From assembly GCA_903907925.1 (NCBI GenBank), contig CAIVQB010000070.1, positions 61,448 to 125,447 of the forward strand: DNA of 64,000 nt, given 5' to 3'. The translations under genes and the position numbers were made by a program. Of this stretch, positions 1 through 64,000 are shown one piece after another. The DNA is from an uncultured Verrucomicrobiota bacterium. GTDB taxonomy: Bacteria > Verrucomicrobiota > Verrucomicrobiia > Limisphaerales > UBA9464. Within the stretch, counting starts at the first letter, position 1. Every line of letters begins with the position of its first letter. Under the pieces are notes generated by a model. The model saw only the letters and a list, made by a program, of their open reading frames with translations. It was not told where the DNA came from and did not search any database.

Positions 1-591
1 GAACGCATCCCGCTGCAGATTCCCGGTTGATTCCCAATATTGCGCCGGTGAAAACCGATCCGGATCCAGCAAACAGAGCGCCAATTGGGTCCTGTCCTCA
101 GCCACCGCCTGCCCTTCGCTCAGCACCTCCGCCAGGACGCGACGTCCCGCCATCCCTGCTCCCCTGTACAGAGCGAGCCGGATCCGATAGTCGCTTGGCC
201 GGACCATTCCGGACGGAAGCCGCAGTCCGAGGCGTGCGATCCGTCGCAGATCGTCCTCGGACAATCCGGGAACGCGCAGGAGGGAATAGGCGGCCAACGT
301 TTGCAGGTCCGGGTTTTTGTCGATCAGCGTCCCGCGCAGGATCGGACTCAGGTTTTCATCCATGCGTGGGGCCAATGGCTGCAATCGCTCCTCCATGGCG
401 AGGGACTGAATCAATTCGAGACGCTTCTCCCCGGGCAATTCCCGCCAGTGGGATACCACAAGAGCGGCAAAAGACGGCACCGAGGAACTACGAAGCAGGG
501 CACGAGCCGCCTCGGCGCGAATTAGGTTGGTTCCACCGGAGGGCGGCAGATTCAAAATCGCCTGCAGTGTCGCCGGAATAGAGTGGTACAT
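1..591 (-). CDS. HEAT/ARM-like helical repeat protein, partial (3' end lies beyond the left window edge)
   Basis: The reverse strand is open from the ATG (complement of 589-591) to position 1, 197 codons (MYHSIPATLQAILNLPPSGGTNLIRAEAARALL...). It is absent from the ORF track because no stop lies in the window. Sequence is Leu/Ala-rich and repeat-like. The + strand ORFs 27..581 and 85..525 over the same bases are P/R/G-rich antisense artefacts. Confidence 0.5.
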   Translation of the reverse strand, partial: MYHSIPATLQAILNLPPSGGTNLIRAEAARALLRSSSVPSFAALVVSHWRELPGEKRLELIQSLAMEERLQPLAPRMDENLSPILRGTLIDKNPDLQTLAAYSLLRVPGLSEDDLRRIARLGLRLPSGMVRPSDYRIRLALYRGAGMAGRRVLAEVLSEGQAVAEDRTQLALCLLDPDRFSPAQYWESTGNLQRDAF

Positions 592-609
592 CCCCGCCCA
601 ACGCGGGGG

Positions 610-876
610 TTAAGCCCGTAACGCCGACCACAACAGCGGAAAGGATTCAGGCGCCCCATCTGTCAGCCTCGAACCAGGAAGTGGCCCTTTGGAAAGATCC
701 CAGAGGTACGGAAACCATTGTGCTTGGGTCTTGCCCAAGTATTGCGGTTCGCGGTGCCGCGTCCCCCAGAACAGAAAGAAGAGCGCCACCAGCGCGGCGA
801 GCGAACCGCTCCAAAGAACTCCTCGACGAATCCAACTCCGGTTCAATGGTCTCTGAAAGAAAGCCCCATCTCTCAT
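610..876 (-). CDS. small single-pass membrane protein; possibly the detached N-terminus of the downstream HEAT-like gene
   Basis: Internal ATG (complement of 874-876) of track ORF 610..1032. It has a hydrophobic helix (GVLWSGSLAALVALFFLFWG) followed by EPQYLGKTQAQWFPYLW. It ends at TAA (610-612), in the same reading frame as the ATG at 591. Confidence 0.35.
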   Translation of the reverse strand: MRDGAFFQRPLNRSWIRRGVLWSGSLAALVALFFLFWGTRHREPQYLGKTQAQWFPYLWDLSKGPLPGSRLTDGAPESFPLLWSALRA

Positions 877-1090
877 GGTACGCGGACAAACTGTCCACCG
901 AGGGACCACACGGCAAGGAGCAACCCAAAGGTCGGTAGAGGAGTGGTGGGGCGGCAGGAATGCCCTGTCCGTGGAAAATCCTAACCTGGTGACTCGACAA
1001 CTCTCCCAGCCGGCGCGGAACCTCACTTCCATTGCCGAGGATCCTCAAAGGTTGTTCGGTTTTTGAAACGGCGGCAGTTAGGGAGGTAGA

Positions 1091-4000
1091 ATGAACGACG
1101 CGGATTCCGAATTGCTGAAGCGATACTCAGGGCAGGGGGATGAAGCGGCCTTTGCCGATCTGGTCGGGCGGTATGCCGACCTTGTGTACTCGGCCGCGTT
1201 GCGCCAGACCCTGCAGGACTCGGGCGATGCCGAGGAAGTGACCCAAAGGGTGTTCACCGAACTCGCGCGGAAGGCGTCCCGGCTCGACCGGCATTCCTCG
1301 ATCGCCGGGTGGCTCTACACCTGCACGCGGTTGGCGGCCATGGAGTTCCGTCGCTCTGAGGTTCGGCGTCGTGTTCGTGATTCCCAATTCGCCGCCATGA
1401 ACGAACCGGAGACCTCGTCCAACCCGAACCCGGAATGGGAGAAGATTCGTCCGTTGCTGGACGAGGCCATGGATGGTCTGACGCAGATTGATCGGGATGC
1501 CGTCCTGCTGCGGTATTTCGAACGCCGCCCACTTGCAGAGGTGGGACAGCGTCTCGGTCTCACCGACAATGCCGCCCGGATGCGGATCACCCGTGCCCTG
1601 GACCGGCTCCAGACGATCCTTGCCAAGCGTGGCATCGTCTCGACCTCGGCCGCCCTGGCTTTGGTGCTCGGTCAACACGCGGTCGCTGCGGCGCCCGTGG
1701 GTCTGACGGATCGGATTGGTTCAAAGGTGCTGGCGCCCGGCTCCTCACTTCCCGCATTGGACCGGGTTCGATGGCCGGTCGCGACCGGGGCAATCGTGGT
1801 CGTGGTCGCCACCTTCTTGGTCGGGATTGGAGTCTGGACTGCCGTCCAACGGACTCGCGGTCAGGCGGCAATCCGCCAGTCGCCTACCGGGGTGGCTACA
1901 CCGCTCCTCAAGTCGAGTTCATCCCGCCCACGGGCTTTGGCGGACTCGAAGGAATCGATCTTTGCGTCTTCCGCAACGATCGAGACCGCCGGCGAATCCC
2001 TGCTCTCGCTCCAGATCCTGGCCAGTGACACCGGGCAGGCGATTCCTGGGGCCATCGTCGGCCAGACGATTTGGACCGCCCCCTCCTTCCAAGGCATGAC
2101 TGCCAAGCGCATTGCGGCCGATCGCAGCGGCGTGGTCTGGGTTCACATTCCGACGAATGCCCATCGGGTTCGCCTGACCAGCCGCACGGATGGCTATGTC
2201 GACACCCAGATGCGCTGGGACGTGATCAACGGGGAACAAGTGCCCACGAACTACGTGGTGCGCCTGGATTGGGCACCCGTGATCGGCGGGCGCGTTGTGG
2301 ATTCACGGGAACAACCGGTCGCCGATGCCGAGGTGAACCTTCAATTGGATGAACGCCCTTCTGATCGCCACGGAATCGAAAGCCACGCATTTGGACAGGT
2401 GAAGGCACTCACCGATTCCGATGGTCGATGGAGTCTGGCGCGAATTGCTCCGGAGATGATCGAAAAATCCCGAATCAGTGCGAGTCACGCCGAGTATCAA
2501 CCCGTCGATCCGGTTGATTTACCGAGCCACCCCGATGCGGTGGCCTTGTTGCGGAATCAATCGCATGTCCTGCGCCTGGCTGCCGCGCAAACCCTGCGTG
2601 GCGTGGTCACAGACACCGCCGGGCATGTCCTGCCTGACGCATTGGTCTCCGTGCGCCGGCCCACGGTGCGAGAGACCCACACGACGGCCTACGGCGAGTT
2701 TGTGCTGCCCGGCTGTCCGATCGGAAACCACTGGCTGCACGCGGAGGCTCCCGGATTTGCCGCGCAGGTCGTGGCGATTCGTCCGCCGCTGAAAACGGAG
2801 CCGCTGCGGATCCAACTCGAGCCAGGTGCCACCATCCGGGTTCGCGTGTCCGACGCGGGCGGCGTGGCGATCAGCAATGCCTGGTTTGCCTTCACCGGTC
2901 TCATCGAGAATCCCAAGGCCGACCCGGACATGCCGTCGAGGCCACTCTCGGCCGAATTTGTCGCCTTCACCGATGGGGACGGGAAGGCGCAGTGGACGAA
3001 TGCTCCAACGGGAGGTGCTGTGTTCGATTTCATCGCACAAGGCTATGAGCCGTTGAGGAACGTCCGTCTCCCAGTGGACGGCGTGGAGCATCGGATCGAT
3101 ATGCAGGCCCAGGTCAATTTGACCATCGAGGGGACCGTGGTCGACGCGCAGGATCATACGCCCATTCCGACCTTCCGGATCGCAGTCGGTGTACCGACTG
3201 CCCAGGCTCCTGGCGCTGAGGAGTTCGGCACGTTCTATGAGAATGACTCGACCTGGCAGCAATTCTCCAGTGGGCGATTCCGGCATGGATTCTCGAAAGA
3301 AGACCTCCGGTTCGCTCAGGATTCACGGGTGATAGTCCGCGCCGAAGCGGATGGGTACGAGCCTTGGCTCTCGAAGGTCATCCGCTCGAATGACGGTGAG
3401 GTTCACTTTCAGGTCGAATTGCAAAAGGCGTTGCTCCGCACCCTGACCATCAAAGCGCCTGACGGTGTTCCTGCCGCGGGAGCCGAGTTGGGAGTGATCC
3501 GCGGCGCCGAAGTGCTCTGGTTGAAGGGCTCTCAATTCGCCAGGGACCGGGGCATGAATCCGGTCAATTTCTTTCGAGCGGATGCGGCAGGAACCACAAC
3601 CGTGCGCGTTGGCAATCGTGACGGGCATGTTCTCGTAGCCCACGCCTCCGGGTATGCGGAGCGTACGTTCGAGTCTTTTGCAAAGGAGACCGAGGTCGCG
3701 CTAGTTCCGTGGTCCAAGATCGATGTGCAGTTCGAAACACTGGATCCGGAAGCGATGGATGTATGGGTTTTCCCAATTGGAGTCCGCGGCAGCCATCTCC
3801 AGTTGGACTGGGAAACATCGCATACGAAAGCCGATTCCAACGGTCGTTGTTCGTTGGCATTGATTCCTCCTGGAGAATGGTTGGTTCAACAGTACCGACC
3901 CATCTCGCGGGCCAATGGTGGAGCCACCTTTCAACCGGGTGCACAAAAGCGGGTTCAACTTGCCGATGGCAAAACTGCGTCGATTCGATTGGGGGGAGGG

Positions 4001-4408
4001 TTCCAAATCAAAGGCAAGATTCAGGTTCCCGACGGCGTGGTCGTTCCTCCTACGACCCGCTGGGTCGGGAGGATTCGATGGGGTGCCGGCCCTGCGAATC
4101 CGCCGGGAATCAAACCCTGGAGCGCTGCGTACGTGGAGTGGCGTCAACGCCCGGAAATTCGGCGGCAATTTGACGAGATCCAATCACGAAGCCGTGAGTT
4201 TATCGTCAAAACGGACCTGTCCTTTACCGCGGACGGTGTGGAGCCGGGAACGTATCAATTGATGCTTTTGGCGACCCTCGAAAATCAGGCGCTGAAGTTG
4301 GAACAACCGCTCGTTGTTCCGGAGGGAAAAACTCCCGGCGTGATCGACCTCGGACTAATTCCGGTCGCGGTGGATCATCCGAAAGGTGCTGGGCATCTGG
4401 ACCGGTGA
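1091..4408 (+). CDS. ECF sigma-70 factor fused to a TM helix and an extracytoplasmic array of carboxypeptidase-regulatory-like beta-sandwich domains
   Basis: 1105-aa ORF with GGGAGG at 1081-1086, 4 nt before the ATG. The N-terminal ~190 aa carry sigma region 2 (FADLVGRYADLVYSAALRQT) and the region 4 HTH (LTDNAARMRITRALDRLQ). A TM helix follows (ATGAIVVVVATFLVGIGVWTAV). Then come repeated modules such as IGGRVVDSREQPVADAEV, LRGVVTDTAGHVLPDALV and IEGTVVDAQDHTPIP. Confidence 0.85.
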   Translation: MNDADSELLKRYSGQGDEAAFADLVGRYADLVYSAALRQTLQDSGDAEEVTQRVFTELARKASRLDRHSSIAGWLYTCTRLAAMEFRRSEVRRRVRDSQFAAMNEPETSSNPNPEWEKIRPLLDEAMDGLTQIDRDAVLLRYFERRPLAEVGQRLGLTDNAARMRITRALDRLQTILAKRGIVSTSAALALVLGQHAVAAAPVGLTDRIGSKVLAPGSSLPALDRVRWPVATGAIVVVVATFLVGIGVWTAVQRTRGQAAIRQSPTGVATPLLKSSSSRPRALADSKESIFASSATIETAGESLLSLQILASDTGQAIPGAIVGQTIWTAPSFQGMTAKRIAADRSGVVWVHIPTNAHRVRLTSRTDGYVDTQMRWDVINGEQVPTNYVVRLDWAPVIGGRVVDSREQPVADAEVNLQLDERPSDRHGIESHAFGQVKALTDSDGRWSLARIAPEMIEKSRISASHAEYQPVDPVDLPSHPDAVALLRNQSHVLRLAAAQTLRGVVTDTAGHVLPDALVSVRRPTVRETHTTAYGEFVLPGCPIGNHWLHAEAPGFAAQVVAIRPPLKTEPLRIQLEPGATIRVRVSDAGGVAISNAWFAFTGLIENPKADPDMPSRPLSAEFVAFTDGDGKAQWTNAPTGGAVFDFIAQGYEPLRNVRLPVDGVEHRIDMQAQVNLTIEGTVVDAQDHTPIPTFRIAVGVPTAQAPGAEEFGTFYENDSTWQQFSSGRFRHGFSKEDLRFAQDSRVIVRAEADGYEPWLSKVIRSNDGEVHFQVELQKALLRTLTIKAPDGVPAAGAELGVIRGAEVLWLKGSQFARDRGMNPVNFFRADAAGTTTVRVGNRDGHVLVAHASGYAERTFESFAKETEVALVPWSKIDVQFETLDPEAMDVWVFPIGVRGSHLQLDWETSHTKADSNGRCSLALIPPGEWLVQQYRPISRANGGATFQPGAQKRVQLADGKTASIRLGGGFQIKGKIQVPDGVVVPPTTRWVGRIRWGAGPANPPGIKPWSAAYVEWRQRPEIRRQFDEIQSRSREFIVKTDLSFTADGVEPGTYQLMLLATLENQALKLEQPLVVPEGKTPGVIDLGLIPVAVDHPKGAGHLDR

Positions 4409-4445
4409 CAGGAACCGTCTCCGCGTGGTAGAGCGGTGCAAATCC

Positions 4446-5000
4446 ATGGAGGAGACCACGGCCCCCAGTCGCAATTCCAAGAGACCGAAGCATGTGTTGG
4501 TCGGGCTTCTCGTGTTGCTGCTGGTGGGCGTCGTGCTGTTCTTCGCTGCGAGGCCCAGTGCTCCAGGGAGAATCTCTGTTCGATACCTTGGCCGCATTGA
4601 TCAACCTGGGAATACACGACTGACCTTGGCGATTACCAATGTTGGAACGTCCTTGGTCTTTACTTCGGCGTACACGGAAATTGAGTCCAACGGTAGTTCG
4701 AATCAATTCCGAGTTGGGACGAAGATGTCCCGAGACCGACTGCGCCCTGGCGAGGGATTTGTGACGGACTGCATGTTGTCGACTGAAGCGGTTCCTGCGC
4801 TCGACAAGCGGTGGAGGGTGACTTGCTACTTTGGTCGAAACGGGATCCGCTCTTGGATCAGCGTGTGGCAGTGGGGACGGAATGGTCCCGGCCCGAAGGT
4901 CAACTGGCTGGTGCCGAACTTTCTCAAAGGAATGCCCCTGACCGTGATTGGGACCTCCGACTGGAACGACCCCGTTCCGGCGTCTTCAAATGTCAGGTAG
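4446..5000 (+). CDS. hypothetical single-pass membrane protein (paralogous in architecture to 9719..10432)
   Basis: ATG at 4446 inside track ORF 4386..5000. It has an N-terminal helix (HVLVGLLVLLLVGVVLFFAA) and then a beta-rich domain (ISVRYLGRIDQPGNTRLTLAITNVGTSLVF). It lies directly downstream of the sigma-fusion gene. Confidence 0.55.
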   Translation: MEETTAPSRNSKRPKHVLVGLLVLLLVGVVLFFAARPSAPGRISVRYLGRIDQPGNTRLTLAITNVGTSLVFTSAYTEIESNGSSNQFRVGTKMSRDRLRPGEGFVTDCMLSTEAVPALDKRWRVTCYFGRNGIRSWISVWQWGRNGPGPKVNWLVPNFLKGMPLTVIGTSDWNDPVPASSNVR

Positions 5001-5017
5001 TGACAGGGCAGATCCCA

Positions 5018-8000
5018 CTACCGGGTTTGAATCGGAATTGTGATGACGCCCAGGTCCACCGGGGAGTCGCTGAAACTGCCGTCGGGCACTCTGATGGGTA
5101 GGTCAAGACTCCCGGATGCCTGCGCGGGATTTTGCAGATACGGATTCCCGAAGTCCTCAGCTGGATATCGCAGGGCGAGCTTGAAGACGTAGTTACCGCT
5201 GGGAACGTCCTCGATTCTGAAGGATCCGTCCGATTCAATTCTTGGAAAGTAACGACGAGTGCGCTGGTCACGAAAGACTGACAGTCGAGCCGAACGGACA
5301 CGCTCAGTCTCATTGAGACGGTTCAATTCCAGGGACGGGTTGGGAGGATCGTTCCGCTCCATTTCGAGAGTCTGGAGATCGTCCGTCCAATGGTAACCGG
5401 GTACGGGCTGTGACAGATGGAGACGCCCCACTACGGCCCGCCCCGTTGTTTCCAACTTCACCTCGGAGAGGATGCCAGGCTGTACGTCCATCCGATACCC
5501 GGGACCAACGCCGACTCGTCCGAGTCGGCTGCCACTGGGATTGTACATCCGTCGCAAGATGACCGAAACGGGTGGGACTGCGTCGAATCGGAATCGTCCG
5601 TTGGCATCCGTTTCTGTCGAAGAATCAATTGGAATACCCAAAGGATCCGATTCCTTCTCCGGAAGGAGAGTGTGAAGAAGAATCCTTTGATTCGCCGCCG
5701 GCCGACCCGCGGTGAGAGCGACCCCTTCGATCGACCCCCACGGTTGGATCACGATCGGAACGTTGGTCGCCCGGCCCACAGGAAGAATTCCCACCCCGGA
5801 GTCATGCACCACGAGGACCTGTTCGGAATTCAACTTCAAGGGAAATGAGAAGTGTCCGTCGGAACGGGTGACCATCTGGGGAATCTCGCCACCCGAGTGT
5901 GTCGCCTTCTTGTCGCGGAGGGTGAACCCGAATCCTAGCCCTTGGAGCGAGACGACTGCTCCCGCGAGGGGATGTCCCTCCACATCCACGACCTGCCCTC
6001 TCACGATGTTTCCCTTCCGCAACCGAAATTCGAAGTTTTGTGCGCCGTCCTTTGCGGGTCGAACATCCGAGAGTGTGGACTCGTAGCCTTCCGCGCGGAC
6101 CTCCAGGGAAAAGCTGTCGTGGAACATCATTTCCACCGGCCAATCAAAGCGACCAGAGGTTCCGTCACCGACGAGCCCCAACATGCCTCCGCGGTGGTCA
6201 TCAAGCCACACTTGGAAACGGGGTAGAGGCTCACCGGAATTGGCGTCCACAGCGGAACCGAACAGGCGGACGTGTTGCGCTGCCGCAACTCCGCGTTCGA
6301 ACTCACTCTTGGAAGCGTCCTTGCGGGTCAGTCGAAGGCTCACTTCATTTCCGGTGGGTCCCACTTCGACCTCCTGTTCGCGGCCGGTAAAACCTTCGGT
6401 AGCGGCTTCCAGGAGAACCTTTCCCAGGGCAAACGGACCAATCTCGAATCGGCCTTCAGGGTCCGTCTTGGCTTCGCGCTGGGGATCACCCAGGTGGTTA
6501 TTCTCCTCAACGGTTGCATTGGGAATCGGTTGGTCATCTGGTCCGAGAACACGGCCGGTGACCTTCCATCCGTGCTGCAGCGTCACGACGTGGTTGGTCG
6601 CGAGGGACGCTGGGCCATCCAGCATGGCCCGGGCGCGAACGAAGTCTGGATGAGTCACCGTGTACCGGATGCGTGAGTAATCGCCAACCAATGCCGGGAT
6701 CTGATCGCTGCGAAAACGACCGGAAGCATCGGTGGTCACCTGAGTTAGCTTTGGGGCGAAGCCAATGTCTTGTCGCTGTGCCACCCACATTCCTGGTCCG
6801 TTGATACGGATGACGGCATCCGAAACCGGGAGTCCGGATTCATCCTGCACGACACCTTGAAGGGTCTGGCCGGGTTCCAGCAGGCACTCATAGAGTAACA
6901 CCGGTTCGACGAACTCATGCTGGCGCCAGTTGAGGACGACCGGAACATGGCCCGGAGCGGAGACCCAAGCTCGAAGTTCGTAGATCCGTGGATCGGTGGC
7001 AAGAATCTCCAAGCTGCCGCTTGAGTCGGTGGAATAAATGCGACTCGTGTCGAGCGTGACCCCACGCCCCCAAAGAGACACGGCCACCTGAGCCACCAAT
7101 GGTCGGTGGTTCGTGGAGGATCTGACTTGGAGCAGGATTTTCGACGGGACGATCTTGGCTGCTGGTGCTGCGTTCCCGAGATTTGGCCCGATCGGACTTC
7201 CAGAGGTGGTCGCGATTGCGTTGGTTGAGACCGCCGCCGATTCGAGTGGTGCAATGCTTTCACCCCGGGGCAGGAACAAGAGCACCGCAAGCGGGACGAG
7301 GACGAACGCCACGACAGTTCGCGCCGCCAGTCGCCGGATGCGGGCCATCGACTCATCCCGAATCGCATCGTTTGCCAGAGTGGAGGCAATGCTGGATGCG
7401 GCGCGGCCTCCTGCGTCCGACACAATCTGGCCGGCAAGATCCGCGGGCGCTGCCATGACGGGAAGGTTGCCGAGCAGTGACAACAGGCCCGCTGCGGTCA
7501 GCACCGCGCCTTTGCTGGTCAGCAACCCACGCAGCTTTTCCAGCGCCCGTTGGACACGCATGCGGGCGGCGTCTTCGGTTACGCCGAGACGATCTCCCAC
7601 GAGACGCAGTGGCTTGCCCTCCAGGAACCGCAGGACCAGGGCATCGCGATCCGACCCAGGTAGCGACGCCAGCGCGGCATCGAGATGAGGTGCGACCTCG
7701 GTCCAGTGTTCGGGGACTTCTGTGGATTCGGCCGTAGGTGGTTGCATGGCGGACGCGGATTCGTGATGGGATCGACGCCGTTCCGCGAGCAAAGCGCGGG
7801 CGGCCACGAAACGCGTGGTTTGGAACAGCCAGCCGGAGAGAATCACCTTGGGACTCAGGGAATCGGCCTTGCGGGCGAGGACCAGGAACACCGCCTGCAC
7901 GATGTCGTCCACCAGCGGGGACGCGCCCACCTGCCGGCGGGCCGAGGCGTAAACCAGGTCGACATAGCGTCGAACCAATTCCGCGAATGCAGTCTCGTCG

Positions 8001-8041
8001 CGACGTGTGACCCAAGTCCTGAGCAGTTCCGTATCGTTCAT
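5018..8041 (-). CDS. ECF sigma-70 factor fused to a TM helix and carboxypeptidase-regulatory-like domain array
   Basis: 1007-aa ORF with ATG start. Region 2 is FAELVRRYVDLVYASARRQV and region 4 is VTEDAARMRVQRALEKLR. The TM helix is TVVAFVLVPLAVLLFLP. Repeated modules include LQGVVQDESGLPVSDAVI, VTGRVLGPDDQPIPNATV, VRGQVVDVEGHPLAGAVV and TDANGRFRFDAVPP. Confidence 0.85.
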   Translation of the reverse strand: MNDTELLRTWVTRRDETAFAELVRRYVDLVYASARRQVGASPLVDDIVQAVFLVLARKADSLSPKVILSGWLFQTTRFVAARALLAERRRSHHESASAMQPPTAESTEVPEHWTEVAPHLDAALASLPGSDRDALVLRFLEGKPLRLVGDRLGVTEDAARMRVQRALEKLRGLLTSKGAVLTAAGLLSLLGNLPVMAAPADLAGQIVSDAGGRAASSIASTLANDAIRDESMARIRRLAARTVVAFVLVPLAVLLFLPRGESIAPLESAAVSTNAIATTSGSPIGPNLGNAAPAAKIVPSKILLQVRSSTNHRPLVAQVAVSLWGRGVTLDTSRIYSTDSSGSLEILATDPRIYELRAWVSAPGHVPVVLNWRQHEFVEPVLLYECLLEPGQTLQGVVQDESGLPVSDAVIRINGPGMWVAQRQDIGFAPKLTQVTTDASGRFRSDQIPALVGDYSRIRYTVTHPDFVRARAMLDGPASLATNHVVTLQHGWKVTGRVLGPDDQPIPNATVEENNHLGDPQREAKTDPEGRFEIGPFALGKVLLEAATEGFTGREQEVEVGPTGNEVSLRLTRKDASKSEFERGVAAAQHVRLFGSAVDANSGEPLPRFQVWLDDHRGGMLGLVGDGTSGRFDWPVEMMFHDSFSLEVRAEGYESTLSDVRPAKDGAQNFEFRLRKGNIVRGQVVDVEGHPLAGAVVSLQGLGFGFTLRDKKATHSGGEIPQMVTRSDGHFSFPLKLNSEQVLVVHDSGVGILPVGRATNVPIVIQPWGSIEGVALTAGRPAANQRILLHTLLPEKESDPLGIPIDSSTETDANGRFRFDAVPPVSVILRRMYNPSGSRLGRVGVGPGYRMDVQPGILSEVKLETTGRAVVGRLHLSQPVPGYHWTDDLQTLEMERNDPPNPSLELNRLNETERVRSARLSVFRDQRTRRYFPRIESDGSFRIEDVPSGNYVFKLALRYPAEDFGNPYLQNPAQASGSLDLPIRVPDGSFSDSPVDLGVITIPIQTR

Positions 8042-8163
8042 GATGCGCTTCGTTTCAGGGGGTTATCCCCGGCCAAACGCGAAGCGAACGTAAAAACATT
8101 CGAGCGCCCAACAAAGATCGCATCGCCTCCAGCGCAGCCGCGAGGACTCGTCTCAAGATCCCC

Positions 8164-9717
8164 TTATTTTCGTCCTCCGGCCCCTTCGTTCCGGGGAAGG
8201 GGAACAGTGAACGTGGGCCGCTCCCAGCTTGTGATTTGTTCAACCTCCCAATGATCCTGCACCGGCTTGACCGTCAGACTCACTCCGGATTGTTGGGATG
8301 CGCCGGGTCTCGTCACGACGACAGAAACCGTTTTCCCCGACGGCACAAAGGTCGCGTCCGAAATCAGTTCCAGCAGTACTTCTGAAGAACCCGTTACAGC
8401 CCTGACGATCCCGTCCCTCAATTTCTCTGCCTGAACGTCCTTGTCCCAAGGCCCGAGCATCGAGCTGTCGTTGGCGATCAACGCGGAGAACGCCCGGGGA
8501 TCGTTCAAGGCCGCCCAGAACAACGTCTTGACCGTGTCCAGCGGAGACTGGGTTCCGAGGTTCTCGAGTTCCCCGGGGTTGAGGGCTTTTCCAATCACTT
8601 TGGCAATCGATCGGATGGGTTTCGATCCCACTGGAGGAGGTCCACCCGGGCCGCTTCCGAAAGCAAGAGTGATGATGACCTCGTCGGGCGCCAGTTGCTG
8701 GAATGGTTGCAACGAGAGCGTCGGTGCCGTGATCTGCCTATCCGCGATCGATCTTGCGGTCGCTTGATTCCGAAGCATTGCCATCTCTCCGCGCAATCGA
8801 AGCAGTTCCTCGTGTTCTTTTCGAAGCTTTGCCAGTTCGGCAGGATCGACATCCGGAAGTCTTGGAACAACCTCACCGGCTGCTGCGATCTGGCGTTCAA
8901 GTACGGCCACCGACTCCTTCAACCGCGTCTTTTCCAAGCTCTGGAGAACGATCGTCGCAACCAGTCCGACCGCCACCAGGCCCGCACCGATAGGCTGAAG
9001 CTTTCCGATGCCGAGCAGCTGGGTTGCGGATGAACCGACGGCTGGAAGTGCTGCTTCCGAGAGGGCCGAAGAACAGAGTGCCGGAAGAAGTCCGCTCGGG
9101 GCTGAAGCGACGGCCTGCTGACCGAGGGCTGCACCGAGCGCCGCCGCGGTGGACGTGATGCCACGATCCGACAGAACGTTCCGAAGGCAGTCCAACGCCC
9201 TCGAAACCCGCTTCTGCGCTGCATCCTCTGAAACACCGAGGACGCGACCCAGATCCCGCAGATTCCGACGTTCGTAGAACCGCAAAAGAATGGCGGTCCG
9301 ATCAGATTTCGAAAGGTGCTCCACCGCCTCGTCAATGACGGGAGTCAGTTGGGACCAATCGGTGTTGTCATCGTTCGAGACGCTCATGGCGGCGGCTTCC
9401 TCACGTGTCCGTCTCCGGCATTCGGTGCGGACCATCTTGGCTGAAACAAAACAGGTGTGTTGGTGAAGCCATCCGGAGAGAGGTGTGAATGCCGAGATCG
9501 CCATTCCGCGCTCCCGGATCTTGCGAGCCAGATCGGTGAATACCAACTGCGTCACGTCCCGGGCCAGGTGGCTGTCACCCCCGACCCTTCGCAGGGCGAC
9601 GGAATACACGTGATCCAGGTGCTCTCCCATCAGGCTTGCAAAGGATTCCTCGCTCCCGTCTCTGGCGAACCGCCTGAAGCTCTCCGATGAGTCAATTGTT
9701 GGTTCGATGGCTGTCAT
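8164..9717 (-). CDS. ECF sigma-70 factor fused to a TM helix, a coiled coil and a C-terminal globular domain
   Basis: I prefer the ATG at 9717 (MTAIEPTIDSSESFRRF...) over the track start at 9831. Region 2 is FASLMGEHLDHVYSVALRRV and region 4 is VSEDAAQKRVSRALDCLR. The TM helix is GAGLVAVGLVATIVLQSL. A heptad-like segment follows (LKESVAVLERQIAAAGE...LRKEHEELLRLRGEMAMLRNQ). Confidence 0.8.
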   Translation of the reverse strand: MTAIEPTIDSSESFRRFARDGSEESFASLMGEHLDHVYSVALRRVGGDSHLARDVTQLVFTDLARKIRERGMAISAFTPLSGWLHQHTCFVSAKMVRTECRRRTREEAAAMSVSNDDNTDWSQLTPVIDEAVEHLSKSDRTAILLRFYERRNLRDLGRVLGVSEDAAQKRVSRALDCLRNVLSDRGITSTAAALGAALGQQAVASAPSGLLPALCSSALSEAALPAVGSSATQLLGIGKLQPIGAGLVAVGLVATIVLQSLEKTRLKESVAVLERQIAAAGEVVPRLPDVDPAELAKLRKEHEELLRLRGEMAMLRNQATARSIADRQITAPTLSLQPFQQLAPDEVIITLAFGSGPGGPPPVGSKPIRSIAKVIGKALNPGELENLGTQSPLDTVKTLFWAALNDPRAFSALIANDSSMLGPWDKDVQAEKLRDGIVRAVTGSSEVLLELISDATFVPSGKTVSVVVTRPGASQQSGVSLTVKPVQDHWEVEQITSWERPTFTVPLPRNEGAGGRK

Positions 9718-9718
9718 C

Positions 9719-10432
9719 TTACCTCCAGGAACCCGCTGATCTCCGAAATCCGACCGGGATGTTTCGACAAGATTGAATCCAAAGTGTGCCACATTCTCGT
9801 ACCCAGCGTCTTCTCTCACCTGAGTCGACACGGTGTCGACCCTGGTTCTGCCATGAACTGTCCTCCACGGGTCTGGGTGGTGGATCCATCAATGAGTCGC
9901 ACCAAATCCATTGATCCAGAAACCCCCGGAGATCAGGTGGTGCGATTTGAAGTTTTAGCCGATTCGACAAGGGCTGAACTACCTGTCGCAGCCAGATTTC
10001 TATGGGGGAATGCACTTTCTCAGGGACATGATCACAAGCGATTCCGAGGGATGGTTTCGCTCCACCCCGGGCGACCTGAACCCGCAGATTGGCCGTCTTG
10101 CCCGGTTCCAGTGTGTGCATCTCGTTGACCACTCCCCAGGACGAAGGTGCCCACGCGCCGGTTCCCCAGCCTGGCCACTGACGCGTTCGCATCAGTGTCG
10201 GCGACAACCGGAAGGGGTCGCCCTGCACTACCGGATAGAGCAGCGCGTTGGTCGATCGATTGACCAGTTCCAATTCCGCATAACAAAGGTTTTGTCTGGC
10301 GACCCAGTGATACCCCTTCAACCGCAGGGCAACCTGCTCCTCGGGCCTCGCTGGCAGCCACCACGCGATGCTGCCGAGGAGCAGAAGGGCCACCACAAAT
10401 CCTGCCAGAATCGGTCCGATGCGCTCCTTCAT
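9719..10432 (-). CDS. hypothetical single-pass membrane protein (paralog-like of 4446..5000)
   Basis: ATG at 10432 (MKERIGPILAGFVVALLLLGSIAWWL), followed by VALRLKGYHWVARQNLCYAELELVNRSTNALLYP. The stop at 9719-9721 is 1 nt from the ATG of the next sigma-fusion gene. The last ~40 codons look low-quality, so the true 3' end is uncertain. Confidence 0.5.
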   Translation of the reverse strand: MKERIGPILAGFVVALLLLGSIAWWLPARPEEQVALRLKGYHWVARQNLCYAELELVNRSTNALLYPVVQGDPFRLSPTLMRTRQWPGWGTGAWAPSSWGVVNEMHTLEPGKTANLRVQVARGGAKPSLGIACDHVPEKVHSPIEIWLRQVVQPLSNRLKLQIAPPDLRGFLDQWIWCDSLMDPPPRPVEDSSWQNQGRHRVDSGERRRWVRECGTLWIQSCRNIPVGFRRSAGSWR

Positions 10433-10503
10433 TCGAGGGGCTCGATGATGTGGGACATGGGTGTCGAGTTTACAACTCCGGGGTTTGGCGCGAATCAGCG
10501 CCT

Positions 10504-10990
10504 TTATTTTGTGAGCAACTCCGGATGAGGCTGATTGTCTCGATTCCAACTCCGGAGCGAATCGTCATCGCTCGCTCCCAGCAATCTCTGCAAGTGGACC
10601 GGTTCGACATGACCATCGCAGAAAGCAACGTTCCCATTCCCTCCATGACGTCGCAACGCCCGGTTCCGATCGTACATTGTCGCCGCTGTCGGGTCGGCGA
10701 GGTTGATCCGTCCACGGCCCAACCCCCGTCCGTCCTGAAGAATCGTTCCGTCCCCATAGAAAGTATCCCCGAGGGCGTACATCGCCGACGGCATGGCAAC
10801 GGCAGAATCCTTCACGACGATCCGTTCTGTTGCCGATACCAGCGTACCTCCGAGTCCGAGGTCGGGACCGCTCACTGGATTGCCCAAACCTGAAGTGTTG
10901 TACCCGTAGTCGACATAAATTCGTCCACCAGGCCAACCCGTGGGCTGCCGACTATTCGGACAATCCCAGATTCCTCCCTGATGTTTTGCC
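10504..10990 (-). pseudogene. 5'-truncated H-X9-DG (prepilin-type N-terminal domain family) gene remnant
   Basis: The C-terminal ~160 aa are typical of this family (YVDYGYNTSGLGNP...LGLGG...RRHGGNGNVAFCDGHVEPV). No prepilin leader or FTLIELLVV helix appears in any minus-strand frame upstream. The remainder of track ORF 10504..11292 is antisense to the next gene and R/S/T-rich junk. Confidence 0.6.
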
Positions 10991-11011
10991 CAGCCTCTTC
11001 CTGAGATTGCG

Positions 11012-12640
11012 GTGCCGCCGATCGTCGTCACGAAGCCGGTTTGGTGGCCGCTACAACTTTGGGCCGCCGGAACCGTGCTTTTTGCGCTGCGCTCCGTTGG
11101 ATTCCGGATCTGGCTGTTCCTTGCGGCGCTGCGTCGGACTCGGGTCGTCGATTCCCAGGTGCTTGACGTGGTGGAGCGGCTTCGGGGCCGTGTTGGATTG
11201 CGCCGGGTTCGGGTTCTTTTGTGGCCGGGTTTGCGCAGTCCGATCGCCTTCGGTACTTGGACGCCAACCATTGCGCTACCGGTCGAGTTCACCTCGCGAT
11301 TCGACGCCTACCATGTGCTGGCCCGTTTGCGTCTTGCGGCTCCGTCGATTCAGGTCCCGCCGGTCAGTCAAACCCTTGTCGCCGGCCTACCCGTCTCCTG
11401 GACCGTACAGGCCACCGGTTATCCGCTGTCCTATCAGTGGTATCATGATGGTGTGGTGATCTCCGGAGCCAATACGCCCACGTATTCTCCCGGCTTGGCC
11501 GTCGATTCCCGCGCGGGTGATTATGCCGTGGTGGTGTCGAATTTTCTCGGAGCCGTCACCAATTCCATACCCGCCCGGCTGACGGTTCTGCCGGCCGATG
11601 GGACTGTGGTAACGCTTGACGGCCAGCAAGCCGGAGGACCCGCTACAGTGCATGGAGTCGTCAGCGTTTCGGCGGGATGGAATCATGCGCTGGCCCTGAA
11701 GGCCGATGGATCGGTATTCGCCTGGGGCGATGATTCGGATGGGGAATGCGATGTTCCGGAATCGGCAAAGCGCGGCGTGGTCGCTGTGGCGGCGGGAGCC
11801 TCCCACAGTCTTGCCCTGCGCGAGGACGGCTCGGTGGTGGCGTGGGGCGGCAATGATTTTGGGCAGACCCTTGTTCCGGTCGCTGCGTCGTCTCATATCA
11901 AGGCGATCGCCGCCGGCAGTTTTCATTCCCTGGCCCTGACCGAATCCGGGGAAGTCCTCGGTTGGGGAGACGATTTGGTGGGAGCGGTCACCATTCCCGC
12001 AACGGCCCGCTCTGGAATCACTGCGATCGCCGCCGGTGCGTCGCATAGCGTTGCCCTGAACCAGGACGGATCAGTGGTGGTCTGGGGCGATTACTTCAAC
12101 AATCGATGGCCCATGCCTGTTGAGGCTCGGTTTGGGGTTGTGGCGATTGCAGCGGGTGACTTCTTCACCTTGGCGCTGAAATTGGATGGAACGTTGCTGC
12201 TCTGGGGGCTTTCCGCACCCGCGGGAAACGGGCTCCCGACGCCGGGCGGATCGGAAGTCGTGGCATTGACCGTGGGGCGTTCTGGAGCGGTTACCCGGGA
12301 CAATCAGGGACACATTCGGATTCTGGAGGGCACCACTTGGTTGTCGCACAGTTGGGCAAACGACCTGCAGGGATTGGTGACCTCGGTTTCCGCCGGTGGA
12401 GTGGTGGCGTATGCAGTTCTCGGGACCCCGGTTCACCTCGCCGTGGAGAAGCGTCCCGACAGCGCAGTCTTGACCTGGCCGTTGGCGCTCGAAGGCGTGT
12501 CGGCGCAATCGAGTCTGGATCTTGCCGACCCGAACGGTTGGCGCGATCTCGACGGCGTGCCAGCTCGCGTGGGAGTTCAATGGAGGCTCACAAACGCGGT
12601 GACCGCCCCCCAGCAATGGTTCCGCCTTCGTCGGCCGTAG
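11012..12640 (+). CDS. chimeric secreted/anchored protein: BlaR1/M56-like TM fragment (no HExxH) + Ig-like domain + RCC1 repeats + C-terminal FYR-type domain
   Basis: GTG start. The N-terminus (LQLWAAGTVLFALRSVGFRIWLFLAALRRTRVVDSQVLDVVERLRGRVGLRRVRVLLWPGLRSPIAFGTWTPTIALP) matches the TM3-loop region of M56 peptidases, but the zinc motif is missing. An Ig-like segment follows (YQWYHDGVVISGANTPTY...ARLTV). Then come about 7 RCC1-type blades (GWNHALALKADGSVFAWGDDSDGECDVP and similar). Confidence 0.65.
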   Translation: MPPIVVTKPVWWPLQLWAAGTVLFALRSVGFRIWLFLAALRRTRVVDSQVLDVVERLRGRVGLRRVRVLLWPGLRSPIAFGTWTPTIALPVEFTSRFDAYHVLARLRLAAPSIQVPPVSQTLVAGLPVSWTVQATGYPLSYQWYHDGVVISGANTPTYSPGLAVDSRAGDYAVVVSNFLGAVTNSIPARLTVLPADGTVVTLDGQQAGGPATVHGVVSVSAGWNHALALKADGSVFAWGDDSDGECDVPESAKRGVVAVAAGASHSLALREDGSVVAWGGNDFGQTLVPVAASSHIKAIAAGSFHSLALTESGEVLGWGDDLVGAVTIPATARSGITAIAAGASHSVALNQDGSVVVWGDYFNNRWPMPVEARFGVVAIAAGDFFTLALKLDGTLLLWGLSAPAGNGLPTPGGSEVVALTVGRSGAVTRDNQGHIRILEGTTWLSHSWANDLQGLVTSVSAGGVVAYAVLGTPVHLAVEKRPDSAVLTWPLALEGVSAQSSLDLADPNGWRDLDGVPARVGVQWRLTNAVTAPQQWFRLRRP

Positions 12641-12875
12641 GGCCGGTTGAAAAATCCAGAGGATTGCATTCGTTTCTTGTGGATCGCCTTGCCGCCACAC
12701 TGTCCGTTCGCCCAACACGTTTCGGGAGCGGTTTTGTTGATGCCCGGTCACTGGGCTTGTTTTTCCGCTTCACATTTACAGATGGCATCGCTAGGACGAT
12801 GTGAGTTACCCCGTTCCCTTGATCGTGTCCCGTGCGTGGCTTCGTGCCGCGTTGGGTGCGGTCCACAGCCGCGCC

Positions 12876-13586
12876 ATGCCCATGACACCGAACCTCCAGA
12901 ATTCACGGCGCCCGCCTGCCTTCACCCTGATCGAACTGCTGGTGGTGATCGCGATCATCGCCATTCTGGCGGGGCTGCTGCTCCCGGGTCTCGCCCGGGC
13001 GAAGGAGGCGGGTCGGGCCACCGTCTGCGCCAACAATGTGCGGCAGTTGGGGTTGGGCTCGATGACGTACACACTGGATAACCGCGGCAAACTCCCGTCG
13101 TTCCGTGACTGGCTGTATGTTCGCGTCGGCGACATGACGACCGGGACGCTGTACCCGTACCTCAAATCGCGCTCGACCTATCTGTGTCCCACCGACCAGA
13201 ACGAAATCGCTTCCAAGAAACGAATCGTTGCCTCCGACAACACGTTTGGAAACGCGCATGCCAAGCGGGACTACAGTTTCGCGATGAATTGCGGTCTGTG
13301 CCACGTGACGGATCTTTCCCAGTTCATCGCGCCCACCGACACCCTGATGTACATGGAGGCGTTGATGGCGACCAACGACTATTCGGGGCAGGCGGGTCCC
13401 ACGATCGGCGATCACACCCTGGCTGTCCGGCACAACAATCGCGGGCACTATCTGATGTCCGATCTCCACCTCGAAAAGATGCGAAAGCAATCGAGCATCG
13501 ACATCGAGAAGAAGAAGCGGTTTTGGTTTCCGACCGACGACACCACCGGGGCGAACGGGATGCAGTTCGGAACCGGACTGCAGTAG
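12876..13586 (+). CDS. prepilin-type N-terminal cleavage/methylation domain protein (pseudopilin-like)
   Basis: ATG at 12876. The prepilin signature is [36 protein letters not shown]. The C-terminal motif [19 protein letters not shown] is H-X9-D-like. Confidence 0.8.
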
Positions 13587-13986
13587 TCGGGTCCTCACTT
13601 GCAGTTCCGCGCTTTCGCGGCTGAGGACTGTCTGGAGGCGGAACTTCGGAGGAATTCCGGGCGATGTTGGCATCGTCGTTCGGTTGAAACCCCCTGCGGT
13701 CGACAGGTTTGGGATTCGTGTCCCCGGAGAGGGTTTCCCGAGGAGTGTTGCCGTGGCGATTTCTCCGGCTCGCCGGCATCTCGGAGTGGAGACGACTTGC
13801 TTGCTGTTTTCAGCGGGTTTCAGCCTGTTTTCCTAGGGTGATCCTGTTGCCACCCTAGGGTTGGTGCGCCATTGACTGAATCGAGGCGGAAATCCGTAGA
13901 GTTCCCACCTAGAGAGCCACCACGGGGTCCCGATCGAACGGTCCGAAACGCCGACCGGGTTGGCGGCTCGTGAGTGTCGCGTCGCG

Positions 13987-16476
13987 ATGTTGATTTCCCG
14001 CTCCAATTCGGTTCTGAGCCGGCTGATCGCAGGACTCCTGCTTTCGGTCGTGCTGTTCCGTGGACCGATGGCGGCGCAAACCATTCCCAATCCTAGTTTC
14101 GAGTTGAACAGCTTCACCGTTTTCCCCGGATATGCTTCAGGGAACGGGGGAGCGATCAACAGTTGGACGTTCACGGGGAGTGGGGTCGGACTCAATCCCG
14201 CCTCTGGCAGTCCTTTTGCCGACAACGGTGCGATACCGAATGGATCGAACGTGGCGTTCCTTCAGGGGACCGCGACGCTTTCCACCACCATTTCCGGATT
14301 GGTCGTCGGACAGACCTACACGGTTACCTTCCGCGCCAATCGCCGTGGCACCATGTTCGATCCGGTTCCGAACTGGTCGCTCAACGGCGGATCCGCGGTG
14401 TCGTTCAGTGCGTCACCGGCGGTCGGGGGTGCGAATGCGTACTACACGATCTCCGGAAACTTTAACGCCACCGCCACCACGGCGGCCTTGGTAATTCGCA
14501 ATCAATCGACGCAGGACGCAACCCTGCTGATCGATGCGTTTACGATCGCGGTGGTTCCAGCCCACATCGGGGTTTTCATCGGAGCCAGCACCGCCGCCGG
14601 CAATGCCCTCACCGACAATGTGGGCACTCAAACGTTCGCCAATACCGCGGTGGGCACCAGCAGTACGACGCAAACCTTCACCGTCCAAAATACCGGCACC
14701 GGCAACCTGACCGCGCTGGCTCTGAGCGTGACCGGAACCAATCCCGGCGATTTCAGCGTCGCGGCTTTGGGTTCAACGACCGTGGCTCCGAACGGGACCA
14801 CCACCTTCACGGTGACGTTTTCACCGTCGGCATCCGGAAGCCGCACTGCGGTCGTGAACATTGCCAGCAATGATCCCACCAAGAATCCGTTTCGCATCAA
14901 CGTCGGTGGAACCGGTCTGGTCCCGCAGATCAATGTGTTCACTGGTGCCAGCACGTCGCCGGGCAACGCCCTCGCCGACAACGTCGGCACGCAGTCCTTC
15001 GGCAGCATTGCGGTGGGCAGCAGCGGAACGGCCCAGACCTTCACCGTCCAGAACACCGGCGGCGCCCCGCTGACCGGATTGGTCCTGACCGTCTCGGGAG
15101 TGAACCGCACCGACTTCACCCTGGGTGATCTCGGGGCCACCACCCTGGCGCCCAACGCCTCCACCACCTTCACGGTCACCTTTGCGCCCGGAGCTGGCGG
15201 ATCCCGAAGCGCGCTGGTGAACATTGGCAGCAACGATTCCTCCGCGAATCCGTTTCGCATCAATGTCAGCGGGACCGGTCTGGTGCCGCAGATCGCCGTC
15301 TTCAACGGGGCCAGTACCGCGCCGGTCGACGCCCGCACCGACAATGCGGGAACCTTTGCCTTTGCCGGCACGCCGCTGGGTGGCGCTGGAACGGTCCAGA
15401 CGTTCACGGTCAAGAATGCGGGCGCGGCGACGTTGACGAGTCTGGGCCTGAGCGTGGTCGGGGCGAATCTCGGCGATTTCGTGCTGGGCACGCTCGGTGC
15501 GACGACCCTCGCGCCGAATGCCACGACGACTTTCACGGTGACCTTTCTTCCATCGGTGCTCGGATCACGGACGGCCGTCGTCTACATCGCCAGCAACGAT
15601 CCCAACACCAATCCATTCCGGATCAATGTGAGCGGGACGGGGCTGCCCTCCCGCAACGCGAATCTTTCCAATCTGACCGTCAGTTCGGGTTCATTTACCC
15701 CCACCTTCAGCAGCGCCACCACGGCATATTCGGTCGGCGTTCCGTTTCTCACCACCTCGATCACCCTCACTCCAACCCTCTCCGACGCCAACGCTTCGGT
15801 GACGGTGAACGGCGCCGGTGCTGCGAACCCGGTGACATTGAGCGTGGGTGCCAATGCGATCCCGGTCGTGGTGACCGCGCAGGATCCCACGGCGACCCAG
15901 ACCTACACCGTCACCGTAACCCGCGGTCCGAATCTGCCTCCCGTGCCGGGTTCCGATTTTCTCGTGCGATCCAACGACACCACGATGATCAAGGTTCCCA
16001 AGGCCACGCTCCTCAGCAATGACAGCGATCCGGAAGGCGACACGCTGTCCCTGACCGCCGTCGGAAGCGCCCTGCCGTCCGGAGCGTCGGTGGTGGTGTC
16101 CGGCAATTTCGTGGTCTACACCGCGCCCAGTGCGACGGCGGGCAATGGGAGTTTCACCTACACCCTGAGTGACGGTTCGGGTGGACACGCCGTCACTGCG
16201 AGCGTGACGGTGACCGAGGTGTCGGCCCTGGCGGACACGGCGGCACCCAATGCGGCGCGGATCGTTGCCAGCGGCGGCAACTACACCCTCACCTTCATCG
16301 GCGTCCCGGGGAATTCCTACCGGGTTCAATACTCCACCAGCACCGCGGTTCCCTATGTGTGGAACGAGTTCATCCCGGCGGCAACCCTGACCGCGCCCGC
16401 GAACGGCGTGTTCGGGTATCTCGACGTGAACCCTCCCAATCCGGTTCGGCTGTACCGCGCGATCGTCAACCGGTGA
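13987..16476 (+). CDS. large secreted adhesin-like protein (jelly-roll N-domain, 3 tandem HYDIN/ASH-type beta-sandwich modules, cadherin-like domains)
   Basis: Signal peptide is MLISRSNSVLSRLIAGLLLSVVLFRGPMAAQ (an alternative start lies at 13960). Three 121-aa modules each end NPFRINV.GTGL. A cadherin-like beta-sandwich follows (NANLSNLTVSSGSFTPTFSSATTAYSV...TYTVTVTR). There is also an LLSNDSDPEGDTLSLTAV motif. Confidence 0.85.
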   Translation: MLISRSNSVLSRLIAGLLLSVVLFRGPMAAQTIPNPSFELNSFTVFPGYASGNGGAINSWTFTGSGVGLNPASGSPFADNGAIPNGSNVAFLQGTATLSTTISGLVVGQTYTVTFRANRRGTMFDPVPNWSLNGGSAVSFSASPAVGGANAYYTISGNFNATATTAALVIRNQSTQDATLLIDAFTIAVVPAHIGVFIGASTAAGNALTDNVGTQTFANTAVGTSSTTQTFTVQNTGTGNLTALALSVTGTNPGDFSVAALGSTTVAPNGTTTFTVTFSPSASGSRTAVVNIASNDPTKNPFRINVGGTGLVPQINVFTGASTSPGNALADNVGTQSFGSIAVGSSGTAQTFTVQNTGGAPLTGLVLTVSGVNRTDFTLGDLGATTLAPNASTTFTVTFAPGAGGSRSALVNIGSNDSSANPFRINVSGTGLVPQIAVFNGASTAPVDARTDNAGTFAFAGTPLGGAGTVQTFTVKNAGAATLTSLGLSVVGANLGDFVLGTLGATTLAPNATTTFTVTFLPSVLGSRTAVVYIASNDPNTNPFRINVSGTGLPSRNANLSNLTVSSGSFTPTFSSATTAYSVGVPFLTTSITLTPTLSDANASVTVNGAGAANPVTLSVGANAIPVVVTAQDPTATQTYTVTVTRGPNLPPVPGSDFLVRSNDTTMIKVPKATLLSNDSDPEGDTLSLTAVGSALPSGASVVVSGNFVVYTAPSATAGNGSFTYTLSDGSGGHAVTASVTVTEVSALADTAAPNAARIVASGGNYTLTFIGVPGNSYRVQYSTSTAVPYVWNEFIPAATLTAPANGVFGYLDVNPPNPVRLYRAIVNR
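14566..15654 (+). repeat. three tandem 363-bp coding repeats inside the adhesin gene
   Basis: Repeat units start at 14566, 14929 and 15292 (IGVFIGAST.., INVFTGAST.., IAVFNGAST..). The antisense track ORFs 14861..15073 and 15224..15436 give near-identical peptides, which shows conservation at the DNA level. Confidence 0.9.
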
Positions 16477-17177
16477 GCGCCGACCGTCATCCCAACCACC
16501 GCACCAGGAATTCGTTCCTGCGGCTCCCGCTTGTGGGAATCCTGTTGCTGTCGTTCCCGGTGGCATGGGCGGGGATCATCACCGAGGCGACCCGCACCTT
16601 CACCGTCGGCACCGACATCGCGGATGTTCAGGACCCGCCTGTGTCGTTCCTGCAGACCATCACCGATTCCGGCATCGCGTCACTGACCCGGGTCGACATC
16701 GGATTGAATCTGGTGGGACGGGATTCGGGCGGATTCGCCGGCGAGATGTTTGTTTCCCTGAACAAGAACCTCAGCCTCACCAGCGTTCTCGCAAACCGGG
16801 TTGGATTCAGCGGAACCGATTCCATCGGCCTGCCCTACGATGGCTGGAACGTGACCTTCAGCGATCTCGCCGCCAGCGATCTGCATACGGTCGTTCAGAC
16901 CTCGGGCGTCCTGACCGGCACCTATCAACCCGATGGTCGCACCGATCCCACGGGCTCGCTCCGGCCCGAACTGCTGAGCGTCTTTGCCGGCGAAACGGGC
17001 AACGGCGACTGGCGTCTCAACGTCGCGGATTTGGGAGTGGGTGGCACGATGCGGCTCGTTGGATGGAGCCTGACCCTGACCGGAGTCGAGATCCCCGAGG
17101 CGAACACCTACGCCGCCGGAATCGCGGTGATTCTCGCCGTGGGTGGCGCTTGGTGGAGGCGGACCCGACGGCGGTGA
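16473..17177 (+). CDS. proprotein-convertase P-domain-like protein with PEP-CTERM-type C-terminal anchor
   Basis: The GTG start overlaps the adhesin stop as GTGA (16473-16476). Signal peptide is FLRLPLVGILLLSFPVAWAG. The P-domain-like end is GNGDWRLNVADLGVGGTMRLVGWSLTL. The tail is VEIPEANTYAAGIAVILAVGGAWWRRTRRR. Confidence 0.7.
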   Translation: MSADRHPNHRTRNSFLRLPLVGILLLSFPVAWAGIITEATRTFTVGTDIADVQDPPVSFLQTITDSGIASLTRVDIGLNLVGRDSGGFAGEMFVSLNKNLSLTSVLANRVGFSGTDSIGLPYDGWNVTFSDLAASDLHTVVQTSGVLTGTYQPDGRTDPTGSLRPELLSVFAGETGNGDWRLNVADLGVGGTMRLVGWSLTLTGVEIPEANTYAAGIAVILAVGGAWWRRTRRR

Positions 17178-17379
17178 TCGGGGGCGGGGAGCCGGGCGGG
17201 TTTTGGATCGAAAATGCCGCCACCGATGAATCGCCGTGGACCCCGGCCTTTTCGTTGCGAGGACGGTTCATGCGGATCCGGCAAAGGTTTCATGCCGAAT
17301 GGAAGTGTTCCCGTTGACAGGACGGTCACGGATCGGCTGATCTGTGAGCCGTTATATCCAGTTGAAGAGAACGGGATTC

Positions 17380-17760
17380 ATGAAACTCAGACTTCGAAGT
17401 GATTCGCTGCGGTTGAGGCTCGACCGGTCCGACGTGGCCGGCCTGATCCGGACCGGTCGGCTCGACGAAGCGGTGGCCCTTGGTGCCTTACCCGCCGAAC
17501 GGCTCGTCTATTCGATTCGACTGGTGCCAGGAGGCCTTCAACCGTCCACATCCTTCGCGGATCATCAAATCGTGGTGGAACTGTCGGAGACCTCGGCGCG
17601 GGAGTGGGCGGGCGGCTCGGAGGTGGGGATCTATTCCGACACGACCTGGGGACTGAGGATCGCCATCGAAAAGGACTTCAAATGTCTCGAAAACCGCACC
17701 CACGAGGACGACTCCGACGCCTTCGAACATCCGGGCGGACCGGCTCATTGTTTGAGATAA
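17380..17760 (+). CDS. conserved hypothetical protein (resembles the DUF7009 family from memory)
   Basis: ATG at 17380 (MKLRLRSDSLRLRLDRSDVAGL...). The C-terminal segment is GLRIAIEKDFKCLENRTHEDDSDAFEHP. The family name is recalled from memory and not verified. Confidence 0.55.
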   Translation: MKLRLRSDSLRLRLDRSDVAGLIRTGRLDEAVALGALPAERLVYSIRLVPGGLQPSTSFADHQIVVELSETSAREWAGGSEVGIYSDTTWGLRIAIEKDFKCLENRTHEDDSDAFEHPGGPAHCLR

Positions 17761-17912
17761 ACTGTAAGGAATCATCCACTGATGTGACGTTCATCCGATT
17801 TGGACGCGGACTCTTTTGGGCATAGAGTCCTCCACGTCGGGGCCGTCCGGGATTCGGATGCGGCCTCAATGCGACTCCAGTTGAACCCTCGCGCCCAACC
17901 CTGGATGAGACC

Positions 17913-18989
17913 ATGACATTTTCAAAGATTGCAGGCATGACAGTCGCGGTGGTGCTCGCGGCCGGCGCGTGGGCGTGGGCGCGCGGGGAAAAACCCGCCG
18001 CTGCGAACGAACCCGCCTCCCCTTCCTCCATCGCCATGAGTGATTTCAAGAAACCCGATTCAGGTCAGCTCCAGAAAAAGCTGACGGCCGAACAGTATGC
18101 GGTCACGCAGCAATGCGGAACCGAACCCCCGTTTCGCAACGCCTACTGGGACAATCACCGGGCGGGCATCTACGTCGACGTCGTGTCGGGTGAACCGTTG
18201 TTCAGTTCGCTTTCCAAGTTCGATTCCGGCACTGGCTGGCCGAGTTTCACCCAACCCATCGCAGGCACCGACGTCGTGGAGAAGAAGGACGAGAGTTTTG
18301 GTTCGGTTCGAACCGAAGTGCGTTCGAAGGCGGCCGACTCCCACTTGGGTCATCTGTTCAATGACGGGCCGCGCGACAAGGGTGGCATGCGCTATTGCAT
18401 CAATTCCGCCGCGTTGAAGTTCATTCCCGTCGAGGACATGGAGCGCGCCGGATACGGGCAACACCTGGCACCGTTCGTCGCGGCAGGCCTGATCAAGGCA
18501 TCCCAGCACGAAACAGCGATTCTGGCGGGCGGCTGTTTCTGGGGAATGGAGGAAATCCTCCGCCAAATCCCGGGCGTCACCAAAACCACGGTCGGATACA
18601 GCGGCGGCAAGACGGCGAAACCCACCTACGAGCAGGTCTGCACCGGTGCCACCGGCCACGCCGAGGCGATCGAGGTGGAATTCGATCCGTCCAAACTCAC
18701 CTATGAAGGGTTGCTCGGGTTTTTCTTCCGGATGCACGATCCCACGACGTTGAATCGCCAGCACAACGATGTGGGCACCCAGTATCGTTCGGCGATTTTC
18801 TACACCAGCGAGGAGCAACGGAAGACGGCCGAACAGGTCAAGGAACGGCTTGAGGCGGTGAAGAAGTTCAAGCGACCGATCACGACCGAAATCACCCAGG
18901 CGTCCCCGTTCTATCCGGCGGAGGATTATCACCAGAAGTACCTGGTCAAGAATCCCGGCGGCTACACCTGTCACGTACTGCGGGATTGA
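17913..18989 (+). CDS. msrBA: exported bifunctional methionine sulfoxide reductase MsrB-MsrA
   Basis: The N-terminal hydrophobic signal or anchor is [15 protein letters not shown]. MsrB motifs are [21 protein letters not shown] and RYCINS. MsrA motifs are [20 protein letters not shown] and QYRSAIFY. Confidence 0.93.
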
Positions 18990-19111
18990 GAGCCCGGTGC
19001 AATACAGGTCGACTCTGGGACTCCCCGGTTCTCTCGTTTGCGCGATGAGAAACGATCGGCGGAAACCCTCCCTTGTTTTCTGCGGGCGAACCGACGATTC
19101 AAGCGGGACCG

Positions 19112-22100
19112 ATGTTCGCCTGTCGAAGATGTCATCCCTTTCCCTGCCTGCGGTCCGGGTTGAAATGGATCCTGATCCTCCTGTGTGCCGGCTCTTGGAT
19201 TGCCGCGGCCTTCGACAGATCTGAACGCCCGGGCCCCTCGAGCCGCCGTACTGGACTGGCCATCACCGAGATCCTGCATCACCCGGCTCCTTCGCCCGAG
19301 GGACGTGATCTGGAGTTCGTCGAACTGTTCAACGCCGATCTGATCCCCGCGGAACTCGGCGGGTTTAAAATACGCGGAAGTGTTGAGTTCACTTTTCCCG
19401 ACGGCACCACGCTCGCACCGGGAGGTTATCTCGTGGTGGCCAAATCCCCGGCGGATCTCACCGGCAGGTTTGGAATCACCAACGTGACCGGACCGTTCCG
19501 CGGAACCCTGCGGAGTCCGGCGGGTCGTGTCGTTTTGGAGGATGAGTTCGGTGCGGTGCTGCTGGAGACGCGGATTGAAACGACTCCTCCGTGGCCGGTC
19601 GCCGCCGCGGGCGGCGGACATTCGATGGTCCTGGCGCGGCCTTCGTTCGGCGAAGGCGACCCGCGCGCATGGGAACCCAGTCGCTGGATGGGCGGTTCTC
19701 CCGGTGGACCCGAGCCGGCCGATGTCGACTCACTTCTGGGGCTGATGTTCAACGAGATTTTTACCGACGCAGCGTCGCGGAATGAGGGCTTCGTTGAGCT
19801 CTACAACCATTCCAACGGGCCGTTGAATCTTTCAGGTTCCTGGCTGACACACGATGCCGCAACGCGCGGGTTTCAAATTCCGATGGGAACCATTCTTGGA
19901 CCCCGTGGATTTGCCCGGTTCACATGGGTGGAAACGGGAAATGTTCCGGACGCGGGCGGTGGGCGGATCTACTTGCTGAATCCCGAACGCAATCGGGTGG
20001 TGGACGCGATCGAGTATCCACCGCAGGAACCTGGAGTCGCATGGGGACGTTTTCCTGAGGGCGTTGGGGAGTTTTCCCGGTTGTCGACGCCCACACCGGC
20101 CTCGTCCAATGCCGTCCCCAAACCATCTCCGGTGGTGATCAATGAAATCATGTATCATCCCATCTCCGGCTCCGATCGGGATCAATATGTGGAGCTGCTC
20201 AATCGAACCGATCAGGCCGTCCCCATCGGCAACTGGAGCTTCGTTCACGGCATTCGTTTCACCTTTCCCGCGGAAACGGTCCTGCCGCCGCACGGACTGG
20301 TGGTGGTGGCGAAGGACGCCCGACGTCTGCGGGCGGTGTATTCCGAACTGAACCGCGGGAATTGCTTTGGGAACTTTGGCGGAACCCTCAGCCGCAGCGG
20401 GGAACGCATCGCGCTGGCCCGGCCGGTGTCGATCGGGTCGGGACGCGATGGTGCCGGACGTGAACAGAGCGTCGATGTGGTGATGAACGAGGTCACCTAT
20501 CAGGACGGCGGCCAGTGGGGCAATTTATCGGACGGCGGTGGAAGCAGTCTTGAGTTGATCGATCCCGACGCGGACATCCGACGGGCCGACAACTGGCGGG
20601 ACAGCGATGAGACCGGCAAATCCGCGTGGACGACGGTGGAGTTTACCGGCGGAGTTGGGATGAGTCTGGGATTGGGAGCGGGCGAATCCCTGCATCTCTA
20701 TCTGCTGGGTGAGGGCGAATGTTTGGTCGACGACGTTGAGGTCCGGGTCGACGGAGGACCGAACGTGATCGCCAATCCTGGTTTTGAATCAGGAATGACC
20801 GGCTGGATTCCACAGGGCGCGATGGATCAATCGAGCGTCGAAATGGGAGGGAGTTCCAGTCTTCGGAGTCTGCATTTGCGCGCCGGTTCCCGTGGGGATC
20901 CCGGCGCCAACCGGGTCCGGTCGGCACTGTTTCGTGCAATCACCACGGGACAAACCGTGACAATCCGCTGCAAGGCGCGCTGGCTCAAAGGCTGGCCCGA
21001 ACTGCTGTTGCGCCTGCAAGGAGGCGGTGCCGAGGCCTCGGGACGATTGCTGCTGCCGCCGAATCTCGGGACCCCGGGGCGCCCCAACAGCCGGAGCGCC
21101 GTCCCGGCCGGGCCCGCCTTGTTCGAGGTGCGCCACCAACCGGTCCTGCCGGCCGCCGGACAACCGGTGATTGTCACCACGCGTGCGGATTCGGTCCGAG
21201 GGTTGAAACGGTTGGCTCTGCGGTACCGAGTTGATCCTTCAATGACCTTCTCGGAAATCGCGATGAACGATGAGGGCGTTGGGGGCGATTCGATCGCGGG
21301 CGACGGGATCTTCAGCGCGACGCTGCCCGGACAACCGGCCGGAACCCTGATCGCCTTTCACCTCGTCGCGACCGACCGCGTCGGAGCCACGAACACCTTT
21401 CCACGGGATCCGTTTCCCGTCGGTGACGCTGCGCGCCTTTTCCCCGGTGATTCACTTTCGCACGAGTGTCTGGTCCGTTTTGGGGAGACGCGGATCACCG
21501 GAGTGATTCCGAGCTACCGGCTCTGGCTCACCCGGGCGAATCGCGACCGGTGGATCGCGCGGGACCGCCTGAGCAACGCGGATCTCGATGCCACCTTTGT
21601 CTATGACGACGAGCGGGTGGTCTACGGTGCGGGTGCCCAAACGGCGGGAAGTCCGTGGCACACAGATCAGATGGCCACCGGTCCCGACGGCACAAACCGG
21701 TTCGACTACGTGGTTCATCTGCCGAAGGACAATCCGGTACTGGGTGAGACCGATTTCAATCTGGTGATTCCGGGCAACGGAGACGGAGGCAACAGCAGTG
21801 ACCTCAGCGCCCTGAGCGAACCAGTGTCCCTGCTGGTGTTCCGCGACCTGGGTCTTCCCTCGTTACATCGCAGATTCATTCACTTCTTTATCAATGGATC
21901 CGAAAGGAGCGCGGTTTCCGGGTTGCCGGGACACTTCGTCTATGAAGACGTCCAGCAACCCAACGGCAGGGCTCTGCGGGGATGGTTCCCGGGCGCCGGG
22001 CATGGGACGTTGTTCAAGGTCGAGGATTGGTTCGAGTTCACCAACGCCGTGGCCACGACCTTTGAAAACAAGGATGCCGATCTGATCCGCCGCGTGGTTC

Positions 22101-22972
22101 CCGGCACCACGAACCTGAGCGCGGCACCCTACCGGTTTATGTGGCGGTTGCGCGGGCTGCAGGCGGGTGAATCGGCGAGCGACTATGGAAGCCTTTTTCG
22201 ATTGATCAACGCCGCGAGTCCGTCGCTGGATCCAACGGCTCCGGTGGAGTTCGAAACGGTGAATCGGGTCGCGGATTTGGAGCAATGGTTTCGGGTCATT
22301 GCCTGCCAGCGTGCCGTTGGAAACTGGGATTCTTACGGATGGGACCGCGGCAAGAACTGCTACCTGTATCTTCCAGCCAACGGCCGTTTTGTTCTCGTGC
22401 CCTGGGATGTCGACGCCACTCTCGCCCTGGGCGGCAAGGAGCCCCACAGCGACCTCTTTGAATCGAGCGACCCGCGCATCACCGCGATGCTTCGGAATCC
22501 GGCCATTCTGCGGCTCTATCTTCGAGCGTTGCAGGAGGTCCTTGATGGCCCCATGCGGCCCGGTCGGCTCGAGGCGGCGTTTGATGTGAGAACGTCGGCA
22601 CTTCTGGCGAATGGCATCAGCCTGGACCCGCACCTGACGGCGGCGAACAAGGCTTACCTGGCAGAGCGCCGCTCCTTTCTGGACCAGCAACTTTCCGGAT
22701 CATGGGTCGCGTTTTCGGTCGTGCCCCCGGCGGTCGTTCCGTTGGGAAGCACGACCGTAACCCTGCACGGGACTGCACCACCCCGGGTGTCGGCCATCCG
22801 GATGAATGCCAAGCCGGTGGAGCTTCGCTGGCGGACTCCCGTCGAATGGAGCGCGGAAGTCCCGGTGCGTCCGGGCACGAATGTGTTCGAGTTCGACGGA
22901 TTGGACCGCGCGGGTGGATCTGCGGCGGGATCAACCGCGCGGGTCGTGGTGATCGCAGAGGGGAAAAAGTAG
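19112..22972 (+). CDS. secreted lamin-tail-domain (x3) / CotH kinase-family protein
   Basis: ATG at 19112 with a signal-like LKWILILLCAGSWIAAA. LTD signatures are ITEILHHP...LEFVELFN, FNEIFTD...GFVELYNHS and INEIMYHP...QYVELLN. The CotH-like core is GNWDSYGWDRGKNCYLY...VLVPWDVDATLA. Confidence 0.8.
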   Translation: MFACRRCHPFPCLRSGLKWILILLCAGSWIAAAFDRSERPGPSSRRTGLAITEILHHPAPSPEGRDLEFVELFNADLIPAELGGFKIRGSVEFTFPDGTTLAPGGYLVVAKSPADLTGRFGITNVTGPFRGTLRSPAGRVVLEDEFGAVLLETRIETTPPWPVAAAGGGHSMVLARPSFGEGDPRAWEPSRWMGGSPGGPEPADVDSLLGLMFNEIFTDAASRNEGFVELYNHSNGPLNLSGSWLTHDAATRGFQIPMGTILGPRGFARFTWVETGNVPDAGGGRIYLLNPERNRVVDAIEYPPQEPGVAWGRFPEGVGEFSRLSTPTPASSNAVPKPSPVVINEIMYHPISGSDRDQYVELLNRTDQAVPIGNWSFVHGIRFTFPAETVLPPHGLVVVAKDARRLRAVYSELNRGNCFGNFGGTLSRSGERIALARPVSIGSGRDGAGREQSVDVVMNEVTYQDGGQWGNLSDGGGSSLELIDPDADIRRADNWRDSDETGKSAWTTVEFTGGVGMSLGLGAGESLHLYLLGEGECLVDDVEVRVDGGPNVIANPGFESGMTGWIPQGAMDQSSVEMGGSSSLRSLHLRAGSRGDPGANRVRSALFRAITTGQTVTIRCKARWLKGWPELLLRLQGGGAEASGRLLLPPNLGTPGRPNSRSAVPAGPALFEVRHQPVLPAAGQPVIVTTRADSVRGLKRLALRYRVDPSMTFSEIAMNDEGVGGDSIAGDGIFSATLPGQPAGTLIAFHLVATDRVGATNTFPRDPFPVGDAARLFPGDSLSHECLVRFGETRITGVIPSYRLWLTRANRDRWIARDRLSNADLDATFVYDDERVVYGAGAQTAGSPWHTDQMATGPDGTNRFDYVVHLPKDNPVLGETDFNLVIPGNGDGGNSSDLSALSEPVSLLVFRDLGLPSLHRRFIHFFINGSERSAVSGLPGHFVYEDVQQPNGRALRGWFPGAGHGTLFKVEDWFEFTNAVATTFENKDADLIRRVVPGTTNLSAAPYRFMWRLRGLQAGESASDYGSLFRLINAASPSLDPTAPVEFETVNRVADLEQWFRVIACQRAVGNWDSYGWDRGKNCYLYLPANGRFVLVPWDVDATLALGGKEPHSDLFESSDPRITAMLRNPAILRLYLRALQEVLDGPMRPGRLEAAFDVRTSALLANGISLDPHLTAANKAYLAERRSFLDQQLSGSWVAFSVVPPAVVPLGSTTVTLHGTAPPRVSAIRMNAKPVELRWRTPVEWSAEVPVRPGTNVFEFDGLDRAGGSAAGSTARVVVIAEGKK

Positions 22973-23162
22973 AACGATGGCTTTATCGTTGGAGCGTTCC
23001 GGTTGCGCGGTTTGCGCTGGAAGGAATAATCTAGCACAATATTGCCGGGACGAGATCAGCAGTCTCCAGACCCGCAAAACACTCATTGGCGCTTGACAGT
23101 TTCCATGCTTCCCAACTAATAACCTTCCGATGGTCATCAGATATAATTGATCGGGTCACGCC

Positions 23163-24848
23163 TTGTTGCGTCAGGAGCCCTTCTCTCTCAACGTCAACCA
23201 TTTATCATTTTTGAACACTTCGAATGCAGGCGGGAAAATAAATCTCGGATCCGTTTTAAGATATCTATTCTTCACAAATAACGCCCAAGGCTCCGTTTGG
23301 TCAAAGTCGCTGGCCCTCGCCGGAGTGTTCCTTTCACTCCTGTTTGTTTTGTATGTCACCAAGCCCCCACGCGTTTTTCGTCATCCGGGTGATGCATTCA
23401 TTCTCATTTCAGCGGTCGAACGAATCTCGCATGGAGAGGTTCCTCATCGGGATTTCTACTCCCCCTTGGGCTCGCTTAATTTTTATATTGCCGCCCTTGG
23501 AAAACCTTTCGGGCATGACGTTTATGACATATTCTTCGTCGGCATCTACGCCGTCAGCTTCGCTCTAGTGCTGGTTGGAAGCGCGGTGTTTCTCCGCCGA
23601 CTCCCGGTTGGTCTTGCCATTCTCTCATCGATATTCATTGGCGTTCTTGCAATCAATTACAGGGTGCTTGGCTCGATGCATTTTGAGAATGCGGTGGCCA
23701 TGCAATACAATCGGATCGGCGAAGCCTTTCTTTTCCTGGCGGCGGTCATTCTTTTCATTCCGCCGCGCGAAAAAATGAGTGGGGTGGTATCGATTCTCGA
23801 GGCGACAGCGTCCGGGATTTTGATCGGGTTGCTATTTTTCGTAAAAATCAACTTCTTCATTCTCGGGGTGGGTTTTCTAGGGGCCTCTTTTATATTCCCA
23901 CGCACGAGCCTGCTTCAGCGAAGCCTGACGTGTGCGGGCGTTGTGGTGACGATCGTTTTGTACCTGCACTTCGTCCAATTCACTCTTTCCGAGTATTTGG
24001 GTGATCTTGGGCTTGCGAGTGCCAGTCAAAGCTTCCTTAAACGATTCTCCGGATTGGTCAAAGTCTCAGGCTTGGTCCCCGAAATTGTGACCGTATGCAT
24101 TTTGGGAATTATAACCTCAAAAGAGCTTCGATTTCCACCCGGATTGAATTTTCGTGCGAAGCAGTTTGGGGTTGTTCTCGTCGTGGTTCTTGCGGGTGTG
24201 TTTGCCCAGGCTACCAACGCCGGTGGGCTTGAAGAGCCTTGTTTCGTTCTTGCGGGATTGATCGCGTTTTTCCCGTTGATTGAAAGTCAGCGGGTCGAAG
24301 GGGGAAATGGTTCCTGCCCTTCATTTCTTGTCGCGTCCCTGCTCCTGATCAGTCTCTTCTCAAGAACGTTGATGATCGACGGCGTGTCGATGGTTCATAA
24401 GATTATGTATAATCATCAGCATCAACGCGAAAACGATCCGGCCTTCATTCTCTTGACCGGGAATCCCTATCCCAGCTTGAGATTTGGAGACGAATGTCGA
24501 AGCTATATCAGCGATCTGAACAGCGGGATTGAATTGATCTTGTCGCAGGTGAAAGATCCGGGTGCCGAGCGGATATCAACTCCGGAATTTGCAAACCCAT
24601 TTCCGCCATTGGTTGGGGCTCGATATGCCAAGGGGGATGCCTTGTGGTGGCACGAATCTGTGAATTACTCCGAACGTAGTTTTCCATCTCCAAACCGGAC
24701 CTGGAACAACACCACGTTGCTGATCGAGTCGAAGGGAGGCACTGCTGATCCGCTGGGACTCCCGGAATACGCCGACTACAAAAAACGGCATTTTCGACTC
24801 CTTGCTGACAATGCGACGTGGAGGCTGTACCGGCGGATTAGCCCATGA
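23163..24848 (+). CDS. polytopic membrane protein, GT-C-fold glycosyltransferase candidate
   Basis: 561-aa ORF with a TTG start, so the exact start is uncertain. It has at least 10 hydrophobic segments. The first loop (HPGDAFILISAVERISHGEVPHRDFYSPLGSLNFYI) resembles the acidic first loop of polyprenyl-phosphate-sugar-dependent GT-C enzymes (DUF2029/GT87-like). Local composition is AT-rich. Confidence 0.6.
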   Translation: MLRQEPFSLNVNHLSFLNTSNAGGKINLGSVLRYLFFTNNAQGSVWSKSLALAGVFLSLLFVLYVTKPPRVFRHPGDAFILISAVERISHGEVPHRDFYSPLGSLNFYIAALGKPFGHDVYDIFFVGIYAVSFALVLVGSAVFLRRLPVGLAILSSIFIGVLAINYRVLGSMHFENAVAMQYNRIGEAFLFLAAVILFIPPREKMSGVVSILEATASGILIGLLFFVKINFFILGVGFLGASFIFPRTSLLQRSLTCAGVVVTIVLYLHFVQFTLSEYLGDLGLASASQSFLKRFSGLVKVSGLVPEIVTVCILGIITSKELRFPPGLNFRAKQFGVVLVVVLAGVFAQATNAGGLEEPCFVLAGLIAFFPLIESQRVEGGNGSCPSFLVASLLLISLFSRTLMIDGVSMVHKIMYNHQHQRENDPAFILLTGNPYPSLRFGDECRSYISDLNSGIELILSQVKDPGAERISTPEFANPFPPLVGARYAKGDALWWHESVNYSERSFPSPNRTWNNTTLLIESKGGTADPLGLPEYADYKKRHFRLLADNATWRLYRRISP

Positions 24849-24958
24849 CGCTTCCTGCTTTGGATCGCACTTCCCGCACATCGGGAGTTGTCGCGGATAT
24901 GAGGAGGATCCGGGCGGTCGAGCTCGGGTGCGCTCTGTCTGCCCGCCGGTAGATGCTT

Positions 24959-26080
24959 TCACCAGGGGTGGCTTTGGGACATCGTGAAGGATTCCATCCA
25001 ACGCCTCAGTCGTGGCGTGTTTCGCTCGAAGCACCACCACATTCCGCTTCCGAACAGCACAGTCCCGGTCAATAGACCTGAAAACAGAAGCCAGTTGACT
25101 GGAGTCGGTTGCAGCTTGTGACCGCCGAAGAAGCAGAAGACGACAAAGGCCATGAATGGGAAATGGAACAGGTAGAGACTGTAGGAGATTTCCGAAAGAC
25201 CAACGGCGGTTTTTGTCAACCAGGCGACAGGATTCCCACGCCAGGCCAGACTTGTGACCAGCAAGGCGAATGCGATTCCGACAGCGCAATCCGTCCCCCA
25301 GGTCGGTTTTCTGGTGCTGATCGCCAACGAACAGAATGCCAATACTCCGGTGAAGACAAGCCAGTCATTTCTGCGAAATAGAGTTCGTGCCCGCTCGGAC
25401 CGTCCCAGCAGGAATGCGCCGGTACCCAATAGAAAAATGGCCCAGCCAACGGAGAAATAGAGAGGGAGCCACCAGACGATCAGCGAAAGGAGCGCGACGC
25501 AAGCAAGACGCCCCGCCCACGAACGAACGAACCAGATGCTGCAGACAAGCGGAAGCAATACATAAAACCAGAATTCGTATGCAAGACTCCAGAGGGGTGA
25601 GTTTGTTCCGAAGCAGTTGGAGTATATCGTCTGTAGGAAGAAGGCATTTCCAAGCAGAGTTTGCCACCTCAGGTCCAGCGGGACCGTAAAACTTAGATGG
25701 TAAATCTCATGAAACGACCCATGGTACGCTGCCGGCATAAAGTGGCGACCCACGCTGTCGCAGATAAATGTAAAAAGGAGGGCAGGTAGAAGAACGGCCC
25801 AAAGGCGGGACACCCTTCGGGCTGCATATAGTTTCCACGACCAACGTCCTGATTGATGGGATTCCAAAACGCTTCCGCCGACGAGAAATCCGCTCAGGAC
25901 GAAGAACACCACCACCGATTGATGGCCCAGTGCCCCGAGGAAATAGAATAAACGATGTAGTAAATTATGATGCTCAAGCTCGTGGAAATCAACGAACAGA
26001 AAATGTCTGAGATGTTGTGAACAAACCAGGAGAGAAGCTATTCCCCGCAAGAGGTCGAGATTTGCAAGACGGTGTTTCAC
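24959..26080 (-). CDS. acyltransferase family 3 (OafA-like) membrane protein
   Basis: GTG start. The signature is ANLDLLRGIASLLVCSQH...VVFFVLSGFLV, with about 10 TM segments. Confidence 0.8.
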   Translation of the reverse strand: MKHRLANLDLLRGIASLLVCSQHLRHFLFVDFHELEHHNLLHRLFYFLGALGHQSVVVFFVLSGFLVGGSVLESHQSGRWSWKLYAARRVSRLWAVLLPALLFTFICDSVGRHFMPAAYHGSFHEIYHLSFTVPLDLRWQTLLGNAFFLQTIYSNCFGTNSPLWSLAYEFWFYVLLPLVCSIWFVRSWAGRLACVALLSLIVWWLPLYFSVGWAIFLLGTGAFLLGRSERARTLFRRNDWLVFTGVLAFCSLAISTRKPTWGTDCAVGIAFALLVTSLAWRGNPVAWLTKTAVGLSEISYSLYLFHFPFMAFVVFCFFGGHKLQPTPVNWLLFSGLLTGTVLFGSGMWWCFERNTPRLRRWMESFTMSQSHPW

Positions 26081-26142
26081 GGCGTTGTAAATGAGTCGGT
26101 GGAAAAAACACCCTCATCGGGATGCGGAGTGTGCAACTTTCA

Positions 26143-26895
26143 CTACAGTTTTGTCCGGAGAAACAGAAACTCAGGAACGCTGCGGATGATCATCATGATC
26201 CATCGCCAAACCCAGAGAGTATAGATCCGGCCCGTTTTGCGATCGATCGCCCGGAGAATATCGCGGGCAACCTGGTCGGGGCGGGCGCAAAGGGGTGAGT
26301 TGGGATTGACCAGGCCATCGGTCATGGGTGTCGCGACAAATCCAGGTTTGACCGTGCAGACGTGAACGCCCTTGTCGTGAAGGCGGTGGCGAAGTCCATC
26401 GAGGAATGCCGACAGGCCCGCTTTGGAGCAACCGTAGTGATAGTTGCTGCCGCGGCCGCGATCTCCGGCCACCGATGAAATCCCAACGATCACTCCGCGG
26501 CCTCGTGTCACGAACGCGTTCGCGAAGGCCTGCAAAACGAGAACCGACGAAACCAGATTGACCTCGAGGGTTAGAGCCAAAAGGTCGAGGTTGGCCTCGG
26601 TTTCTGGCTGGGGGAACATGACGCCATAGGCAAGGATGACACCGTCCACCAGTTGTGCGTCGTTGAGGCGGGTCGACGCCTCCAGTAACCCCGTCACCTC
26701 GGCGCGACATGAGGCGTCAAAAACGAGGATCCTGGCCTGTACCTGATGACGGGTTTCGAGATCCTTCGCCAGAAGGTTGAGTTCCTCCTGAGAGCGGCCG
26801 GCAAGAATCAAGTCGTGTCCCCGGGATGCAAGCGATCGGCTGACGGCCTTCGCAATTCCCGAGGCTGCTCCGAGGATGATATAGGTACGGTTCAT
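26143..26895 (-). CDS. dprE2: SDR-family reductase, DprE2-like (decaprenylphospho-2-keto-erythro-pentofuranose reductase homolog)
   Basis: The Rossmann motif is ILGAASGIAKA and the catalytic motif is YGCSKAG. The C-terminal tail (WVWRWIMMIIRSVPEFLFLRTKL) closely parallels my memory of the Mycobacterium tuberculosis (Mtb) DprE2 tail ([21 protein letters not shown]). The start overlaps the upstream stop as ATGA (26892-26895). Confidence 0.8.
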   Translation of the reverse strand: MNRTYIILGAASGIAKAVSRSLASRGHDLILAGRSQEELNLLAKDLETRHQVQARILVFDASCRAEVTGLLEASTRLNDAQLVDGVILAYGVMFPQPETEANLDLLALTLEVNLVSSVLVLQAFANAFVTRGRGVIVGISSVAGDRGRGSNYHYGCSKAGLSAFLDGLRHRLHDKGVHVCTVKPGFVATPMTDGLVNPNSPLCARPDQVARDILRAIDRKTGRIYTLWVWRWIMMIIRSVPEFLFLRTKL

Positions 26896-28280
26896 GACGT
26901 GACGATCAATCCGACCCGGCGTGCCTGCTCGGAAACGAAGCGATTTCCGGGGTCCACTCGCCGCTTAACGGCGAGGAATTCGTCGCGACGCGGGTACATC
27001 GCCCTGAAAGTGTCTTCGGACATCAGGGAATCCTTGGCGAGATAGAGTCGGCCGCCCTCGTGGAGCAGTATTTTGTCGAGCTGCCGGACCATCTCGAGCA
27101 TTCGTTCTCCCACGTTGGGAATGTCCAGCGCGAGAGTGTACCCGGGGTAGAGGTACGACAGCGGGGCTGGATTCGCCGGCCCACTGCGTTTGATGACTGC
27201 AAGGAAGGAGGCAAGGCCGAAGCGCCCCAATGTTTCCAACACTGCCCGAAGTCCTTTCTCCGCCGTTCCGGGAGGAAAAAGGGCCTGGTACTGGACAAAG
27301 CCCCGCCGGCCGTAGATCCGGTTCCAGTGGTGGATGCTATCAAGAGGATAAAAATAGGTGTCGAAATCAACGATGCTGGACCGGTCCGGATGGGCTGCAA
27401 AATAGACCTCATTAAAGAGGCTCACCGAAAGGCGGTTGAGCGCCATGTTCGGGAAATAGATTGGCACGCTCTTGCGATTCTTGGGCGCGACGGTGAACGG
27501 ATGATCCGCCTGTTGGGCGGAGAGATCTTCCGCTCTGGCGTCGTTTCCCAGCATGAGGACCGAACGACCCAGGTGGCGGCCCCGCGCCAGACAGTCAATC
27601 CAGCCGACGGAATAGCGGTAGTCACTGTCGGTCTCCTCCATCGCCGCGAGAGTCGCGTCCAGATTTCGGTGCCGTCGATAGTCGACACGGAAATAGGCCG
27701 TCGTGCAGGGCCGCATCTGGATCTCGGCTTCCACAATGTACCCGGTCAACCCCATGCCGCCCACCGTCGCCCAAAACAGATCTCCATCCTGATCGGGGCC
27801 ACAAACCCGTTCCGAGCCGTCTGCCAGCAGCAGGGTTAGCCGACGGATCCACCGGCCAAACGTTCCGTCGACATGATGATTCTTTCCGTGGACATCCGCC
27901 GCTATCGCCCCACCCACGGTGACGAATTTTGTCCCAGGCGTGGTTGGCAAAAACCATCCCCGTGGCAGACAGACCTGAATCAGATCCGCCAGGGTCACGC
28001 CCGCCTCACAGCGCACGAGACCCGTCGCCCGGTCGAAGGAAAGGATGCGATCGGCGTTGCCCTGCAGGAGGACGGTGCCCCCGCGGCATACGGCCGAATC
28101 CCCGTAGGATCGGCCCAGACCACGGGCCAACACATGCGGATGCTCGACCTGTGAATCCAGAATCCGACGCAATTGCCCACGGGAGGAGGGCTCGGCCACA
28201 CTGCAGGAGAGTGGTTGATAGCCACCCCATCCACTCAACGTTCGTTCCGTCAAAGCGATCATTCGTTTCCGATCCGTCAA
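26892..28280 (-). CDS. dprE1: FAD-dependent oxidase, DprE1-like (decaprenylphosphoryl-beta-D-ribose 2'-oxidase homolog)
   Basis: Matching motifs are LSGWGGY, ARGLGRSYGDSA, VTVGGAIAADVHGKNHHVDGTFG and LFWATVGGMGLTGYIVEAEIQMRPCTTAY, which line up with Mtb DprE1 as I recall it. The TTG at 28280 overlaps the upstream stop as TTGA. An alternative ATG lies at 28262. Confidence 0.85.
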   Translation of the reverse strand: MTDRKRMIALTERTLSGWGGYQPLSCSVAEPSSRGQLRRILDSQVEHPHVLARGLGRSYGDSAVCRGGTVLLQGNADRILSFDRATGLVRCEAGVTLADLIQVCLPRGWFLPTTPGTKFVTVGGAIAADVHGKNHHVDGTFGRWIRRLTLLLADGSERVCGPDQDGDLFWATVGGMGLTGYIVEAEIQMRPCTTAYFRVDYRRHRNLDATLAAMEETDSDYRYSVGWIDCLARGRHLGRSVLMLGNDARAEDLSAQQADHPFTVAPKNRKSVPIYFPNMALNRLSVSLFNEVYFAAHPDRSSIVDFDTYFYPLDSIHHWNRIYGRRGFVQYQALFPPGTAEKGLRAVLETLGRFGLASFLAVIKRSGPANPAPLSYLYPGYTLALDIPNVGERMLEMVRQLDKILLHEGGRLYLAKDSLMSEDTFRAMYPRRDEFLAVKRRVDPGNRFVSEQARRVGLIVTS

Positions 28281-29734
28281 ATCTCGAAACCAAAACCATG
28301 CGCGACCAATATAAGAACTGCAACGCAGGCGCCGATGATGTAACTAATTCTGTCCTTCAGGGCAAAAACGATGGGGTCATCGTGCATCTCGCCCCGGCCG
28401 GTCAGAATCCAGAAACGGCCCACCCAGTAGAGAATCAACGGGCATATTAACCACAGCAAACGCGGTGTCCTGTAGAGCTCCACCACTTCAGGACTCCGGA
28501 TGTACAGCGCCATGACCAGCACCGACACCAACGCCGCACCCATGCCGGTGGTGCCCACCACTCCGAGATCCCCGACCTGATAGCCGCGGATCTTGCGGAT
28601 CGTATCACCTTCCTCCTTGGCCCCCATTAATTCCTGGTACCGTTTCCCTAACGCGAGTGACAGGAAGAAGAAGAGACCAAAAGACAGCAGCCAGTCAGTC
28701 ACCGGCAACCCCGCCGCCACACCGCCGGCCAGTATTCTCACCGCATACATCAGGGTCAGGAGAACCACGTCGATCATGGGCTTGTTTTTCAGCCAAAAGC
28801 TGTAAAGCCCGTTCGCGCCAAAATAGGCCAGCAGAATGAGAGCGAAGGAATGGCCAAGGACGATGAAGCCGGCTGTGAGACTGAAGCCCAGCAGTCCAAG
28901 GGCGAGAAATGGCGCCTGCCAAATGGGGATCACCCCGCTCGCCAGCGGGCGACGGTACTTGGACGCATGACGCCGATCCCGTTCAAGGTCGACGAAATCA
29001 TTGAGGACGTACACGGCGGATGCACCCAGGGAGAACGCGACCATGGCCTGCGCGACCTGAAAGACCAATGCCGGCTCCGTCCAGCGGTGCGAAAGGGCGA
29101 GTGGGATCAGCAGCAGGAGATTCTTCGACCACTGGTGTGGACGAAGCAGTCGGAGGTAGTCCTTCACCCGCGGCGCCCGATGGCCGATCACCTGCACGCT
29201 TGGAATCCGGGCGCGGCAACTAGCCTCCCAGCGTTTGGAATGACTGAAGATGTAGCCCTGACGGGCCTCCTTCAGAATCGGAACGTCGGCCTCACAGTCG
29301 CCCGCATAGTCGAACCCATCCGCACCCAGGCGGGCCTGTTCTTCGCGGATCGCCGTCAGCTTGTGAAGTCCCTTCAGGTTTTGCCGCGAATCGCTGGCCA
29401 GGACCTGAGCAAAACATCCCAGGTGCCTGGCAATCGCCTCGGCGGGTTTTCGGTTGGAGGCGGTGGCGAGAATGATGTTGGCACCTGCCACCCGTCGCGA
29501 CTCGATCAAGGTGAGGACCTCCGTCCGATAGGGAAGCAATGCGGGATCAATTTCCACTTGCGAGGCCAGCCACTCCTTGAGACTCGCCCGAGTGCCGCGG
29601 ACCACCCGGAAAAGAAGGGATCCCATCAACCACGGTCTTTGCCTGAGCAGTTTCGCCGACATCTCGGCCAGCAGATCGGCCCCGATGAGTGTTTCATCCA
29701 GGTCAACGAAGAGCGGCAGGGGAACCACGCTCAT
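28277..29734 (-). CDS. fusion protein: N-terminal HAD-type hydrolase + UbiA-family polyprenyl-phosphate phosphoribosyltransferase (Rv3806c-like)
   Basis: ATG at 29734 (a GTG alternative lies at 29761). HAD motif I is LFVDLDETL, with ILATASN and YAGDCEADVP further on. The UbiA part has LRPHQWSKNLLLLIPL, NDFVDLERDRRH...RPLASG and about 8 TM segments. Confidence 0.8.
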   Translation of the reverse strand: MSVVPLPLFVDLDETLIGADLLAEMSAKLLRQRPWLMGSLLFRVVRGTRASLKEWLASQVEIDPALLPYRTEVLTLIESRRVAGANIILATASNRKPAEAIARHLGCFAQVLASDSRQNLKGLHKLTAIREEQARLGADGFDYAGDCEADVPILKEARQGYIFSHSKRWEASCRARIPSVQVIGHRAPRVKDYLRLLRPHQWSKNLLLLIPLALSHRWTEPALVFQVAQAMVAFSLGASAVYVLNDFVDLERDRRHASKYRRPLASGVIPIWQAPFLALGLLGFSLTAGFIVLGHSFALILLAYFGANGLYSFWLKNKPMIDVVLLTLMYAVRILAGGVAAGLPVTDWLLSFGLFFFLSLALGKRYQELMGAKEEGDTIRKIRGYQVGDLGVVGTTGMGAALVSVLVMALYIRSPEVVELYRTPRLLWLICPLILYWVGRFWILTGRGEMHDDPIVFALKDRISYIIGACVAVLILVAHGFGFEI

Positions 29735-30058
29735 GAACGGGCGCGACTTGTGACGGCGCACACGCCTTCATTGCCCGGAATGATCCTGACCAGACGGGCT
29801 CCCAGGGATGGTGCGGGCGAACTGAATTCTTCAACGCGCTTCCAATGCCAAGTATTGATCGGGTCCATTCGTAGTTTCGGGGGGAAAAGTATTCGACGGA
29901 CCCTGGGAAGTCAGCCAAAAGAAACCTGATTCGATGGGCGATTGGCTTGGTGGAGAGCGACCTGAGAAGGCCTGTGTTGGCCGTGTGAACAGGTGCCGAT
30001 CCTTTGGTCGAGCGCATTTGGGTTCGCCTCGGATTCGACGATTGTTCAGAACTCACCC

Positions 30059-33000
30059 ATGCGTCCGTTTCACCTTCTCCGATCCGCCGGTCTGCTGGCG
30101 ATTCTGACCTGGATTTCCGCCGCGTCCGGTGGTCTCCGGGCGGAGATCCCGTTTCAATCCGGCGACACGATCCTCTTCTACGGCAATTCGATGGTCGAAC
30201 GGTTGCTGGAACACGGCGAACTCGAGGCGTTGATCCAGATCGTTCACGCCGACCAGAAGCTTCACGTGAGGAGTCTGGCGTGGACCGGCGATGAAGTCGG
30301 GTACCGCCTCCGTCCGGAGGGCTACGAGGAGCACATGAAATCGTTGCTCGCGCTGTGGCGGGCCAACGTTGTGGTGGTGGGCTTTGGGATGAACGAGGCC
30401 TTTGCCGGCGAACGGGGCGTGACGGAATTCAAATCAGAATTCAACGCGTACCTCGATCAACTCGCCCGGCTGCATCCCGGGGCCAGGATCGTCCTCCTTG
30501 GACCGACGGCGGTGCAGGCGGGTGCTCCCGGCGTGGATGTCGTCGCCCGCGACCGCGATCTTTTGGCCTATTCCCGGGCCATTGATGAAAGTGCCAAGCG
30601 GCGTGGTGCGCTCTTTGTGGATCTTTTTTCCGCCAGCCAGGCGGCGTTCGCGCGCCGGAAGGAACCGCTCACCGTCAACGGCCTGCACTTGAACGACGCC
30701 GGGAATCATGAGGTGGCCCGGGTCATCGCCGGAGCACTGGTGGGAACGGCGGCGGTTGCTGAAGTCGATCCCGTACAGTTGACCGAGGTGGCCAAGGCGG
30801 CATCGCGGAAGGCCTACTACGTGGGCGAAGTGGTGCGCCCCAAGAACGCCGATCTCTACTACGGTGTCCGAAAACGCCCGGAGGAAAACGCCGCCGAGAT
30901 CCCGCGCTATCACGAAATGATCGCGGCCACCGAGGCGGTGGTGCACGAGCTGGCGCGGTCACCGAAGAAAACTTTCGGCGACCAACCCCTCCCGTGGCTT
31001 GCGCCGATGCCGCCAGGGAAGGGATTTGATGACGGGGCCAACACCGGCATCATCCGGACCCCGGCGGAACAGCAGTCGAAGTTCAAGGTCGCTGATGGAT
31101 TCTCAGTGAACCTGTTCGCCTCGGAGGAGCAGTTTCCCGAACTCAAGAACCCGGTGCAGATCGCTTTCGATGCGCGGGGCCGGTTGTGGGTGGTGACCAT
31201 GCCGTCGTTCCCCCACACCGTTCCCGGCCTGCCGCCCGAGGATCGGATCCTGATTTTGGAAGATGTGGATCACGACGGCCGGGCGGACACCTGCACCACG
31301 TTTGCGGGCGGATTGGATGCGCTAGACGGGGTGGCCTTTACTGAATCCGGGGTGATCGTTTCCGAGCAGCCACATCTGTGGGTGATGAACGACTTGAACG
31401 GCGACGGTCGTTCCGATTCCCGCCGCGAACTTCTGCGCGGCATTGATGTCACCGATTCGCATCACGGTGGAATGATCGCGACTGATCCCATCGGCGATGT
31501 CCTGTTTTGTGACGGCGTTTTCCACCGGTCGCAGATCGAGACACCGTTTGGCGTGGTGCGGGGCATTGATTCCACGACGTATCGCCTCAACCCGCGGACC
31601 GGCCGGGTGGAAACCGAATGGCAGAGCATCACGCCGAATCCGTGGAAGATCACCTACGACCGCTTCGGCAACTACTTCCAGATGTACGGCGACGGACTGG
31701 TGCTGGATGCGTTGCCACTCACCTGGACGCCGCTGGCGATCTATCATCCCTTCGCCTACGCCACGACGGTCAACTACGGCAAGGGATCGGCGGCGGCCAG
31801 CATCTCGAGTCCCAATTTTCCCGATGACTACCAGCAGGGAATGGCGTCCGCGGCTTTGCTGGGGCGCTACGTCGTCTCGCTCACGAAGTACGATTTCGAT
31901 CACGGGATGGTCCGGGGATCGGGCCGGCTCGATGTCGTGTCTTCGACCAACGCGGCGTTTCGCCCCGCCGATCTGGCCTTCGGTTTCGATGGGGCACTCT
32001 ACATTTCGGACTTCTGCAGTTCGATCATCGGCCATGCCCAGCATCCGATGCGGGATCCGCATTGGGACCACACCCACGGCCGGATCTGGCGGGCGGTCTA
32101 CAACGGCAAACCGGTGGTCAAAACGTTTCCACGCATCGAGGGCGCTTCAGTTCCCGATCTGCTCGCGCTGTTGAATCATCCGCAGGACATCGTCCGGCAC
32201 CATGTTCGGATCGAACTGCGGAAGCGCGGCCCTGCGATGCTGCCGGCGTTGGACCGGTGGGTGGCGGGATTGGATCGGGCGATACCGGACTTTGCCCAGG
32301 CCGCGCTCGAGGCCCTCTTCGTCGCGGAAGGTCTGGGAGAAACACGACCAGAGTTGCTCAATGAAGTGTTGAAGGTGACGTCACCGCTGCATCGCGCTGC
32401 GGGAGTCCGCATGATGCGTTTGCAGGCGGATCGTCTTCCGGATGTTGCGGAACGGCTTCATGCGATGGCGGCGGATGCGAATCCACGGGTTCAGATGGAA
32501 GTGGTGGATGCCGTCGCCCATTTGCGGCCGCGATTTCCGGCGGTCGAACACGCATTGCACGGCCTGGTTTCCACCAACGAGGACGTGCAACACATGCTGG
32601 CAGACTTGCGGCATGGCACGCAGCCGGCCAAGGGACGCAGCGTGCCGGTGCTGGAAGTGGCTCCCGAAACGCGCCTCCGCCACTGGCAGTGGTTCGGGGG
32701 CAAATCTGTGACGGCACCGGTCCTTTATGACGCCGGGACAAACGCGGCTCCTGTGCCCGGCAACGGATTGTATCGGACGTTTGTCGAAGCGGACGGTGCC
32801 CAGGCGGCGGTCCTCGCCGTGCACCACGGGTATCTCGACATCAGCCTTAACGGAGTGCAGCTCCTCTCCTTCGATTCGATGTGGAGCAATGATCAGCAGG
32901 TCCAGCTCGATCTGAAACCCGGTCTCAATGTGATCGAGATCCAGTTCCGCAATCTCCGAGGCGCGCCTCCAGCGGTGTATCTCTACGACCCGTTGGGTCT

Positions 33001-33460
33001 CAAACTCACCACGGCGCGGGCGGCATCCGACGCGACGATGCTGCGCGGATTGGCTGCCCGTTATGACGAGGCTAACGCCGACGCGGGCGACGTGCTGCGG
33101 GTGCAGGCGGTCGTTGGGAAAATGCAGTTTGCGCCGAAGGAACTCCGGGTGAAGGCGGGTTCGCGGGTTCGCCTTGTTTTCGACAACCCGGACCTGATGT
33201 TCCACAATCTCGTCCTCGTCGCCGCCGGAGCCGAGGAGGAGGTTGGCGCCCTGGCGGACCAGATGGCGGCGCAACCCGACGCGCTTTCAAAAGCCTATGT
33301 TCCCGTCTCGGGAAAAATCCTCGAGGCCACCCGCTTGGTGGCGCCGCACCGGAAGGCGGAACTGATCTTCACCGCGCCGACCGAGCCGGGAAGTTACCCC
33401 TTCCTCTGCACCTTTCCAGGACACCGCCGGATGATGCGCGGTGCCCTGGTGGTGGAGTAG
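30059..33460 (+). CDS. multidomain exported protein: SGNH-like domain + Pirellula/Verrucomicrobium-type membrane-bound dehydrogenase domain + HEAT repeats + azurin-like cupredoxin
   Basis: ATG at 30059 with signal LLAILTWISAASGGLRA. The SGNH-like motif is ILFYGNSMVE. The dehydrogenase-domain signature is FKVADGFSVNLFASEEQFPELKNPVQIAFDARGRLWVV. The C-terminus (MFHNLVLV ... YPFLCTFPGHRRMMRGALVV) parallels azurin MGHNWVL / FFCTFPGHSALMKG. Confidence 0.8.
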   Translation: MRPFHLLRSAGLLAILTWISAASGGLRAEIPFQSGDTILFYGNSMVERLLEHGELEALIQIVHADQKLHVRSLAWTGDEVGYRLRPEGYEEHMKSLLALWRANVVVVGFGMNEAFAGERGVTEFKSEFNAYLDQLARLHPGARIVLLGPTAVQAGAPGVDVVARDRDLLAYSRAIDESAKRRGALFVDLFSASQAAFARRKEPLTVNGLHLNDAGNHEVARVIAGALVGTAAVAEVDPVQLTEVAKAASRKAYYVGEVVRPKNADLYYGVRKRPEENAAEIPRYHEMIAATEAVVHELARSPKKTFGDQPLPWLAPMPPGKGFDDGANTGIIRTPAEQQSKFKVADGFSVNLFASEEQFPELKNPVQIAFDARGRLWVVTMPSFPHTVPGLPPEDRILILEDVDHDGRADTCTTFAGGLDALDGVAFTESGVIVSEQPHLWVMNDLNGDGRSDSRRELLRGIDVTDSHHGGMIATDPIGDVLFCDGVFHRSQIETPFGVVRGIDSTTYRLNPRTGRVETEWQSITPNPWKITYDRFGNYFQMYGDGLVLDALPLTWTPLAIYHPFAYATTVNYGKGSAAASISSPNFPDDYQQGMASAALLGRYVVSLTKYDFDHGMVRGSGRLDVVSSTNAAFRPADLAFGFDGALYISDFCSSIIGHAQHPMRDPHWDHTHGRIWRAVYNGKPVVKTFPRIEGASVPDLLALLNHPQDIVRHHVRIELRKRGPAMLPALDRWVAGLDRAIPDFAQAALEALFVAEGLGETRPELLNEVLKVTSPLHRAAGVRMMRLQADRLPDVAERLHAMAADANPRVQMEVVDAVAHLRPRFPAVEHALHGLVSTNEDVQHMLADLRHGTQPAKGRSVPVLEVAPETRLRHWQWFGGKSVTAPVLYDAGTNAAPVPGNGLYRTFVEADGAQAAVLAVHHGYLDISLNGVQLLSFDSMWSNDQQVQLDLKPGLNVIEIQFRNLRGAPPAVYLYDPLGLKLTTARAASDATMLRGLAARYDEANADAGDVLRVQAVVGKMQFAPKELRVKAGSRVRLVFDNPDLMFHNLVLVAAGAEEEVGALADQMAAQPDALSKAYVPVSGKILEATRLVAPHRKAELIFTAPTEPGSYPFLCTFPGHRRMMRGALVVE

Positions 33461-33474
33461 AATCCGGCGTCCGC

Positions 33475-34047
33475 TCAGCCGCGGAACTTAGCGGCCAGAC
33501 GGGCCACCCGCTGACCGAGGAGTTCACCGGTCAGTTTGTCGGCGGCGTTGGGGGCGACGTCGGTGGGTTCCTGTCCGGCCTGACCCATCACGCCGCTGTA
33601 GCTGGAAAGGCGGTTGATGCCCTTGTCGTTGTACGGATTCTCGGGGAATCCCACCCAGATCATGCCGTGCTGCATCGCGAGGGTGATAAAGTACTGGAGC
33701 GTGCTCAGTTTGTCGCCGCTCGGACCGCCCGAAACGGTGAAACCCGCCGCGAGCTTGTCGCGCCAGCCACCGCGGAACCAGCGTTCGGCGGTGGCATCGG
33801 CGAAGGCCTTGAACTGCGCCGCGGGCCCGCCCATGTAAGTCGGGCTGCCGAAAATGATCGCATCGCTGGCGTCGAGTTGAGCGAGAACCGCGTCGTTCTT
33901 GTAGCGGCCCTTGATGATGTCATCGCCGCTGAGGCTGATGAGGTGGGCTTGAACGCCCTCGATGGAGGCGGCGCCCTGGTGGACGGCTTCGGCGAGCTTG
34001 GTGGTGTGGCCGGAGCCGGAGAAGTGAATGATGGAAACGGTGGTCAT
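33475..34047 (-). CDS. flavodoxin-fold NAD(P)H:quinone oxidoreductase (WrbA-like)
   Basis: Motifs present are IIHFSGSGHTTKLAEAV and FGSPTYMGGPAAQFKAF. The protein is 190 aa. Confidence 0.8.
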   Translation of the reverse strand: MTTVSIIHFSGSGHTTKLAEAVHQGAASIEGVQAHLISLSGDDIIKGRYKNDAVLAQLDASDAIIFGSPTYMGGPAAQFKAFADATAERWFRGGWRDKLAAGFTVSGGPSGDKLSTLQYFITLAMQHGMIWVGFPENPYNDKGINRLSSYSGVMGQAGQEPTDVAPNAADKLTGELLGQRVARLAAKFRG

Positions 34048-34073
34048 GGTGACAGGGGTGAGGTTGAGGGTTG

Positions 34074-34772
34074 TCAGTTGAGATCGAACAAAAGCACCTG
34101 GGCCTGCCGAGTCCCGGTCAATTCCAGGACGCCGGTTTCGTCGATCGCCGCGGCATCGCCCGGTCCGAGACGTTCACCGTTCAGCATCACTTCGCCTTCG
34201 GCCACGTGGGCCCACGCGTGGCGGCCGGGTGCGAGCGCGTGCGTCACGCGATCGCCGGCGTTGAGTTTGGCCAGCCAGAGATCGGCATCCTGATGAATGG
34301 CGATGGATCCGTCGCGGCCGGTCTTGCTGGTGACCAGGTGCAGCCTGCCGCTCGCGGCCGAGGCAAAGGATTGCTCGGCGTACCGTGGTTTCACCCCGCG
34401 TTGATCGGGCTGAATCCAGATCTGGAGCAGGTGCACCGCCTCGTCCGGGGCGGGATTGAACTCGCTGTGCTGGACCCCGGTTCCGGCGGCCATGTATTGC
34501 ACGTCACCGGCGCGAATCACCCGGCCGTTGCCCATGGAATCCTTGTGCTCCAGGGAACCGCTGAGAACATAGGTGATGATTTCCATGTCCCGGTGCGGAT
34601 GAGTGCCGAACCCCCCACCCGGCATCACGATGTCGTCGTTGATCACCCGGAGACTGCGAAATCCCATCCAGCGGGGATCGTAATAATCCGCGAAGCTGAA
34701 GGAGTGGTAGCTCTCCAGCCATCCGTGGTTGGCGTGTCCCCGGTCTCCGCTGCGTCGAATCGTCGTTTTCAT
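34074..34772 (-). CDS. pirin-family protein
   Basis: ATG at 34772. Motifs are RGHANHGWLESYHSFSFADYYDP, GFGTHPHRDMEIITYVLSG and GDVQYMAAGTGVQHSEFN. Confidence 0.9.
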   Translation of the reverse strand: MKTTIRRSGDRGHANHGWLESYHSFSFADYYDPRWMGFRSLRVINDDIVMPGGGFGTHPHRDMEIITYVLSGSLEHKDSMGNGRVIRAGDVQYMAAGTGVQHSEFNPAPDEAVHLLQIWIQPDQRGVKPRYAEQSFASAASGRLHLVTSKTGRDGSIAIHQDADLWLAKLNAGDRVTHALAPGRHAWAHVAEGEVMLNGERLGPGDAAAIDETGVLELTGTRQAQVLLFDLN

Positions 34773-34827
34773 GGGCTCAAGGTGGCACGCCGACGGCCGC
34801 TCCGGGAAAGACCGAGTTGCTTGCCTT

Positions 34828-34848
34828 AGCATAACTCAAAGGTATGCT
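34828..34848. promoter_or_regulatory. candidate LysR-type operator (perfect inverted repeat AGCATA-N9-TATGCT)
   Basis: It lies in the 85-nt divergent intergenic region between the pirin gene and the LysR gene. The dyad contains a T-N11-A core (ATAACTCAAAGGTAT). Confidence 0.45.
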
Positions 34849-34857
34849 CGGTGGCGC

Positions 34858-35754
34858 ATGGAACTCCGTCATTTGCGCTATTTCATCGCCGTGGGTGAGG
34901 CGGAAAATGTTTCGCGGGCGGCGGCGAAGCTGCATGTGTCGCAACCGGCGGTGAGCCGTCAGGTGCGGGATCTGGAGGCGGAACTGGGCTTTCCCCTGCT
35001 GGAACGAACAGCCCGATCGGTCCGCCTCACGGAATCCGGCCGGATCTTTCTGACCGAGGCGCGCGCGGTGTTGCAACGGGTCGAGGAGGCGGTGATGAAG
35101 GCGCGTGCCGTGGCGTCCGGCGGCCGGGGCGAACTTCATGTCGGTTACGCGATGTCGCCCACGGTGCGGATTTTGCCGCCGGCGTTGCGGGCGTTCCAAA
35201 AGGGTGCACCGGGAATTCGCGTCAAGTTGCACGATCTCGCCACCACCGAAATGCTGGCCGGATTGCGGGACGGCGGCCTCCAACTCGCGATCCTGGTCTG
35301 TCCCGCGCCGGCGCGGTTGAAGGGGCTGAAGTACGAGGAATTGGCCAAGGGCGCAATGATCCTGGCGGTGGCGCCGAAACATCGATTCGCCCGGAAGCGG
35401 TCGGTGACGCTGGCGGAGGTGGCACGCGAGCCGTTGATCGCGTTCAACCGGGAGGAATACCCGGACTACCATGAATCGCTGGCCGTTTTGTTTGCCGGCG
35501 TCCGGACCAAGCCGCGGATTGCCGAGGAACACGACAGCGTCGGCAGCCTGATCGCCGCGGTGGAGGCGGGAGGCGGCGTGGCGGTGGTGACCGAGTCGCT
35601 GGCCTGTGTGGCGGGTCCTCGTTTGAAATTGGTTGCGCTCTCGCCGAAGCCGGCGCCGTTCAGCATCGGTGCCGCGTGGTTGAAGGGTGGCCTTACCCCG
35701 GCGGCGAAACTGTTCCTCGACTGCGCGCGAGTGGCCGCGGCGGCTTCAGGTTGA
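34858..35754 (+). CDS. LysR-family transcriptional regulator
   Basis: ATG at 34858. The HTH is MELRHLRYFIAVGEAENVSRAAAKLHVSQPAVSRQVRDLEAELGFPLLER. The gene is divergent from the pirin-flavodoxin pair. Confidence 0.92.
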   Translation: MELRHLRYFIAVGEAENVSRAAAKLHVSQPAVSRQVRDLEAELGFPLLERTARSVRLTESGRIFLTEARAVLQRVEEAVMKARAVASGGRGELHVGYAMSPTVRILPPALRAFQKGAPGIRVKLHDLATTEMLAGLRDGGLQLAILVCPAPARLKGLKYEELAKGAMILAVAPKHRFARKRSVTLAEVAREPLIAFNREEYPDYHESLAVLFAGVRTKPRIAEEHDSVGSLIAAVEAGGGVAVVTESLACVAGPRLKLVALSPKPAPFSIGAAWLKGGLTPAAKLFLDCARVAAAASG

Positions 35755-35817
35755 GCATCCGTTTTGTTGATTTGCTGAAAGAACTCCGGTCCTGCGGCTT
35801 ATTTCATAGCAGAGCGC

Positions 35818-36471
35818 ATGCGAAGTCATCCTGACGAAGACAGTTTTCTTCCCACACGACAGAGCCTGCTGTCGCGGTTGAAGGATCATGAAGATCAGGC
35901 GGGCTGGCGGGAGTTTTTCGAGACCTACTGGCGGTTGATCTACGGCGTCGCCCGCAAGGCCGGCCTGTCCGACAGCGAAAGTCAGGATCTCGTCCAGGAA
36001 ACCATGGTGGTGCTGGCGCGGCACTTGCCGGATTTCCGTTACGATCCGGCCCGGGGCTCCTTCAAGGCGTGGCTCCACACCGTCATCCGGTCCCGGCTGT
36101 CCGAACATTTCCGCAGGGTGCGACGGACGTCCCATCACGAGGCGATTCCCGAGGATTCCGGCACCGCGACGTCGGGAGCCGCGGTGGAGAAGCTTCCCGA
36201 TGCGTCGACCGGAACGCTGGAGGAGATCTGGCGCACCGAGTGGGAAACCCATGTGCTCGACACCGCGTTGCGACGGGTCCGGGCGAAGGTTAGTGCCCGT
36301 CAGTATCTCATCTTCAGCCTCGCCACCCTGAAGGAAACGCCACTGTCGGTGATCCGCAGCAAGCTCGACGTCAATGTCGCCCAGATCTATCTCGCCAAGC
36401 ATCGGGTGGGAAAACTGGTGAAGGAGGAGATCGCCCGCTTGCGTCACGAGGCGGAGAACTCCGCCGACTGA
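35818..36471 (+). CDS. ECF sigma-70 factor of the Ser/Thr-kinase-associated type
   Basis: 217 aa with TRQSLLSRLKDHEDQAGWREFFETYWRLIYGVARKAGLSDSESQDLVQET and FKAWLHTVIRSRL, plus a C-terminal HTH. No anti-sigma gene is adjacent. The next gene is a kinase. Confidence 0.85.
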   Translation: MRSHPDEDSFLPTRQSLLSRLKDHEDQAGWREFFETYWRLIYGVARKAGLSDSESQDLVQETMVVLARHLPDFRYDPARGSFKAWLHTVIRSRLSEHFRRVRRTSHHEAIPEDSGTATSGAAVEKLPDASTGTLEEIWRTEWETHVLDTALRRVRAKVSARQYLIFSLATLKETPLSVIRSKLDVNVAQIYLAKHRVGKLVKEEIARLRHEAENSAD

Positions 36472-36527
36472 CGGGTTGCATTCGGGTCCCGGCCCGGTTT
36501 TGCATCGGCAGGTCGCAGCCTCTTCCC

Positions 36528-39500
36528 TTGAAACCCGCATTGCTCATTCCGGATCACGAACTGCTCCGGGTCATCGGCCGCGGCAGCTACGGGGAGGTCT
36601 GGCTGGCTCGCAATGTCATGGGAACCCTGCGGGCGGTTAAGCTGGTGTTCCGGGAACATTTTGAAAGCGACCGGCCGTTTGAACGCGAGTTCGCCGGGAT
36701 TCAGCGTTACGAGCCCCTCAGCCGTTCCGCGGATGGTTTGGTTCAGATTCTTCACGTCGGTCGGAATCCCGGAGCGGGTGCATTCTACTACGTCATGGAA
36801 CTGGCCGACGATGCACTCGCCTGGCCTCCTGCTTCCGTGCCGGGCGCATCGGCGCGGGACTTCGATGCGGCGGCCTACGTTCCACGGACCCTCCACCGCG
36901 ACCTGGAGCAACTGGGATGTTTGCCGGTGGCGGACTGTGTCGAACTTGGCCTCGCTCTCGCCGCCGGCCTGGCTCATCTGCATCGCCACGGCCTCGTCCA
37001 TCGGGATCTCAAGCCCGCCAACATCATCTACGTCAATGGCCGCGCAAAAATGGCCGACGTGGGTTTGGTCGGAGATATCTCGGCTTCGCGGACATTCGTG
37101 GGTACGGAGGGCTACATTCCCCCGGAAGGTCCCGGAACGCCGGGTGCGGATGTGTTCGGCCTCGGCCGGGTTCTGTATGAGGCCAGCACGGGATTCGATC
37201 GGGAACGGTTCCCCGATTTGCCCGATGAATGGCTGGAATCCGAGGGCTCCAACGATGAACTGGAGTTCCACGAAGTCAGCTTGAAGGCCGGGGAAGGGGA
37301 CGCCGCCCGTCGCTATCAGACCGCCGCTGAACTTCAGGCCGACTTGGCGCTGCTTCAAAGCGGGCAGTCCCTGCGCCGGGTCCGGCAGATGGAGCGCAGG
37401 TTGGGGCGCGCGCGGCGGATCGCGATGGCGTCGGCGATCGTCGGCGCGGTGGCCGCGGTGGCCCTGCTGTTGGCGGGATACCGGTCCCGGATCGAACGGC
37501 AAAACCTGCAACAATCGGAACGGTTGCGCATTCGCGCGGAGTCGGCGGAACGCGAGGCCCGCCAGCAGTTGTTCGAATCGCAGCTCGCCCGTGCGGCGGC
37601 CGAACGTGACAATCGGACGGCCGGTGCCCGGGATCTGGCCCTGGCGGAAATCTGTGCTGCGGCCCGCGTTCATCCGGATTCGGTTGAACTCCGCGGTGTG
37701 GCCGCGACCCTCCTCGCTCTTCCGGAACTGACCGCGTTGCGCCGAATCCCAGTCCTCGGAGGGCCCAAGCCTCACGCCGTGGTGGATCCGGTCCATTCGA
37801 GGTACGCCAGCGTGGATGCCGCGGGTCGTTTGGCTTTGCGAAATATTGAGGACGATACGGTGCTCCCGGCGCTGGAACAGCCGGCGGAAGGAGGAGTGGG
37901 TTGGGTGTGGAATTTCAGTGGCGACGGCCGCTGGTTGGGAGGAGTGGATCAGAAGCGGCATCTGCTGGTCTGGAATCTGGGAACCGGCCGATTGGTTTCC
38001 TCGGCGCGATTTCTCACCAACGCCCCGATGTTCGACTTCGTCCCGGCAACGGATGAAGTCGCGATCGCCGCCGGGGAGGGGCGTCTTGAATTCGTGAACC
38101 TGCACACCGGGAACGTCGTCAGGGAGCTTCAGTTGGGGAAAGCGACCACTTGGTTTTCCGTCGGTCCGGATGGACGACGCGTTGCCATCAACGGGCCACA
38201 GGGGATTCAGGTATTAAATGGAACGAATGGCACTGTTGAGGGTTCGTGGCCGTTTCAGGGGCTGGTACAGCGGCCTGGAATGGCCTGGACTCCGGACGGC
38301 CGAACTCTCGCGGTGGGCGGGCCCGGCTTTGACGTCGTCGTTCTGAGCGTGGAGCCCTTTCGCGGGGAACCCGTGTGGCTTCGTGGACATTCCGCGGAGG
38401 TGTCGAGTCTGACGTTCGGTCCGGACGGACGTTGGTTGGCCACGGCTTCCTGGGATTCTACGACGCGACTGTGGGACCCGGTTTCGGGACGCCTGCTCCT
38501 GACCCAGCCGGAGGCGGGCGAGTTGACGTGGACGGCCGGATCCCGATTGGTGCGGTGGAGGAACACCGACAACGACCAGCAATCGCTTACGGTTCTCAAG
38601 ATCGATCTTCCCCGTGCCTGCCGGGCCATTGCTGAAATTCCGCCCGCGGCCAATCCGGAAAACCACAAGGGTCCCTGGGTTGTGGAATGCTTCGCCGACG
38701 GGCGTCTGATCGCGAGTCCATCCTATGAAGGCGTACGGATCAGCGATGCGGTCACCGGTGCCGATCTGGCCACCTTGCCGACCGATCATGCCACCAGTTG
38801 CACGGTTGCCGCCGATCCACCGTCGCTGCTGCTAACCGCGGGTGGTCGCATGATTCGATGGCCATTCCAGTGGGATCCGACGGCGGCGCGGCTCCGATTT
38901 GGCCGGCCGCTTGTTGTCGAAGGATCCGATGGTGCCTTCGTGGCGACGGCGGACTCAGGGGGACGCCGTCTTTGGGCCAGCATCGGGTCGGGCATCCGGG
39001 TTTGGGAACACGGCACGAACCGCCTGGTGTGTGACCAGCCAGGGCGTTATCCGAAACCGGTGGTCAGTTCAGACGGCGAATGGCTGGTGGTGACCGTGCA
39101 CGAATTCACAAATCTGCTGCTCCGACGGACCCGGGATGGTTCGGTGGTGCGCGAGCTGGCCGACTCGAACCTGGGGCAGGTTGACTTCAGCCCTGACGGC
39201 CGGCGGATTGCTGTTTCCTCGGGGGATAAGATCCGCGTGGAAGCCGTCGCGGACGGGCGCATTCTGTGGAGTGTCGCCCGTCCCGAAGTCGGCGGCCGGG
39301 GCGGTCCGGTCCGGTTTTCGCCGAATGGTTCGATGTTGGCAGCCGAGTATGGCCGCGATGACGTCGCCATTCTCGATGCCTCCAGCGGCCGGATCATCGT
39401 CCGACTCGCGCACCCACAGCCTGAACTGATCTCCAGCTTTGCCTTCACGCCGGACGGAACCCGATTGGCCATCGCCTGTTCGACGCACGTGGTGCATCTC

Positions 39501-39623
39501 TGGGACTTGCGAGAATTGAGTCGGGAGGAAGCCGAACTTGGAATCGATTCCGGTTTGCGCGGAATGGGTGGAGAATCGACAGGGAGGTCGGAATCGGTGC
39601 AGGTCAGTTTTGATTCGGATTGA
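36528..39623 (+). CDS. Ser/Thr protein kinase - TM helix - WD40 beta-propeller protein
   Basis: TTG start. Kinase motifs are GRGSYGEVW, AVKLV, HRDLKPANII, ADVGLV (a DFG variant) and GTEGYIPPE. The TM helix is IAMASAIVGAVAAVALLLAGY. Many WD-like blades follow (for example GHSAEVSSLTFGPDGRWLATASWDSTTRLWD). Confidence 0.88.
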   Translation: MKPALLIPDHELLRVIGRGSYGEVWLARNVMGTLRAVKLVFREHFESDRPFEREFAGIQRYEPLSRSADGLVQILHVGRNPGAGAFYYVMELADDALAWPPASVPGASARDFDAAAYVPRTLHRDLEQLGCLPVADCVELGLALAAGLAHLHRHGLVHRDLKPANIIYVNGRAKMADVGLVGDISASRTFVGTEGYIPPEGPGTPGADVFGLGRVLYEASTGFDRERFPDLPDEWLESEGSNDELEFHEVSLKAGEGDAARRYQTAAELQADLALLQSGQSLRRVRQMERRLGRARRIAMASAIVGAVAAVALLLAGYRSRIERQNLQQSERLRIRAESAEREARQQLFESQLARAAAERDNRTAGARDLALAEICAAARVHPDSVELRGVAATLLALPELTALRRIPVLGGPKPHAVVDPVHSRYASVDAAGRLALRNIEDDTVLPALEQPAEGGVGWVWNFSGDGRWLGGVDQKRHLLVWNLGTGRLVSSARFLTNAPMFDFVPATDEVAIAAGEGRLEFVNLHTGNVVRELQLGKATTWFSVGPDGRRVAINGPQGIQVLNGTNGTVEGSWPFQGLVQRPGMAWTPDGRTLAVGGPGFDVVVLSVEPFRGEPVWLRGHSAEVSSLTFGPDGRWLATASWDSTTRLWDPVSGRLLLTQPEAGELTWTAGSRLVRWRNTDNDQQSLTVLKIDLPRACRAIAEIPPAANPENHKGPWVVECFADGRLIASPSYEGVRISDAVTGADLATLPTDHATSCTVAADPPSLLLTAGGRMIRWPFQWDPTAARLRFGRPLVVEGSDGAFVATADSGGRRLWASIGSGIRVWEHGTNRLVCDQPGRYPKPVVSSDGEWLVVTVHEFTNLLLRRTRDGSVVRELADSNLGQVDFSPDGRRIAVSSGDKIRVEAVADGRILWSVARPEVGGRGGPVRFSPNGSMLAAEYGRDDVAILDASSGRIIVRLAHPQPELISSFAFTPDGTRLAIACSTHVVHLWDLRELSREEAELGIDSGLRGMGGESTGRSESVQVSFDSD

Positions 39624-39737
39624 AGGAAGTCTAAGCCTAAACAATGCGGTCAGATCCGCCTTTGGATGGAGGTTTGAAGCGGCGGTGTTCGCAGTTGGGC
39701 TCCACCTCTCCCGCCCTACGGCCGGGGAGGGAAGTCG

Positions 39738-39827
39738 ATGGGGTGGGGGCTTGCACCAGCGTTGCTCATCCTCGGCACTCCGGCGGCTTTGCTTTCCGTC
39801 TGGCGGTGGATGCGCCTCCCGGGATAG
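39738..39827 (+). CDS. candidate trpE upstream leader ORF (29 codons, three Trp)
   Basis: Translation is MGWGLAPALLILGTPAALLSVWRWMRLPG*. GGAGG at 39726-39730 lies 7 nt before the ATG. The TAG at 39825-39827 is 18 nt before the trpE ATG, which has no SD of its own. Confidence 0.3.
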   Translation: MGWGLAPALLILGTPAALLSVWRWMRLPG

Positions 39828-39845
39828 CTTCTCCGCCCCTTGGTT

Positions 39846-41390
39846 ATGGACGCACCGACGCTGCCTGAGTTTCTCCAGCTCGCGGAGCGGGGCAATCTGA
39901 TCCCCGTCACCCGCAGGCTTCTTGCTGATTTCGAGACTCCGCTGTCGGCCTATTGGAAACTCCGTGGTCAGGGCGAATCCTTCCTCTTTGAATCGGTCGA
40001 AGGGGGCGAACATCTCGGCCGCTACTCGTTCGTCGGCTGCAATCCGCGCGCGGTCATCAAGCAGACCGGCGATCGCGTCGAGGTGATCGAAGGCGGCCGG
40101 GTCCGCGAGACGTTCCAGGTGGTTCCGCGCTCCAAGGCCGCCGCTGGCGCGCCACAGGATCCTTCCATCGTCGCCGATGGCCTCGAAGTCGTCCAACGCC
40201 TCCTGGCCCGTTTCAAGCCGGTTCCCATGCCGGGTCTCCCGCGATTCACCGGCGGTGCGGTCGGATTCCTCGGGTACGAATTCATCCACGATGTCGAACC
40301 GGTCGTTCCGCGGCCGAAGCACGATGAACTCGGCACGCCGACGCTCTATTTCCTGATCACCGACGAACTCCTGATCTTCGATCGCGTCGCCCAGACGCTG
40401 ACCGTGCTGGTTAATGCGATCATCGAACCGGGCCAGAAACCGGAGGAAGCCTACGAAAACGCCGTCGGAGAAATCGAGCGCCTGACCGCGTTGCTGGAAC
40501 AACCGGTGGAGAATCATCCGGTGGGCCTTCCCGCCGAAGTGCCGCCGGTGCCGTTCGTTTCCAACACCACGCCCGAGGCATTTTACGCCAACGTCCGGAA
40601 GGCGAAGGAATTCATCGTCGCGGGCGACATCATCCAGGTGGTCGGTTCGCAGCGGTTCAGCACGCCGGTGAAGGCGCAGGCCTTCGACCTGTATCGCGCC
40701 GCCCGCAGTATCAATCCTTCGCCTTACATGTTCCTGCTGGAACTCGAGGGATTCGCGCTGGTCGGAGCCTCGCCGGAATTGCACGTGCGCTGTGTCGATC
40801 GACAGGTGGAGATCCGCCCGATCGCCGGCACTCGCGCGCGCGGGAAAACCGAGGCGGAGGACGAATCCAATGCCCGTGACCTGCTCGCCGATCCCAAGGA
40901 ACGCGCCGAACACGTGATGCTGGTCGACCTCGCCCGGAACGACATCGGCCGGGTCTGCGAATACGGCAGTGTCCACGTCCGGGAATTGATGGTCGTCGAA
41001 CGGTACAGTCACGTGATGCACATCGTCTCCCAAGTGGAAGGACGCCTATCCGCGGACCGGAACGCCTACGATTTGATGCGGATGACCTTCCCCGCGGGTA
41101 CCCTGAGCGGTGCGCCGAAGATTCGCGCGATGCAATTGATCTCCGAACTCGAAGGCACCACCCGTGGACCCTACGGCGGCTGCGTGGGATACTTCGGTTT
41201 CAACGGCAATTCCGATCATTGCATCACGATCAGGACCGCGCTGTTGAAGGATGGCCGGGCCTATGTGCAGGCGGGTGGCGGTTGGGTGAACGATTCAACC
41301 CCCGAAGCCGAGTTCCAGGAAACGGTGAACAAGTCCAAGGCCATGCTGAAGGCAGTGGCCTTGGCCGAACAATTCGCGGCGAATCGGTGA
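39846..41390 (+). CDS. trpE: anthranilate synthase component I
   Basis: ATG at 39846. Motifs are LIPVTRRLLADFETPLSAY, FLFESVEGGEHLGRYSF, GTRARG...LLADPKERAEHVMLVDLARNDIGRV and PAGTLSGAPKIRAMQLI. Confidence 0.95.
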   Translation: MDAPTLPEFLQLAERGNLIPVTRRLLADFETPLSAYWKLRGQGESFLFESVEGGEHLGRYSFVGCNPRAVIKQTGDRVEVIEGGRVRETFQVVPRSKAAAGAPQDPSIVADGLEVVQRLLARFKPVPMPGLPRFTGGAVGFLGYEFIHDVEPVVPRPKHDELGTPTLYFLITDELLIFDRVAQTLTVLVNAIIEPGQKPEEAYENAVGEIERLTALLEQPVENHPVGLPAEVPPVPFVSNTTPEAFYANVRKAKEFIVAGDIIQVVGSQRFSTPVKAQAFDLYRAARSINPSPYMFLLELEGFALVGASPELHVRCVDRQVEIRPIAGTRARGKTEAEDESNARDLLADPKERAEHVMLVDLARNDIGRVCEYGSVHVRELMVVERYSHVMHIVSQVEGRLSADRNAYDLMRMTFPAGTLSGAPKIRAMQLISELEGTTRGPYGGCVGYFGFNGNSDHCITIRTALLKDGRAYVQAGGGWVNDSTPEAEFQETVNKSKAMLKAVALAEQFAANR

Positions 41391-41423
41391 GGTATCCGTT
41401 GGGCGTCCCTACCCGCCAAACCA

Positions 41424-42020
41424 ATGTCACGAGATGATGCTAGAGCAAAGTCGCGTGCAATTCAGCGATATGACGCGCGAGGCATGGCCTGCTGCGCGTT
41501 GGAACTTGCCAAACACTCGCTTGCCGTCCATCCGAAGGATTGGGCGATTTTATTTCATTACGGCTCATGCCTCCATGCGATGGCCCGTTACCCAGAGTCT
41601 CTTAAAATCCTACATCAAGTCGCTCGGTTTTGCCCACCGCAGGCGCTGCCGCTGGTCTATTCCGAATTCGGACACCTCCATCGCAAACGAGGTGCGTTTC
41701 GCAGTGCGGAACGTTGGTATCGTCGCGCAGTCGACCACTCTCCCAGCGACGCCACTTACAAGATCTTCCTCGGAGCAATTCTCGCCAACGCAGGGCGTTT
41801 GCAAGAGGCCGAGGCGGTTTACCTCCGAGCTACTCGCTGCAAGAAAGGCTGCATCGCCGAGGCGCACCTCAACCTCGGCCTCGTTTTTCGCGCACAAGGA
41901 CGGTATACCGATGCTTGCAAGTGCTTCCAACGCGCGCTTCAACTTGACCCGAAATGCAGAACTGCCCTGACGGTTCTCTCAGACGTTGAAAAGGTCCTGG
42001 AACTCGTCGACGAAATGTAG
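41424..42020 (+). CDS. TPR-repeat protein
   Basis: 198 aa with ATG start. TPR-like units are YSEFGHLHRKRGAFRSAERWYRRAVDHSP and HLNLGLVFRAQGRYTDACKCFQRALQLDP. GC is lower than the flanks (a 60-nt sample was about 50%). Confidence 0.7.
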   Translation: MSRDDARAKSRAIQRYDARGMACCALELAKHSLAVHPKDWAILFHYGSCLHAMARYPESLKILHQVARFCPPQALPLVYSEFGHLHRKRGAFRSAERWYRRAVDHSPSDATYKIFLGAILANAGRLQEAEAVYLRATRCKKGCIAEAHLNLGLVFRAQGRYTDACKCFQRALQLDPKCRTALTVLSDVEKVLELVDEM

Positions 42021-42080
42021 TTGGGCACTGAGCGAGGATGTCGCCCGCCGAAGATTTTAATCATCTCACCTTTCTCTACC

Positions 42081-43136
42081 ATGAAGCAAAAAGCCTACGC
42101 CGCTGCGGGCGTTGACATCGATCTCGGCAACCGCGTCAAGGGCACCCTCCCGGCCCTGCTGGCCTCCACGCACCGCCGCGAAGTCCTCGGCAAGGTCGGC
42201 GGATTCGGCGGCCTGTTCGCGCTCGACGTGAAACGGTTCCGCCAGCCGGTGCTGGTCTCCTCGGTCGATGGCGTGGGCACCAAGCTCAAGATCGCCTTCG
42301 CCCTAAACCGCCATGACACCATCGGCGAGGATCTGGTGAACCATTGCGTCAATGACATCGCGGTGCTCGGCGCGGAACCGCTCTTCTTCCTCGATTATCT
42401 CGGCACCGGAAAATTGGAACCGCACGTCTTCACCGAGGTGATCCGTGGATTCGTCCGCGGCTGCCGGTTCAATAACTGCGCCTTGATCGGCGGCGAGACC
42501 GCGCAGATGCCCGGGTTTTACCAGGCGGGTGAGTACGACGTCAGCGGCACCATTGTCGGCGTGGTGGAAAAATCCCGGATGTTGAACGGGCAAAAGACGG
42601 TCCGGAAGGGTGATCGGGTCCTCGGCATCGCCTCCAGCGGCCTTCACACCAACGGCTATTCGCTCGCGCGCAAAATCCTGTTCGAAAACATGAAGTTCAA
42701 GCCGGACACGCACGTGCCGGAACTCGACGGGACGGTCGGCGAGGCGCTGCTGAAGGTGCACGTCAGCTACGGTCCTCTGGTGCAGGCGCTGCTGAAGAAG
42801 TTCAATCGCACTGGAAAGCCACCGGCGATCAAAGCGCTCGCCCACATCACCGGCGGCGGGTTTGTGGACAACATCCCCCGGACCCTGCCGCCGAAATGCG
42901 ATGTGATGATCCACAAAGGTTCCTGGGACGTACCGCCTCTGTTCCAGATCCTGGCCTCGGATGATTCGGTGGCTGAAGCCGAGTTGTATGAGGTGTTCAA
43001 CATGGGCATCGGCATGACGGTGACCGTTTCGGAAGACGCGGCCGACGACGTGTTCCGCTTCATCCGGGCCGCACGGATGAAGGTGTGGGAAATCGGTTCG
43101 GTGGTGCGTGGAACGGGCGTTTGCCGGGTTGAGTAA
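42081..43136 (+). CDS. purM: phosphoribosylformylglycinamidine cyclo-ligase (AIR synthetase)
   Basis: ATG at 42081. Motifs are YAAAGVDIDLGN, DGVGTKLKIA, DLVNHCVNDI, GGETAQMPG, SSGLHTNGYSL and HITGGGF. Confidence 0.95.
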   Translation: MKQKAYAAAGVDIDLGNRVKGTLPALLASTHRREVLGKVGGFGGLFALDVKRFRQPVLVSSVDGVGTKLKIAFALNRHDTIGEDLVNHCVNDIAVLGAEPLFFLDYLGTGKLEPHVFTEVIRGFVRGCRFNNCALIGGETAQMPGFYQAGEYDVSGTIVGVVEKSRMLNGQKTVRKGDRVLGIASSGLHTNGYSLARKILFENMKFKPDTHVPELDGTVGEALLKVHVSYGPLVQALLKKFNRTGKPPAIKALAHITGGGFVDNIPRTLPPKCDVMIHKGSWDVPPLFQILASDDSVAEAELYEVFNMGIGMTVTVSEDAADDVFRFIRAARMKVWEIGSVVRGTGVCRVE

Positions 43137-43219
43137 CCGCGCTGCTGAACCTGCCAACCCCGACTGATACCGTCGTCGGGCCCCTTTACTCCATCGGCAG
43201 CGGGGCGCATGTTGCCGCC

Positions 43220-43696
43220 ATGCGTGCGGAAGCTGTCGATACCGTGGAACGGAGCCCGTTCCTCCGCTGGGTCATGATCGGATCCTCGGCGCTGGGGCTG
43301 GGATGCCTGCTGGCGTCACTCACCGTGCTGGATCTGGGCCATGGCGGGATCGAATTCCATTGGAGCAATCTGGCGTTGATCGCCTTTCCCGCCGGGGCGG
43401 CCCTCGCGGCGGGGTATTGGCTCCTCGTGTTTCGTCTTGGGTCCGCGGATGAAACCGCCTCGACCCGTCGGAAACTCTACGGCGCCTCGGCGTTCATGCT
43501 GCTTCTGGCCTTCGCCGTTTTTCTCTATCCGCTGCGGTTCGTCACGCCGGAGAAACGGAATGACGTGTTGATCGGCCTAGGCACTGCGGTGGTGGCGCTG
43601 TCCGTGGTTGGATACATGATTCGCACCGTCGTCCGAATGCTGGAGGACGAAGACGACGCGAATCCACCTCCGCCAAACGGACCGCGAGGCCACTGA
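43220..43696 (+). CDS. hypothetical membrane protein (4 predicted TM helices)
   Basis: ATG start. There are four hydrophobic segments and an acidic, proline-rich tail (EDEDDANPPPPNGPRGH). Confidence 0.55.
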   Translation: MRAEAVDTVERSPFLRWVMIGSSALGLGCLLASLTVLDLGHGGIEFHWSNLALIAFPAGAALAAGYWLLVFRLGSADETASTRRKLYGASAFMLLLAFAVFLYPLRFVTPEKRNDVLIGLGTAVVALSVVGYMIRTVVRMLEDEDDANPPPPNGPRGH

Positions 43697-43731
43697 ACGG
43701 ACCCACAGGACTTTTCGCACCCCATCGACTT

Positions 43732-43770
43732 CCCTCGCCCTGCGGAGCGGGGAGAGGGCCAGGGCGAGGG
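43732..43770. repeat. GC-rich palindromic (REP-like) hairpin
   Basis: Perfect 11-bp arms CCCTCGCCCTG / CAGGGCGAGGG flank a 17-nt loop, 36 nt downstream of the preceding stop. No U-tract follows. A degenerate second copy lies at about 43850-43900. Confidence 0.6.
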
Positions 43771-43997
43771 GTGCTGAGCGGTGCCGGACCGGCGCGTGGT
43801 GACATCACGTTCGGTTGTTTGAGTCAGGCTGCGAAGACACGGGTGCGCCACCTCTTCCCTGCCCTCTCGTCCACTCCATGGAGGCGAGGGAGATCGCTGG
43901 GGTGCGGGTTCCCGCCGTCAATTCTTGTGTTCGTTCCGGCTGCGATCTGGAAGCGTGGCGGCCGGAAACTGGACCGCATTTTCCCAGCAAAACCTCA

Positions 43998-45059
43998 ATG
44001 AACAAACGCATCGCGTATCTCGATGGGCATCGTGGCCTGGCGATCTTGATGGTCGTGTTCTATCACGCTTACGCCCGCTGGTGGGAGGTGGTGCCGTACG
44101 GGACCAAATACAGCGACCGGTTTCCGATCGTTCATTTCGGCGTGTTCGGGGTTCAGTTGTTTTTTCTGATCTCCGGGTTTGTCATTCTGATGACTCTGGA
44201 GAAATGCACGGGCGCTCGTGAGTTTCTCGTCCGGCGCTGGCTCCGGCTGTTTCCGGCGATGCTTTTGTGTTCCATCCTCATTTTCGCGACCGCCGGATTT
44301 TTCCATGAACGGCCCTCGGGAAAACCGACGTGGCTCAGTCTGGTGCCGGGATTGACGTTCGTGGATCTGTCCTGGTGGAGCGTGATTCCCGGGTTTTCCG
44401 CCAACCCGCTGGAAGTGTCGTTTTGGTCGCTCTATGCCGAGTTCAAGTTCTACGTCTTCGCAGCGTTGATCTACTTCTGGAAAGGACGAAAAGGCCTGTT
44501 CCTGGGTCTTACGACGGCATTCGCGGCGACGATCCTGCTGAAGGTCGCGAATGAGATCTCGCCGCACGCGGTGTTGGGTCTCGCAGGGAAGGGTCTGCGG
44601 GGGCTTGGGTTTGAGTACTTTGGCTGGTTCGGGGCCGGTGCGGCGTTTTACACCTATTCCAAGTCCCGGGAGTTGAAATGGTTCATGGCGGGGGTGGGCT
44701 TGGCCGCGATCAGCTCGGTGTTCGTCCGGGGATGGCACTGGGACCATATGGCCGGTGCGGCGGTGGTCGGCGCGGTGTTCACCGTTTCCGTGATCAGCAC
44801 AACCTTCCAACGGGTCCTGACCCTTCCGATCCTGCAATTCTTCGGGTTCATCAGTTATCCGCTCTATCTGATCCACGAAAACATGATGATCGCGATGATC
44901 CTGAAAATGGATCGGATGCACCTCGGCATCCCGGACTTTCTCTACCCGGCAGTGGCGATCGCAGTTCTGTCGGTGGTGACCTACGCGATCGGCCGGTACG
45001 GTGAGGGATGGGTCCGGAATCGAATGCTCGAACTCGGACGACGACTCGGTTCCCGCTGA
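43998..45059 (+). CDS. acyltransferase family 3 membrane protein
   Basis: ATG at 43998. The signature is IAYLDGHRGLAILMVVFYHA...GVQLFFLISGFVI, with multiple TM segments. Confidence 0.8.
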   Translation: MNKRIAYLDGHRGLAILMVVFYHAYARWWEVVPYGTKYSDRFPIVHFGVFGVQLFFLISGFVILMTLEKCTGAREFLVRRWLRLFPAMLLCSILIFATAGFFHERPSGKPTWLSLVPGLTFVDLSWWSVIPGFSANPLEVSFWSLYAEFKFYVFAALIYFWKGRKGLFLGLTTAFAATILLKVANEISPHAVLGLAGKGLRGLGFEYFGWFGAGAAFYTYSKSRELKWFMAGVGLAAISSVFVRGWHWDHMAGAAVVGAVFTVSVISTTFQRVLTLPILQFFGFISYPLYLIHENMMIAMILKMDRMHLGIPDFLYPAVAIAVLSVVTYAIGRYGEGWVRNRMLELGRRLGSR

Positions 45060-45090
45060 CCGGCCTGGTCAGCCGGGTCTTGATCCAATG

Positions 45091-45130
45091 ATTCAGACGG
45101 GATGAACAGAATGGACGGAATGGATCAGCA
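45091..45130 (+). repeat. dispersed intergenic element, copy A (imperfect 9-mers GGGATGAAC AGAATGGAC GGAATGGAT)
   Basis: Sequence is ATTCAGACGGGATGAACAGAATGGACGGAATGGATCAGCA. About 36 of 41 positions match 60388..60428. It lies between convergent genes and is followed by GAATCCGTGT GAATCCGTGA 10-mers. Confidence 0.75.
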
Positions 45131-45193
45131 CTTTTGGAATCCGTGTGAATCCGTGAAATCAGTGTCCTCTGCGCTTCTTCTGAAGTGTTCCGT

Positions 45194-46645
45194 TCAGGCA
45201 AACACGGCGTCGACCGGGACGCCTTTGCCGTCCTCGGTGGCGTAGAACGGGCGTTGTTCGATGTTGAATGCGGTCTTTGGACTGACCCCCATCGCGTTGA
45301 AAATCGTCGCGTGCAGGTCGCGGATGCTCACGGGGTTCTTCACCGCAACGAGCGGGCGTTCATCCGCGGTCGCACCGTGGACGTAACCGCGCTTCATGCC
45401 GCCGCCAAACAGAACCACGCTGGTCCCACCGGTGAAATGGCGGTGCAATCCGTAGTGCTTGGCTTCCTGCAACGTTTCCGAAGGAGCGGTGGCCTGGTCG
45501 GTCGCCTTGGATCCGGGAACGCCCTCGATCAGCGCGTCGCGGCTGAACTCGCTGGACAGCACCACCAGGGTGCGGTCGAGCAGTCCGCGGGATTCCAGAT
45601 CACGAATCAACCGGGCAATTGGCCCGTCGATTTCGTGGTGCATCCGATCCACCGTTGAATGGCCGTCGGCATGAGTGTCCCAGTGGAAGAACGGCACGTA
45701 TTCGGTGGTGACCTCGACGAAGCGGGCGCCGTTTTCGACCAGGCGGCGGGCGAGCAGGCAGCCCTTGGCGAAATGGGTGTCGCCGTACGCGTCGCGGGAT
45801 TCTTTCGGCTCGAGCGAAAGATCGAACGCCGCGCTTTCCTTGGAGCCGAGCAGGCGTTGCGCGTTGTCCATGGCGCGCAGCATCGATTCCTGCTGGTGAT
45901 CACTGAGGTATTCGCGATGCGGATTCCGGTCGATGAGCTGGCGATAGAATCGATAACGATCAGCAAACCGACCCGGAGTCATTCCCGGTGGCGGTTGAAC
46001 CGCCGACGCCGCGGCGGCGGGATCCGGCAGGTTCATCGGCCCGAATTCGTTCCCGAAGAATCCTGCGGTGGTGAAGGCCTTGAGTTCCTCGGATTCACCA
46101 TTGCCCTCCAGCCGCTGGCCGATGTTGATGAAGGCGGGCATCACCGGGTTGCGAGGTCCGAGAACGCGGGCCATCCAGGCACCGATGTGGGGGCAGGCGA
46201 CGGTTTGCGGGGGCACGTAGCCGGTATGCCAATGGTACTGGTGCCGTGAGTGCAGGATGCTGCCGAGATCGGGTTGAACCGCCGATCGGATCAGTGTCGC
46301 GCGGTCCATGACCTTGGCGACCTGTTCGAGCCCCTGGCAGATGCGGAGTCCGTCGACGGCGGTGTCGATCGCGGGAAAGGTGCTGAGCATCTTCGACACC
46401 GGCAGGCCTTTTTCGAACGGACTGTAGCGCTTCGGATCGAAGGTTTCCGGTGCCGCCATGCCGCCGCCCATCCACAACAGGATGCAGGCATCAGCGCGGG
46501 CCCGCGGCGCATCGGGCGTTTCGCCGCCGGCACCGGCACCGAACAGGCGCGGCTCGGGAGACATCAGCGCGGCCAGCCCGGCGGCGGAAAGTTTCTTGAG
46601 GAAATCCCGGCGCGGATTGGAGGGATCCAGGTCGAATGGTTTCAT
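45194..46645 (-). CDS. DUF1501 (sulfatase/alkaline-phosphatase-superfamily-like) protein with Tat-type signal
   Basis: ATG at 46645. The Tat-like motif is NPRRDFLKKLSAAGLAAL. Also present are ILLWMGGGMAAPETFDPK and the C-terminal HGATDE...V.IRDLHATI. Confidence 0.85.
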   Translation of the reverse strand: MKPFDLDPSNPRRDFLKKLSAAGLAALMSPEPRLFGAGAGGETPDAPRARADACILLWMGGGMAAPETFDPKRYSPFEKGLPVSKMLSTFPAIDTAVDGLRICQGLEQVAKVMDRATLIRSAVQPDLGSILHSRHQYHWHTGYVPPQTVACPHIGAWMARVLGPRNPVMPAFINIGQRLEGNGESEELKAFTTAGFFGNEFGPMNLPDPAAAASAVQPPPGMTPGRFADRYRFYRQLIDRNPHREYLSDHQQESMLRAMDNAQRLLGSKESAAFDLSLEPKESRDAYGDTHFAKGCLLARRLVENGARFVEVTTEYVPFFHWDTHADGHSTVDRMHHEIDGPIARLIRDLESRGLLDRTLVVLSSEFSRDALIEGVPGSKATDQATAPSETLQEAKHYGLHRHFTGGTSVVLFGGGMKRGYVHGATADERPLVAVKNPVSIRDLHATIFNAMGVSPKTAFNIEQRPFYATEDGKGVPVDAVFA

Positions 46646-46689
46646 GGCAGGATGGGCTGAGTCGGCAGGGGACAGTAGGTCGGGATCGG

Positions 46690-49095
46690 TCACCGCACGA
46701 GTTGGAATTCGGGGAGGAGAACGATGCTCCAAAGCAGGTCTTCGACGCCCTCGGGGGTGGGCTTCGGGCCGAGCTGCGTACTGGCGAATTCGAGTTCCGG
46801 CTTCGCGGGCGGGCGGGCGAGGGCGGCGTGGTACAACCAGTCGACGAGCGCCCCGGAGGACTTCCAGTCGCGGGCCGCGAGTTGTTTCGCACCTTCAGTG
46901 ATGCGTCCGGCGAGGAGGGGACCATTGCTCAGGTCCATCGCCTCGAGGGTCGAGAGTTCGTCGGGGCGCACGCTGACGATTTGTTCGCGATTGGGCCTGC
47001 CGAGCGTGCGTTGAAGCGGATCGCTCTTCAGCAGGGCGGTGCGGACCATGGGATGATCCAGGGTCGTCGCCAGGGTGAGCGCCGCGCCGATGCCGCCGGC
47101 GGTTGAGTCGCGCCACGGGGCATCGTCGACCGCGGCGACGGGTTGCCAGGGCGCAGCGGCGTCCTTGATCCGGCCCTGATCGTCGGGTTTGGCGCGAACA
47201 AACGTCCAATCCGGCCCGGTGCCCAAGCTGCCGGTGTGGCCGTCCTTGAACCGCCACTGCGCCTCGAAGAAAAGCCCGGCCGGGTTGGGCGCGTCGCCGC
47301 CGTTCTTCGCGAAGATGACGAACTCATTGGTGCCGGCGCGGAGCAGGGAGGTGAGGTCCACTGACTCGACGGTTTCCCAGTTGTCATCGGACTTCACCTT
47401 TCGACCGTTCACGTACAGGGAATACGAATTGTCGGCGGTGATCGCGGCACCCGCGACGGCCGGGCGTTCCGACAATTCGAGCGAACGCCGAACAGTGATC
47501 GCGTCACCGGCCGGCGGTGGGGTGGTGCCGCTGGCCCAGATCCACCGCGCGGTCGGTTTCAGGGAAGGATCGGAATGCGCGCGAACCACCGGGGCATCGA
47601 AGCGCTCAGGTGCGGTTCCGGTGAGCTGCCAGAGGGCGTCGAGAAATTGTTCGGCGGACAGACGTTTCGCCCGTGGACCGGTATAGTGATAGCCGTGGTC
47701 GTCAGTCCCGGCTTTTCGCACTTCAGAGCGGGACTGGTAGGCGGCGGAGTTGCAGATCAACGCCAGGGTGGCCTTGAGATTGTAGTGGTTGTCCGCGAGA
47801 TGGGTTGCCAGACCGTCGAGAAGATCGGCGTTCCAGGGCTCGGTCTGCATCGCGTCGGTCGGATGGACGATGCCGCGGCCCATGAGCCGGTGCCAGAAGC
47901 GGTTCACCAGCGTGCGCGAAAACCGGCCGTTGTCGGGATGGGTCAACAACCGCGCCAACTGTTTCAGCCGTTCAGATTGCGGGGCCGCCGAATCGATCTG
48001 GCCTATCTCCGGGAAGAGCCAGGCGGGGACGGCGAGAGTGCCGGTGGGCTTGTCGCAACGATGCAATTCCAGCGGCTGGGTGGCGTAGATGGCGGCCAGG
48101 CCGTAGGATTCCCGGAGCGTCCAACGGTCGATGAAACTGTCGTGACACGACGCGCATTTCAGGTTGATGCCGAGAAAGGTTTGACCGACGGACTGCGCGA
48201 ACTGGACGGGAACCGCCTGACCGGCACTGACGGCGCCACGCCATTGGATGCCCCGCGAAAAACCCTCGCTGTCGGGTGTGGGCGAGACGAGTTCCCGGGC
48301 GAATTGATCGTACGGCTTGTTTTCAATCAGGGCACGATAGAGCCAGGACGAGATCTGCCGGCGTCCGCCGTCGATGTAGCCGGTTCCCGCATAATCATTC
48401 CGGAGAAGATCATTCCAAAATGACAGCCAGTGCTCGGCATAGGCGACGTCGTTGGTGAGCAGTCGGTCGACGAGGCGCGCGCGCTTGTCCGGCCGGCGGT
48501 CGGCGAGGAAGGTGGCGAGGGCATTCGGTTCGGGCAGCAGTCCGACAAGATCGAGGTGAACCCGCCGGGCGAAGGTGGCGTCGTCGAGCGGTGCCGGGCG
48601 GGATTGATGAAGTCGCGTGAATTGGGCGTCCAGGACGCGGTCGATCAGGTTGGTGCGGCCGCCGTGGACGGCGGGCAGCACGGGTCGGCGTGGTTTCAAC
48701 GGCGGCTCGTACGCGGGTTTGCGGAACGAGAACCCTTCGATCCACACCGCGCCTTCCTCGATCCATTTATGGAGTTTCCCGGATTCCTCGGCGGTCAGGC
48801 GCGGCCCCTTCGGCGGCATGCGATGATCGGGGTCGGATGAAAGAACGGCGTCCAGCAGCGGACTGCGCCGCACGTCGCCGGGTTGGACCACCGGACCGTC
48901 CTCGCCGCCCTTCATCAGGGTTTCGCGGGTGTTGAGCGACAGGCCGCCCTTCTTCTTGTCGCCGGCGTGGCACTCGGCGCAGTGCTGGCGGAGAATGGGA
49001 ACGATGTCGTGCGAAAAGTCGACCGACGCGGCGGCCGCGTCGCGCGGCAGCACGACGACCAGGGCGAGGGCGGACACAGCAAAAAATCGGCGCAT
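46690..49095 (-). CDS. PSCyt1 / DUF1549 / DUF1553 (PSD1) family protein
   Basis: It has a signal peptide. The cytochrome-like motif is ILRQHCAECHAGDKKKGGLSL. The DUF1549-like part is FARRVHLDLVGLLPEP...DRLL, with CASCHDSFIDRW. The DUF1553-type C-terminus is NREQIVSVR ... LLPEFQLVR. Confidence 0.88.
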   Translation of the reverse strand: MRRFFAVSALALVVVLPRDAAAASVDFSHDIVPILRQHCAECHAGDKKKGGLSLNTRETLMKGGEDGPVVQPGDVRRSPLLDAVLSSDPDHRMPPKGPRLTAEESGKLHKWIEEGAVWIEGFSFRKPAYEPPLKPRRPVLPAVHGGRTNLIDRVLDAQFTRLHQSRPAPLDDATFARRVHLDLVGLLPEPNALATFLADRRPDKRARLVDRLLTNDVAYAEHWLSFWNDLLRNDYAGTGYIDGGRRQISSWLYRALIENKPYDQFARELVSPTPDSEGFSRGIQWRGAVSAGQAVPVQFAQSVGQTFLGINLKCASCHDSFIDRWTLRESYGLAAIYATQPLELHRCDKPTGTLAVPAWLFPEIGQIDSAAPQSERLKQLARLLTHPDNGRFSRTLVNRFWHRLMGRGIVHPTDAMQTEPWNADLLDGLATHLADNHYNLKATLALICNSAAYQSRSEVRKAGTDDHGYHYTGPRAKRLSAEQFLDALWQLTGTAPERFDAPVVRAHSDPSLKPTARWIWASGTTPPPAGDAITVRRSLELSERPAVAGAAITADNSYSLYVNGRKVKSDDNWETVESVDLTSLLRAGTNEFVIFAKNGGDAPNPAGLFFEAQWRFKDGHTGSLGTGPDWTFVRAKPDDQGRIKDAAAPWQPVAAVDDAPWRDSTAGGIGAALTLATTLDHPMVRTALLKSDPLQRTLGRPNREQIVSVRPDELSTLEAMDLSNGPLLAGRITEGAKQLAARDWKSSGALVDWLYHAALARPPAKPELEFASTQLGPKPTPEGVEDLLWSIVLLPEFQLVR

Positions 49096-49297
49096 GGTGA
49101 CGCCCGGAGTTCACCACATCCGGGGCGCGGGAAGGAAGAGCCGATCTGTCTGGTGGCGGTCCGATTCCGAAATGCCTCCCGATTTCCAATTGCCAAACCC
49201 GGGGTGGTTTTCTAGCACGGGATGATATTCAAGGCTGGCGCCGGCGGAGCGGTGGGCCTTGGTCCGAAAACCCAGTTCAACCCAGGAGACCCGCACC

Positions 49298-50245
49298 ATG
49301 AATGAGCCCAGCAAATTTCAGCGGAGTTGGTTGCTGTTTCGCAGCGCCATTTCGGTGATCGCGCGCCAGCCGAAGCTGCTGGCCTTCCCCGCCCTCAGCA
49401 GCCTCTTTGTCCTGGCGATCGTCGGCTTTTTCCTCGGCGGCATCGCCCTGCAACCCACCGGACATCCCTTCACCTCGGGCGAACATTGGCAGGCGGTGGT
49501 GAAATCGCTGGGATACTCTGATGTTCAGGCGGCCGCCTCCAATGGCGCTGGTGCGCGACACAGTGTCCAGTTCAACGGACCGGGAGCCCTGATTCTCGCG
49601 GCGATCTACCTCGTCTCGATGTTTTTTGCCACCTACTTCAACGTGGCGTTCTACCATGAAATCCTCGCGGCGTTGCGCGGTGATCAGGTTTCGTTGCGCC
49701 GCGGATTCAGGTTCGCCGGGTCGCGGGTGACGGCCATCCTCCTCTGGACGCTCTTTGCCGGTTTGGTGGGACTCATCATCAAGGAGATTTCTGAACGGCT
49801 GGGCTGGGTTGGTTCCTTGATCACCCGCTTTCTCGGACTGGCCTGGAGCGTGGCCACGGTGTTTGCCATTCCCGTACTGGTGAGCGAACGCGAGACTTCG
49901 AATCCCCTCAACATCCTCAAGAAGTCGGCTACGACACTCAGGGGAACCTGGGGCGAAGCGCTGATCGGCTATGTGGGTCTGAGCTTCGCTTCGCTGCTGG
50001 TGGGGTTGGCGACGGTGGTCGTCATTGGCGGGGCGGTGACCGCGATGGCCGTGATGCAAACCTTCGTCCTGCCGATCGTGGTGATCGCGGTCTGGGTCGC
50101 GCTGCTCGTGGTGTATTCCTATGTGATGGGCGTGGCCGGGCAGGTTTATAAGGGTGCTCTTTTTCTCTATGCCACCGAGAGAATCGTGGTGGAGCCGTTC
50201 AATCAGGAAATGCTGGAACGCGCCTGGAAGTATAAGAAAGTGTGA
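49298..50245 (+). CDS. polytopic membrane protein (resembles the DUF6159 family from memory)
   Basis: ATG at 49298. The N-terminus is FQRSWLLFRSAISVIARQPKLLAFPALSSLFVLAIVGFFL, with about 6 TM segments. Confidence 0.6.
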   Translation: MNEPSKFQRSWLLFRSAISVIARQPKLLAFPALSSLFVLAIVGFFLGGIALQPTGHPFTSGEHWQAVVKSLGYSDVQAAASNGAGARHSVQFNGPGALILAAIYLVSMFFATYFNVAFYHEILAALRGDQVSLRRGFRFAGSRVTAILLWTLFAGLVGLIIKEISERLGWVGSLITRFLGLAWSVATVFAIPVLVSERETSNPLNILKKSATTLRGTWGEALIGYVGLSFASLLVGLATVVVIGGAVTAMAVMQTFVLPIVVIAVWVALLVVYSYVMGVAGQVYKGALFLYATERIVVEPFNQEMLERAWKYKKV

Positions 50246-50441
50246 CCTCGAAGTGGTGTGGGAGGCGCGGCAGGCGGCCTCGTCGTGGAAGGTTGGAGAG
50301 TTTGGGAAATGACGAGGGTGTCGTTGGGGGCAGCGTGGTGTTCCGGCCACTGCCCGTCGGCGCCGGGGTCTGTTGTTCTTGCGCGCGGAGGGGGGTGCTC
50401 CCAGAGTTTGCCGAGGGGTCGCGTGGGCCGCACCCCGATTC

Positions 50442-51428
50442 ATGACGCCCGAATCCATCGCTGTTTCTGCTGTTCCGAAGGTGTCCGTGATCCTCACGAC
50501 CTTCAAGCGAACCACCTATCTGGAGGAAGCGATCCGGAGTGTTCTGGCCCAAACCTTCGACAGCTACGAAATCATCGTCACCGACAATTCTCAAAGCCCC
50601 GAGATCGAGCGTATTTGCGCTTCGTTTTCCGGCACTGGAAAGGTGCGATACCGGCATAACTCCGGGAATGTCGGCGTGGTGAAAAGTCTCCGGAATGCGA
50701 TGAGCGAGGCGGTGGGTCGGTACATTTCCATTCTCAACGACGATGATGTTTGGGAGCCGGAATTTCTCGGTACGGTGGTTGGCATGATGGAGGCAGAACC
50801 CGGCTGCGTGGTCGGATTCTGCGATCATTGGATCATCGATGAACGCTCTGAAATCGATGAGGCGGCAACGAATGCCAATTCCCGCAAGCATGGTCGGATC
50901 GACCTGCCGGGCGGGCGGATCGCTGATCCCGCGGATTTCGTGATCCACCTGAACGGCGTGCCGCTGGCGATGGGCGCCGTCTTTGAGCGGGCGGCCCTTG
51001 ATCTCAGTCTGCTCGTGCCTGAAGCCGCCGGTGCCTATGACCTTTGGATGTCGGCCCATTTCGCCGCCCTGGGGCGTCCGTTCTGCTATGTTCCGCAACG
51101 TTTGACCCGCTACCGGGTTCATCGAACGATGGAAACGGCCCGTCAATGGGCGCACAAACACGACTGCCAGGTGTTTGTGTATTCCGAGGTGCTTCGGAGG
51201 AACCTGCTTCCCAACCAGACGCGCATTCTGCGGATGCGCCTGGCGGAGGCGTATTTTGGTTCCGGCCGCTCCAATCAAGCCGCCGGCAATCTTTCGATCG
51301 CCTACGGCTTTTTCGTCAAAGCGATTCGGGAACACCCCAGCCTGCGCTCGATTGCCGGACTCGCGGTGTGTCTCGTTTCCACTCCAGTGATCCTCCTCCG
51401 ACCGGCACCCAAGCCGCGAACGGACTGA
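50442..51428 (+). CDS. glycosyltransferase family 2
   Basis: ATG at 50442. The signature is VSVILTTFKRTTYLEEAIRSVLAQTFDSYEIIVTDNS...ILNDDDVWEPEFL. Confidence 0.85.
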   Translation: MTPESIAVSAVPKVSVILTTFKRTTYLEEAIRSVLAQTFDSYEIIVTDNSQSPEIERICASFSGTGKVRYRHNSGNVGVVKSLRNAMSEAVGRYISILNDDDVWEPEFLGTVVGMMEAEPGCVVGFCDHWIIDERSEIDEAATNANSRKHGRIDLPGGRIADPADFVIHLNGVPLAMGAVFERAALDLSLLVPEAAGAYDLWMSAHFAALGRPFCYVPQRLTRYRVHRTMETARQWAHKHDCQVFVYSEVLRRNLLPNQTRILRMRLAEAYFGSGRSNQAAGNLSIAYGFFVKAIREHPSLRSIAGLAVCLVSTPVILLRPAPKPRTD

Positions 51429-51433
51429 CCCGC

Positions 51434-52165
51434 TCAGCGGCGGTCGTTCAGCTTGGAGAGCAGGCGAAGGATTTCGAGATAAAGCCAGACAATCGTCACC
51501 AGCAGGCTGAATCCGCAATACCACTCCATGTAGGCCGGCGCACCGTCACGGACGGCGTTCTCGATCAGGTCGAAATCCAGGATCAGGTTGAGGGCGGCGA
51601 CTCCGACGATCACCAGGCTGATGCCGATGCTGAGCGGGCTGGCATCATGGAGAAACGGAACGCTTTTGCCAAAAAAGCCCATCACCATGCTGACCAGATA
51701 CATCAGCGCAATGGCACCGGTGGCGGCGAAGACGCCGAGTTTGAACTTCTCGGTGGCCCGGATGATGCGGAACCGGTAGAGCGCGAGCATCATTGCCAGG
51801 ACCCCCAGCGTCAGCCCAGCGGCCTGGAAGGCGATTCCCTGGTACTTGACGCTGAACAACAGCGAAATACTGCCCAAGGCGCACCCTTCGAGAATGGCGT
51901 ACGCCGGAGCGAGGATCGGCGACCATTCTTTTTTGAAGATGAGGACCAGGGCGACCATCAGCCCGCCCACACCGCCGCCCAACATCCAGCCTCCGGCGAG
52001 TGCGGGATTGGCCGAGGTCGAGTTCCAGGCCATGCCCGCGGAAAGAACGGTCAACAGCAGCAAAATGCCGCTCTTGAAGGTCACGCCGCCGAGGGTCATG
52101 ACCGGCCCGTCGACGCGGAGGTTGGCGAAGGATTTCTGACTCAAAACCGGGTTGTTCGATTCCAT
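51434..52165 (-). CDS. Bax inhibitor-1/YccA family membrane protein
   Basis: 243 aa starting MESNNPVLSQKSF, with 7 hydrophobic segments typical of the family. Confidence 0.8.
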   Translation of the reverse strand: MESNNPVLSQKSFANLRVDGPVMTLGGVTFKSGILLLLTVLSAGMAWNSTSANPALAGGWMLGGGVGGLMVALVLIFKKEWSPILAPAYAILEGCALGSISLLFSVKYQGIAFQAAGLTLGVLAMMLALYRFRIIRATEKFKLGVFAATGAIALMYLVSMVMGFFGKSVPFLHDASPLSIGISLVIVGVAALNLILDFDLIENAVRDGAPAYMEWYCGFSLLVTIVWLYLEILRLLSKLNDRR

Positions 52166-52267
52166 ACGACGGGGAACATAGGGGGTGCTGCCGCGGCGTC
52201 CAGTGCCGGGATTTGGTCTGAATTCGGTGGCCAGGGGAACCCTTCCCGCCGCCGGCCGTCGCCCGGG

Positions 52268-53149
52268 TCATTTCGCGCGCAGTTCGGCCTGGCGATGTTC
52301 GATGATTCTCCACGGTTCCGCCGGGAGATCATCCGGATCGACGAATCGCGCCAGGTCGCCGAGCGCGATGCACTGGTAGCCGTTCGACTTGAGCCAGGTG
52401 AGATACTCCACGAACCGTTCCAGAGGCGTGTTCACCCACGGATGCTCATGGTCTGGAACGCCGTGGAATTGCAGCACCGCAATCCGACCGTCCCGGGCCT
52501 GCACGGCGGCCTGCTTGAGATTTTCCAGAGTCCAGGTGGGCCGGGCATCGCCGGTGGTGGGAATGAGCAGCGGATGATCCCCGCGCGGTTCGTAGGGGAT
52601 GCCGCGGCCGGTTTCGTAGGCGAATTCCGGTTGCGCGCCGCGCCGGGCAAACTTGAAACCCAGTTCCCGCAGAATGGGCAGGGCGCCGGGGTGAATGGAA
52701 TTGCCGGGGTAGGCGAAACTCACCGGCTTCGGAATGCCGTGTTCCGCGCAGCGTTGGTTGATGTAGGTCACCTCGTTTCGCAGTCGCCCCAACGTATCTG
52801 CCCCGACGCCCATGTGGCTCTGGGTATGGTTGCCGATCTCGAATCCATCGCGGTGGAGTTCCGCGATCTGATCCCAAGTCATGTAGTCGGTTTTGTTGGT
52901 CGCAAAGGAAAAGCCTTCGGTGATGAAAAAGGTCGCGCTGAAGCCGAAGCGTTTCAGCAACGGCCGGACGTTCGTGTGGAGTGAGGCGACCGAGTCGTCG
53001 AAGGTCAGAACAACGAGTTTGTCAGGAACCGGTTGCAACGATCGGTGCGTGGATCCCTCAACCGCCGGATGGGACTCTTGCGCCGTGCAGGGTACGGACA
53101 CCGGGAGGAACAGCAGGATCAACAGGGCGGTTAGAATCGGGATTTTCAT
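52268..53149 (-). CDS. polysaccharide deacetylase (NodB-homology) family protein
   Basis: It has a signal peptide. Motifs are VVLTFDDSVASLHTNVRPLLKRFGFSATFFI and GNHTQSH. Confidence 0.8.
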   Translation of the reverse strand: MKIPILTALLILLFLPVSVPCTAQESHPAVEGSTHRSLQPVPDKLVVLTFDDSVASLHTNVRPLLKRFGFSATFFITEGFSFATNKTDYMTWDQIAELHRDGFEIGNHTQSHMGVGADTLGRLRNEVTYINQRCAEHGIPKPVSFAYPGNSIHPGALPILRELGFKFARRGAQPEFAYETGRGIPYEPRGDHPLLIPTTGDARPTWTLENLKQAAVQARDGRIAVLQFHGVPDHEHPWVNTPLERFVEYLTWLKSNGYQCIALGDLARFVDPDDLPAEPWRIIEHRQAELRAK

Positions 53150-53173
53150 GCCGTTCGAAGGGTTTGCGCGTCC

Positions 53174-54895
53174 TCACTTCTTTTCCACGGCGGGCTTGGC
53201 CGGCGGTGGTGGTGGCAGGACGGTGAGCCAAAACTTTGAGATCGTTTCCAGGACGAGCCGGCTGAAGCCCTGGGGAACACCGTTGTTTTCTCCGGTGGTG
53301 ACCAACGACATCACCGCCTCGCGTTCCCGACCGCCGACGGTCTCGGTCGCCACAATGCGGAATGCGCCGCTGAAGGATTTTGCACCACCGCTGGCCACCA
53401 GTTTCAGAATCCCTTCACCGGCAGTGCCGGCGACCTCGACAGGTTCGGCGAGAACGTCCGCGGGCAACCCAGCTGCGGTCAGTCGGACGGGGGCGGTGAA
53501 ACCGTAGCGTCGGGCAAGGGCGACCTTGATCTCGTTGGTTTTGCCGGGCTCCACCGAAAATGCGTTTTCGGCCACGGTGACGCCCAGCTCCGGTTTGGGT
53601 CGCCGGATGCTGAGTCGATACCAAAGGTCCGTGCCGCCATTCTGGAGGACGTTTCCGACCACCGCGAAGTAGTTGCCATCGGCGGGAACCGTCCATTCCA
53701 GGCGCGGATCCGGACCGGAGGCATCGTCGTTCCGAACGAGCTCCTTGCCAGCGGCATCCTCCAGCTTGAGCCAGGAATCCAGCAGGAATCCCAGCCGGGC
53801 GGACTGGACTTCCAACAGCAGGCGTTCGCCCTTTGCCGCCGGAAAAGCAAAGCGATCCTCGTCTCCGGCGCGATCCAGGTTGCCGGTGATGGCGCCCGGA
53901 ACCGGCACGGGATTCGCCGTTGCGCGATCGTCATTGGGTTCAGTCTCCAGCAATTCCGGTCCGTCACCGACCGGAAGTTCCACTGGATCGTCAAAGCCCG
54001 GGGGCTGAAATCGGACAAATCCAACTTCGGGATCGGTCGCGGCGGTCGGATTGAAGAGGACCCGTTCGTGTGGTGTTCGGAGGTTCCATCCGACGAGCTG
54101 CAACGCGGTATTTGTCCCGCGTTGGACCCCGAGGGGCAGTGTGTTTTTCAGGACGGGCCCTGAGGTGACGTGCAGGCGGTAAACCCCGGCGGGATTTCCG
54201 GCGAAGTGAATGTCGGAATCCGCCGGATAGGAGAATCCGAATACCTGCAGCACATATCGACCGGATGCGGGTGCGGTCCAGGCGAGAAAAGGATCCAGCG
54301 AACCCACACGGTCATGATTCAATGCCACCTGGATTCCCCGGGAATCGACGATTCGCAGCACCGGATCAATCGGCGTCATCAGGGCGTACGCTTCGATCCA
54401 TGCCACCAGGGTTTGTCCCGCCTCCAGCGTGACGGCGTAGGAATCCACATCGCCGGTTTTTTCCAGTCGTCCGTTCACGACCACCGGCAGGCGTTCGAGA
54501 ATCGGCGCGGCCACCCGGTCATCATTGGGCTCAACCTCCGCCAACTGCGGATCTCGGGTGAGGATTAGGATCCGTGGGGCGCTGGCTCCGTTGGTGTTGA
54601 AGGTGCGAATCCAAAGCGGACCTGGCGTGGCGTTGGTGGCAACGACGACAATCACCTGGTCCGCGTTGTTGTTGGGCTTGAACAGCATCCCCGGCGCGTC
54701 CGCCCAGATCTGCGGAGGCCACGGAGTTGAGTTCCCGACGAAGGTGAGGGTGTTCGTCGTTCCAATCTGTACCGCCGCTGGAAACAGATGATCCAGTACG
54801 GGGGCGGCGGCATGGCTCGCTGTGTCGAGCAGCGCCAGCCCGAGTCCGATGCTAAGCCGAATCCATGCGGTGGATGCCGATCCGATCCGGTTCAT
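53174..54895 (-). CDS. secreted protein with two pre-peptidase C-terminal (PPC)-type domains
   Basis: It has a signal peptide. Two EPND modules are present: EVEPNDDRVAAP...GDVDSYAVTLEAGQTL and ETEPNDDRATANP...GDEDRFAFPAAKGERL. Confidence 0.7.
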   Translation of the reverse strand: MNRIGSASTAWIRLSIGLGLALLDTASHAAAPVLDHLFPAAVQIGTTNTLTFVGNSTPWPPQIWADAPGMLFKPNNNADQVIVVVATNATPGPLWIRTFNTNGASAPRILILTRDPQLAEVEPNDDRVAAPILERLPVVVNGRLEKTGDVDSYAVTLEAGQTLVAWIEAYALMTPIDPVLRIVDSRGIQVALNHDRVGSLDPFLAWTAPASGRYVLQVFGFSYPADSDIHFAGNPAGVYRLHVTSGPVLKNTLPLGVQRGTNTALQLVGWNLRTPHERVLFNPTAATDPEVGFVRFQPPGFDDPVELPVGDGPELLETEPNDDRATANPVPVPGAITGNLDRAGDEDRFAFPAAKGERLLLEVQSARLGFLLDSWLKLEDAAGKELVRNDDASGPDPRLEWTVPADGNYFAVVGNVLQNGGTDLWYRLSIRRPKPELGVTVAENAFSVEPGKTNEIKVALARRYGFTAPVRLTAAGLPADVLAEPVEVAGTAGEGILKLVASGGAKSFSGAFRIVATETVGGREREAVMSLVTTGENNGVPQGFSRLVLETISKFWLTVLPPPPPAKPAVEKK

Positions 54896-54952
54896 TCTGT
54901 ATCATTCCGTCCAAATCCGGGAGTCGGTGGCTCGTTCCGGTTCGGATGCCCT

Positions 54953-56299
54953 CTACGCGAACAGTTCCTTGATCCGACGGCCGTTGTTGACCAATTGAAC
55001 CGGGCGACCGGTGTTGGTGTGGATCGCCTGGTTTGGATCGATCCCCATCTTGGAGTACAACGATGCAGCGAAATCCTCGGGTCGATGCACGTTCTCCGAT
55101 GCGGCATAACCCTTGGCATCGGTCGCTCCAATCACCGCTCCCCGGGGACACCCGGCACCGGCCATCAGCACCGACATGGCATGCGGCCAATGGTCGCGGC
55201 CGGCATCCTTGTTCACCTTCGGGGTCCGTCCGAATTCGCCCAACATCACCACCAACGTCGAATCCAGCAGTCCGCGCTGATCCAGGTCGCGGATCAATGC
55301 GGCGACGCCGCGATCCATGTTTCTGACACTGTCGCCCTTGTACGCTTCGAAGAGCTTGGTGTGATGATCCCAGCCGCCGTAGTTAACGGTCACCCAGGAG
55401 ACCCCGACTTCAACCAGACGTCGGGCCATCAACAGCCGCTGGCCGAAATCATTCCGTCCGTAGGATTCGCGAACCTTTGCATCCTCGTGGCCCAGATCGA
55501 ACGCCGCCTGGGCTTTCGATGAGAGCACCAGGTCGACGCTCTGTTGAAGATATTGATCGAAGGTCACCGCGGGGTCCTCGGCCAGCCGGTCGGTGTAACG
55601 TTTCATTCCGTCCAACGTCGCTCGCAGATTGCGCCGGGTCGCCGCGCGGCCTTCGCTGATCTCCGAGGGCAGGACCACATCACGGACCCGGAAGTCGGCC
55701 GCGTTGGGCTGTCCGTCGATGACGAACGGGGCGTATTTGCCACCCAGAAAACTGGGTCCGCCACTGCGGGTCACCGACGGCATCGAGACATACGGCGGCA
55801 ATCCCTCGTTCTGTCCCCGCTGCCAGGAAACGACCGATCCGAACGAGGGATGAAAGGTGACGAATGCGCCGCAGGCCACCGGAACCGGAGTCGGCGAACC
55901 CGTCATCAGGTAATGGTTTCCGCCGCCGTGGTTGGGATCTTTGTGGCAGATCGAACGGATGACGGTGAATTTGTCCGCGGCTTTCGCGAGTTCCGGCACC
56001 GCCTCGCTGAAACGAGTGCCGGGCACTGCGGTTGAAATCGCCTGGAACTGGCCCCGGATCTCCGAGGGAGCCTCGGGCTTCGGATCAAACGTCTCGTAGT
56101 GCGACGGTCCGCCATCGAGCCAGATCAGGATGCAATTGACGGGGCGTCCGGTGGGTGGCGTGGGGTGGGCTCCGGGAGTTGCGGCGCGTCCCTGAAGTCG
56201 GAGCAGATCGGTCAGTCCCAAACCCATCATGCCGCCCAGACCCACCTGGATGAAATCCCGGCGGCGCATTCCAGCGCAGTTGTGGGTGGAGCTGTTCAC
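54953..56299 (-). CDS. DUF1501 protein with Tat-type signal
   Basis: GTG at 56299 (an alternative ATG lies at 56269). Motifs are CAGMRRRDFIQVGLGG, ILIWLDGGPSHYETFDPK, MLGEFGRTPKVN and DHWPHAMS. Confidence 0.88.
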   Translation of the reverse strand: MNSSTHNCAGMRRRDFIQVGLGGMMGLGLTDLLRLQGRAATPGAHPTPPTGRPVNCILIWLDGGPSHYETFDPKPEAPSEIRGQFQAISTAVPGTRFSEAVPELAKAADKFTVIRSICHKDPNHGGGNHYLMTGSPTPVPVACGAFVTFHPSFGSVVSWQRGQNEGLPPYVSMPSVTRSGGPSFLGGKYAPFVIDGQPNAADFRVRDVVLPSEISEGRAATRRNLRATLDGMKRYTDRLAEDPAVTFDQYLQQSVDLVLSSKAQAAFDLGHEDAKVRESYGRNDFGQRLLMARRLVEVGVSWVTVNYGGWDHHTKLFEAYKGDSVRNMDRGVAALIRDLDQRGLLDSTLVVMLGEFGRTPKVNKDAGRDHWPHAMSVLMAGAGCPRGAVIGATDAKGYAASENVHRPEDFAASLYSKMGIDPNQAIHTNTGRPVQLVNNGRRIKELFA

Positions 56300-56380
56300 G
56301 CTGTTGCGAGGATAGCCAGTTCGGCTGCGGATTGTGAAGCGGGCTTTGCGGTCAACTTCGGGTCGCGTTGCGGTCGGTGT

Positions 56381-59300
56381 TCAATGGTTGAACATGAATT
56401 CGGGCGAATTGCTCAGCGCCCAAAAAACATCCTCTGTGGCTGCCTTGCGGGTCGCTCCCGGGGAAAGGAAGGCCTCGACCGCGGTGGCGAGTTCCGCGGC
56501 GGTGGGAGGGCGGCTGAGCGTGGCCAGGTACAATTCCTCCACCACGTCGTCGGCCGCGGCGGAGCTCCTGGCCAGGCGTTGCAGGCGTCCGGACGGGTTG
56601 ATGAATTTCGCCTGCAGGGTGCGCGAATTCATCAGGTGCAGCGTCTGCGCCACGCTGAGCTGGGTGTCGCGTTCGCACGGACAATCGCTGCTGGAGTTCG
56701 GACGCCCGAAGGCATCGAGAAAATGGGACTGGATCCGGTAGCTCCACGCCTGCGTCGCGCGTCCGCCGATGGGCATCGCCGCGAAGACATCCGGTACCCC
56801 GGTGGCATCGCTCACCGCATCGTCCATCACCTCGGCGGGCAATCGCCGGCGGTACGAGCGCGAAAAATTGCGGGTGTCGGCGAGGTTGGTGTCGTTGGGT
56901 GTCGAACTCAGTTGATATGTCTGCGATTCGAGAATCGTGCGAATCAGATGTTTGAGGTCATACCCGTGGGACGAGAAATCCGCCGCCAGCCCGTCCAGCA
57001 GGGCCGGGTTGACGCAGGGATTCGAGCTGCGAAAATCGTCGACCGGCTGCACCAGACCGCGCCCGAAGAAACTGGCCCAGACCCTGTTCACCGCGGCCCG
57101 CGCGAAGAACGGATTGCCCGGCGCGGTGAGCCAGTCCGCCAGTTGACGTCGTGGATCGCCGGGTTCCGGGCCACGTTCCGCACCATCGGGCGGGCGCGGG
57201 GTCATCACGGCCCCGGTGATCGGGTGTTTCACCGTCCCACCAGGCGCGAAAAAGAAGGTCTCGGTGCCCGCTGAAATCGGAGGGGAAAGTCCGGCGCCTT
57301 TTTGCTTCAAGGGCCCGAAGTAGGCCGCCAGTCGGTAGAAGTCCTCCTGACTCCATTTTTCGTTCGGATGATGATGGCACTTGGCGCATTCCAGTCGCGT
57401 ACCCAGAAACAACTGACTAAACATCGTGGTCAATTCCGCAGGTTCCCGCCGGTCGCGATAGATGACCGCCGGGCCGACCCGCTGATTGGAGCCCTCGGCG
57501 AGCAGGATTTCGCGGACGAATTGATCGTACGGCTGATTGGCGCGGAATCGTTCCCGCAGCCATTGGTCCAACAGGAAGACGCTTTTCACACCCACCCGGT
57601 CGGGATTCGGGCGTAACAGATCGGCCCACTTGTTCGCCCAGAAATCGGCATAGGCGGGATTCTCCAACAGCCTGTCGATGAGCCGGCGCCGTTTGTCGGG
57701 CGAGGGGTCTTTTTGGAAGGCGCGAATTTCGTCCGGCGTGGGGAGAAGGCCAACGGTGTCCAGCGTGGCGCGCCGCAGAAATTCGAGATCGGTGCAGGGA
57801 TCCGACGGCAGGAATCCCAGGCGCTGGAATTGCGCGTACGCCTGGGTGTCGATGAAATTGTTGGTCCGCAGGCCGGCGTAGCGTTCCACCGGAAGCACCT
57901 TGTCGGCGGGCACCATGATTTGCGCGTCCCCGACAAATCCCATGTAGCGGGCCACCACGACGCCCTGACCGGTCAACTGCCCGATGGTGATCCGGCCCTG
58001 TTCATCGACGCGGGCCATTTCCTTGTCATTGGAATCATACAACGCGAGCCGGGTCACATCGCGCATGCTGCCGTCCGAATACCGGGCCAGCACCAACAGT
58101 CGCTGCGTGGCACCCTTGCGATACCGCCGTTCCTTGGGGAATGCAGTCACCCGCTCGACCACCGGCTCGTTGGTGAGGGAATAAGACATGCCGGAGTGGA
58201 TCCAGCGGGATAACAACTGATGAGTTTCCGATCCCGGAGCGAAGCGTTGGCCGCCTTCGTGGGAAGTCCGTGTGAGGGGTTTCAGCAACAGCAAACTTTC
58301 GTCCGGTGCCGCCGGGAAAATCCGGCGCCCGTGCGCCTCGTTCACGATCTCCGCATAGTCAGCCTTGGGATCGTAGGAGAAGACTGAAAGCTTGAATCCA
58401 TTTTGTCCGTCGGGTTTTGCGTGGCAGCTCCCCGCGGAACAGCCGGCCTGATTCAACGCCGGCAGAATGTCCCTCACGAAACTGGGGACAGGTGGCGTCA
58501 ATGCTGCATCGCCACGAACGTTCACCGGAATCCGGATTTCCTTTGCCCCCACTCGCGCGGTCACCACGCCCGAACCCGCACCCAACGCCCGGATGTCGCC
58601 GCCTTCATCCATGCGAAGCGGGGCTCCCCAGCTGACGGCGAAGCGCGCCGCATCGGTCACGTCCACATCAAATCCGTCCGTCGTCCGCGCGGTCACCACC
58701 ACCTGATGATGGGGTGAATCGGCCGAAAGGTTCACTTGGGCGGGCTCCGCGGAGAGTGAAACAATTTCGGCTGCCAGGAGTGGAGGTGTTCGGGGACGCC
58801 CGTTTTTGTCGGAGGCTTTGATGGCTCCGAACAAGGGAACTGCAGCGACGCGCCGGGAGGTGCCGCCGGCCCTGGGTTGCGATCCGGCCACGGGTGACGG
58901 AGCTGGCACCGCGAGTTCCGCGAGAAGTTTTCCGTCACCGTCCCAGACACGGATCGTGCCGTCCTGACACCCGCCGGCAATCCGTTTGCCGTCGGTGGAA
59001 ACCGCGAGGCATTGAACGGCGCTGGTAAGATCGGCCATGCGGAGCTCATCGCCGGAAGCTGAACTTTGCTCACCGGTATGCGACTTGAGATGCGTGTATC
59101 GAAAGACCCCGCCGCCATCCGAGGCCGTGAAGAGTGCGCTGCCGTCGCCAGGCCACGCCACCGCGGTCAACGCAGCCGAATGGGTGCCAAGAGAAATGAT
59201 TTTCTCCCGGGTGGCGATGTCCCACACCTTCAATTGCCGGTCGGCACCGGCGCTGGCCACCTGGGTGGCCTTGTCATTGAACGCCGCAGCCAATACCTGC

Positions 59301-60268
59301 GCGGTGTGGCCTTCCAAAATGGCCAGTTCCTTCCGCGTGGCGACCTCCCACACCTTGACCAGTTGATCCCCGCCGGCCGTCACGAGCCGGGGTCCGTCGC
59401 GGCTGAATTCCAGATCGAACACGGTATCGGAATGGGCGCGCCACGATTGCAGTTTGCTGTTGGAGGTCAGGTCGAGCAGTCGGACATAGCCGGGTTTTCC
59501 GCTCCCGCCATCCGCCAGTGCCAGGGTGCGATCGTCTGGCGTGAGTTCCACGGCGGTCACCCGGCCGGAAAGGCCTTCCGAGACCTCGCGCCCGGCCAGC
59601 AATGTGTCTCCGCTCCAAAATCGAATCCGACGAAAGCCACCGCTCACCAACGTGTGACCGTCGTGACTCCAGGTTAGCGATTGGATCGCGTCGGTGTGGG
59701 CTTGAACCTCGATCACGAGGGGGAAGTTGGTCCGGGTCAGATCATACAACGCGAGTTGTCCGCCACGCCCCGCGGCCAGGCGCTGGCCATTCGGAGACAG
59801 AGCGAGTGCCAGGCTGGGATGATAGGTGTCGGGAAGCGGGGAGAGATCGATTGCTTGGACGGGATCCTCCTCGGTGAGCGTCGCGGCGTCCCAGGCCAGG
59901 CCGTTCTTGATCCACTCGCGAATCGTCCGAATCTGGGAGGGATCCAATTGTTTCCGGGGCGGCATGTGGGAGTCCGCGCCCGCCTGGAGGAATCCGGCGA
60001 GTTTGCTGTCTTGGGGATGTCCCGGTCGGACCACCGGTCCATCGTCGCCGCCCCGAAGAATCGATTCCCGCGACAGGAGCGACAGTCCTCCCTTTTGCTT
60101 TTGCTCACCATGACAGGTGAAGCACTCGTTTTTCAGGATCGTCAGGGCGGCACGCGCGCGGGAGTCGCCGCCACCGCCACCGGTTCCACCCGGGACGGCC
60201 GCCGCGCACAGCGATCCCACGATCGATGCGATCGCCAGCAACCACCGTTGTAACGAAAGACGCGGCAT
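56381..60268 (-). CDS. PSCyt1 - WD40 propeller - Ig-like - DUF1549 - DUF1553 giant protein
   Basis: ATG at 60268 (the track TTG is at 60277). The signal is LLAIASIVGSLCAAA. Motifs include NECFTCHGEQKQKGGLSL and WD blades (AHTDAIQSLTWSHDGHTLVSGG, AHSDTVFDLEFSRDG and others). Also present are GCSAGSCHAKPDGQNGFKLS, FLRRATLDTVGLLP, CAKCHHHPNEKW and the C-terminal FWALSNSPEFMFNH. Confidence 0.88.
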   Translation of the reverse strand: MPRLSLQRWLLAIASIVGSLCAAAVPGGTGGGGGDSRARAALTILKNECFTCHGEQKQKGGLSLLSRESILRGGDDGPVVRPGHPQDSKLAGFLQAGADSHMPPRKQLDPSQIRTIREWIKNGLAWDAATLTEEDPVQAIDLSPLPDTYHPSLALALSPNGQRLAAGRGGQLALYDLTRTNFPLVIEVQAHTDAIQSLTWSHDGHTLVSGGFRRIRFWSGDTLLAGREVSEGLSGRVTAVELTPDDRTLALADGGSGKPGYVRLLDLTSNSKLQSWRAHSDTVFDLEFSRDGPRLVTAGGDQLVKVWEVATRKELAILEGHTAQVLAAAFNDKATQVASAGADRQLKVWDIATREKIISLGTHSAALTAVAWPGDGSALFTASDGGGVFRYTHLKSHTGEQSSASGDELRMADLTSAVQCLAVSTDGKRIAGGCQDGTIRVWDGDGKLLAELAVPAPSPVAGSQPRAGGTSRRVAAVPLFGAIKASDKNGRPRTPPLLAAEIVSLSAEPAQVNLSADSPHHQVVVTARTTDGFDVDVTDAARFAVSWGAPLRMDEGGDIRALGAGSGVVTARVGAKEIRIPVNVRGDAALTPPVPSFVRDILPALNQAGCSAGSCHAKPDGQNGFKLSVFSYDPKADYAEIVNEAHGRRIFPAAPDESLLLLKPLTRTSHEGGQRFAPGSETHQLLSRWIHSGMSYSLTNEPVVERVTAFPKERRYRKGATQRLLVLARYSDGSMRDVTRLALYDSNDKEMARVDEQGRITIGQLTGQGVVVARYMGFVGDAQIMVPADKVLPVERYAGLRTNNFIDTQAYAQFQRLGFLPSDPCTDLEFLRRATLDTVGLLPTPDEIRAFQKDPSPDKRRRLIDRLLENPAYADFWANKWADLLRPNPDRVGVKSVFLLDQWLRERFRANQPYDQFVREILLAEGSNQRVGPAVIYRDRREPAELTTMFSQLFLGTRLECAKCHHHPNEKWSQEDFYRLAAYFGPLKQKGAGLSPPISAGTETFFFAPGGTVKHPITGAVMTPRPPDGAERGPEPGDPRRQLADWLTAPGNPFFARAAVNRVWASFFGRGLVQPVDDFRSSNPCVNPALLDGLAADFSSHGYDLKHLIRTILESQTYQLSSTPNDTNLADTRNFSRSYRRRLPAEVMDDAVSDATGVPDVFAAMPIGGRATQAWSYRIQSHFLDAFGRPNSSSDCPCERDTQLSVAQTLHLMNSRTLQAKFINPSGRLQRLARSSAAADDVVEELYLATLSRPPTAAELATAVEAFLSPGATRKAATEDVFWALSNSPEFMFNH

Positions 60269-60387
60269 GGAAAACAAACCCGAGAATGCTCGCCTCCCTG
60301 CCGGAATGGCAACGACCCAAACGCATCAATCTTACCGTCCCGATGCCAACTGGAAGGGCGGGACACTGATTGCACGAATCGGAACGG

Positions 60388-60554
60388 ATTCAGACGGGAT
60401 GAACGGAATGAACGGAATCCGATCAGCATTTCTGAAGTCTGCGTCGGCCGAGGCGGCCGTCCTTTAGCAAAGGGACGCCTATGCGTTCGAGAGACGAATT
60501 CACACGGATCTTGGAAGCACTGATCGGATTCCGTACATTCTGTTGATCCCGTCT
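60388..60554. repeat. inverted pair of the dispersed intergenic element (copies B and B') flanking a 93-nt spacer
   Basis: The left arm at 60388-60426 is ATTCAGACGGGATGAACGGAATGAACGGAATCCGATCAG. The right arm at 60520-60554 is CTGATCGGATTCCGTACATTCTGTTGATCCCGTCT, which is the reverse complement at 32 of 35 positions. The spacer contains CGGCCGAGGCGGCCG and GTCCTTTAGCAAAGGGAC sub-hairpins. Confidence 0.75.
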
Positions 60555-60596
60555 CGTTTCATATTCCTTCTGATTCCTTGTCGATCCACCCAGTCC

Positions 60597-61481
60597 TCAA
60601 TTTTGTTTCATCTTCAACCGCGCCGAGAAATAGGACAGCAACGCGGCTTCGGCCTTCTCGGCGTCGGCACCTTTGAAGCCGTGGCCGGCACCGTCCATGG
60701 TGATCAATTCCACGTCGACGCCACTGGCCTCGAGGCGATCCCGCATCCAAAGCGCTTGTTCGTAAGCCACGTATTTGTCTTCGGTGCCGTGAATGAGCAG
60801 GGTGGGGGCGGCGTTCGGCGTGACCCAGGGCAGGGGACTGCCGATGATGTGTTTGTGCCGTTCCTGATCGAGATTGCCGCCGAACCACAGCGGCAACACC
60901 TCATGCGCATCGACACTTTTGCCATAGGACTTGGTGAAATCGCTCGGGCCATAGACGTTGACCACGCAGGTGACCGCGCTGGATTGCTGTGCGTTGCCGC
61001 CGGTGCCCTCGAACTCCGGCACGCCCGCGGTGACGCCGAGAAATTGCGCCAGATGGCCGCCCGCTGACGAACCCGTCACGCCGATGCGATTCGGATCAAT
61101 CTTATAGGTCGGGGCGTTGCCGCGAAGCCAGCGGACCGCGGCCTTCACATCATGGACCGCGGCGGGAAATTGATATTTCGGCGCGAGCCGGTAACTCGTC
61201 GTGGCGGCGACAAAACCATGCTCCGCCAGCTTCAGGCACAGCGCATTGTAGCCCTCGCGATTCCCGGCGCGAAATCCGCCACCGTGGATGCAAAGCACCG
61301 CCGGGAACGGTCCAGTTCCCGTTTTCGGCCGCGCGATGTTCATCGCCAGGTGCTGGTCGTCGGGATTGGTGTATTCGACGTTCTTTTCGAACACGACGGT
61401 CGCGGGAACGGAAAGTTCCTCGGCGTGCGCGACGATGGCCAGGCACAGAAGTGTGGCGAGTTGCAGGGTGCGGTGGATCAT
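60597..61481 (-). CDS. secreted alpha/beta hydrolase (esterase/lipase fold-3 type)
   Basis: ATG at 61481 with signal LQLATLLCLAIVAHA. The oxyanion motif is HGGGF, the nucleophile elbow is GSSAGGH, and the C-terminal motif is DGAGHGF. Confidence 0.85.
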   Translation of the reverse strand: MIHRTLQLATLLCLAIVAHAEELSVPATVVFEKNVEYTNPDDQHLAMNIARPKTGTGPFPAVLCIHGGGFRAGNREGYNALCLKLAEHGFVAATTSYRLAPKYQFPAAVHDVKAAVRWLRGNAPTYKIDPNRIGVTGSSAGGHLAQFLGVTAGVPEFEGTGGNAQQSSAVTCVVNVYGPSDFTKSYGKSVDAHEVLPLWFGGNLDQERHKHIIGSPLPWVTPNAAPTLLIHGTEDKYVAYEQALWMRDRLEASGVDVELITMDGAGHGFKGADAEKAEAALLSYFSARLKMKQN

Positions 61482-61531
61482 CCGGTGAGGGTAGGCCCAC
61501 CGGAATCGATTGGACAAGTCCCGCCGCGCTC

Positions 61532-62257
61532 TTACCGCCAGCGTCCGGACACGCGGTACCAACCGCGCGGGCCGTGAACCCAGCGGGCTTCGAGCCACAC
61601 CGCCCCGTGGTAGGGTCGCATGACGTAGCGGCCGGGAAACCAGACCCAACCCACCCCGTCCCAGCGCCACTCGCCGGAGCACCAGTAATAATCGGGTCCC
61701 GGCGAAACGACGATGGTTTCAGCCTGGGGCGGCGGCGGATTCTGGGAGACCACGACCTGGGTGCTGGTCGCGATCATCGCGTTGATCAACTTTTCCGAAA
61801 CCCCCGAATTCTTCAGGTCGATAATCGCCGTTGCATCGAGCGTATAGACGGCGTGAGTGCTGTTGATCTGGCTGATGATCGTGTCTTCATTGACGCCGGC
61901 GTGGGCCATGGCCTTGACGTCAGCGAGGCTGGGCGGATTTCCCGCCGGCGGTGCCGTCTGGACGACGGTGCCGGGCGGAACATAAGTCGGCGGAGGAGGG
62001 GGCGGGTAGCGTCGGCGGGCGTCTTCGTCCATGCCGTGGCCGATCAGGCTGCCGGTCAGGAGCCCGGCGGCTCCACCGATCAGCGCGCCTGCGCCAGGGT
62101 TTCTTCGATCAATCGCCGCACCCAGGAGTGCGCCGGATCCCGCGCCGACCAGGGCACCACTTCCGGTGTAGTTGGGACGTCCGTAGGGATCCACGCAACC
62201 GGCGAGAACTGAGGCCAGCCCCGTCAGGGCCAAGCCATTGTATATCTTTGATTTCAT
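61532..62257 (-). CDS. glycine-zipper lipoprotein with proline-rich linker and W/Y-rich C-terminal domain
   Basis: The lipobox is LASVLAGC. The glycine zipper is GALVGAGSGALLGAAI...GALIGGAAGLLTGSLIG. A PPPPPP linker follows. The C-terminus is YYWCSGEWRWDGVGWVWFPGRYV. Confidence 0.75.
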   Translation of the reverse strand: MKSKIYNGLALTGLASVLAGCVDPYGRPNYTGSGALVGAGSGALLGAAIDRRNPGAGALIGGAAGLLTGSLIGHGMDEDARRRYPPPPPPTYVPPGTVVQTAPPAGNPPSLADVKAMAHAGVNEDTIISQINSTHAVYTLDATAIIDLKNSGVSEKLINAMIATSTQVVVSQNPPPPQAETIVVSPGPDYYWCSGEWRWDGVGWVWFPGRYVMRPYHGAVWLEARWVHGPRGWYRVSGRWR

Positions 62258-62863
62258 GCTGCTGGGGAACTCGGGTCTTTTATCGGCCTGAGCCGTCTAA
62301 TCACCGGATCGAAACGCGACGGACGGGATTCCATTGGCTGTCGAATGTCCGTCGAGCTTTGAGCCCGGCATTTGTTGTTTTTCAAGACTGTTGTCAAGGC
62401 TCGGTATTCATTCCGACACCGCCCCGACCATCACGCCCCCCCAAACGCTACACTAGCAGACGAATCGAGGTTGGATAGGTTTCACGGAAACACGATCGAA
62501 ATGGATCACGGCACCCGGGTGTTCCCGTGCTCCGTTGGAACTTCATGCGGTTGGGTGTCAACTTCTTTGGTTCCTTCCGAAGTTTCAGATGCGCTCTGAC
62601 CCGGTGGGTGTCGATCGGTGAAGCAATTGGCAAGGAATGGAGAGTCAGTCTCACGGATGACTGCGAGGGTTCGTCCGTGAAAACAAAATCGACACTCTTC
62701 CCGCGGAAAAAGGGACCGGACCGCAACGAAACGGCGGTCAAATCCCACCCGCCCGACAAAAACTTCAAGCAGTCGCGGGATCTCCACGAAGACCGTGGTG
62801 CACGACAAATGAAGACCGGGTCGGCATCGGGCACGCTGCGTCGTGGATGACCGGTTCCCGGCG

Positions 62864-64000
62864 TCAATTCACCGGTCGGACCCGGTAGAAGTTCTGGGTG
62901 TGGACCACTCCGTCGGTGAAATCGAATCCGGCGGGTGATCCATTGAAATTGACCATCGGCTGCCAGGAAAAGGGTGGAACGAGGGATGTTGTCGATTCGA
63001 TGAGGTAGTTCTGCCCGTTGATGCCGTTGGCGTGGAGATGCCATTGAAAGGGTCCGGCCTGATTGATCGTGACGGTGGGGGCGACGGCGATTCCGGTGGT
63101 CGTGAGTGTGAGTTCGGTCTGGCTGAAATAGCCCGAGAGTCCGAGCGCGTAGGTATGGCTGACCCCGAGGAAACGTCCGAAGAGCAGGCGCACCTGATAG
63201 GTCTCGCCCGGACTCAACGTGTTGGCGGGAATGGTTGCCGAGGTGGCGGTGCCATCGAGTGAACCCGTCTGTCCCGGCTGTGGTGTTTGAAACGCCGGTT
63301 GATCTGCGCTGGGAGCGGTGACCTGAATCTGGACAAAATCGTTCACCCCGCCACCGGTGAAGGCATTCCAGTTCACCGTAAAGTCGACGGCGGGATTCAC
63401 CGCCTGCGCTGCGGAAAAGTTCAGCAGTTGAGGGGCGTTCGGAAAGGTGCTCGCGGGAAGCGGCAGGGTCACGACCTGAGTTCCGTTGTGGGCCGTGTTC
63501 AAGGTGACCGTGTAGGTTCCAGGCGGATAGTCGGCATCCAAACCCGCCGCCGAAAGATAGGACGCCTGGATGCCGAGATCGCCATCGCCGGATGTAAACG
63601 GCTGGATCGTCCCGTTGGGGAGTTTGATGCTGCCGCTCAGCACTCCGCCGTTCACGGCATCGGCGAAGACTTGAATTGCGTAGGGTTTGCCGTCCACCAA
63701 GACTGGCGCACCCGCGCCGGTCTGCCGATAGTTCGCTCCCTTCACCACGCCGAACCGTTTCACGTCCGGTGCTGCTGCGGCGGCAATTGGAAATTGGGTT
63801 TCGGTGTAGTAGGCCGCCGTCCCGGTGACGCCCTGGCCGTAGTCGGTGTTCTGTCCATAACCGCGGGCGAACAGAATCTTCCCGGTGTAGACCTGCCCCG
63901 GCGTCAACGTCCCGGCCGGAATCGTGGCACTCGTGCTGGTGCCATCCAGCGCCCCACTCTTTCCATACCCGCGGGTCTTGAAGATCTCCTGTCCGTCGGC
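62864..64000 (-). CDS. secreted repeat protein, partial (5' end beyond the right window edge)
   Basis: The frame stays open upstream of the track start (63907) to position 64000 (...GALDGTSTSATIPAGTLTPGQVYTGKILFARGYG). An internal repeat is GSLDGTATSATIPANTLSPGETYQVRLLFGRF. The C-terminus ends NFYRVRPVN. Confidence 0.7.
   Translation of the reverse strand, partial: ADGQEIFKTRGYGKSGALDGTSTSATIPAGTLTPGQVYTGKILFARGYGQNTDYGQGVTGTAAYYTETQFPIAAAAAPDVKRFGVVKGANYRQTGAGAPVLVDGKPYAIQVFADAVNGGVLSGSIKLPNGTIQPFTSGDGDLGIQASYLSAAGLDADYPPGTYTVTLNTAHNGTQVVTLPLPASTFPNAPQLLNFSAAQAVNPAVDFTVNWNAFTGGGVNDFVQIQVTAPSADQPAFQTPQPGQTGSLDGTATSATIPANTLSPGETYQVRLLFGRFLGVSHTYALGLSGYFSQTELTLTTTGIAVAPTVTINQAGPFQWHLHANGINGQNYLIESTTSLVPPFSWQPMVNFNGSPAGFDFTDGVVHTQNFYRVRPVN

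Follow-up and report, generated by a model that had tools for sequence, protein, structure and literature searches.

An ECF sigma factor gene paired with a membrane Ser/Thr kinase gene in Verrucomicrobiota

How is an ECF sigma factor controlled when the gene that follows it codes for a membrane kinase and not for an anti-sigma factor? The question is raised by two genes in the window, the 64,000-nucleotide stretch of DNA from an uncultured Verrucomicrobiota bacterium analyzed here. The initial annotation described a 217-aa ECF sigma factor and, after a gap of 56 nt, a 1031-aa kinase protein, and all its statements about the sequence hold.

The gene pair and its conservation

35818 to 36471, forward strand: ECF (group 4) sigma factor gene, 217 aa
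36472 to 36527, forward strand: intergenic gap of 56 nt, with a weak hairpin plus T-run at 36482 to 36497
36528 to 39623, forward strand: membrane Ser/Thr kinase gene, 1031 aa, TTG start

Both ORFs are genuine genes that did not arise by chance, as homologs reach 94% identity for the sigma factor and 90% for the kinase sensor, and gene calls made independently for public contigs show two genes identical in layout, again separated by 56 nt. They are probably cotranscribed; terminator-like sites in the gap showed no enrichment compared with shuffles, and we claim no function for the hairpin. No anti-sigma gene adjoins the pair, as previously stated, with none within about 10 kb. Pfam searches of the neighbor genes from 24959 to 49095 returned no anti-sigma, PP2C (phosphatase), or FHA domain, and neither the kinase nor these genes matched an anti-sigma domain (ASD class I-III, FecR, RskA, zf-HC2). 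A novel, unrecognizable anti-sigma factor may be encoded elsewhere in the genome.

The initial annotation had made its proposal depend on synteny, and the pair is indeed syntenic in related genomes, with the kinase gene immediately after the sigma gene and in the same orientation in 60-61 of the 76 related Verrucomicrobiota loci; in 4 more, a related kinase lies no more than a few kb away. The 87% ortholog, L082, retains the pair intact though all flanking genes differ. The N-terminal 300 aa of the kinase are conserved at E values of 1e-80 to 1e-150, and the distances of the sigma factors and of the kinase domains correlate (mirror-tree, r = 0.82), a correlation that is also expected from simple coinheritance. 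About 12 of the 76 loci are paralogs with no adjacent kinase and no anti-sigma factor, which shows that a kinase encoded in cis is not required for the family to exist. These paralogs, together with an operon promoter of the autoregulatory type, would fit a kinase that is a mere cotranscribed output of the sigma factor, itself controlled transcriptionally or by something unlinked. We consider this quite improbable, as the kinase keeps position +1 in ~80% of the loci, which is the usual slot of the cognate regulator of an ECF sigma factor (PMC7826278), its catalytic residues are invariant, and sigma factor and kinase covary.

Kinase domain, membrane helix, and periplasmic region

36561 to 37382, forward strand: cytoplasmic Hanks-type kinase domain, residues ~12-285 (Pkinase; PknB alignment to residue 283)
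37410 to 37487, forward strand: single transmembrane helix, residues 295-320 (hydropathy of 2.53, 19-aa window)
37533 to 37715, forward strand: periplasmic three-helix stalk, residues ~336-396 (AlphaFold2 helices 2-26, 32-44, and 51-61 in model numbering)
37725 to 39506, forward strand: periplasmic tandem WD40 double beta-propeller, residues ~400-993 (Pfam, AlphaFold2, and Foldseek)

The kinase matches Pkinase (3.6e-20, residues 12-222), and the best PDB match of this domain is PknB (2e-13). The Hanks motifs described earlier, with DVG in place of DFG, are present (GRGSYGEVW at residue 17, HRDLKPANII at 158, A-DVG at 176-179, and GTEGYIPPE at 192), and the catalytic residues are conserved in the orthologs, with GxGxxG, K38, HRDxKPxN, D177, and PPE invariant in all 61 sequences. 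The replacement of DFG is family-wide, in the form D-[I/V/L]-G. On the basis of these residues, we can predict that the kinase is catalytically active.

The transmembrane helix and the WD40 region beyond the kinase domain were both confirmed, the former by hydropathy and the latter by Pfam, AlphaFold2, and Foldseek. An equivalent helix is found at residues ~280-340 in nearly all orthologs. Pfam WD40 and beta-propeller matches run across residues 462-1000 (WD40 at 7.6e-18 and many propeller models), and the AlphaFold2 model of the sensor (pLDDT of 87.9, pTM of 0.86) has about 56 strands, its best Foldseek matches being two-propeller WD40 proteins (2ymu at 9e-28, also 1nr0, 4nsx, and 5i2t). The model confidently predicts that the sensor folds as two propellers. 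The initial annotation had a periplasmic ligand sensed through this structure: the periplasmic location stands on topology, while the sensing is something that we infer, and the sensor is of the WD40 type in 40 of 55 orthologous kinases and of the FGE-sulfatase type in 10.

Across the family, conservation of the kinase domain far exceeds that of an ordinary Hanks domain, which could point to a role in holding the sigma factor at the membrane. The unstimulated domain would sequester it, and stimulation, by autophosphorylation or by phosphorylation of the sigma factor, would release it; this would explain a sigma factor that is off by default with intact RNAP contacts and no anti-sigma factor. 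However, the kinase has no anti-sigma-like domain and no spare cytoplasmic sequence, with its kinase domain at residues 12-285 and the helix starting at 295, and a literature search found no experimental precedent among Hanks kinases, all of which makes this arrangement distinctly unlikely.

The sigma factor, its region 2.2, and candidate phosphosites

35977 to 36000, forward strand: E54-S-Q-D57-L-V-Q60-E61 motif of sigma region 2.2, which corresponds to the canonical DAEDxxQE contact with RNAP beta-prime
36118 to 36222, forward strand: sigma2-sigma4 linker, residues ~101-135, Ser/Thr-rich in the window copy (alignment column statistics)
36265 to 36432, forward strand: sigma region 4, approximately residues 150-205, with a conserved AQ[IV]YLA[KR]HRV helix (TIGR02937 coverage and PDB ECF matches)

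The sigma factor matches Sigma70_r2 (PF04542; 1e-14, residues 34-104) and TIGR02937 sigma70-ECF (4e-19, residues 30-197, sigma4 included), and this superfamily model alone was above the cutoff in the NCBIfam search. It is small and has only sigma2 and sigma4, as in ECF (group 4) sigma factors, and the closest solved structures are the ECF sigma factors RpoE (2q1z) and Mycobacterium tuberculosis SigE, with an alignment that reaches residue 183. We found 3618 homologs in the protein database, about 303 clusters at 50% identity among the relatives with an E value of ≤1e-30, and at least 588 copies of the family in reference genomes, of which the best 80 all belong to Verrucomicrobiota.

With the register of region 2.2 fixed by alignment to the "DAEDLTQETF" of M. 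tuberculosis SigE, the acidic RNAP contacts are kept in the 74 family members ([D/E]54 in 90% and [D/E]57 in 100%), and Q60 (100%) and E61 (84%) are also conserved. At position 56, 48 of 61 sequences have Gln and 0% have Ser/Thr, and no conserved Ser/Thr was detected in region 2.2 across the family alignment. The initial annotation had looked toward ECF43, with a conserved Ser/Thr in region 2 and loss of the acidic residues as the features to check, and on both points the family turned out otherwise. In ECF43, an uncharged Q-T-T-A in sigma2.2 bears the phospho-Thr (PMC13147305, PMC8999054). Also to be corrected is its statement that phosphorylation-dependent activation is known only from a few other ECF groups, as it was demonstrated within ECF43, to which the experimental cases (EcfP/PknT, EcfK/PknS, and a Hyphomonas pair) all belong (PMC8999054, PMC13147305).

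A charge switch of the ECF43 type, in which a sigma2.2 devoid of acidic residues cannot bind RNAP until the kinase restores the charge at a conserved Thr/Ser, appears highly improbable here. The pair does share the ECF43 hallmarks of an adjacent Hanks-type kinase and a missing anti-sigma factor, and the window copy has Ser at 51, 53, and 55 around the motif. However, the alignment contradicts such a switch: E54 and D57 fill the DxxD positions that are uncharged (QTTA) in ECF43, position 3 of the motif, where ECF43 carries its phospho-acceptor Thr, is Gln, and the family consensus has Ala in place of the flanking Ser residues, while ECF43 is described as being without the acidic motif throughout and as having the Thr in 88% of its members (PMC8999054, PMC13147305). 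As the acidic residues are kept, the control point should lie elsewhere than in this switch.

Given the acidic residues kept in sigma2.2 and in the linker (E124, D128, and E135 in the latter), this sigma factor should, judging by its sequence, bind RNAP without phosphorylation. An RNAP-competent sigma factor needs an inhibitor, and the kinase could act indirectly, by phosphorylating an unlinked anti-sigma factor or adaptor that then frees or activates the sigma factor, much as PknB phosphorylates the anti-sigma factors RshA and RseA in mycobacteria (PMC8999054). We regard such indirect control as unlikely, since no conserved third partner gene turned up, either next to the two genes across 80 loci or in the ±10 kb around them in the window. 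The tight coevolution of sigma factor and kinase, with a kinase domain that is extremely conserved, agrees better with a direct partner.

For direct phosphorylation, T106 of EcfK suggests, by analogy, the linker as a candidate phospho-region (PMC13147305). The window copy has T104, S105, S114, T116, T118, S119, S130, T131, and T133 there, and among the Ser/Thr positions of the linker only one, the Thr of alignment column 120 (52%), is partly conserved. A further candidate is S159, at the beginning of sigma4. No Ser/Thr of the family alignment is both family-specific and strongly conserved at any RNAP-contact position; T13 and S16 look like a generic helix N-cap, and T62 and S81 are generic ECF residues.

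Putative promoter, proposed module, and comparison with known systems

35776 to 35784, forward strand: -35-like element TGAAAGAAC, 42 nt 5' of the sigma start codon (motif enrichment, aligned instances, and information content)
35796 to 35801, forward strand: -10-like element GGCTTA, found again in related loci at a constant distance past the -35-like element

A conserved putative promoter of the ECF type, TTGAAAGAAC followed after about 14 nt by GGCTTA or CGGATA (family consensus roughly sGs[A/T]TA), is found 40-60 nt upstream of the sigma genes. Exact TGAAAGA occurs at positions -80 to -25 in 40 of 79 sigma upstream regions, compared with 0.2 expected, and the geometry in L082 is the same as in the window. 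This motif is the putative promoter of the window sigma gene. In related loci, the pair of elements is also seen before neighboring genes, whose start codons follow the -10-like element by 6-12 nt and which encode alpha-2-macroglobulins as well as PATR, RHS, and Kelch proteins with signal peptides; no further target bearing the motif was found in the window.

The synteny, the invariant catalytic residues, the mirror-tree correlation, and the lack of an anti-sigma gene support the general idea of the initial annotation, that a coencoded membrane kinase governs the sigma factor instead of an anti-sigma factor. No analysis performed here triggered any of the three refutations it had named. With moderate confidence, we propose an autoregulated two-gene module in which an envelope cue acts through the membrane kinase on the ECF sigma factor. 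A single operon would code for the sigma factor and a single-pass Hanks-type Ser/Thr kinase that fills the anti-sigma role, its kinase domain facing the cytoplasm and its tandem WD40 double propeller, the presumed sensor, facing the periplasm. An envelope or periplasmic cue at the propeller would alter the kinase activity, and the kinase would then control the sigma factor, most likely through direct phosphorylation. The active sigma factor would transcribe its own operon from the TTGAAAGAAC-N14-GGCTTA promoter and, in related genomes, genes for secreted or envelope proteins with a like promoter and very short leaders. It is possible, though we advance it tentatively, that such pairs represent a second mechanistic class, in which an RNAP-competent sigma factor is gated through another interface (the linker or the beginning of sigma4, with an effect on beta-flap or promoter contacts) or by being held at the membrane by the kinase, and in which a promoter code of its own, TTGAAAGAAC-N14-sGsWTA, yields near-leaderless mRNAs for large secreted defense or adhesion proteins.

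As a single locus, the pair is ordinary, one member of a Verrucomicrobial family that is large, highly conserved, and of a kind described before. A third route of transmembrane signaling is recognized in kinase-linked ECF sigma factors, with a mechanism known for ECF43 only, and reviews note that the groups with a preserved acidic motif in sigma2.2 may function in another way and are uncharacterized (PMC8999054). The locus is valuable as an entry point to how kinase-linked sigma factors outside ECF43 switch, and it offers experimental handles in the kinase catalytic residues that never vary, a small set of candidate phosphosites, a candidate promoter that is well defined, and the candidate targets of related genomes (alpha-2-macroglobulins and PATR/RHS/Kelch proteins).

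With the ECF43 pairs EcfP-PknT of Vibrio parahaemolyticus and EcfK-PknS of Xanthomonas citri, in which the kinase activates the sigma factor by direct phosphorylation (PMC8999054, PMC13147305), the window pair shares the absence of an anti-sigma factor and a coencoded single-pass Hanks kinase with a variable extracytoplasmic domain. However, ECF43 is proteobacterial and the window family belongs to Verrucomicrobiota, and in EcfK an additional linker Thr substitutes for an acidic contact, whereas the window family keeps E124 and D128 and conserves no equivalent Thr. Also comparable are the Planctomycete groups ECF59-ECF62 and ECF217 (Jogler 2012; Casas-Pastor 2021), which are likewise PVC ECF sigma factors without an anti-sigma factor beside Ser/Thr kinases, although their named representatives come from Planctomycetes and the best 80 genomic relatives of the window sigma factor from Verrucomicrobiota. 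Kinase-linked groups other than ECF43, ECF59, and ECF60 reportedly retain a DAED-like motif, with a mechanism still to be established (PMC8999054, PMC8103513, PMC7826278). The window sigma factor shares with ECF61, ECF62, and ECF217 (representatives OJW24604.1, WP_008685225.1, and ELP31162.1) the kinase linkage, the lack of an anti-sigma factor, and the acidic sigma2.2, a comparison made with the properties described in PMC8999054 only. In contrast, ECF59 and the original ECF60 have an uncharged sigma2.2 in which a conserved phospho-acceptor Ser replaces the acidic motif, while the window sigma factor keeps the acidic residues and its S53 and S55 are Ala in the family consensus.

The kinase itself has an architecture identical to that of PVC-type membrane kinases (cytoplasmic Pkinase, one transmembrane helix, and a periplasmic WD40 array), which have been surveyed in Planctomycetota and outgroups together with kinases carrying periplasmic TPR or FGE-sulfatase domains (PMC11032199). 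That survey drew no connection between the kinases and sigma factors, whereas the window subfamily is defined by its sigma partner. Last, the operon logic is that of the canonical RpoE-RseA and SigE-RseA systems, with the sigma gene first, a transmembrane regulator at +1, an autoregulated promoter whose -35 element contains AAC, and an envelope-related output, but in the window the +1 gene codes for an active-looking kinase instead of an anti-sigma domain.

The sigma-kinase gene pair and its neighborhood

ORF, domain and motif checks confirmed the structure that the initial annotation had assigned to the two genes, including every kinase motif it quoted. The features of the region are as follows:

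34074..34832, -, pirin (longest ORF)
34729..35754, +, LysR regulator (longest ORF)
35818-36471, +, ECF sigma factor (sigma), 217 aa; matches Sigma70_r2 (1e-14) and the ECF superfamily model TIGR02937 (4e-19, residues 30-197)
36482..36497, +, weak GC hairpin followed by TTTTG, inside the sigma-kinase gap
36528-39623, +, Hanks-type Ser/Thr kinase-TM-WD40 protein (kinase), 1031 aa, TTG start; matches Pkinase (residues 12-222) and many WD40/propeller models (residues 462-1000)

Near-identical sigma and kinase proteins are present in public metagenome assemblies, where independent gene calls give the identical 56-nt gap between the genes. We discarded a terminator in this gap, as it holds only the weak hairpin and the region shows no excess of terminator-like sites; the hairpin may be nothing, or a mild attenuator.

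Upstream of the pair are the LysR regulator, divergent from the pirin and an FMN reductase, and a large DUF7133/GDSL/cupredoxin protein, while anthranilate synthase I (TrpE), a TPR protein, PurM, an acyltransferase and PSCyt/PSD1/DUF1501 genes lie downstream. A domain search found no anti-sigma domain in any of these neighbors, in line with the claim that no anti-sigma gene is adjacent, and no PP2C or FHA domain in the neighboring genes on either side. The longest-ORF starts of pirin and LysR overlap by about 100 nt, but both products are shorter (232 and 298 aa) in gene calls made independently on public contigs, so that this is a normal divergent LysR/target pair. The window holds no paralogous sigma/kinase pair, and the weak sigma matches elsewhere in it are two unrelated sigma-fusion proteins. 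Two paralogous proteins of ~1000-1100 aa on opposite strands (1091..4408, +, and 5018..8041, -) have an N-terminal ECF sigma (Sigma70_r2 + Sigma70_r4) fused to an ~800-aa extension with CarboxypepD_reg, Big_1-like and DUF6795 matches, and look like sigmas with giant regulatory C-terminal extensions, possibly transmembrane or extracytoplasmic.

Conservation of the pair and of the kinase

Judged by gene content and relatives, the source organism belongs to Verrucomicrobiota. The window locus is part of a conserved Verrucomicrobial family with hundreds of copies. Sigma has 3618 homologs in the protein database (E<=1e-5), including hundreds with 55-60% identity, and the family forms about 303 clusters at 50% identity (E<=1e-30). 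Relatives are encoded in at least 588 stretches of one-genome-per-species reference genomes, several of which have more than one copy; the best 80 of these stretches all come from Verrucomicrobiota MAGs. Some MAGs (those of loci L006, L014, L036, L037, L039, L044, L047, L054, L069, L073 and L079) carry evidently wrong organism labels, such as Bifidobacterium, Klebsiella, Akkermansia muciniphila or Acidobacteriota; with their typically Verrucomicrobial sigma, they are probably mislabelled bins. Two representatives of the family, P0253 (487 aa) and P0319 (490 aa), have roughly double the usual length, with the sigma region C-terminal (282-484) in one and N-terminal (4-211) in the other; they may be genuine long forms or fusions introduced by gene calling.

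Synteny was counted in the 76 loci with enough downstream sequence. A kinase gene lies immediately 3' of sigma on the same strand in 60-61 of them, so the pair is syntenic in related genomes. In four further loci a related kinase is encoded no more than a few kb away, and about 12 loci have no kinase near sigma and no anti-sigma either. In an 87%-identical orthologue (loci L082/L083) the pair is kept with every flanking gene different: its neighbors there are a 1347-aa Flg_new_2/Calx-beta protein and a 1059-aa protein without Pfam match, whereas the window pair (region 33475..41390) stands between LysR and TrpE. Sigma and kinase therefore travel as a unit, and have been relocated as such between close relatives.

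The catalytic residues of the kinase are conserved in its orthologues, the Gly-rich loop, beta3 Lys, HRDxKPxN, Mg-binding Asp and PPE motif being invariant in 61 sequences. The DVG reported in place of DFG is present, but it is not a defect, as the norm in these 61 sequences is D-[I/V/L]-G. The alignment with the closest solved kinase, M. tuberculosis PknB, extends to residue 283 and leaves no space for an extra cytoplasmic domain ahead of the one strong hydrophobic helix (residues 295-320). The N-terminal 300 aa (E 1e-80 to 1e-150) are conserved much more strongly than the sensor region, and the pairwise distances of sigma and kinase domain are correlated (r = 0.82).

The region after the TM helix is predicted to fold into three helices followed by about 56 strands (pLDDT 87.9, pTM 0.86), and the best structural matches of the model are two-propeller WD40 proteins (2ymu, Aip1 1nr0, Utp21 and Pwp2). 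WD40 sensors are present in 40 of 55 orthologous kinases, and an FGE-sulfatase-type domain in 10. Elsewhere in the window, a 1298-aa ORF (56381..60277, -) resembles a motif-preceded 1067-aa protein of related locus L029 (E 5e-22) and, more weakly, the WD40 region of the kinase; its product is probably another large WD40-repeat protein.

A candidate promoter and its possible targets

At 40-60 nt 5' of the sigma start codons we found a dyad consisting of a -35-like element, TTGAAAGAAC, a spacer of ~14 nt and a -10-like CGGATA or GGCTTA. Two sites were found in the window:

35776-35784, +, exact copy of the -35-like element, paired with GGCTTA at 35796-35801 (candidate operon promoter, form TGAAAGAAC-N-GGCTTA)
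24550..24580, +, second dyad-like site, TGAAAGATC...CGGATA, with a spacer about 3 nt too short

The exact TGAAAGA core occurs at -80..-25 in 40 of 79 sigma upstream regions (0.2 expected), and the one remaining exact match in these regions falls just outside this interval. The 87% orthologue (L082) has the same dyad geometry as the window. By analogy with ECF autoregulation, we infer that the dyad is the sigma family's own promoter. The kinase, which shares this operon, could, less probably, be a mere member of the regulon; the conserved position of its gene directly after sigma, its invariant catalytic residues and the co-variation of the two proteins speak against this. The site at 24550 was rejected as a promoter, since it lies within the 3' end of an ORF (23163..24848) with no + strand gene downstream, and is probably a chance match. 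Relaxed scans for further copies in the window did no better than shuffles, and within the window only the sigma-kinase operon carries the motif.

Across 1 Mb of related loci, the TGAAAGA heptamer is three-fold over-represented (174 vs 53 expected). These loci contain 35 additional full dyads, many of them directly behind the stop codon of the kinase or, in divergent orientation, upstream of sigma:

L082 10797..10840, second dyad copy (TGAAAGA...GCTTA/CGGAT) before a third gene
L003, L007, L010, L016, L020, L022, L024, L028, L030 and L073, second dyad just after the kinase stop
L047, L048, L057, L071, L074 and L077, second dyad divergent upstream of sigma

In each of these, a start codon follows 6-12 nt past the -10-like element, which suggests that the dyad-driven transcripts of these third genes are near-leaderless. 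Most of the genes encode proteins with signal peptides, among them ~1930-aa bacterial alpha-2-macroglobulins (4 loci), PATR-repeat, RHS-repeat and Kelch-repeat proteins, a PAP2/VCPO-like protein and families without Pfam match. The window has no homologues of these proteins, and its copy of the pair has no dyad-preceded third gene beside it. By the same analogy with ECF autoregulation, the output of the sigma family would be envelope or secreted proteins.

Control of sigma and comparison with known systems

The first ECF classification already included kinase-linked ECFs, and periplasmic WD40 arrays are a well-described feature of PVC kinases. Our search of the available literature found no earlier description of this sigma/kinase pairing in Verrucomicrobia. 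On the best-supported reading, the pair is an autoregulated ECF module gated by its kinase, which would fill the regulatory slot normally held by an anti-sigma. Direct phosphorylation of sigma would be the simplest mechanism in view of the ECF43 precedent, the conserved +1 position of the kinase gene, the invariant catalytic residues and the sigma-kinase co-variation. Less probably, the kinase domain could act as a tether or sequestering agent for sigma, or control could be indirect, through an unlinked partner.

Direct phospho-activation has been demonstrated in ECF43 itself (EcfP/PknT, a Hyphomonas pair and EcfK/PknS), so its members are the proven cases and not, as initially stated, a few other ECF groups (PMC8999054, PMC13147305). 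In ECF43 an uncharged Q-T-T-A replaces the acidic DxxD of sigma2.2 and its Thr is phosphorylated, with an additional linker Thr in EcfK as a substitute for an acidic RNAP contact (PMC8999054, PMC13147305); a Ser is said to serve similarly in ECF59 and ECF60 (PMC8103513). We set the sigma2.2 register by alignment to M. tuberculosis SigE (DAEDLTQETF = ESQDLVQETM) and calculated column statistics over 61 kinase-linked and 13 unlinked family members. Positions 54 and 57 are acidic in 90-100% and 100%, respectively, Q60 is invariant and E61 is kept in 84-100%, while position 56, that of the ECF43 phospho-Thr, is Gln and never Ser/Thr. The proposed conserved Ser/Thr in region 2 with loss of the acidic residues was thus not found, and the phosphosite cannot be that of ECF43. 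With the acidic contacts retained, sigma would be expected from its sequence to bind RNAP unphosphorylated, and something else would have to hold it inactive before the signal.

Other candidate sites were also considered. The Ser residues flanking the sigma2.2 motif in the window sigma are Ala in the family consensus. The linker keeps its acidic E124, D128 and D/E135; among its Ser/Thr positions only alignment column 120 shows partial conservation (Thr in 52%), and this column lies close to T116/T118/S119 of the window sigma. T13 and S16 are 100% conserved, but in unlinked sigmas too, and we read them as occupying the helix N-cap position of canonical ECFs; T62 and S81 are generic ECF residues in alignments to solved ECF sigmas. 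Only S159 sets linked and unlinked sigmas apart (Ser/Thr in 79% of the former and 38% of the latter, 3 of the 13 unlinked having Asp), in numbers too small for significance. This contrast yielded no significant kinase-specific phosphosite.

In the NCBIfam search only the superfamily model TIGR02937 exceeded its threshold, TIGR02984 and TIGR02989 scoring ~28 bits each against cut-offs of 124-184. None of these comparative by-products is a surprise, but the negative outcome for ECF43, the candidate promoter, its possible targets and the count of sensor types offer useful leads. Reviews already describe other kinase-linked groups (ECF61, 62, 217 and others) that keep a DAED-like motif and whose mechanism is open (PMC8999054, PMC7826278). 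Compared by published motif descriptions, the assignment to ECF43 holds for the kinase linkage without an anti-sigma and fails for the group's mechanism-defining feature, as ECF43 has the uncharged Q-T-T-A whereas the window sigma family retains acidic positions 54 and 57 and has no conserved Ser/Thr there. The sensors of the sigma-linked kinases (WD40 and FGE-sulfatase) agree with the set of domains reported for membrane kinases of the PVC group, where a periplasmic location is predicted for the WD40 arrays (PMC11032199).
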